From positions 26,660,001-26,724,000 of the forward strand of contig NW_027266267.1 in NCBI RefSeq assembly GCF_022045235.1: 64,000 nt of DNA, read 5' to 3'. The first letter of the stretch is position 1. Each line of letters begins with the position of its first letter. The stretch comes from Haliotis cracherodii (lineage: Eukaryota). Under the pieces are notes generated by a model. That model did not search any database and was not told where the DNA came from. It saw only the letters and a program-made list of their open reading frames with translations. Positions 1-64,000 of this stretch are shown in pieces. A program made the translations under genes and the position numbers.

Positions 1-3000
1 CATTTCCGTTGATAGATGTGCATGCGTATCATTCTTAATTATGACTGTAAATGTACATGGAGATATGTCAACACCTTGAAAGTTTGTTTTGTTTGATAAA
101 AATTATTACAAATTACTTTGTGTTCATTTTTTTCGGTAACAATATTACTTAACAAAATTTTGCCGTTGTTTTCACTCAAAACCTGTAGACCATGAATGGT
201 AGATTTTGTGTTGTCTGATGACAGCCTACGAGAAATCAGGCACTAGTTTAGATAGATGGGAGCCTCGTCAACAATGACCAGAAACCCTTGGCAAACTGAA
301 GCACAAGGTAAGAAAAAAGTTTGTATGAGGTCAATGATGTGTTAGGAATTAACAGGGTGACCAACCATGAACAGTTTGCATTGTATAAAAATTTCATTTT
401 GAAAACATGTATTGCGAGGAATATTGTGGCCCAATTTTTGTTATGACTTGATGTTACTTATATGTTAGTTTGTGTGATGATAATTTTTATGAATATGTTT
501 ATTCATTGCTGGCCAACAGCGGCCAAGGTATTTTTGTTCATTAACTACCCCTGCTGTAATTGGCGTATTGTTTACTTTGATTAATGGGTGACGTCAACAG
601 GTGTCTGTATCTCAGCATGGTAAGTCTGCAATGTGCAACAAAAATGTCTACAGTGACTTTGAACTTTGCAGCTTTTTTTTGTCTAAAATTATGGAAAAAG
701 TAGGTTCATAGAAAATTTCACAAAAGTTGTATTTGAATCGTAAATATTGTAAATTCGGAATAACATTTGTATTATGCTAGCTGGTGAGAGTATACATATT
801 TGTATTCCTAATGTGATATTTATGATACAGAAAGACAGGCGGCTAATAATTTGTTTATCATGATCTCATTCTTTAAAGAATCCAGGTTTAATACATATTG
901 CTATTTTCACTTTAGTAGCTTCATAAACTGCGTAGGAATACAAAGCCTGAGTGAACTGCCCCATTTAAAATGTAGTGCCAAATGATTTGCAGTCTTGTTT
1001 GTTAACATAAGCACTCACACACCGGGAAATCACTATCTAATCATGTAGGGAATGTTATGTGATAATCTTTAAGCAAGTAGGCATCCAAACGATGTACAAA
1101 GCTGAGTGAAAGTAGTTCCTGCAGGCTGACCTCATTTACAGATTTTTATTGGATTGTGATACCAAGATAATTGGATTGATTTATCTACCGATAACACTGT
1201 CCATTACATGATAATTTTGGTTGTGTTGATTATTGGGATTGTTTGTATTTTCTGAATTTTAAATAAACCCCCTTAGGTTCTGTAACAAAACATTGCAGCG
1301 ACGAGTGAAAAATGAATGATGGACACGGTTGAAAACATTGGATCCATAGCGACAGAATAACGCTGAAATCTGATTGGGTGAACATGTACTCATAGCTCCT
1401 CCTCTTTGTGGATGTGCTGAGGGTGTTAATCACCAGAAACAAAAATACCCTCGACTGGTGATGGTGAAACAATGATCATAATACTGCCGACATACCTCAG
1501 ATTGTTTCTGTACATAGATATACATATAGGCATGTGCAAGAAAGATTTCATCACTTGCTGTTTCCTTAAAATGGCAAAGCAATAATTGGCTGATTCCAAC
1601 AGAAAGTTATAACTGTTAGATGTATTAATGTTTACGTAATTTTACGTTATTTGTTAAACGTCATTATGAAGACACCACCTACTTTTTTTTGATAATTTGT
1701 TCATTCATTTGTTCATACTGAAACATATATGATTACTCACTGTATACATATGACAGACACTATACATATTATCAGATATGTATATGGGCACACGTGGCAG
1801 TCATCTTAGGTTCGGTGTGCAGAGTTATGTCCCTTAGGTATGCCAGAATCCTCAATTCCCCCTGATCGTGATTCTTGGTATGACAGTATAAGCTGGTCTA
1901 TGGAGTCACCAATCCTGTAATGGCTTAAGATCACTATTGCTTGGGGCTGGTTAAACCCAGTTCATTCCAAGAATTGCTTATGACAACTTAGAAATATCAT
2001 TCTCAGAAGTCTCTCTTCCTTTTTTGTTTCTAAGACCTGGTTGGCGATTCCATATGCCAAGTAAAATATAAGAACCATATGCCTTTGATTGTGAAGAATC
2101 TTGTCTCATGAATTTTTGTTGACTCCATTGATTCCAGATTTGAATGATTTTGTCAGTTAGAACATCTACCTATTTTGTAATATTATCAACTGTTAAAACT
2201 ATCTGTCAAGTGAACACAGAACGCAGTGGATAAAACTAGTCACTGGGAAGTGGAGAAGTGGTGGAAGCCTTTTTCATGTCACTGTAGCTTTGAATGATTG
2301 TTGCCATTTTTACCTGATTTTGATGGTGCTAACACATGTAGCCATGTTTTTAACTATAACATTGTGTGGTGTATAGCAGGCCTACGTGTATATTTTCATT
2401 GCTTGTGACAGATTTCATATTTCTGTTTTCACACTATATCCTGCTATTTAGAGCTATATAAAATGTATTTTATGAACTCATGCTGTTTTCATTTTTGTCT
2501 GATGTGAATATGCGTAAATGGATGGCTCAGTGGCCTAAGGTTCTTTCCAGAGTTGTGTCCCTTAGCCACCCCAGGATGTGCTGATTGTGGCTGTTTTAAT
2601 CCCAGTTTTGCCCTAGTTATGATCCTTGTGGGTGCCGACCCTCAACCTCTTGGAATTGGAACACTACTTAATTTGTTTTGGCATCCAGTTTAAGAACTTT
2701 CGAGTAAATTAGACTGGAATTTTCATGTAGAATGCATGACCATGCATGCTCATGAGCTTTGGGATAAATGTGTTATTTATTTGACACTCAAAATCATGAA
2801 AAATAAGCTTCAAATTTTGAAATCCACATACAAGATAAACATTTCATGGCATCCTGCATACTGCTTCGCCGGGCTTGGCATCAGGCGTACGAAAGGGGGT
2901 GGCACTCATTCTCTGTGCACCAACGTACTGCTACACCCACTTCAGAAGAAACAACCTGAAAATGGAACCCGAAGATCTGCGAAGACCTGTGCATCTTGTC

Positions 3001-5663
3001 ACCCTCCACAGTCTGTTTAGCAGTATTATAGATCTACGTATGTTGGATGAAGCATCCTGATGCAGTTATTCCCAGACAACATCTCTCAAGCATTGTGCTG
3101 CCTGGTTGAGACTCAAATATTTACCTTTAGCATGATATATTGCTGCCTGACCAATCGCGTAAAACAACACTCATTTTTATATTTCAAACTACACCAAGTT
3201 CAGTTTCCATGACAATTTGCAAAATAGATTTCATTCCCAAAACAACAGACATCATGTTAGTTTTCCAGCATTTTTATTTGGTAATGGTAATACAGCCTGT
3301 CAACAGCGCCCTCACATACAAACAAGAAGCACAGGTGGGCACATGACTGACAGGTGGGGATGGTGGGTCACAGGCGATCCCCAAACTAGGGGAGGCAACT
3401 GTTGCAGCTTATGACCTACAGGTCATCAAAGAGATGACTGATGAAAATCGGAGAAGCCATGTTATTACTTAACAATTCCATTCCAGTGAGCAGAAAATTG
3501 ACAACTATCAAGGGAGGTTACCACGTCAGGAAGACAAACTAAGGGAGGCTACTCATGACTAGTACTTTCACAGTCTGTCCATGCTCTGATTTGAATGAGG
3601 ACAAATTTGTTCTAAAACTGATTCTGCTTAATTCACTCATATGACATAGGATTATTTAGGGGCAGAAAACTGGAGACCATGGTGAACGGTCTTGACCCTT
3701 TCCTGTTCAGGCTAAATCCTTCTGCTAAATGTATCCACAAGATAGCTAGCTAGCCTACACCAAAGTAATCAAATCATACAAAATTCTTCTACTTTCAGAT
3801 ATATATATATACTGCATACAGAACAGGATTAAATCTTCGAACTATACAGTGATACCCACAGAAAAAAATATCCGACAGCATTTAATGGAAAAGAAATTGG
3901 TATGTGTATATAAATGTGTGCATCAAATTATGAACGAAATGAAACGGCCATGCATATACTGCTTCCGTATAACACTGGGTTAGACTATTGATCATGACTA
4001 GCCAATGGACAAACTTGATGGAAACTGGTCTCAACAAAGTGCTTCATGAAATAGATTACAAATGACACACATGTCAAACAAATTTCTATCTGGACTTGCA
4101 TTATGACACATGTAATCAGCAAACACTCTGACAGCGTCAACACGTCCTGCCAATTAAAAAAATCCTGTGAATTCAGAAAGTCCTGTGAAAAGGTGTTCAT
4201 TTTTTTATTTCGAGCATCTGTCACTTGAACTAGATATTACCTGATTTAGAAAATGAGTTGCACACATCATGCCAAATTGAAATAAGATTGAAATAGTTTT
4301 GACTTCTGTCATCAAATACCTACTCAAGACATTCTATCTTGTTACAGATCACAAGTTCATGTTAAGGGCAGATCAAAGAAATTGTAATAACATTACAAAA
4401 AAATTCATAACTAGTTCTTAATTAACACTTGAACATTATATCTCATTTAGAATACAAAGTTCACTTCTTTAATAAACATTCGTCAACAAACAAACAAAAT
4501 GTCCAATAATATCAATCTGAAAATTATTTTCAGAGAAACATGCCATGTAAACAATGGATTCCCCTCTTAAAGAATCAATAATGGGATGGAATGGTGAGTT
4601 CACTGAACAATTCTTCTCAACAACACTCTAGTACTCTGGGGTGAAATTCTGACAAACTCCATGCTCTGTTCTAAACTGTGTGGACATACACTATCACAAT
4701 ACAAGACTTCACAATTTGTGTCATTCACTCAAAGAAACAGTGGATTTCATTCAAAAGAATTCAACTATTCTTAAACATTTGTTTAACGAGACACTGTAAC
4801 CTTTTACTATGGCTTGTTTTTCAAAATTCATCTCTTTTTCACATTTTCTATTTTGCAAATTGTCATATTAATATTTTACCTGCAGTAACATATCACTCAA
4901 CGTTTTATAAGGACATCCAGGTGAATATGACTGACTGGTTAGATATGTTGTCATGATGACAGTAGTGCCATGGAACTGTCGCATTTAAGTGAGTGAGAGT
5001 GAATTTTGCTAACCGAAGCATCAGCAACATTGCAGCTATTCACAAAGGACAAATTTCAGTTTCACAATGGGGAGAGGAAATGAGATACGTATTCGTCCAT
5101 AAAATAAAACGTCACTGTATCCTTATCAAACGTTGAGCGGTATGTTTCCACATATCCTACATCGTACTACGAATCACAGCTGAAATGGGATATGTAATTT
5201 GCTGTAGTTTTATTTGGCGATGATGTTCAATTTATACATACAAAGCAGTCGTAATCTTGATTCAGTCAATACATCCATATTTACAAAATACCCGCTCTAT
5301 CTACAGCCATTCCGGGAATACAGTCCGTTGTATATTATGGAAACTATGTAACCAAGAATTCTCAAATGTCGGATACACACATAGCTACAAAGTAAGGCCA
5401 AGTTTGATTAAAGATCGGAAATGGTCAACCAAGCTCTCCATGACTGTGCAGAGACAGGATTGAAAGAGATGGAACAACCAGAACTAAATATGACTTGACA
5501 ATCTGAATGGTTAAGCTGAACGTTTGATTCCGTGCCTTTTGGTAAAACATTCACAAAGTGACACACTAGTGTAGTACCTACATGTTGTATTCTAACAGAG
5601 AAATATGGTCCACATTAAAAACACAGCCTTCGTATCACAATGTCGGGTGACCTTGACCTTGGT

Positions 5664-22017
<16,354 letters not shown>

Positions 22018-22516
22018 GTTGATGTTCCTAAATCATGTGATGTAGCCCCTCGTAATACTCCGGGAAATGACGCGAGAGAGGCTCGATTTGACATATTATA
22101 TGTGCCGTACAACATATTAAATGTGTCAATAGCACATACGGTATTCTGTTGGACGTTGGTACTCTCTTTTAACTTAGAATAACAATGTTTCCCGTGGTAT
22201 TCACTTAAGATACATACTGGGGTTTATTCGATGCAGAACTAGGTTACCTGCAGATTCGAAGTGGCTAAATCGAATTTGGAACAGAACGCGAACTCTTTAG
22301 GGAATATGATGAGTGATGCATGTGTTGAGTTCAGTGTTTTGAGAAGGTTGTCGTTTTAAATTTCCGATAATAGCTCTTAAACAAATCATGTCACTGTTAC
22401 ACTGAAATATTGTATGACAGACATTGAAAGTATGTAGAACAGATGCCTCATTAGCAAACATTAAACAAACATGAAGCAAACGTTGTTAGGTTTACTTCCA
22501 AAACACATACCTCGTC

Positions 22517-22576
<60 letters not shown>

Positions 22577-23450
22577 ATGTATACGTATATACATAAGTGC
22601 AATAATCTTGAACGCCACGTTAAGCCCCATTTCACTTCGTATGTTGATAAAAAACAACAACCGCATCTTCGCTCATAGACATCTGATGCATACTAACTCC
22701 ATTTAAAGTGAAATGTTCAGTCCATTGTGTGTTTGGATTCAAACGACAGACTCGGATACCGGCGTCACACACTGTGCCAACATAACCAAGCTGTTGGACA
22801 TCACAGACACTCAATGGTTAATGGAGTTCGACTTGACACGGTTCAGTTGACTGACAGGTAGTGCCAGGATCCGCTGATGGAGGTTTGAATCCCAGAATAA
22901 CCTGATTATGAAACTTGGTCTGTCAGCACCAGTCTGTCTGTTTCTGTAAATTAGTAACCTACGACCTGTCCCACTTTGAGTTAGCTGACACGACCTGGTA
23001 TCACGAACATATTGTTCAAATTGACCTACTTTAATTAACTCTTCATTCAGTAAGATTTTGATAAGTGTGTGTTGCTTCGTTGCACTCGACAATGAAATGT
23101 AAGGATGCAAGACAGGTTCATTGATCAGCATTTTCACAGAAAGTGAACGCGTTAGCTGTAATAAATTAATCTACAAAAAATCAGACTTTTCATAATGCAC
23201 CTCATACAGCCTAAAAATCGATAATTATTTTCAACGTGGGTAAAAAACACAAAAACACAGCGAGGCACTTAGTGAAATAGTAAGTGTTCACGTGAGGTTC
23301 GTTAGCGATTTGTATAAATATCTGGTTGTCGTACAAATAGTATTTCCGGAAGCGCATGCGGATAGTCTACATCTGAACTTCCGGTAGTGCGGCGGGAAGG
23401 AGCACGAGTATTGGCGATCACTTCAAAGAAATCTGGCCTCCTGTCCAAGC
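22018..23450. promoter_or_regulatory. Divergent (putatively bidirectional) promoter region between ATP6V1A and NAA50
   Basis: 1433 bp between start codons. Motifs: TCATGTGA 22033-22040, TCACGTGA 23288-23295, ETS-type TTCCGGAA 23344-23351 and ACTTCCGGT 23377-23385, NRF1-like GCGCATGCG 23352-23360. Confidence 0.7.
22522..22568. repeat. (CA)n microsatellite in the divergent promoter region
   Basis: Direct. Confidence 0.97.
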
Positions 23451-23458
23451 ATGACGAG
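23451..23458 (+). CDS. NAA50: NAA50 exon 1 coding part
   Basis: ATG ACG AG|gttgta; phase 2 fits exon 2; lies just downstream of promoter motifs. Confidence 0.75.
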
Positions 23459-26400
23459 GTTGTAATTTAAAATCTGGAGATTGATACAGTAAAACTTAAA
23501 ATGTGTTAAGAAAGGCAGTTTTTCTAACCCTTCATTCAGCAAATAGCATCCTTCCTCAATAATGAATGACGTGATGTCGGAAAATCTAGACTTGATCAGT
23601 CATGTTTGGGTGAAGAGTCGTGTTGAGGATTTCATTTTGATATGTGCGCCTCTGTTGATATCGAGCCTGATCTCGTAAGAAATGATGATGATATTAAAGT
23701 CAATGGGGTAGTAGGGCGATAGTGGTATTACCACGGCTGCGAAGTAAGACAGTTCAGCTGACACGGTTCCTCCATACATTGACTGGCCAAACCAGGAAAA
23801 CATCTCAGAAGCAGGAGAGTGAGTGAGCGAGTGAAATTAACGTCACATCGGCAATATTTCAGCGACGAAACAGTTATATTAATTATAATAAGAATCTGTC
23901 AACGATGGACAGTTAGATAACTATCACAGTTTCGATTTTAAAACTAGTTGAGAACAGTTAAAAGAATACATTTTCAATCAACAATACATTATAAAAATGG
24001 GGTATAGATCACCAGAAACCAAAGTTAGGCCACATTACTGGGGAGCGTGGGGACTTACATTACGGATTTACACAGTGATTCAACAGTAAAAAATCTACTT
24101 GAGATGATTAGCGACTATCAGTGTGTGATTGTTTGGTTGCAAGAGTATATTGCCATCCTTGAATTACCAACAATTAACAAAATCACCGCATAATTTAACG
24201 TGGGGGGACATTTGTTTGAAAGGCTTATACATACAACTTCATGCACAAACCTTGCATAGATCTATGCGATGAATAAATCTAAATAAAATTTTATTTCACT
24301 CTCCTTCGGTGATGTTATAGTTGGACACAGTCCCATTAGGTGCGAACATCATTGCAGTAAGATGAGACTTTACATGCTCACCTGATGGAGTATGTCAGTG
24401 TTCTGACCCTGATGTTATACACGGACATTAGAAGAGGACATAACTGTGCAGAAGGACACAATCAGAAAGAATGATATGTACAATAATCACGTTGACTGAT
24501 AATGTGGGTGGGTGGGAAGTTGTTCTAGGCCTGGGTACCCAGGCTTCATTTTGATTTACCCCATAAAGATCTTGGTTAGATTTGTTCTTCAGCAACCGAT
24601 GCTTGTCATGAGAGGTGACTACTGGGATCGGGTGGTGAGGCTTGCTGACTTAGTTAATGTATGTCGTTGATGCTCATGACATCAATCACTGGAATGTCTG
24701 GTCCAGATTATTTACAAATTGCCCTCATATAGCTGGAATATAGCTGAGTGCAGCATTCAACAGCAAACAAACAGAAAATGTTTCAATATATCCGAACATG
24801 CCCAGCTATCATGGCTATGTACAGGCATGTGTGCACCCCTGCTTCCAAGATCTGTGTATCCTTTAAATCTTTAATGTTTAACATTTGGGTCAGATCAAGA
24901 ACTAGTATTACCCATGTGATCCCACTTTCTTATGAGATGATGATCGACATAACGGGCACATATCAAAATGAGATCCCCAAAACTCCTCCTCCCACTGGGT
25001 CGGTACTTGGCTGGATCTGTGGCGATCCGGGTAGAAAATAGGTTTTCAGCAACCTTTGCTTGCCGTCAGAGGCAACTAACGGCACCTGGTGGTCAGGCTC
25101 TCTGACTTGGTTGATACATGTCATTGATCCCAATTGCGTGAATCGATGCTCATGATATCAATCACTGGATTATCTGGTCCAGACTCGATTATTTACACAC
25201 TGCCGTCATATAGCTGGAATTTTGCGGAGTGCAGCGTTAAACAAACAGTATTAGTATTACTCTGTGTAAGAGAGTGATTGGCTTTATACAACCGAGACAT
25301 TAATATTGTAATCTAGGCTTTGATAAACACTGTAACCCCCGACTCTAAATCTTTAGAGGGGCGGTCGGGTAGCCTAGTGGTTAAAGCGTTCGCTCGTCAC
25401 GCTAAAGACCCGGGTTCGATTCCCGACATGGGTACAATGTATGAAGCCCATTTGTGGTGTCCCCCCGCCATGATATTGCTGGAATATTGCTAAAGGTGGC
25501 GTTAAACCATACTCACTCACTAAATCTTTAGGGACTTATAAATTATGACTACAAAATGGAAATGTTTTTGATATTAACCCATGCATGTATTTGTTGCAGA
25601 GGTCGCATAGAACTAGGGGACATAACCCCGCACAACATCAAGCAGCTCAAGCGGTTGAACCAGGTAGTGTTCCCGGTCACCTACAATGACAAGTTCTACA
25701 AGGACGTCCTAGAAGTGGGAGAACTTGCAAAACTTGGTAAAGGCCTTTATTGTCTTGCATGGTCAGATTTTGTCATAGTTTATCTGTGTTGGTTATGCAG
25801 CAAGCTTAACCCAACAGTTGTTGGTGAAAAATGATATATCCAGTTTAGAATGTTTGAAGTGCATAGTGACAAAAATGATGAATGTAAATAAACATGGATT
25901 AAGTCTCCCTGAAAAATTTACATCTGATAAAAAATAAACAAACTGCTCTGCTGATGTAAATTTTAATGATAGTAATCTTCCTTCAGAAAGTGGGGTGGTG
26001 GGGTAGCCTAATAGTTAAAAGCTAAAAGTTAAAGTTCGATTCCCCACATGGGTACAATGTGTGAAGCCCATTTCTGGTGTCCCACGCTGCGACATTGCTG
26101 GAATATTGCTCAAAGCGTCATAAAACCATACTCACTCATTCGATCACTCCTTCAGAAACAAGCTTCGCATAGTCCAGTCTTTTGTTTCTTTCGATACCAA
26201 GGACTGATGAATATTAGTGTTCAGTCTCGACTCATCTCATATTTTGAACAAGTTGCAGAACATGGTAGAAGTAGGCGGCAAAATTCAAGATTTCTCTAAA
26301 ACTTGAAATACACTCTTGGTCAATTTGTGTTGTGTTTTCTGCTCAAGATGTATAGCCAAACATACTTTGAATATTGGAGGACCTGCATATTGTACATTGA

Positions 26401-29288
26401 AAATAACATGATAATATTTCAAAATGCAAACCAACAGTGATTGGAAGAGTACTTTTCTTGAAACATATTCTCCTACAGCAATAGAGTCATCAAATCAGTT
26501 TTTTTAAACACGGCTGGTTATTGTGATTTGAAACCTCTGCTAGACCAATCAGAATTTGTTATATTCTGAATTCATCATGATTCATTGTAAAATAATTATT
26601 AATTCCTTTTTAGCTGATCATTTAAGTTTGTTATATCCTAGATAATTACTTGTTTAGATATACCAAAAGTCTGCAGGTGAATAGGTCAGTAAGTGCGTCG
26701 TCACTCAGTGTTCGGGTCGCCCGGTCGCCTAAGGCATCCCATTTCACTGGGTGGAGTTGCCAGTGTTCGTTCGGGTTGACTTTTGAAACTACCAGTCCAC
26801 CAGGACTGGCAACTCTAAAAATTACCAGTCCCCACTAAATTCTGTCAGTCCCAACTTTTAGCACATAAAAAAAAAGTATGAAAATTACCTGGTTTTAATT
26901 CTTTTAACATTATGTTCCATACAATGACATCATCTCTGAAGTAACTTTGTTAAATCTACATGTCATTTACATAAAGATGTCACATTTTTCTCTTTTTTTG
27001 TTGTTAATATTTCAAGCCGAAGTTGCTACATATATTTAGTTAACCTCGAAGCAAAGCAAAATGTGATTTGCTTGCACTAAATATAGACCATGGGAAACTG
27101 TGATGGTAACAGACAAGCTGACTTCTTTCAAAACATATACTTATGTGAATATAGCCAATGTTTTGTTCAAAAACAAAGATTTATAAGGTACTTTCTATGT
27201 GGGTCCACAGGGACTGGCAGTCAAATGAATTACCGGTCCAAGCTTAATTGTACCGGTAAAAGACTGGTAATTACCGGTAAACGGGAACACTGAGTTGCGT
27301 CCCTTGGGCACACCAGAAACCAATGATTGTGGGTTCGAATCCCGATTATGTTTCTAGGTTTGTCAGCTCAATACCCGTGCTCATGGGTTTCACTGAAGTG
27401 GTAAACGTCTAAAACCTGCATCACTTCGGGCTTTCCTCCGACATTAAGCTGACACGCCGCGACATAATTGAATACGGTTCCAAAATACTGTTAATAACAA
27501 CTCACTCACTCTGTGTTCCAGCCTACTACAATGACATAGTTATAGGAGCAGTGTGCTGTAGGATCGACACGTCTGAGAACCAGAGAAGACTTTACATTAT
27601 GACTCTGGGCTGTCTGGCGCCGTACAGGAGACTGGGCATAGGTAAGTCTTTCCATCAGGGGCACACCGCCTACCTGGTCTAGAGGATAGGGCACCTGTGC
27701 AGAGAGCAGGCCGTGTTGTTACCCTTCGTAGTTCGGCATTAAGGGGCTAAAACAAAGCCTGTTCGGCTTGGAGTCTGTGTACTGTGTCTGAATGGGGTAT
27801 GCATGTTGAACCGTGGCATGGTATCTCAGTGTGCTGGCACTTTATGATCAGCATTAGTCCAGCCTAGTACAAGCAGATAGATGCTGATGATGTCAATCAT
27901 TGGATTTTCTGGTCCAGACTTGATTATAAACAGACTGCCGTGATATAGCTGGAATATTGCTGAGTGCAGCATGAAACAACAAACAAGATATGAATAACTA
28001 TTATCTCGTCCAGTCTTGAATATTTACAGGCCACCGTTAAACAGCTGGAATATTGCTGTGTGCGGCGTTAAACATTAAACAAACAATAATTGGGTTCTAA
28101 ACAGGGTTTGAAATTGAGGACGTCCATATGCTAAGATACGTCAAGGACCTTACATCCTGTGAAGATCTGGGGCAGAATAGGTCTTCAGCAACCCATGCTT
28201 GCTATAAAAGGCGACTATGCTTGTTGTAATTGGCGATTAACGGGATCGGATGGTCTGGCTCGCTGACTTGGTTGATGCATGTCACCGATCCCAATTTGCG
28301 TGGGTCGATGCTCAATCAATCACTGGATTGTCTGGTCCAGACTTGATTATTTACAGACCGCTCTCATATAGCTGGAATATTGCTGAGTACGGCATTAAAA
28401 AACAAATAAACAAGATCAAGGACCTTACTTGTAGCCCTGGTTGTAGTTAGCGTTGACAAATTGTGCCCTCCATTATTTGTTTCTATCAGTATGTGTGTAT
28501 ACAGGGGCTGACATTGTCTGACTATGTTCCAGGAACAGTGATGCTACAACATGTCCTCAGGATATGTGACAAGGACGGAAACTTTGATAATGTATTTCTG
28601 TAAGTACTGCGCTCTGAGGAGAGTTGTTTTTATCACCATTCTATTTAATCATCACGATGTTGGGCGGTGGGGTAGCCTTGTGGTTAAAGTGTTCGCTTGT
28701 CACTCCGAACACCCAGGTTCGATTTCCAAATGGGTACAATGTGTGAAGCCCATTTCTCCTGTTCCCCGCCGTGATATTGCTGGAATATTGTTTAAAAGGG
28801 TGTATAACTCACTCACTCACGCACTAAATCACTCACTCAATTCGCTGTGCAGAGTTGTGTCCCTTGAGCATGCCAGACACCTGTGATTGTGGGTTCGAAT
28901 CCCAGTGATTATGTTTCTAGGTTTCTACCATACGCGTGCTCATGGGTTTCACCGGAGTGGTAAACGTCTGAGACCTGCATCACTTCAGGCTTTCCTCCCA
29001 CATTAAGCTGACATGCTGTGATATAACTGTAATATTGTTCAATGTGGTGTTAATCCCAACTCACTCACTCCCTCTTGTGTTTGCAGCCATGTACAAATAA
29101 ACAACGATGGTGCAATTAGGTTCTATGAAAAGTTTGGGTTCGAAATTGTGGAAGAAAAACAGAACTATTACAAGCGAATAGAGCCAGCGGACGCCTATGT
29201 GTTACAGAAGTCCTTCCGCTTGACAAACAACAACCAACCAGCTAGCGAGGAGACCACGTCCGACAACACAGAGATGATCGAATCCTGA
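23451..29288 (+). CDS. NAA50: N-alpha-acetyltransferase 50 (NatE catalytic subunit, san), complete gene, 5 exons, 177 aa
   Basis: join(23451-23458,25600-25736,27522-27641,28533-28599,29087-29288) = 534 nt; [36 protein letters not shown]...[18 protein letters not shown]...[19 protein letters not shown]...[15 protein letters not shown]; GNAT acetyl-CoA motif RRLGIG. Confidence 0.97.
24559..24775 (+). mobile_element. Family D
   Basis: Match to family D consensus. Confidence 0.85.
25017..25247 (+). mobile_element. Family D
   Basis: Match to family D consensus. Confidence 0.87.
25358..25520 (+). mobile_element. SINE family A, full length
   Basis: A/B boxes; exact 12-bp TSD CTAAATCTTTAG (25345-25356, 25520-25531). 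Confidence 0.95.
25600..25736 (+). CDS. NAA50: NAA50 exon 2
   Basis: [45 protein letters not shown]. Confidence 0.97.
25990..26148 (+). mobile_element. SINE family A
   Basis: TSD TCCTTCAGAAA (25979-25989, 26148-26158). Confidence 0.88.
26714..27511 (+). mobile_element. SINE family B split by a nested DNA element
   Basis: Head 26714-26760 and body 27293-27511 rejoin into a family B copy; outer TSD tcactcagtgttc/tcactctgtgttc. Confidence 0.88.
26761..27292. mobile_element. Non-autonomous hAT-like DNA transposon (MITE), 532 bp
   Basis: TIR CAGTGTTC...GAACACTG, TSD AGTTGC (26755-26760, 27293-27298), subterminal ACCAGTCC/TTACCGGT repeats. Confidence 0.85.
27522..27641 (+). CDS. NAA50: NAA50 exon 3
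   Basis: [40 protein letters not shown]. Confidence 0.97.
27662..27880 (+). mobile_element. SINE family C (Meta-domain-like), decayed
   Basis: ggagtctgtgtactgtgtctgaatgggg...ggcatggtatctcagtg. Confidence 0.72.
27880..28412 (+). mobile_element. Cluster of three family D copies (two 3' fragments, one full copy at 28156-28412)
   Basis: Three GCTGGAATATTGCTG tails in tandem. Confidence 0.87.
28533..28599 (+). CDS. NAA50: NAA50 exon 4
   Basis: [23 protein letters not shown]. Confidence 0.96.
28661..28840 (+). mobile_element. SINE family A
   Basis: Family A head, body and tail; directly followed by a family B copy. Confidence 0.9.
28841..29070 (+). mobile_element. SINE family B, 5'-truncated
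   Basis: Family B body; tail ends 16 nt before NAA50 exon 5. Confidence 0.9.
29087..29288 (+). CDS. NAA50: NAA50 exon 5 (stop)
   Basis: [66 protein letters not shown]. Confidence 0.97.
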
Positions 29289-29802
29289 ATATATTCATGA
29301 CAGATGACTCGGTTGATTTCCTGATGTTACAAAGACATTTTTTGAATGCAAGAATTTAGATTTGAAGTGCTTTAAACTTACTAGTTCTTCAACAGAACAA
29401 TCTGTTGGTAATGTTGTCCTCTGGTACAAAGTTTTCAAGAATGTGGGACTTTCTCCTGGAATCAGAACAATACAGGTGCTTTCATTGTGTTCGAGACAGA
29501 ACTGAAATTGAAGCTTTCCATTGACATGAGTCTTTCCATGGTCCATCCCCAGTCAGTGGACGTTGTCCTGTGGGTTCCTTATAGACTACTGTAAGCCTGG
29601 CAAGTTTTGCGAGCAGAAAAGTACTTCGAAGACTGCGAACAGCACACTTGCAATAGATTCATGACACAGTTATTTTTGCAGACCAACAAGGAACTAAAGA
29701 CGTAAGGAGGCATCTTTCGTTTATTCACTTCCACACAGGGTCAAATCAGCCAGAAATGATTAAGTAAATAATCCTCACATCCTGTTTCCTCATGACCCAT
29801 TG

Positions 29803-30088
29803 GGGGTCACGAGTGGCCCAGTCGTCTGAGGCGCAGCGATTCGCTGAGCAGAGTTGAGTCCCTGGGGCACGCCAGTAACTTGTGATCGTGGGTTCGAATC
29901 CTGGGTCGCCCCGATGATGTTTCTAGGTTTGTCAGCACCATACCCGTGCTCGTTGGTTTCACCGAAGTGGTAAGTGTCTGAGACCTGCATCACTTTGGGC
30001 TTTCCTCCCACATTAAGCTGACATGTCGCGCTACTGGAATACTGTTAAAAGCAGCGTTGAACCAAACTCACTCACTCACTCACTCACT
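29803..30088 (+). mobile_element. SINE family B, full length (probably in the NAA50 3' UTR)
   Basis: A/B boxes, core, (ACTC)n tail. Confidence 0.92.
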
Positions 30089-30572
30089 CCATTCTACTCA
30101 CAAATAATAACATCTTCAAAAGCAACTTTCATCTTTGGTAATCTCATCGCCATGGTGTCGAAAAGCTTTCCACACCCTGTTGAGAGTATTGTTACCCACT
30201 CACAATAATTTAGTGGTGCAAAACTTTCCAGATTGATAGTAATCCTGGAGCTAGTTGAATAGAGCGATCTTCAATGGGACTGTCATAGGTCAGTGTTAAA
30301 GTTGGTCATAGGTCGGCCCAGTTGTCTAAGACACTGCATGATTCCTGTACAGTGTTGTGTACCAAGACCTGCCAGAAATCGATGATCGAGGGATCAGTTA
30401 TGTTTCTTGGTTTGTCAGCACCCAACCAATGCTCTTGGTTTTCATCGAAGTGTTTTTTCTCCTTCATCAAACTTACAGCCTGTGATGTCGCTTAAATACT
30501 TTTCATCCAAACTCTTTCGCTGTTTATTTGTCAAGAGTTATGATCATTGCAACACTGGGAATGCTCTGTGGA

Positions 30573-30738
30573 GGCCCGATGGTATAGCCTGGCGGTTAAT
30601 GCATCTGCTCGTCACGTTGAATACCTGGGTTCGATTCCCCATATGGCTACAATGTGTGAAGCCCATTTCTGGTGTCCCTGCTGTGATATTGCTGGAATAT
30701 TGCTAAAAGCGGCGTAAAACCATACTCACTCACTCACT
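30573..30738 (+). mobile_element. SINE family A
   Basis: TSD CTCTGTGGA. Confidence 0.9.
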
Positions 30739-31898
30739 CTGTGGAACAGGGCCAAGGGTCTCTTGTATTGGAGGAATGGAGAGGTTGTGGATTTGAACAT
30801 TGGCCACATACATTGTAGGTCCGAACATAGTAACATAAACCTCTTTTATATGACCTCATTACTAGAGTTTCAACCCCTAATTTGATTCATTTGGATTCTT
30901 TCCTGTCAGCACATCTCCATCAAGGGTTTCACTATAGCCGTAAATATTTGTCAAATAAGTTGAAAAAAAACCCAGTTGGTTCTCACACAGTATTTCTCTG
31001 TAACCACTAGGATTGAATAACTTAAAACAGGCGACAAAATCCAATGATGACATGGACAGGTGGCCATGGTTTTGTTATCTGGACTAATGGCATGGAGTTA
31101 TCTCCCTTTGCAAGGGAGTTAAGCTGTGCGCAAGGTGAAAGATGTTCTTAAGGTATTTGTAGTTTTTGTATAGCTGACAGTTATGGTAAGGGGAAAGTTG
31201 TAGATTGAACTTGAAAACTGTTGTATAATTTTAATGAAGAGATGTCAGATATGCTGACCCGTCAGCCGAATCGGAAAGAAAGTTGACCACAAATGAAGCC
31301 ACTATGATTGTTTGAAAAATTACAAAAAAAGTAATAAAATTTAAATATAATAAATCCTTACTTTTTATCATTGTTCAAACATTTGGCAAACATGCTTCCT
31401 GTCAAAATTAGTGTCACATTCTTCATAGCAAGGAGAGGCCAGCATCTCTTGAAAGAATAGTTGGTGTCAATCACAAATTGTTGTTATTTTTAATGAGATT
31501 TCCCCGTAGCCAATGGTGAGCTGGATTACTTTTGACTACTAAATGTTGGGTAAAATTGCTAATGCTAATGACATTTTATTAAGAATTTACAAGTTGTGCC
31601 AAACTAGAGATGGCATCTCTGAAGTGTGTCTACTTTGGTTAAATGACTGTTAGATGTATTTTGCTGATATGATAAAAGGTAAGGATGTGTTTGATCTTTT
31701 TGAATAGAAGAGTTTGTTGTCCATGGAGCGTGCACAAAATATAGAAATGTACATAGATCTGTCAATTGCTCTGTCATTGTGTCTTAATCTACATTGTATA
31801 TAAACCATTTACAGGAAAACCTCTTTCTGTGTTGTTCTTCAGATCAGCCTTATATGTCCAGGGTTTCATGGATGCAAAATACTGCGTCCTATAGGCAT

Positions 31899-32064
31899 GG
31901 GGGGGCGGTCGGGTAGCCTTGTGGTCAAAGCGTTTGCTCATCACGCCAAAGACCCGGGTTCGATTCCCGACATGGGTACAATGTGTGAAGCCCATTTCTG
32001 GTGTCCCCCGCCGTGATATTGCTGGAATATTGCTTAAAGCCGCGTAAAACCATAATCACTCACT
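31899..32064 (+). mobile_element. SINE family A
   Basis: TSD ctataggcatg/ctaaaggcatg. Confidence 0.92.
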
Positions 32065-32227
32065 AAAGGCATGCACATTGTGAATTGACACAAGTGACGG
32101 TTTGAATCAGTGACTCATCAAAATTGTAGATGACAATTTAAGTGGGACATAATATAATAGAATATATCCATTTATTATGCGCCATATTCCATTCCAAAGT
32201 GAATGCCTATGGCTTCTGAGTATGATA

Positions 32228-32464
32228 TTTGTTTGTTGTTTAACACCGCACTCAGCAATATTCCAGCTATATGACGGTGGTCTCTAAATAATCGAATCTG
32301 GACCAGACAATCCAGTGATTTGACATGAGAATCGATCTGCGCAATTGGGATGCGATGACATGGATCAATCAAGTCAGCCAGCCTGACCATCCGATCCCGC
32401 TAGTCGCCTCCTGCGTCAAGCAAGGTTTGCTGAAGACTCAATTCTAACCAGTAATCTTCACGGG
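32228..32464 (-). mobile_element. Family D
   Basis: Match to family D consensus. Confidence 0.88.
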
Positions 32465-32877
32465 ATTTGGACCCCAGGGTTCATGCACCACGTGGCTGCT
32501 TGTACTGGTCGAGAATTATGCCGGTTTTATAGTGATAACCCAATGAGAATACCCTCCCGCAATTTAACATGGATATCCCCACTCTGTGTACTGTCTCTGC
32601 AGCCGATCAGTCCTGGAATACATGACACTTATTATGGACAGCAATTTTTTATTCTTTGTCACGACGTTCCTGAGCTACTTCTTCCTCATCAGGTGAATGC
32701 TGAATAAGATATACATCATGATATGTTTGCACAACACAAGTTGAAGTTATGTTCAAAGATAACAATATAATGAAAAAGCTGATGACATGGGATCAGTCCT
32801 TGTTATAATCCCACAATGGCCGGGTGCGAGGGAGAGAAGCAACAGTTAATAGCCCCAGCGGTATACCTATCTTTCAG

Positions 32878-33320
32878 AGGCAAGGGAGTTAACTGCTAAT
32901 AGAAGTCCAGTTTCAACCCTTGCCGAACTAGGCTGGTATTATGGAGTTACATTTTGGCTGGACTAACGAGTCTATGCAAAGTCCGTCAAAAACGACCAAA
33001 AACGCAACAAAATCAAAATCCGGTTCGTAAATTGTGCAGATTTCGGTCGATTGCAGGATTTGCAAAGCATGTGCAGCGCCAACTCGTTGTCAACAGATAT
33101 CTTCCAAACCTTTTCAAGTTTTCAATCAAGGTACTTGCGTGATCTGATGCACTTCGCGATGTAAGACCCGTTTTATTACAATATAGATCTTGTTTATTGA
33201 TCAGATCTTCTTTAGTGGGTGCCGCCATTTTGTTTGTAACAAATGCAAGTGGTGGAATCGGATTGGTCCATAGGAGAGGCTTAGAAGGGACATAAGTCGT
33301 AACAAGGGTTTGCCAGTAAC
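32878..33320 (-). mobile_element. MITE (GAGGCAAG-ended family), one end missing
   Basis: Reverse-complement homolog of 54210-54657. Confidence 0.78.
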
Positions 33321-33550
33321 ATGGCTATATCCCCCGCCCCTGTTGCAGAATTTATGACATAATTAAATCTAAACAAACCCTAACCTTTTTTAACCGAGGT
33401 GGAACTTGTCATGGAAATAGTAAAAAAAAGAAGAGTTTGGAACCTAAGTCTATCTTGTTGCCATGGAAACGTGAAAAATATAAATTTCTAAATAGAAAAA
33501 AGGCAGCATGTACCTGACAGACCTGCAAAGTTTCATGAAAAGCTATTGAA

Positions 33551-33802
33551 CTAGTCCGGACTGATGCCGATTTATAGTGCTAGCTCTCTGAGATACCATG
33601 CCGCAGTTTAACATGAATACCCCACTCAGACACAGTATACTGACTCCGAGCCGACCAGTCCTTGTTTTAACCCCTTAAAGTCGAGCGCCAGACAGGGTAA
33701 CAACAAGTACCATCTTTTGACGTCTTTTTGGTGTGACGCGGTCGGGGATCGAACCCCGAACCTTCCGCTCTCCGAGCGGACGCTCTACCACTAGACCACG
33801 GA
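33551..33802 (-). mobile_element. SINE family C (tRNA head plus Meta-domain-like core)
   Basis: Minus strand GTGGTCTAGTGGTAGAGCG...GGTTCGATCCCC...CGGAGTCAGTATACTGTGTCTGAGTGG...GAGCTAGCACTATAAA. Confidence 0.85.
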
Positions 33803-34119
33803 TGTGGTCTGCGAGCATAGATTGCGAACCAGCTGTATGTACACTGCAGGATAGTGATACTACTGTTAGAGGGCCCCAGGGGTATCAATATCGTGTGCCG
33901 TGTCCATGCAGCCCGCCAAGCCACTGCTGTACACTTAGTCATTTGATTACATGGAATGCTTCAACATAAGCACTACGCACACAAACATACAGCATATTCA
34001 CGACCTTTACATTCCCCCCTAAGGCCGACTTAAGTTAAAAAACTGATAGCAGTTGAAAGCAATGAGTCGAAGTCTGGGTTAACAAATACACAGGAAGCGT
34101 CAACGGTCTGTGGTAGATG

Positions 34120-34279
34120 AGTGAGTGAGTATGGTTTTACGCCGCTTTGAACAATATTCCAGCAATATCACGGCGGGGGACACCATAAATGGGCTTCACA
34201 CATTGTACCCATGTCGGGAATCGAACCCGGGTCTTCGCTGTGACGAATGCTTTAACCACTAGGCTACCCGACCGCCCCC
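34120..34279 (-). mobile_element. SINE family A
   Basis: Reverse-complement match to the other copies. Confidence 0.92.
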
Positions 34280-34349
34280 TATCCCACTAGAGCGACAAGT
34301 CAACGATGATATTAATTTCAGTCATATAGCCTGTAACTGTCGCTCGGAA

Positions 34350-34812
34350 TGCGTCGTGTTAACATTTTCGAGGTTACATGATTAGTAATGATGGTCTTTC
34401 CTTGGTCATTCCTTGGTCTCGCATCCTCTTACTCGTTCGGTCCATCCTTCTCCATTCTAGTTCAATGAGGAGACTGATTGAAGGTGTGAGTGAGTGAGTA
34501 TGGTTTTTGCAATATTCCAGCAATATCACGGCAGGGGACACCTGAAATGGGCTTCACACATTGTACCCAGGTAGGGATTGAAACCTGGGTCTTCGGCGTG
34601 ACGAGCGAACGCTTTAGCCACTAGGCTACCCAACCGCCCCACAGATGCGTCAGGATATGGTCTAAGGGAGTTCTCTCACAGAACAGTAGCATCGGTGAAA
34701 GAGCTGTGGCATTTGCATCTCGTACCATATCAGAAGAGGAGAGGAAAAACTCTGTAGGAGAGAAAGAAGCCTTAGCATGCATGTTGGCATGTGAGAAGTG
34801 GCACACCTACCA
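34350..34812 (+). pseudogene. Ty3/Gypsy pol remnant (RT end and RNase H)
   Basis: GYMISNDG near 34372; DASGYGL...ERAVAFASRTISEEERKNSVGEKEALACMLACEKWHTY at 34644-34810; frameshifted. Confidence 0.85.
34487..34640 (-). mobile_element. SINE family A inserted in a Gypsy remnant
   Basis: Reverse-complement match to the other copies. Confidence 0.9.
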
Positions 34813-35049
34813 TGGTTTGTCCCCCTACGTGTCATGTACACATGTCTATACAAAATTACATGATAGTTTCTTAAAGAACTACATCCGTCATGGGTCTTAA
34901 ATTAAACAAAATTCAGATTTTGTTGGGTACAGGGTATTCATGGTCAAGTACCGTATTGATGTTTCATACACTTTTCTGAATTTCGAGTTATTTTGCAATT
35001 CATCGTTCTCATTTGGAGTCAAACGGACTGTAGAAGGAAACCAGGGTCA

Positions 35050-35340
35050 CCACAATACAGTTGGACCTAGAACGGCAAATCACGTGGAGGGGTGGCACAG
35101 CAAGATTGCGAAGGTATTGGGTGCGCCTCATCCAAATATCTTCAAGATTGTATCATTTTTCAAAGCCGAACAAGCGTACGTCGAGTCGACCATCCATCAG
35201 CTAGAGTCTGGTGGGAAAATTCGTCCAAGAAAGCGAAAGTACAGACAACTTGATGACAGACTGCAGATAGAGAAGCATCACTTGCAGAATGGCACCAAGA
35301 CCATTTAACAGTTTGCTGATTCTGTGCATATCATGACATT
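35050..35340 (+). pseudogene. MULE/Mutator-type transposase C-terminal remnant
   Basis: GPRTANHVEGWHSKI...HPNIFKIVSFFKAEQ matches the RTNNxxEGWH...HPN motif; upstream part absent. Confidence 0.82.
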
Positions 35341-36709
35341 AAGGAAATATCATGTATATGTATCATGATTTTGTACACATAATTGTACATGTAAAATGAT
35401 TTTATACACATAATTGTGCTTGGATTGTTGTACAATATGTTTTTATTTTGCCAATAATAAATCATTATTTACATTCTTGTGTATGCTTATTTCAATGTAC
35501 TAGTATATTCATGGGTCTATACACAGTTGCATAGTGGGCACTGCAACCCTGATGGTGATACGGCCTAATCCCTTAATCCTTTGTTGTTATAAGATCCAAA
35601 TTCAAAAGTGGGCATAGTGGGGGTAACCGAATCTTCATGGGATGACAGGGATTAGTGATGTCGTGTGTTACATAAAGCTTAGAGGTATTGGATGTGTTCA
35701 AAGATCGATGTACATCCATGTCCATTTCATTCGCGCATCATTCGTCCCTATTTGGACTTTTCACAGCGCCCTGCAATACAGTTGTAGACAAGGACAACAA
35801 CAACATGAATGTTATCAAGAGAATATTTGTTGACGTCTGACTGGTATTACAAGTATATTAATACATGGTATGTGCTATAGGTTCTTTTCAGTCAGCGCTT
35901 CAAAACATGCATATACTTTATTTCTCTCGAATTATTTTTTTCAAGCACTTTCGGGAACAGATCTAATCTCTCTGTTCTTCTTATAATTTGAAAATAACCG
36001 CCTTCGCCAGAATATCAAATGGTTGGCCCCTTAATGGTTTGGTGGTCAGGCTTGGCGACATGGTTGACGACGACGTGGACAGTCGTTCATAATATCACTC
36101 ACTGGTTTCTGAAGGCCAGACTTGATTAATCACAGACAGCTGTCATACAGCTGGAATATTGCTGAGTGCTGTTTTAACCCTCCCCCCCAAAAAAACAACC
36201 AAAAAACAACCAAAACCAAAATACAGCCACACAAAGATAACACACAAGAGACCAAACAAACAAACAACAAAAATACCCAAACAACGGTTAAAGCATGTTA
36301 TATCTTGTGACTTGTTACCTTATGTGGTAGTTTCTGTTATAAAGTTTGGACACAAAGCGAACCAGAACATTTGGTCATTTATTGTTTGTACTGCGGAAGT
36401 TTTCCTCATAAACTTTACAAATGCGTTTGATGATAGCAAGCGTTGTGATAAGATTTAAATGAAGTTATGAGTGAATGTATAGGCTCTTTCTGGGGAGTGA
36501 GTGAGGGAGACAAATGAGCATTCAAATTTTATGTATAGAAGAGGGCAGAGGCAACTTTTTCCTCAAATGTCCTCTATTTTTGTCATTGATACGTTAAATT
36601 TGGAAATGTCCACACGTCTACCATAAAATATTTTGAAAACCTTCCGAGACCTTTAATGTTTTTGAACATCTTTTGAGCAAACTTGTATGACGCTCTTTGA
36701 AATCCTGGT

Positions 36710-39700
36710 ACATCGGATGTGGTTCAGGCTGAGGGGTGGGGACATCGTATGTTGGTTCAGGCTGAGGGATGGGGACATCGTATGTTGGTTCAGGCGGAGG
36801 GATGGGGACATTGTATGTTGGTTCAGACGGAGGGATGGGGACATCGTATGTGGGCTCAGGCTGAGGGATGGGGACATCGGATGTGGGTTCAGGCGGAGGG
36901 ATGGGGACATTGTATGTTGGTTCAGACGGAGGGATGGGGACATCGTATGTGGGCTCAGGCTGAGGGATGGGGACATCGGATGTGGGTTCAGGCTGAGGAC
37001 TGGGGACATCGTATGTGGGTTCAGACGGAAGGATGGGGACATTGTATGTGGGCTCAGACTGAGGGGTGGGGACATCGTATGTGGGCTCAGGCTGTGGGTT
37101 GGGGACATCGGATGTGGGTTCAGGCGGAGGGATGGGGACATTGTATGTTGGTTCAGGCGGAGGGAAGGGGACATCGTATGTGGGCTCAGGCTGAGGGATG
37201 GGGACATCGTGTGTGGGCTCAGGCTGAGGAGTGGGGACATCAGATGTTGGTTCAGGCGGAGAGATGGGGACATCGTATGTGGGTTCAGGCGGAGGGATGG
37301 GGACATTGTATGTTGGTTCAGACGGAGGGATGGGGACATCGGATGTGGGTTCAGGCGGAGGGTTGGGGACATCGTATGTTGGTTCAGGCGGAGGGATGGG
37401 GACATCGGATGTGGGCTCAGGCAGAGAGATGGGGACATCGGATGTGGGTTCAGGCTGATGGGTGGGGACATCAGATGTGGTTCAGGCTGAGGGATGGGGA
37501 CATCGGATGTGGGTTCAGGCTGTGGGTTGGGGACATCGGATGTGGGCTCAGGCTGAAGAGTGGGGACATCGTATGTTGGTTCAGGCGGAGAGATGGGGAC
37601 ATCGGATGTCGTTCAGGCGGAGGGATGGGGACATTGTATGTTGGTTCAGGCGGAGGGAAGGGGACATCGTATGTGGGCTCAGGCTGAGGGATGGGGACAT
37701 CGTATGTGGGCTCAGGCTGAGGAGTGGGAACATCGTATGTTGGTTCAGGCGGAGAGATGGGGACATCGTATGTGGGTTCAGGCGGAGGGAAGGGGACATC
37801 AGATGTGGGTTCAGGTTGAAGGGTGGGGACATCGGACATGGGTTCAGATTGAGCTGTGGGGGCATCAGATGTGGGTTCAGGATGAAGGTTCGGAACATCA
37901 GATGAGGGTTCAGGTTGAGCAGTGGGGGCATCGTATGTGGGTTCAGCTCGAGGGGTGGGGACATCAGATGTGGGTTCAGGTTGATGACTGGGGACATCGG
38001 ATGTGGGTTCAGGTTAATGGCTGGGGACATCGGGTGTGGGTTCTGGCTAAAGGGTGGGGACATTGGATGTGGGTTCTGGCTGAGGGATTGGGACATCGGA
38101 TGTCGTTCAGGCTGATGGGTGGGAACATTGGATGTGGGTTTAGGCTGAGGGGTGGGGACTTCAGATGTGGGTTCAGGTTCAGTAGTGGGGACATCGGATG
38201 TCGTTCAGGCTGAGGGGTGGGAACATTGGCTGTGGGTTTAGGCTGAGGGGTGGGGACTTCAGATGTGGGTTCAGGTTGAGTAGTGGGGACATCAGATGTG
38301 AGTTTAGGCTGATGGGTGGGGACTTCAGATGTGGGTTCATGCTCAGGGGTGGGGACTTCAGATGTGGGTTCAGGTTGAGTAGTGGTGACATCAGAGGTGA
38401 GTTCAGGCTGAGGGGTGGGGACATCGTATGTGGGTTCAGGCTGAGGGTTGGGGACATCAGATATGGGTTCAGGCTGAGGGATGGGGACATCGTATGTGGG
38501 TTTAGAATGAGGGGTTGGGACATCAGATGTAGGTTCAGGTTGAAGGGTGGGAACATTGGCTGTGGGTTTAGGCTGAGGGGTGGGGACATCAGATGTGAGT
38601 TTAGGCTGAGGGGTGGTGACATCAGATGTCGTTCAGGCTGATGGGTGGGAACATTGGCTGTGGGTTTAGCTCGAGGGGTTGGGACATCAGATGTGGGTTC
38701 AGGTTCAGTAGTGGGGACATTGGATGTCGTTCAGGCTGAGGGGTGGGAACATCGGCTGTGGGTTTAGGCTGAGGGGTGGGGACATCAGATGTGAGTTTAG
38801 GCTGAGGGGTGGTGACATCAGATTTCGTTCAGGCTGAGGGGTGGGAACATTGGATGTGGGTTTAGGCTGAGGGGTGGGGACTTCAGATGTGGGTTCAGGT
38901 TGAGTAGTGGGGACATCAGATGTGGGTTTAGGCTTAGGGGTGGGGACATCAGATGTCGTTCAGGCTGAGGGGTTCGGAACATTGGATGTGGGTTTAGGCT
39001 GAGGGGTGGGGACTTCAGATGTGGGTTCAGGTTGAGTAGTGGGGACATCAGATGTGGGTTTAGGATGAGGGTTGGGGACTTCAGATGTGGTTTCAGGTTG
39101 AGTAGTGGGGACTTCAGATGTGGGTTTAGGCTGAGTAGTGGGGACTTCAGATGTAGGTTCAGGCGGAGGGATGGGGACATCGTATGTGGGCTCAGGCTGT
39201 GGGTTGGTGACATCAGATATGGGTTTAGGCTGAATAGTGGGGACCTCAGATGTGGGTTTAGGCTGAGGGGTGGGGACTTCAGATGTGGGTTTAGGCTGAG
39301 GGATGGGGACTTCAGATGTGGGCTCAGGCTGAGGGGTGGGGACATCGGATGTGGGTTCAGGCTGAGGGATGGGGACATCGGATGTGGGTTCAGGCGGAGG
39401 GATGGGGACATTGTATGTTGGTTCAGGCGGAGGGAAGGGGACATCGTATGTGGGCTCAGGCTGAGGGATGGGGACATCGTATGTGGGCTCAGGCTGAGGA
39501 GTGGGAACATCGTATGTTGGTTCAGGCGGAGAGATGGGGACATTGTATGTGGGTTCAGGCGGAGGGAAGGGGACATCAGATGTGGGTTCAGGTTGAAGGG
39601 TGGGGACATCGGACATGGGTTCAGATTGAGCAGTGGGGGCATCAGATGTGGGTTCAGGATGAAGGTTCGGAACATCAGATGAGGGTTCAGGTTGAGCAGT

Positions 39701-42700
39701 GGGGGCATCGTATGTGGGTTCAGCTCGAGGGGTGGGGACATCAGATGTGGGTTCAGGTTGATGACTGGGGACATCGGATGTGGGTTCAGGTTGATGGCTG
39801 GGGACATCGGGTGTGGGTTCTGGCTAAAGGGTGGGGACATTGGATGTGGGTTCTGGCTGAGGGATTGGGACATCGGATGTCGTTCAGGCTGATGGGTGGG
39901 AACATTGGATGTGGGTTTAGGCTGAGGGGTGGGGACTTCAGATGTGGGTTCAGGTTCAGTAGTGGGGACATCGGATGTCGTTCAGGCTGATGGGTGGGAA
40001 CATTGGCTGTGGGTTTAGGCTGAGGGGTGGGGACATCAGATGTGGGTTCAGGTTGAGTAGTGGGGACATCGGATGTCGTTCAGGCTGAGGGGTGGGAACA
40101 CTGGCTGTGGGTTTAGGCTGAGGGGTGGGGACATCAGATGTGGGTTCAGGTTGAGTAGTGGGGACATCAGATGTGAGTTTAGGCTGAGGGGTGGTGACAT
40201 CAGATGTCGTTCAGGCTGATGGGTGGGAACATTGGATGTGGGTTTAGGCTGAGGGGTGGGGACATCAGATGTGAGTTTAGGCTGAGGGGTGGTGACATCA
40301 GAGGTGGGTTCAGGCTGAGGGGTGGGGACATCGTATGTGGGTTCAGGCTGAGGGTTGGGGACATCAAATATGGGTTCAGGCTGATGGATGGGGACATCGT
40401 ATGTGGGTTTAGAATGAGGGGTTGGGACATCAGATGTAGGTTCAGGTTGAGGGGTGGGAACATTGGCTGTGGGTTTAGGCTGAGGGGTGGGGACATCAGA
40501 TGTGAGTTTAGGCTGAGGGGTGGTGACATCAGATGTCGTTCAGGCTGATGGGTGGGAACATTGGATGTGGGTTTAGGCTGAGGGGTTGGGACTTCAGATG
40601 TGGGTTCAGGTTCAGTAGTGGGGACATCAAATATGGGTTCAGGCTGATGGATGGGGACATCGTATGTGGGTTTAGAATGAGGGGTTGGGACATCAGATGT
40701 AGGTTCAGGTTGAGGGGTGGGAACATTGGCTGTGGGTTTAGGCTGAGGGGTGGGGACATCAGATGTGAGTTTAGGCTGAGGGGTGGTGACATCAGATGTC
40801 GTTCAGGCTGATGGGTGGGAACATTGGATGTGGGTTTAGGCTGAGGGGTTGGGACTTCAGATGTGGGTTCAGGTTCAGTAGTGGGGACATCAGATGTGGG
40901 TTTAGGCTTAGGGGTGGGGACATCAGATGTCGTTCAGGCTGATGGGTTCGGAACATTGGCTGTGGGTTTAGCTCGAGGGGTGGGGACTTCAGATGTGGGT
41001 TCAGGTTCAGTAGTGGGGACATCGTATGTCGTTCAGGCTGAGGGGTGGGAACATTGGCTGTGGGTTTAGGCTGAGGGGTGGGGACATCAGATGTGAGTTT
41101 AGGCTGAGGGGTGGTGACATCAGATGTCGTTCAGGCTGATGGGTGGGAACATTGGCTGTGGGTTTAGGGTGAGGGGTGGGGACATCAGATGTGGGTTCAG
41201 GTTGAGTAGTGGGGACATCAGATGTGAGTTTAGGCTGAGGGGTGGTGACATCGGATGTCGTTCAGGCTGAGGGGTGGGAACATTGGCTGTGGGTTTAGGC
41301 TGAGGGGTGGGGACTTCAGATGTGGGTTCAGGTTGAGTAGTGGGGACATCAGATGTGAGTTTAGGCTGAGGGGTGGTGACATCAGATGTTGTTCAGGCTG
41401 ATGGGTGGGAACATTGGCTGTGGGTTTAGGCTGAGGGGTGGGGACATCAGATGTGAGTTTAGGCTGAGGGGTGGTGACATCAGATGTCGTTCAGGCTGAG
41501 GGGTGGGAACATTGGATGTGGGTTTAGGCTGAGGGGTGGGGACTTCAGATGTGGGTTCAGGTTCAGTAGTGGGGACATCAGATGTGGGTTTAGGCTTAGG
41601 GGTGGGGACATCAGATGTCGTTCAGGCTGAGGGGTTCGGAACATTGGATGTGGGTTTAGGCTGAGGGGTGGGGACATCAGATGTCGTTCAGGCTGATGGG
41701 TTCGGAACATTGGCTGTGGGTTTAGCTCGAGGGGTGGGGACTTCAGATGTGGGTTCAGGTTGAGTAGTGGGGACATCGTATGTCGTTCAGGCTGAGGGGT
41801 GGGAACATTGGCTGTGGGTTTAGGCTGAGGGGTGGGGACATCAGATGTGAGTTTAGGCTGAGGGGTGGTGACATCGGATGTCGTTCAGGCTGATGGGTGG
41901 GAACATTGGCTGTGGGTTTAGGGTGAGGGGTGGGGACATCAGATGTGGGTTCAGGTTGAGTAGTGGGGACATCAGATGTGAGTTTAGGCTGAGGGGTGGT
42001 GACATCGGATGTCGTTCAGGCTGAGGGGTGGAAACATTGGCTGTGGGTTTAGGCTGAGGGGTGGGGACTTCAGATGTGGGTTCAGGTTGAGTAGTGGGGA
42101 CATCAGATGTGAGTTTAGGCTGAGGGGTGGTGACATCAGATGTCGTTCAGGCTGATGGGTGGGAACATTGGCTGTGGGTTTAGGCTGAGGGGTGGGGACA
42201 TCAGATGTGAGTTTAGGCTGAGGGGTGGTGACATCAGATGTCGTTCAGGCTGAGGGGTGGGAACATTGGCTGTGGGTTTAGGCTGAGGGGTGGGGACTTC
42301 AGATGTGGGTTCAGGTTCAGTAGTGGGGACATCAGATGTGGGTTTAGGCTTAGGGGTGGGGACATCAGATGTCGTTCAGGCTGAGGGGTTCGGAACATTG
42401 GATGTGGGTTTAGGCTGAGGGGTGGGGACATCAGATGTCGTTCAGGCTGATGGGTTCGGAACATTGGCTGTGGGTTTAGCTCGAGGGGTGGGGACTTCAG
42501 ATGTGGGTTCAGGTTCAGTAGTGGGGACATCGTATGTCGTTCAGGCTGAGGGGTGGGAACATTGGCTGTGGGTTTAGGCTGAGGGGTGGGGACATCAGAT
42601 GTGAGTTTAGGCTGAGGGGTGGTGACATCAGATGTCGTTCAGGCTGATGGGTGGGAACATTGGCTGTGGGTTTAGGGTGAGGGGTGGGGACATCAGATGT

Positions 42701-45700
42701 GGGTTCAGGTTGAGTAGTGGGGACATCAGATGTGAGTTTAGGCTGAGGGGTGGTGACATCGGATGTCGTTCAGGCTGAGGGGTGGGAACATTGGCTGTGG
42801 GTTTAGGCTGAGGGGTGGGGACTTCAGATGTGGGTTCAGGTTGAGTAGTGGGGACATCAGATGTGAGTTTAGGCTGAGGGGTGGTGACATCAGATGTCGT
42901 TCAGGCTGATGGGTGGGAACATTGGCTGTGGGTTTAGGCTGAGGGGTGGGGACATCAGATGTGAGTTTAGGCTGAGGGGTGGTGACATCAGATGTCGTTC
43001 AGGCTGAGGGGTGGGAACATTGGATGTGGGTTTAGGCTGAGGGGTGGGGACTTCAGATGTGGGTTCAGGTTCAGTAGTGGGGACATCAGATGTGGGTTTA
43101 GGCTTAGGGGTGGGGACATCAGATGTCGTTCAGGCTGAGGGGTTCGGAACATTGGATGTGGGTTTAGGCTGAGGGGTGGGGACTTCAGATGTGGGTTCAG
43201 GTTGAGTAGTGGGGACATCAGATGTGGGTTTAGGATGAGGGTTGGGGACTTCAGATGTGGTTTCAGGTTGAGTAGTGGGGACTTCAGATGTGGGTTTAGG
43301 CTGAGTAGTGGGGACTTCAGATGTAGGTTCAGGCGGAGGGATGGGGACATCGGATGTGGGCTCAGGCTGTGGGTTGGTGACATCAGATATGGGTTTAGGC
43401 TGAATAGTGGGGACCTCAGATGTGGGTTTAGGCTGAGGGGTGGGGACTTCAGATGTGGGTTTAGGCTGAGGGATGGGGACTTCAGATGTGGGCTCAGGCT
43501 GAGGGGTGGGGACATCGGATGTGGGCTCAGGCTGAGGGATGGGGACATCGGATGTGGGTTCAGGCGGAGGGATGGGGACATTGTATGTTGGTTCAGGCGG
43601 AGGGAAGGGGACATCAGATGTGGGTTCAGGTTGAAGGGTGGGGACATCGGACATGGGTTCAGATTGAGCAGTGGGGGCATCAGATGTGGGTTCAGGATGA
43701 AGGTTCGGAACATCAGATGAGGGTTCAGGTTGAGCAGTGGGGGCATCGTATGTGGGTTCAGCTCGAGGGGTGGGGACATCAGATGTGGGTTCAGGTTGAT
43801 GACTGGGGACATCGGATGTGGGTTCAGGTTGATGGATGGGGACATCGGGTGTGGGTTCTGGCTAAAGGGTGGGGACATTGGATGTGGGTTCTGGCTGAGG
43901 GATTGGGACATCGGATGTCGTTCAGGCTGATGGGTGGGAACATTGGATGTGGGTTTAGGCTGAGGGGTGGGGACTTCAGATGTGGGTTCAGGTTCAGTAG
44001 TGGGGACATCGGATGTCGTTCAGGCTGAGGGGTGGGAACATTGGCTGTGGGTTTAGGCTGAGGGGTGGGGACATCAGATGTGAGTTTAGGCTGAGGGGTG
44101 GTGACATCAGATGTCGTTCAGGCTGATGGGTGGGAACATTGGCTGTGGGTTTAGGGTGAGGGGTGGGGACATCAGATGTGGGTTCAGGTTGAGTAGTGGG
44201 GACATCAGATGTGAGTTTAGGCTGAGGGGTGGTGACATCGGATGTCGTTCAGGCTGATGGTTGGGAACACTGGGTGTGGGTTTAGGCTGAGGGGTGGGGA
44301 CATCAGATGTGGGTTCAGGTTCAGTAGTGGGGACATCGGATGTCGTTCAGGCTGAGGGGTGGGAACATTGGATGTGGGTTTAGGCTGAGGGGTGGGGACA
44401 TCATATGTGAGTTTAGGCTGAGGGGTGGTGACATCAGATGTCGTTCAGGCTGAGGGGTGGGAACATTGGATGTGGGTTTAGGCTGAGGGGTGGGGACTTC
44501 AGATGTGGGTTCAGGTTGAGTAGTGGGGACATCAGATGTGAGTTTAGGCTGAGGGGTGGTGACATCAGATGTCGTTCAGGCTGATGGGTGGGAACATTGG
44601 CTGTGGGTTTAGGCTGAGGGGTGGGGACATCAGATGTGAGTTTAGGCTGAGGGGTGGTGACATCAGATGTCGTTCAGGCTGAGGGGTGGGAACATTGGAT
44701 GTGGGTTTAGGCTGATGGGTGGGGACTTCAGATGTGGGTTCAGGTTCAGTAGTGGGGACATCAGATGTGGGTTTAGGCTTAGGGGTGGGGACATCAGATG
44801 TCGTTCAGGCTGAGGGGTTCGGAACATTGGATGTGGGTTTAGGCTGAGGGGTGGGGACTTCAGATGTGGGTTCAGGTTGAGTAGTGGGGACATCAGATGT
44901 GGGTTTAGGATGAGGTTGGGGACTTCAGATGTGGTTTCAGGTTGAGTAGTGGGGACTTCAGATGTGGGTTTAGGCTGAGTAGTGGGGACTTCAGATGTAG
45001 GTTCAGGCGGAGGGATGGGGACATCGGATGTGGGCTCAGGCTGTGGGTTGGTGACATCAGATATGGGTTTAGGCTGAGTAGTGGGGACCTCAGATGTGGG
45101 TTTAGGCTGAGGGGTGGGGACTTCAGATGTGGGTTTAGGCTGAGGGATGGGGACTTCAGATGTGGGCTCAGGCTGAGGGGTGGGGACATCGGATGTGGGC
45201 TCAGGCTGAGGGATGGGGACATCGGATGTGGGTTCAGGCGGAGGGATGGGGACATTGTATGTTGGTTCAGGCGGAGGGAAGGGGACATCGTATGTGGGCT
45301 CAGGCTTTGGGATGGGGACATCGTATGTGGGCTCAGGCTGAGGAGTGGGAACATCGTATGTTGGTTCAGGCGGAGAGATGGGGACATCGTATGTGGGTTC
45401 AGGCGGAGGGATGGGGACATCAGATGTGGGTTCAGGTTGAAGGGTGGGGACATCGGACATGGGTTCAGATTGAGCAGTGGGGGCATCAGATGTGGGTTCA
45501 GGATGAAGGTTCGGAACATCAGATGAGGGTTCAGGTTGAGCAGTGGGGGCATCGTATGTGGGTTCAGCTCGAGGGGTGGGGACATCAGATGTGGGTTCAG
45601 GTTGATGACTGGGGACATCGGATGTGGGTTCAGGTTAATGGATGGGGACATCGGGTGTGGGTTCTGGCTAAAGGGTGGGGACATTGGATGTGGGTTCTGG

Positions 45701-46612
45701 CTGAGGGATTGGGACATCGGATGTCGTTCAGGCTGATGGGTGGGAACATTGGATGTGGGTTTAGGCTGAGGGGTGGGGACTTCAGATGTGGGTTCAGGTT
45801 CAGTAGTGGGGACATCGGATGTCGTTCAGGCTGAGGGGTGGGAACATTGGCTGTGGGTTTAGGCTGAGGGGTGGGGACATCAGATGTGAGTTTAGGCTGA
45901 GGGGTGGTGACATCAGATGTCGTTCAGGCTGATGGTTGGGAACACTGGGTGTGGGTTTAGGCTGAGGGGTGGGGACATCAGATGTGGGTTCAGGTTCAGT
46001 AGTGGGGACATCGGATGTCGTTCAGGCTGAGGGGTGGGAACATTGGATGTGGGTTTAGGCTGAGGGGTGGGGACATCATATGTGAGTTTAGGCTGAGGGG
46101 TGGTGACATCAGATGTCGTTCAGGCTGAGGGGTGGGAACATTGGATGTGGGTTTAGGCTGAGGGGTGGGGACTTCAGATGTGGGTTCAGGTTCAGTAGTG
46201 GGGACATCAGATGTGGGTTTAGGCTTAGGGGTGGGGACATCAGATGTCGTTCAGGCTGAGGGGTTCGGAACATTGGATGTGGGTTTAGGCTGAGGGGTGG
46301 GGACTTCAGATGTGGGTTTAGGCTGAGGGGTGGGGACTTCAGATGTGGGTTCAGGCTCAGGGGTGGGGACTTCAGATGTGGGTTCAGGTTGAGTAGTGGT
46401 GACATCAGAGGTGGGTTCAGGCTGAGTAGTGGGGACATCGTATGTGGGTTCAGTCTGAGGGTTGGGGACATCAGATATGGGTTTAGGCTGAGGGGTTGGG
46501 ACTTCAGATGTGGGTTCAGGCTGAGGGATGGGGACATCGTATGTGGGTTTAGAATGAGGGGTTGGGACATCAGATGTAGGTTCAGGTTGAGTAGTGGGGA
46601 CATCGGATGTGG
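36710..46612 (+). repeat. G-rich 33-bp satellite array, ~300 units, with 32-bp variants and higher-order blocks
   Basis: Consensus GATGTGGGTTCAGGCTGAGGGGTGGGGACATCA; 11-aa periodic ORFs on both strands. Confidence 0.98.
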
Positions 46613-47025
46613 ATGCTGACGCTGGAATGAGTAAATATGATTTGTCAGTAAATGCAGCTGTCATCAGTATGTCCCTGCTTTGTAGTCTGGGTTGAGTGAA
46701 AGCTTAGAGGATGTTGATGTCACTAATTACATTTCTTCACGGAATTCATGCACACTGCATAAATATACACTTCGTAATAAATGCTCATTATTGTTAGTGC
46801 TTGCAAAACGATGTAATCATGATTGTTGGTATTAATGGAAGAAACTAAAGTGTCTATTCTATTCCGAGCCATAACTTGAAAACCATACAGTGTTTTTCAA
46901 TGAAACTTTACATATGCATTGCTCATCAGCTTAACTGGTGCCTTTTGCTATTTTAAAATTTCGACTTAGTCTGAAATGAGGTGTTGGGAGGAATAAATTT
47001 GTGGTGAATTGTCATATAGACTGTC

Positions 47026-47225
47026 NNNNNNNNNNNNNNNNNNNNNNNNNNNNNNNNNNNNNNNNNNNNNNNNNNNNNNNNNNNNNNNNNNNNNNNNNNN
47101 NNNNNNNNNNNNNNNNNNNNNNNNNNNNNNNNNNNNNNNNNNNNNNNNNNNNNNNNNNNNNNNNNNNNNNNNNNNNNNNNNNNNNNNNNNNNNNNNNNNN
47201 NNNNNNNNNNNNNNNNNNNNNNNNN
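47026..47225. other. Assembly gap (200 N)
   Basis: Round-number N run; true distance across it is unknown. Confidence 0.99.
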
Positions 47226-49559
47226 TCAAACTAATAATCAACAACCATGACAACTACTACTATCGCAACTTCCAAATAAAGCTACTTGATATTATTGTGT
47301 ACTACAACTACTACTAAAACTGAACAAAGAGAGTCACCTCGCCACTACAGTGTGGTTTTACACAAGATAATGGACAGCCACTATTGGTTATACTGATACG
47401 TTTCTGGTCAGGTTCAAATATAATACTAAAGAAGAACCTGTGCTGACACACGCAAGCGTCAGCACAGCAGGCACGAACACACACGGACGATAAGGTATGT
47501 TTTGTTTGTAAGTTATACGTTTAGTGTTGTGTTGGTGTTGTTGTTCTATGAGTTTGTGTGTGATATTAGCAGGTGTGAAGCTGTAAACAGGCAGCATTTC
47601 AAAGAGTGAAAATTTACATGTCATACATGCACCTATTTGCCTTTCTTGACACAGACTTTTGTATATGAAGATCCAAAATTTATATTTAAAATTATTTACA
47701 ATTTACAGCAATTTTCAGCAATACAATGGATATTCCTTTCACCCAGAGAACTTACATGTTTGCTTTATGACAGAACAAAACTTAGATAATTTGTTTAACA
47801 CAATTATTGTTTGAACTATTAAACACACTGTTGCTTATCAGGTAGCAATTCAGTTCTGTAGCTTTTCAAATAATTACACTTGAAAAGTGCAAGGAATTCC
47901 TCACCAACGTCACAGCTATCACATAAATTACATTTTCTTACTTTGCCCCATCGATCCACTTCAACTGGGAGACTATGACAAGATGTATAAACCTAATTAG
48001 TGAGAACCATGTTTTTCACATAATTTATGAAAATATAGTTCAGCATTTAAATATTCAATACGTTGCAGCTTTTGATGATTCAAACATTTCAGATGACCAT
48101 ATGTGTTAATACTGATCTTGTAATCTATTTGACACAATCCATTTTAGTGGATTGGCAGAAATATAACAATGTGAATGCCATATATTCATCAAACCAGTCT
48201 TCATATAGATAGATAGGTCCGCTTTTGGATGCGATCCTACAGCTACTGCGTTATCTGCGTTGCCCAGCTACTTACTAGACACTGCCCTCTCAAAAATAAT
48301 GTTGACAAATATACAATGTATCACGTCATCAAGTTGAGAGCGCATATTTGAATCACCAGACATAGACATGTCTTATCGTGGAATAAACCACGCTTCGTTC
48401 TTGATTGTTCTTTCCGATTTATCGCGTAGCTATCTTATATATGAGAACATGTCATACGTATATGATTTAAGTTTAACTGGCTGCAACCTCAACCGCGCAC
48501 TTTTAACTGCGCACCAGTCTGCCCGAGAAACGTCAGAGATTTTGCCTTCATGGTCATCCTGGCATATCATCACTAAGACCCATCCTAGTCTACAAAACGT
48601 AGAAATGCATATCCACTTTCGTAGTATCGACTCGACCCGTGTCTAGACTGACAGTTACAGTCAACAGCAATCTATGCAGGAGAGACCTACGAGTCGCTAT
48701 TCGGTCACGAATGCATTCTATGAACTGGCCTCGGGTCCTCTGTTGCGTCACGATTCGTGCAAATGAACCCTTTCCCGATCCCCATTAGATTAGTAGGCTG
48801 TAGAGATTGACAACTGAGCGTGCCTCATTCAAACTGTATCTTTGTCTTATCACAGACATGTTTTTTTATACCCCACTGTAGGTCACGTAAGGAGAAGCTC
48901 CGATGCTTCTGCGCATTACCACTAGAATCACGTGAAGGCCTGTTTCGATTTTTCACTGTCATAGAATTTGTATAAGAAAGATATATTGCATTTCATTGAC
49001 TTGGGTCCCATGGGGGTTGAGGGTCAAATTGCAATGAAAAGTAAGGACAAACGAAAGAAATGTCTTGATAAGAGCAAGTGAATGTTGTGAATGTGGATAA
49101 GTATAGAGTTAAGACTACGAAAGGTACCAGAATTCACTGGAACTGATGTCTGACAGGTTGCCTAGCAACAGTCAACACAGTCATGTACGTTAGTTGTCCT
49201 AGAAATGATCATAACCATCTCAGAGATTAAAATTTTGTCCATGTTATCTCCTGAAGTGATCCTTGCCATCCTTAAAACTACTCTCCGAAGTGATTCCAGA
49301 CAAGAAAACAGGAAGAACTTCTGTGAAAGTAAAAGGGTGATAATGACGTAGAGGGATGGCATCCAAAATTGTCATGTGTGTGTGTGTGTGTGTGTCTGTA
49401 AAAGGAAAAGTGTCTTAAAATGGTCAGCACAAGGAACACCCAGGCAGAAAAACTGGGCCTGTCAGGCAAAACTCGATACATACCCACTGTTAGTACCAAT
49501 AAAAAAATGATTTCAAGTCCTAAATAGATAACACAACGAATGTCATTCTAAAACATGCT

Positions 49560-50110
49560 TTTGCAGCAAATATCAATAATTTTGGTTGGCTTAAATGAAA
49601 CAAACTTTTTAAATAGTAAACACAAAATATTCTAATGAATTCACTGTAAATAAACTTCAGTTCAAATGTAAAAATTCACGCACTCATTAATGGATTCCAT
49701 TTTATCTAGCAGCAAGTTAAGAACACACAGTTTGGTCAAGTCATCTATAAATACTGAGAATTATCTTACATATTGTAAGAACAAAGGTCATAGGTTACTT
49801 TTCTCAAAACTTTGTTTTAGTAATCACAAATCAAAATTGAACAATCGGTTATACAAAAACACCAACCCCGTTGGAACAACGTCTCTGTGAAACATGTGAG
49901 GTCTTAGAAGATGAACAAAGGTACGCACTGTCTTGTATAAAATACAACCAAGAAGGAGAATCACAAATAATCCTCAATCATGATAAAGAATTGTGTATAC
50001 TCAAAGGACAAAGACTGTTCAAAGGAAAAGTTCAAAAGTTCAAACAATTCTTAATAAGTTTACCAACAGTTATCCAGAAACAATTTCCAACGATTACTAA
50101 CAAATTACCA
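49560..50110 (+). pseudogene. Non-LTR retrotransposon ORF2 C-terminal remnant
   Basis: SSKLRT...ENYL...HRLLFSKLCFSNHK...RY...QRLCETCEVLEDE...C; frameshifted. Confidence 0.75.
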
Positions 50111-50350
50111 TAGTTTTGCTCAATTCTCATATTGTTTCCATATCATTATAATACACTTTTTTAAAATAAAATTGTTATAGTGTACCTCCTTTGTATGTTC
50201 AATGTTCTTGTGTTTTTTAATTGTCGTTTTTTCAGCATATTTTGTAGTTTGTGATAGTGTAATATTGCCAGTTTCTTCATGGAACGTTGCGCAATACATA
50301 TCTCATCTAAAACGTCTAAAACATCTTGATAGTTTCTTACAGTTGAGTAC

Positions 50351-50566
50351 GGGGGCACGTTTGGCCCAGCCGCCGAAGGCGCTGCAATTCGCTATGCAGA
50401 GTTGTGTCCCTTGGGCACGCCAGAACCCTATGACAGTGTGTTTGAATCTTGGATCGCCCCGATTTTGTTGTCAGCACAAAACCCTTGCTCGTTGATTTCC
50501 TCCCACATCAAGCTGACACGGAGTACTATTCAAATCGGCGTTAAACCCAACTCCCTCACTCACTCT
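50351..50566 (+). mobile_element. SINE family B, internally deleted
   Basis: Head, TTTCCTCCCAC core, tail; TSD ttgagtac/ttgtgtac. Confidence 0.85.
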
Positions 50567-52230
50567 TGTGTACGGTTCCGTTTGGTTAGTTGGGTTTGTG
50601 TTGTGATTACTTCCAGTTTAGATTTGAAGTTTGTATAGAAGAATGTTACTATGATCAACCCAGACATCGTGAAGATATCATGCAACCGTATTATTTTTTA
50701 GGAAAATCATTGCCAACTACAGACCAACCTGTAGATTTCCTATGTATCCAGAAGCATTAGAACATATGCGGGTGTATAACCTCTGCCGGAACTGTCAAAA
50801 CAATAAACCATGCAGAACCGTAAACAGAAGCATGAAACGGTTTGAATCATACATTACATACAGTGGACTATTTGAAACAATACTGTGCTCAACTATGCAC
50901 AGCAAGCGCCATACATTTTGTTACGTGAATGAGTCATTCTCTTCCAAATCCTCGTCAAGCCAGATATAAACAGCAAACACACAATGTGGCTTCCCCTGTG
51001 GCACACGTCGAGACATTTACTCTGCAATGAAATTTCCTTTTACAAACACCAGTAGCGTCCTTGGCCTTGATCCATATGATCTCAGAACCACGCCAGTCAC
51101 CGACACTGTAACATCATACTGTAAGATACATGCATGTACCAGGTACCATCCATGCTTTGTGGCACGAAACCATCCTCGTCACTGTGACGACATTTGTCTT
51201 GCAGCAAGACTGCCAAACACCTGACAACAGAAAATGTTCATAACGCACAGAACAAACATAAAATAAACAGACCTCACTGTAACGGCGACACCACAGGAGA
51301 AACTGAACTACCCAAGCTTTACATTCCCTATATATACCCCACACGGTTGCGCCCTCTACCGTGAATAACCTCCCTTTATATCTGGCTTTACCAAGCTCCT
51401 TCCCAGCGCGTGACACCTTCGTTACACTCTCGGTAACATCGAGATAGTATAGAGAGCTCGGCGAACGGGCTATCGCTGTGAGGAGCTTGTTGGCTTACCT
51501 TCAAGAGAAATCAATTTCAGCCTAATTCACTCTGTTCAACAGAATGAAATTTCATTTACTAGGCCTCAACTGAATATTATAGGGCGCTTCACTCAATATC
51601 ATGCGCATATCACATGTTCAGTAAGAGTTACTTCCCCCTGCATATTGTGTTGTTGTTGTTCATCGAAGTCAGTGAAATTTTAAGTGCTTAAAAACCACAC
51701 GAAACTGTTTTTTAACACATGTGATTATGAATACAACTAATTACACATTTCTCATATCAAACCCGTTGTTTTACATGTGTTGTTTATTGAACAAAGTCAT
51801 ACTTTATAGAAACCTGGTATTTAATCGTGTTGAACAATATGTTGCAATAGCAATGTGAAGTTGAAAGATTGAGTGCGCGTGACAGGCTTGGCCTAAATCC
51901 CTCCCTGGAACCTTTCTCGATGGCTGCCTGAATAACATACGATACATTGCAAAGGTAGTGCGCAATTGAGCTGTTCGGATAAGGGAGGTAATCAATCACT
52001 CTCAGTGATACAGCTTGAATATGATACGATGTACATTATTGCGAGGTCAGCGCGTGATAAAGCTCTACACTACGCCTATAGCTAAAGGAGATAACTTCTC
52101 ACCACTGCTTACATTAGATAGTACTACATTTCTGACAACTAAACATTGCCCAATCACAATGCTATGAACTTCTACTGAATCGCAACAGATTCAATGAAAT
52201 ACAATTACGACATTGTTTAACAATATATTA

Positions 52231-52500
52231 CACTTTTTGATTGACATTTTCTAGAACTTGGTAAGTCCCAGAAAAGACCAGATATTTTATGGATGACAAC
52301 CTCTTTATTCAATTATGATGCGACGTTTCGGTATAGATTTTTATACGAGGCAAGCAAAGGTGAAGAAAGGGTTATATATCCACAATCAGTCTATATGTAC
52401 ATTGACTGATTCACTCAGGCACTATACATACTGACTGAAATGTATAGTTTAAACACATATTGCCTGACAAATAGAATAAAGAAGTTGTCTTCCATAAAAC
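52231..52500. repeat. Inverted terminal-repeat fragment, probably Penelope-like
   Basis: ttttatggatgacaacctctttattc ... gaataaagaagttgtcttccataaaa; same family as 56983-57120. Confidence 0.65.
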
Positions 52501-52537
52501 ATCTATCTATAATAAATTTCACTACCTTATGACAATA

Positions 52538-53000
52538 GTTATACCCGTTAGTACTGTCTGTGCCCCTCTACAAGCTGATCTGATGCTCTCAGATAGTTTC
52601 GTCAATTCAAAGAGATGACACTTTGTCGCTGCAAAAGAAACAAAACAACAACAACAACAACCAATGTTTTAGAATATAGATGACTTCGTCTTTCAGCAAT
52701 GCCAATATTAATGAGTAGTTCCATCTCTTTTGTCCATCAGAGTTGGAAATCAAGGAAACAAAAGAGAAACAAATTTCATGGGCTTATCTGGACTTGTGCC
52801 GATAGAGATTCAAATACTGGCCTTCATGTTAAACAATAAACCATCATCTCCAACTTATGACGTCTACATTTCTCAGTTGTACTTTAGATCAAATAATTTC
52901 TATTTTGCCTTTTACACCCTTTGTAATCAGTTTCGGAAGATACTCGAGTTTATTATCTTCTGGTGTCGTTGACGTTTTGAATAATTTACATAGGTGTGTT
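52538..53000 (+). pseudogene. Penelope-like element reverse transcriptase remnant
   Basis: IPVSTVCAPLQADL (cf. IPMGTNCAPLLADL), IDD, PSELEIKET, AYLDL, PSSPTYDVYISQL; many frameshifts. Confidence 0.8.
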
Positions 53001-53354
53001 CCAGTAGAATAGCATGTTCAGGGGACTTTCAAAAGAGTTCTCTGAATACCAAATAGGTCGATGAAAGAGTTACATGCATTGGATAGTTGTATCAACAAAT
53101 CACTATTATGCATGGTTTATGAAGATTATTAGAGATATGAAATACCATTCTTGTGATATCTGTTTACCGAGTTTGTCATGCGTTTCGAAAAAATAATATG
53201 TACTGATCGATCAATACTAGGTAAACATATTCATCATAATTCATCAATATCATAAAAACATATTGATACATTTCGTCTATTCCACGGAACCGATAAAGAC
53301 GATATTCGAATGTTTATAACCTTTGTGAATTGATTTCGCAGAAGCAGCAGTAAA

Positions 53355-56300
53355 ATGGCGCTTTTAAAGGCAAGACCAGACATTCCCAGTCCACCGTGCA
53401 AGACATCGTATTCACTCAGTCACAACCTAGGAAATCAAGGAGCTGTGAGAAGTGTTGAGAGTGAAAGGATGATACACCAGGACCGGCCCAGCGCACGCCA
53501 CAAGAGAAAAGTAGATAATGATGGCAGTGACTGCAATCATAACTTTCATAATTCTGAGAAAATTCATCGAGGACATTCTTTCCCTCATGTTGCAGTTGAC
53601 AATGGCGAGTATAAAATAATCAGTACCTTATAAATCGTTTTCTCAAAAGCATGGTGTCTAATGTTAACACGGTGTCTGCTACTTTGTTCCTCATCCCAAT
53701 GCAGACACTCTCGACACCCGTACATGTCTAATAATATCACAGGTGTTCAGATTCAATTAAGTGAACAATGAGACAAGAATATATCAGTGGTTGATATTGT
53801 CCTATTAGTATCACGATAGCCAAGCACATCATCATCTTGATAAAAAAATGTGGAGGAGAAACCACTGACTACAGGACAGAAAAGGGAGTTATTTGCATGT
53901 GGTGTAGTATTTAATACAAAGCAAGAACTAAATACTTGAAGACGAGTCGATAGGTATTTAGTAGAACACTGTGAAAAACAGTTTGTAGAGATAATGATTA
54001 AGATACAATAACAGCATGTCAGTTATTCAAACGTCTCGGACAACACTACCCTTTCATAAAGGCCAAGGCCCAGTTTCACAAGCCAGCTTTAGTGCTGAGG
54101 TGATCGTAACTAAGAATTTAACCTTAGACCTTGTTAAGGTTGACGTCCTCTTCCACGAAACAACCTTAAGAAAGGCGAACGTAAGTTTCGATCAAAATCT
54201 ACAGTTTGTCGAGGCAAGGGAGTTAAGTCCAGTTTCCAACCTTGCCGAACTAGGCTGGAATTTCTGGGCTCGAACTTAGCGACACCAGTGGTTATGACGA
54301 GATGTGTCCCTTCTATGCCTCTCCTTTTGACCAATCAGATTCCACCTCTTGTATCACTTACATTTGCTTCCAACAAAATGGCAGTGCCCAGTCAAGAGGA
54401 CCTGATCAATACTAGTTATCAAGATCTATATTGTGATAAAACGGGTCTTACATCGCAAAGTGCATCAAATCACGTGAGCATCTTGATTAAAAACAATCGA
54501 CCGAAAACTGCACGAACCGGATTTCTATTTCGTTACGCGATTTTGATTGGACTATGCATAGACTCTATAGTTCAGCCATAATATAACTCCATAATACGAG
54601 CCTAGTTCGGCAAGGGTGGAAACTGGACTTTCAAAGTCAGTTAAGTCACTTGCCTCGGGAAAATGACATTTGGTACGACCCTACCTAAACTCACTAAGGT
54701 GTAAGTTCAGACTAAGGTAACCTTTAATTAAAGGTTGTTTTGTGGAACAGGACCATGTTGGCAAAATGGACCGCTGAGTCACGAAATCCCCTGTACCATA
54801 TATCTCTGTTTATATGTATTATAGATGTGGAAGACAAGACAGACGACGGCAACCTTACATTCGAAGGTGAGACTATTTTACGCTGCCCAATGCAATATTA
54901 CAGCAAAAATACGACAACCGGCAATCACTTGTCCTGAACAAAATATTTTGTTGATACCAAGGGCAATGATCTCCCAACATACAGTAACCACCTGAGCCAC
55001 TTAAGTCGGAAACACATGAAGATCCGGGTTAGAATAGGTCTTCAGCAACTCATGCTTTCAAAACGTTTCTTTGGAAGAAATGTGAAGGACATTTCCAAAT
55101 TTGAAGCATCAGTGCGAAGAATGATTTCCGATGCAATTCCCTATTTTGTTTATTATCATATGTTCTCGTGTTTTTCTTTTTAGTTCGTTATAACCGTAGT
55201 TCGTTATAAGCATATATAAGTATAACTACAGCAAATTGTCGGGTCCAAAAAAGTAAGTTCGTTATATCGCTCAGTTCGTTATAAGCGTGTTCGTTATAAC
55301 AGTAGTTTACTGGAACTTGTGTTTAATTACTAATTATTTGTTATCTGCATTGATAATAACTCGACAGAAGTTCACTGGATCATTACACGAAATGAGACGA
55401 GTAAACAACAGAACCTTAAGTAATATTTGTTGTGTTCCATTTTGTCAGGTTCCCCCCTCGACCCTCTGGACTTGGTTGAAGAACGTGTGTCAACACTCAA
55501 CCCATTCATGCCAGCTGTGTTTATCTTTCGCTGGGTTCAAGGTTTGTATACTGATTCATCAGAGCAATCTGCAACAAGAAATACAATGACGTTTTTGACA
55601 GTTTCATACATGTTTGGCTGATTTGTTAATAAATCACTTAATTAGCCTTCCGTCCTCGGACATAACCGTCAGTGAATTTTCTGTTATTCTTATCACATCA
55701 TTGTATTGGTATATTTGTGGTGTAATGTGCGTTTCTGTTATGGCTTTTTTAACAGATTCTGCTCAAGCGGAAAGGTTGGTACATGCTTCCCTGAATCTTG
55801 GTACAGAACTTGGTCTCACGGAAGCAGATCTTCAGCCTCCTAGCGTTCAGAAGACACTGATTTTCCTTAGTAACAAAACAGTTCCACTGCTGTGTGTTGT
55901 TGACATCAGTCCTGACAGGTCTGCTGCTATGTCATACGCAAGGTCACTGGCCCGGGAACTCACACACAAAATGAGAGATTTTACAGACGAATCCTTCAAC
56001 TTTCTCTGCACGGTGGTGGACGGGGCTGAGTCAACAAACATCAACTGGACACAGATGTCTGCCACGTTGCTTCAGGAGAATGGACACCTCTACCCATATG
56101 AAAGAATGACTATGTACCAAAGAAAGTTCCAGAACCTCCAGAAAAGCCTACATTTTGTGATGTCGGCCACAAGCGTACCCTACTACACTTTGAACGGTAT
56201 GCCAGCACGGTCAAAACAAGACGATACTGACAACGTTCCAATCTATCAACTGACACGGGAACAGCTGGAGTTCATGCAAGATCTTCTGAAGAAAGACAAG

Positions 56301-57894
56301 CCTTGTTTCATAACCGGCAAGCCAGGAAGTGGGAAGACAGTCATGGGCGTTGAGATTGCAAGACGTCTGAATCAGGATGGCGGCGCCCTGTTGATCTGTC
56401 ATGATCTCGCTCTCAAAGACAAACTTGCGTAAGTATTTATTAAACAACGGTGTGAGTGATTTAGTGTTTGTTTGTTTCTTTGTTGTTTAACGCTGCACTC
56501 AGCAATATTCCAGCTATATGACAGCGGTCTGTAAATAATGGAGTCTGCACTAGACAATCCAGTGATTGATATGAGCATCAATCCACGCAATTGTTTGTTT
56601 GTTTGTTTGTTTGTTTGTTTGTTTGTTGTTTTTATGCCGCACTCAGCAATATTCCAGCTATATGACGGCGGTCAGTAAATAATCGAGTCTGGACCAGACA
56701 ATCCAGTGATTGATATCATGAGCATCTACCCACGCAATTGGGATCGATGACATGCATCATTCAAGTCAGCGAGCCTGACCACCCGATCCCGTTAGTCGCC
56801 TTTTACGACAAGCATAGTCGCCTTTTACGGCAAGCATGGGTTGCTGAAGACCTATTCTACCCCGGATCTTCACGGGTCAGTGAGCAAGTTTGTGAGTTAA
56901 CACCATGTTTTATATGTATGTCAGTTATAATATAAAGCACAGTATATTATTCCAAATAAAAGGAACTAAATATTTCAAAGGTTAAGTAAGGATAAGTTTT
57001 ATGGATGAACAACTTCTTTATTACAATTAAGAGCAACGTTTCGATGTTAGAACCTACACCGAAACGTCGCTCTTAATTGTGATAAAGAAGTTGTTCATCA
57101 ATGAATCTTATCCTTACTTAGTACTCCAACTTCTAAATGCCGATGCTTGTCACAAGAGGCGACTAACGGGATCGGGTGATCAGGCTCGCTGACTTGGTTG
57201 ATGCATGTCATCGATTCCAATTGCGTGGATCGATGCTCATGATATCAATCACTGGATTGTCTGGCTCAGACTCGATTATTTACAGACCGCCGTCATAAAG
57301 CTGGAATATTGCTGAGTGCGGCGTAAAGCAACAAACCAAACCAAAACCAAAGCCAAATGCCTATCAAAGAAATAAATTCAAAAGTTGCTGTTTTGTTAGT
57401 CTATCTTTTGTTTATGGGATATACAATATGTCTTGAAGTGTTTTGCATGAGTGTATGTTTACGAATGAGTAAGGGTATGACTGACATTATAATATCGTAT
57501 CAGCATTATTTTAGCGACGAGAACAAGTCATGAGATTAAAATCACGTTTTGCTGGAGCAAACATTTTACCATTTTTACACAGGTTTTATACCTATTTTGT
57601 GAAACCTTACGAATACATAGTGAAATCAGCCGCGAAGTGCTTTAAGAATCTAGTGAAAAGACTCTGAACCATTCTAAAGTGTGACACATTGAAAGCGTTT
57701 ATTCATTGTCTGCTGTTTTTTTTGTCTGTAGGGATTCGTCAAATTGCAAGGATATCAGAACATGCCCTGATGGCTGGAAGCAGTCAAAGTGTAAACACAT
57801 CGTAGCAGTGAAAGTTCGAGAGAAGGATCTTCACAAATACAAGGGTGTGGAACCGCTGATATCTGGCGGCAAGCTGCTTGTTTTCTCCGAATAA
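53355..57894 (+). CDS. Schlafen-like protein (SWADL/linker-like domain plus truncated SF1-helicase-like P-loop domain), ~406 aa
   Basis: Model join(53355-53604,54825-54866,55449-55541,55756-56428,57732-57894) = 1221 nt, phases consistent; first intron GC-AG. YQLTREQLEF...CFITGKPGSGKTVMGVEIARR...LLICHD...KHIV aligns by eye to SLFN11 LLTAQQYEI...LFVHGLPGSGKTIMAMKI...LYVCEN...QHIVIDE (recalled). First three exons are less certain. Confidence 0.7.
54210..54657 (+). mobile_element. MITE with TIR CGAGGCAAG...CCTTGCCGAACTAGGCT, apparently nested in an outer TIR element (54144-54754)
   Basis: Inverted ends of ~50 bp; outer inverted pair cgtcctcttccacgaaacaacctt / aaggttgttttgtggaacaggacc. Confidence 0.8.
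55183..55312. mobile_element. MITE end with five TTCGTTATA subterminal repeats
   Basis: Repeats end in gtttactg; other end not found. Confidence 0.55.
55756..56428 (+). CDS. Schlafen-like gene main exon (linker domain and Walker A GKPGSGKT)
   Basis: ttttttaacag acceptor, gtaagt donor, 673-nt open frame. Confidence 0.88.
56466..56876 (-). mobile_element. Two tandem family D copies (partial 56466-56592, full 56593-56876)
   Basis: Match to family D consensus, (GTTT)n tails. Confidence 0.9.
56983..57120. repeat. 138-bp near-perfect palindrome (Penelope-like terminal sequence, head-to-head)
   Basis: taagtaaggataag...aagagcaacgtttcg / cgaaacgtcgctctt...cttatccttactta. Confidence 0.9.
57142..57354 (+). 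mobile_element. Family D, 5'-truncated
   Basis: TSD AAATGCC (57135-57141, 57355-57361). Confidence 0.9.
57732..57894 (+). CDS. Schlafen-like gene terminal exon
   Basis: tttttttgtctgtag acceptor, phase 2 matches; DSSNCKDIRTC...KHIVAVKV...KLLVFSE*. Confidence 0.72.
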
Positions 57895-57994
57895 ACAAAC
57901 CTACACAAACTTAAGTTACATCCGTGATACGTGATTAGAAGTGGTCATCTGCACGATAATGGATGTGTGCTTAGCCTGCAACGTGTGCACACAG

Positions 57995-58167
57995 TGAGTG
58001 AGTGAGTGAGTAAGTATGGTTTGTATTTACGCCGGTTATATTCCAGCAATATAACGGCAGGGGACACCAGAAATGGGCTTCACAGACTGTACCAATGTCG
58101 GGAATTGAACCCGGGTCTTCAGCGTGACGAGCGAACGCTTTAACCACTAGGCTACCCGACCGCCCCT
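57995..58167 (-). mobile_element. SINE family A
   Basis: TSD TGTGCACACA on both sides. Confidence 0.92.
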
Positions 58168-59095
58168 TGTGCACACACCATCAAACACATTCAGGATTTT
58201 CGTAGATGTTATATTTTCTGTCATTTACATTAATTTTGGTAAATGTGTGTTTACATTCTCACCAAAAGTAAACTCTACCTGTATGTACTTATCACTGCCG
58301 ACAGGCAAAAAACTCAAGAAACGTATCATTAGCATCGTGTGTACACTACGAAAATGTGAATATTTATATTCAGACTGGTTACTTAACATAATACGAAACC
58401 ATCCTACTACCATCTAATACAACCATCCTCCACAAGTAATATATAAAATGTCGCCAAAGCTCTCCTTATAATCGTGTAATCCCAAAACTGAATATAATTC
58501 CATCTATTTTCTATTAGATTTTTCTGTTTACAAAATTCAAACAATTTAATCATGAAAGTTTAAAGTGTGCATACAAACCATTAAATGATCGTGCACCGGA
58601 TCTGTCTTCAGCAGGGATTTTTTTGTGGGTATAGAAACGTTTCAGTTAGTTAATACATGAAAAATTACTCATATTCGAGATATTAGATTGGTTCAATGCA
58701 CAAACGAACAGTGGCATGTTGTGTGAACCGACATTGCCCCAACTGATAGGAAAGGAAACCCCGACTACAGCCCTGTCCCAGGTAGCCTGTCCCGACACTA
58801 CTGTCAAGGGCTACCTGACACTCGCAACGCCCCGGGTTTCTACAACCCCAGTGCACCGGGTTGCGGTTTCCTCCTACAGAGTAGGCCCCAATTATTTGAA
58901 CAGTATGAGTCATAATTATTGAAAATTGAAAAATCTTTAAAATTGTAAATATGATGACTCCCCCCCCCCCCAAAAAAAGAAACCCAACAAAACAACAAAC
59001 ACAAATCAACAACCCAAAACAAAACAACAACAGCAAAACAAAACAAAACATAATTTAAGTTAGCACAAACCATATATGGTCCCTCACTTTTCACA

Positions 59096-62000
59096 CCCGC
59101 ATAGTGCCAGGGGACGATATATGGTCCCGAGAAAATGCCCCTTTTAAACTGTGAATTTTGATATTCAACACTGAGTGCGCAAAGTCAAAACTATAACCCT
59201 CATCACCCAAATCATCTTATCTTTAACATCGTGTAACTCATACTTTATACAGTGCTACGGATTGCGAAATATGGCGAGATTAGTAATGTGGTTACCGCGC
59301 TTCTCGATCTTTTTCTGCCATGTTTGAACACCAAGCGAACGAAGGCAATGTTTATTATGCACCCATGTCAGATACACGTAACTATTATTATATCAGACAG
59401 CCAATTTGAAAAAGAAATCTGATCGGGCTGATCAGAAATGATTTACTTGTCCCCACTGTACAGTTATTGGCGTAAGAGTACTAACGTTTAGTCGGCCACG
59501 GTAGTTTTTTGTCCCAAGAATTGCATATGTTTATCGACTGTGTGTCATGGCGATTTAGCACGGCGCTACATACCAACCGACAGTGCAGATTGTCTTTTTG
59601 TTTATGATGCTGAATTACAGAAAATATTCAAATCAAAGATATGGAAAGATAGCTATAATCTTTAATATTAAGTTGGTATTGTGTATATTTATGGGCAGGA
59701 GGTTCATGATCAAAACCTAAACATTTAATGGCCAAGCCCGAAGTGATCGACAGGGCACGTTCGCCTCATATCTGTGCCGCGATTTCTTGTTTACAGGTTG
59801 TCCTACATACTTGCCCGTTCAGACAAATAACTGCTACTTTATTCATATGAAATGACTAAGAGTCATGTGTGATTGCTCAAACTACCTGACCGTGTGAGTG
59901 ACTTGCCCTAACTGTTTCACATTTTGTCGCAAATGGAGATTTCAGAAGTGAGGCCACGACATCTAACGTGAGTCGACGCCATATTGTAACAAATTGTGTC
60001 AAGGTCGGTTACACATGTGGTAGCTCAGGCCCCGTTTCTGTCGATGGTACACGCGATACAAACATAATGCAACTACTGAAAACATCAACATAACTTCTTC
60101 AATGATGACATCAATACCTTTTTGTATTTGGATTAACCGCTTATGGATATGCTGTGCTTTTAAGTTCAATTTCGATTTGTTTTTCCTCTCATTGAAACTG
60201 TGATAATGGCGGTGTGATTGGTTTGCTGAAATAGTATTTTCCATGAGTCTAATGTACATAGTACATGTTGTGATTGTAGAAGATAATTGATAACCAATTG
60301 TGTATGCATATATATCATCAAATACACATTACTAATCTCTTCAGAAAATGGAATATATTATAGCTCGTTTTCAAACATTCTGCTATGGATATTAGATCAA
60401 AAAATGATATTAGATTTACAAATTATTTATGTACACTGTACTCTCGATTAACGTATGATAATCTATTGGAAGTCTTCAACTCTCATTTGATATGTCATCT
60501 GAAATGTCAGCAATGAGTACAATTAATTTTATTTCGTTACAATCTGCAATATTTATTCAAATAGGCTAATAGACTGTCGGTGATTTCCCGCCGCTGTGAG
60601 TTTGTCGTCTGGACAGGTGCGCGTGATTTGACCTCGCATGTTGTGACGTGGATGACGTCACTTGAAACAGCTGATCTAATGTTGTGGTAGTATACTGGAT
60701 ACACGTGGTTTCATTTTCCAAATAACAATATTCTCTTTGACTGAACTAGAAAGCATATCTAGTACATCACGATTTGAAAATGTCTACGGCGACCGACGAG
60801 TGAATGAGACCGCGTATCATTTGACTAACAGTGTTAGAATATTTGGCGCAGTTTTCTAATTTTGGTATGTTGACATGTGCTTTTCATATATGTTTGAAGG
60901 CTTGATATTCCAAAAAAATAATATGCATTTAGTTGAGTACAGTGAGAAAACTGTCAAAATGGATCCAATATTAAACCACCTAGATTTTTTAATATTTTAG
61001 CTTCATCTATTGGAATCTCGAATGGTTCAATTTATAACATAAACAGTAAAAGTAATTAGATCTTCTCACAATATATAGATAATCAATTTCTGAAAGACAA
61101 AAAGTTTTTAGTGTAAATGTGACTTCGTTTTGATGTTTTATATAGTTATATATATGTATGTCTTTTTTCACTCTGCATTATCTAAATTACCAAATACTTC
61201 GACCAGTGACATATAGTAGTAATTAGATTCTACTTTGTTTTTTATCCTAGGTATGAAATAGATTTTCTTTTTAAATAAATATTTGTCTAAGAGCAAAATC
61301 AATACATTCTTGTGGGTTTTTTTCACCATAATTTGTATATCTTCCCTCCAAGCTGTTGTTTAGCTTGGCCAAAATTAAGAAAAAAAAGGAAAGACATAAT
61401 AAACCATTTTTATGTAAGATTTTGCTGGTTAAATTTTCGGAGTTCAATACCAAGAATATATTTTTCCTTTTATGACAAATAATTCCATTACTTTCATTGA
61501 CCTACGATCATTATCTATTTCAAACTTTTCCTTCAGTAGAATGGGATGGAATGGGAAACTAGTGGAAATAAACTATCACGTATGTCCTTTAATGTACATG
61601 TACATACCTAGCTATAGGTGTAAATACACTTCTAAAGTCGTATTTATAAATCAAATGAATAAATGATAGAAAAAGTGGTATTTCATGGACTGGCCATACA
61701 AGTATATTTTGAGCAAAGGTCTAAGTAAGGCAGCCAAGTGCGAAATACGAGCTGATACGAGGATTTATGTTTTCTGGTGTTCATAGTGAAACAATGACAT
61801 ATGGCGCCCGAGTTGCGAGTGATCGAAAATAGGTTTGTTGAATAGATTTGCTGCCCATGAAAACGTTTCAACAATTTTGATTGAATCTACATGTACTTAC
61901 TCTTGGGTGGTATTACGTTAGTATAATCTTGTTAATTATTAAGAAATAACAATGATGCCCGATATTGAGCGATGTCAATTTGAGTATTGTCAGGGCTGTT

Positions 62001-62265
62001 TAGCGATCTTTCACATTTTGTCCTTTGAAAATGTACTATGTCAATTACCCGGAAGTTGCATAGATCTTTTGGATTTGGTGACTTTAGATACTGTTGGAAA
62101 GACAATCAACTCGAGTTGCATGTTATACAATTTGGTTACATTGTGTGAAGAAATAAAGACGTTGCAACACTTTTGATACAATGTATACGTTTTTGTAACC
62201 GCGACGTCAGCATAGTGCGGCACTGAGCGGTTTGCAGGCTGACTGACGTCCTGGCACCATGAGGG
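59096..62265. mobile_element. Possible non-autonomous piggyBac-like element (~3.2 kb)
   Basis: Left CCCGCATAGTGCCAGG versus right-end reverse complement CCCTCATGGTGCCAGG, followed by TTAA on the right only; no transposase recognised. Confidence 0.4.
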
Positions 62266-62285
62266 TTAATCACATCACAGTAACA

Positions 62286-63273
62286 TCAATATTTTATCAG
62301 ACCACCATTTGCTTCCAAACACAGTTTTATACGATTGGGCATACTTCCTATGAGAGAGAGGTTAGAGTCTCGTGGGTGAGAGAGTCCCAATATCGCACCA
62401 CCTCGCGCTTCATGTCATCAACTTTTGTCAATCCCTTTTGGTTCACCGACTCCTTCATGAGTCCCCACACATTTTCTATAGGATTTAAGTCCGGGCTGTA
62501 GCTAGGCCAGTCCAAAACGGTCACATTGTTGTCCACAAACCACTGCCGCGCATGTCTTGCGGTGTGTTTGGGGTCATTATCCTTTTGCAAAATCCAAGTA
62601 TTTCCATAAAAAAACCCATCTGCATTTGGGATCAGGTGAGCTTCCAAAATGTCTGCATACCTTTCACTGGTGAAATTACCATCAAAGACACACATGGGCA
62701 TCGTTCCAAGTGAAGATATCCCTTCCCAAACATGAAACTTCGGACTGTACTTTGGTCTCTGGTGCAATGGGACGGAATGACATTTGGTATACATTTTAAC
62801 ATTGTTAGGATGCACCCATACAGAGCTCTCATCTGTGAAAATAACACTGTTCCAGTCAAAGTTTTCATGCGCCAAACACCACTCTACACGTCTATCCTTG
62901 TGTTCTTGTTTCAAGAGCGGAGAGGCAATTCCTTTTCTTATCCAAGTTCGATCTAATTTCTTCTTACTGTAGATTTGGATACATTTACTGTCCCTCTATT
63001 TACCATTTCATGTTTGATATTTGAGATACTCGCCCTTCTGTTTTTAGAAGCCAAAATACCCAGTCTCACACGATCACCAAACACCAGTTTTCGAGGTCTC
63101 CCCGCTCCTTTTCTGTGCTCAGTTCCTGAACCATTCTCAATATTCTTCCGAACGCTATACACTGTAGAAAGAGGAGTATCTGTGCTCTTTGCTAATGTAG
63201 CAGCATCAGTGATGCCTTCATCATGGAGCTGTAGAATCAACCTTCTTTTCTCCTCTGCACCCATTTCTGTCAT
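62286..63273 (-). pseudogene. Tc1/mariner (DD34E-type) transposase, inactivated
   Basis: HTH with GAGRPRK; FTDES, QKDNDPKHT, WPSYSPDLNPIENVW; C-terminus GSMPNRIKLCLEANGGLIKY* after a 2-nt slip; stop plus frameshift near 62930-62955. Confidence 0.93.
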
Positions 63274-64000
63274 ATATCAGGAAAAGTCGTCTGCTCCGTA
63301 ATCAAGGGAGATAACTTTAATTTGCAGCTTCTAAAATTGAAGAAGAGTTGCTTCCCTTTGACCATAACTCAATTTTAAACACTTGTCAATATTAATATTT
63401 TATGTATGCTTCCTTGACTATGACATCAAGATTTACAATAATTTTGAACCAGACTATATATATATTTTTAATATGAATACATTTATTATCCATGCTCGTT
63501 TGTTATTGTTTTGGTTGCACAAATTCAAAATATATTTCAAATATCGAATGTTCAATGTTGAAAACAATGTGAGATTTCAACATATACTGAACAACAAAAG
63601 TTCCTGTGACATTGAATAAGATTGAATGCAAAGTTATGTTTTTCACCAAATCTGAAACAATTTCGGTTTGCAACAGATAAAAGACTTCTGTAAGTGTTCA
63701 AATGGTTTAATTTGCCATACTGACTTCAATAAATGCGTGATTTCATAAATATAAAGCATGAACATGCCAAAATGTCAATTTACAAATCATAAGCGTGTGT
63801 GTCCACCTCTGGCTGCGATGCAAGCAACACATCTCATGGAATGGACCAGAGGTCGCACAAAGTCCTGTGGGATATCTGTCCATATCTGCTGGAGCATGTT
63901 TCGAAGTTCCTGGAGTGTCTGTGGAACACGTGGTTGACGTCGAAGGCGCAGATCCATCTCACCCTACACATCCGGGGTAGATTAGGTCTTTATCAACCCA

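Follow-up and report, generated by a model that had tools for sequence, protein, structure and literature searches.

The head-to-head V-ATPase subunit A and NAA50 genes of Haliotis cracherodii, a divergent gene pair of probable bilaterian ancestry

In the abalone Haliotis cracherodii, the genes for the catalytic subunit A of the V-type proton ATPase and for NAA50, the catalytic subunit of NatE, are neighbours on opposite strands and diverge from each other. Is this the arrangement known from human, was it inherited from the ancestor of protostomes and deuterostomes, and do the two genes depend on a common promoter? We addressed these questions in a window of 64 kb (the whole stretch of DNA analysed, to which all positions refer), which consists of AT-rich, intron-rich animal DNA. 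A Pfam scan of 91 reading frames detected ATP-synthase alpha/beta-family domains on minus-strand frames from about 7.5 to 14.9 kb; on the plus strand it detected a GNAT domain at 27.4 kb. The exon boundaries of both genes were taken from the sequence and then spliced in silico.

The minus-strand gene (5664..22017) has 15 coding exons, located at 22017-22015, 15979-15886, 14863-14735, 13781-13692, 13292-13171, 12604-12467, 12024-11873, 11348-11186, 10647-10539, 9761-9524, 9366-9159, 8904-8845, 7849-7755, 7063-6892 and 5756-5664, and encodes 621 aa. The spliced frame is open, every intron is GT-AG and the model is identical to the H. cracherodii RefSeq protein in 621 of 621 residues. Its best PDB match is a vertebrate V-ATPase A chain (1187 bits over residues 10-621) and a salamander V-ATPase A is 82.5 % identical to it. 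By its full-length match to the eukaryotic V1 subunit A, the predicted product identifies the gene as the ATP6V1A orthologue.

The start codon (22017-22015) is the only codon of the first coding exon and is directly followed by a GTGAGT donor and by an intron of 6 kb. Together with a 5′ leader of roughly 40-50 nt it forms the first exon at 22015..22064 (minus strand), as delimited by the sequence and by contigs of sequencing runs. The resulting M-A-G N-terminus is common to many molluscs and an amphioxus model. A second in-frame ATG (15979-15968) is found in exon 2, four codons downstream, and corresponds to the vertebrate start. We do not prefer it as the true start, though the vertebrate start aligns there, because the longer N-terminus is the one in RefSeq and is also found in many molluscs and amphioxus. 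Some gastropod database models begin at this second ATG. Intron 3 (13782..14734, minus strand) carries a GTATCCTT donor and a branch-like site TCCTTGAC 8 nt before the AG, which we take to be U12-type signals. In human, ATP6V1A belongs to the listed minor-intron genes (PMC7507305).

The plus-strand gene (23451..29290) has five coding exons at 23451-23458, 25600-25736, 27522-27641, 28533-28599 and 29087-29287 (stop codon to 29290), with an open spliced frame and GT-AG introns. The model of 177 aa agrees with the H. cracherodii RefSeq protein in all 177 residues, including the start of the protein. In PDB it matched an NAA50 chain (E 2e-87) and a second NAA50 entry (6.8e-53), while acetyltransferases other than NAA50 matched at 6e-13 or weaker. 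Among the Nat catalytic subunits, NAA50 is thus by far the nearest to the predicted protein, which identifies the gene as the orthologue of NAA50 (san). The first exon (23394..23458) comprises a leader of about 40-57 nt and eight coding nucleotides from the ATG at 23451; it is defined by contigs that contain exon 2, and the depth in bin 23392-23532 fits. Two in-frame GT donors, 3 nt apart, follow this exon (23459-23467). The alternative donor at 23461 would keep the frame, but the contigs and orthologues fit an exon end at 23458. Intron 1 contains dense, very high-copy short repeats (24520-25650), with a depth of up to 14 million in the DNA-like run X19. The V-ATPase A and NAA50 genes are non-paralogous, as their Pfam and PDB matches belong to unrelated families.

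Between the V-ATPase A ATG at 22017 (minus) and the NAA50 ATG at 23451 (plus) there are 1,433 bases, so both spliced models bear out the distance and the opposite orientation of the start codons given in the initial annotation. To place the 5′ ends, contigs of four of 24 sequencing runs were compared with positions 21700-25900; we guess that three of the runs are RNA (X1, X5 and X13), and the fourth is DNA-like (X19). On the NAA50 side, contigs with exon 2 from X1, X5 and X13 extend 60, 63 and 45 letters upstream of it, so that their 5′ ends fall near 23397, 23394 and 23412, respectively. On the V-ATPase A side, contigs of X1 span about 22015-22064 and those of X13 about 22015-22056, as derived from depth and end distances. 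The contig 5′ ends of the two genes are therefore 1,330-1,356 bp apart. This gives a weak hint that the abalone start sites are more than 1 kb apart, against the under-1-kb definition of a head-to-head pair, since contigs cannot show true starts and repeats filled the tables of joints and loose ends. Stretches of the spacer lacking cover in the three putative RNA runs were left out of the evidence.

The human arrangement given in the initial annotation is borne out by published tables. Li et al. 2006 (PMC1487180) tabulate ATP6V1A on the plus strand and MAK3 (GeneID 80218) on the minus strand with starts 812 bp apart, and the same distance for mouse. Chicken and fugu are given there as "H2H orthologs", the pair being one of 42 conserved between human, chicken and fugu. 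The same human pair appears in Yang and Yu 2009 (PMC2670823), with 80218 named NAT13, and GRCh38 starts at 113,747,027 and 113,746,300, i.e. 727 bp apart, are listed in PMC12672016. With 727-812 bp between start sites in these tables, the human pair falls under the 1-kb definition. The orthologues and the divergent orientation listed for human (PMC1487180, PMC2670823, PMC12672016) are those seen in the abalone. The dimensions differ: in human the starts are 727-812 bp and the coding regions 32.8 kb apart, whereas in abalone the contig 5′ ends are about 1.33 kb and the ATGs 1.43 kb apart, the latter so close because the first V-ATPase A exon carries the start codon. Co-expression of the human pair, given without a matched control, was significant in two of three array sets (r of 0.70 and 0.93) and not in the third (0.22; PMC1487180). 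In iron-loaded mouse liver, Naa50 is reported as up and Atp6v1a is among the unaffected candidates (PMC3651197). None of the three papers on the human pair covers molluscs.

Linkage in invertebrates was gauged from accession numbers or locus tags and from scaffold lengths, which give neither orientation nor distance. GenBank protein numbers usually track the position on the scaffold, RefSeq numbers less strictly. Both genes were seen in 20 molluscs (Magallana gigas and M. angulata counted once), which are related species, so the counts are not independent. Consecutive accessions or tags, silent on orientation, were found in nine of the 20. These are the gastropods Lottia (ESP02178/9), Pomacea (XP_025100629/30), Littorina (KAK7105577/6) and Nucella (KAL8587237/8) and the bivalves Mizuhopecten (OWF55216/7), Solemya (tags 002831/2), Mytilus coruscus (CAC5421738/7), M. 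galloprovincialis (VDI39263/2) and M. trossulus (XP_063439486/5); the rows of M. trossulus also hold a second pair of numbers, 248 apart. Pomacea also has another NAA50 model, which is shorter and lies three locus tags away (12806, 12809). Two further species (M. edulis and M. californianus) have accessions within six numbers, and four share only the scaffold length (Haliotis rubra with 770 kb, H. cracherodii, Pecten and Gigantopelta). Three oysters (Magallana, Crassostrea virginica and Ostrea edulis) show the same chromosome length with distant numbers, and Saccostrea cucullata and Argonauta show different scaffold lengths. The pair thus appears to be separated in four oysters and Argonauta, five of the 20 molluscs.

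Outside molluscs, a partial V-ATPase A of the sea cucumber Apostichopus japonicus reports the same scaffold length, 905,396 bp, as its NAA50 (PIK60315); a full-length V-ATPase A copy, 98 % identical, is on a 399-kb scaffold. In amphioxus, eIF3F is two accession numbers from V-ATPase A. An 844-aa model of B. floridae appears to fuse eIF3F and V-ATPase A and is probably an annotation artefact. NAA50 of amphioxus, Lamellibrachia, roaches, planthoppers and an ostracod, for all of which V-ATPase A was obtained, was not found in protein representative and cluster searches. The best 120 of 1123 matches included no V-ATPase A from Owenia, Tubulanus, Lineus, Octopus, Aplysia or pulmonates. A metagenome scan by NAA50 alignment recovered V-ATPase A sequence at none of 80 loci, only 15 of which had at least 3 kb upstream; many of these loci resemble mRNA or contigs from non-animals, and the scan was excluded as evidence. 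In Drosophila the pair is broken. The fly gene san (CG12352 according to PMC5171793) has another head-to-head partner, CG13201, at a tabulated distance of 613 bp (PMC2670823). A search for Vha68 and CG3762 in seven supplement files gave no match.

Adjacency is therefore found in vertebrates and molluscs, the echinoderm contributes a shared scaffold length only, and in the fly the genes are not neighbours; the 5′-5′ orientation is seen in abalone and four vertebrates (human, mouse, chicken and fugu). The identical orientation in vertebrates and abalone, the wide adjacency in molluscs and the echinoderm scaffold match make common descent likely, and judging from these gene orders the pair was probably inherited from the bilaterian ancestor. 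Against such ancestry stand the five of 20 molluscs lacking adjacency, and an accession order that tells neither orientation nor distance. Retention since the protostome-deuterostome split, as first proposed for this locus, is thus likely from the human arrangement, the mollusc adjacency and the one echinoderm scaffold. Neither of the two outcomes that would contradict it, human genes not adjacent and divergent or all intermediate lineages without linkage, occurred.

A CpG-undepleted domain (21600..23900, observed/expected 0.98) spans both 5′ ends. The spacer itself has a ratio of 0.94, which is reached by two of 34 other tiles of the window (tile median 0.62). It also contains a (CA)31 microsatellite (22516..22577, repeat scan) and, at 22580..22640, a piece of a high-copy interspersed repeat, recognised by a X19 depth of 301,971 in bin 22546-22686, against about 26-53 in single-copy bins, and by 755 loose ends at 22635. 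Weaker repeat pieces fall in bins 22264-22404 (X19 depth 820) and 22828-22968 (191). These pieces have almost no copies within the 64-kb window, and X19 contigs are collinear with it over 21700-22478 and 22832-23856. No informative inverted or direct repeats were found in the spacer.

Regarding promoter motifs, the spacer contains sequences which we take to be ETS, NRF1-like and E-box sites. The initial annotation had placed them between the two genes. They are indeed present, but instead of being spread along the spacer they are clustered at its NAA50 end: the 5′ end of NAA50 is at most about 110 bp away, that of V-ATPase A some 1.2-1.3 kb. The NAA50-proximal module (23343..23384) consists of overlapping ETS motifs at 23343-23352 (starting at 23343 and 23346), an NRF1-like core at 23352-23360 and another ETS motif at 23378-23384, and it holds two of the three CCGGAAG and the only GCGCATGCG of the window. 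A palindromic E-box with T/A flanks, TCACGTGA (23288..23295), which has a CLEAR-type core, precedes the NAA50 5′ end by around 100 bp. At the opposite end, the V-ATPase A leader contains an M-box of the MiT/TFE type, TCATGTGA (22033..22040, plus strand), a pattern match at which binding may be supposed, so that MiT-type boxes are present at both ends of the spacer. The M-box and CLEAR definitions follow PMC6355916, which also reports that fly Mitf controls V-ATPase genes.

The motif counts were compared with those in 2000 dinucleotide-shuffled versions of 22015-23458 (1,444 bp) and in 34 other tiles of the window, from which the tested tile and the satellite at 36.7-46.6 kb were excluded. For motifs chosen after looking at the sequence, the real count was matched by one of 2000 shuffles for strict ETS and by one of 2000 for the NRF1 core, by 47 for the MiT type and by 947 for the E-box. 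None of the 34 tiles reached the ETS, NRF1 or MiT counts of the spacer, and eight reached its E-box count. In the whole window, ETS and MiT patterns occur at chance level, and the M-box pattern is not enriched (8 matches versus 7.76 expected). The ETS and NRF1 motifs of the spacer are thus beyond chance and the bare E-box is not, since 947 shuffles reach its count. With motifs beyond chance and undepleted CpG, the NAA50 end has the sequence features of a GABP/NRF1-type housekeeping promoter.

The reading that we favour, by a modest preference, is an ancestral bilaterian 5′-5′ pair which in abalone forms two back-to-back housekeeping promoters within one short, CpG-rich open region. The ETS/NRF1/E-box module directly upstream of NAA50 would bind its factors and serve NAA50, and V-ATPase A would use an independent core promoter of its own about 1.3 kb away, with the M-box in its leader. 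The middle of the spacer would tolerate insertions. The junction may have lasted as a small target between two essential promoters in slowly rearranging lineages; it would be breakable, and has broken. The one-sided motifs and the repeat pieces in the spacer argue for two promoters, and the distance between contig 5′ ends adds its weak hint. The different partner of fly san and the discordant response of Naa50 and Atp6v1a in the iron-loaded mouse liver (PMC3651197) point the same way. Counter to this are the co-expression of the human genes, significant in two of three array sets (PMC1487180), the human starts less than 1 kb apart, and the reported ability of GABP sites to make promoters bidirectional (PMC2077898). 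Moreover, MiT-type boxes occur at both spacer ends (the count matched by 47 of 2000 shuffles) and one CpG-rich domain covers both starts.

Alternatively, the ancestral pair could have a shared bidirectional promoter, in which ETS (GABP)/NRF1 and MiT-type boxes drive both genes and selection keeps their co-regulation. We consider this possible, with distinctly lower probability than two promoters. The motifs are 1.2-1.3 kb from the V-ATPase A 5′ end, with repeat pieces in between, the pair is broken in fly and apparently in Argonauta and oysters, and we know of no functional link between the two proteins. The discordant mouse liver response (PMC3651197) also speaks against it, and neighbours are co-expressed anyway, with r of 0.21 in controls versus 0.30 as given in PMC3514665. 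In its favour are the ETS and NRF1 motifs beyond chance and the human pair, which is under 1 kb and positively co-expressed in two of three sets (PMC1487180). Reports that GABP occupies more than 80 % of human divergent promoters (PMC2077898), that ancient 5′-5′ pairs are enriched for co-expression (PMC3514665), and that in vertebrates EIF2S1 and V-ATPase subunit D form an NRF1-coregulated head-to-head pair (PMC13508932) agree with it as well. Overall, the shared regulatory constraint that the initial annotation took the arrangement to imply is a hypothesis, and in abalone a somewhat disfavoured one. An extended version, in which the MiT/TFE boxes and the ETS/NRF1 module would have coupled lysosomal proton-pump output to N-terminal acetylation by NatE for more than 550 million years, seems doubtful to us. 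If it were true, starvation or lysosomal stress should raise both genes in abalone and vertebrates, and lineages that lost the pair should have rewired the link.

Both readings with an ancestral pair compete with convergence, i.e. head-to-head adjacency gained independently in vertebrates and molluscs by genes from one ancestral chromosome, which we consider improbable. It would fit the oysters, where the sequences that bear the two genes have equal lengths but the accessions are not close, and therefore same-chromosome ancestry with shuffling is real; moreover, the orientation is shown in two lineages only. Schultz et al. 2026 (PMC13508932) describe ancient stable pairs as rare and mention convergent colocalisation, which weighs against an ancestral pair. 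On a rough estimate, the same neighbour in the same orientation arises on one chromosome for about 1 in 1000-2000 per gene, and therefore about 5-10 chance pairs are expected when two genomes are compared, whereas the conserved pairs reported number in the hundreds (PMC3514665). The echinoderm scaffold match, which falls on the deuterostome side, also opposes convergence. About equally improbable is neutral persistence alone, an ancestral pair whose breakage has no selective cost, which would accord with the several losses (fly, probably Argonauta and oysters), with loss rates of such pairs tracking general genome evolution rates (PMC3514665) and with being named as possible by Schultz 2026 (PMC13508932), but fits poorly with a spacer that in human, mouse and abalone has stayed below about 1.5 kb when introns of both genes run to kilobases, and with the more frequent retention of 5′-5′ pairs than of other orientations (PMC3514665, PMC1487180).

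Ancient conserved neighbour pairs were described as a class, with about 600 members, by Irimia et al. 2012 (PMC3514665), so this pair will not surprise a specialist. That paper reports 595 non-paralogous conserved pairs (CAMPs), neighbours in at least four of 11 major animal lineages, of which 593 already existed at the origin of bilaterians. Amphioxus and Lottia keep 448-492 CAMPs, and 68.6 % of those in Lottia are 5′-5′ (PMC3514665). The abalone pair resembles the commonest type of CAMP, being non-paralogous, shared by vertebrates and a gastropod, and 5′-5′ with a short spacer (PMC3514665). It is unnamed in the main text of Irimia 2012 and may or may not be in its CAMP list (PMC3514665). The vertebrate pair EIF2S1-ATP6V1D with NRF1 binding (Schultz et al. 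2026, PMC13508932) is similar in that an unrelated housekeeping gene is the head-to-head neighbour of a V-ATPase subunit gene and in having NRF1 in the spacer. As reported there, it is vertebrate-specific, whereas the present pair spans protostomes and deuterostomes and its NRF1 is a motif only. The divergent GABP/NRF1-type promoters of Collins et al. 2007 (PMC2077898) likewise combine ETS, an NRF1-like core and CpG richness; compared with that account, the candidate abalone sites are at one end of a spacer apparently longer than 1 kb.

Literature searches, judged from the search listings, returned no paper on invertebrate conservation of the ATP6V1A/NAA50 pair. The pair has no row among 12 of 16 supplement files of Gaiti 2017 (PMC5429095) or among the supplement places shown of Davila Lopez 2010 (PMC2871058), which include two of three ATP-synthase rows, and it is not in two small supplement files of Schultz 2026 (PMC13508932), whose large pair tables are probably elsewhere. 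A pair tabulated in vertebrates since 2006 is now extended to molluscs and, with probability, back to the ancestor of bilaterians. It offers a compact test case of whether shared regulation or a small, fragile spacer holds ancient 5′-5′ pairs together, with a natural comparison between scallops, mussels and snails, which keep the pair, and oysters and an octopod, in which it is seemingly broken.

We also recorded other features of the window. At 36710-46612, a G-rich unit of 33 bp is repeated about 301 times in an array; one of its minus-strand frames could read as an 11-residue repeat rich in Pro/Thr/Ser/Glu, the frames shift often, and the array could be a satellite or a mucin-like coding repeat. 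A retrotransposon fragment with reverse-transcriptase RNase H is found at 34625-34900 (plus strand). A frame of 277 aa at 55599-56432 (plus strand) has weak matches to STAND/NACHT-type NTPases at its end and is perhaps part of an immune-type gene. At 62348-63276 (minus strand), helix-turn-helix and DDE_3 domains in two frames indicate a Tc1/mariner-like transposase, apparently frameshifted.
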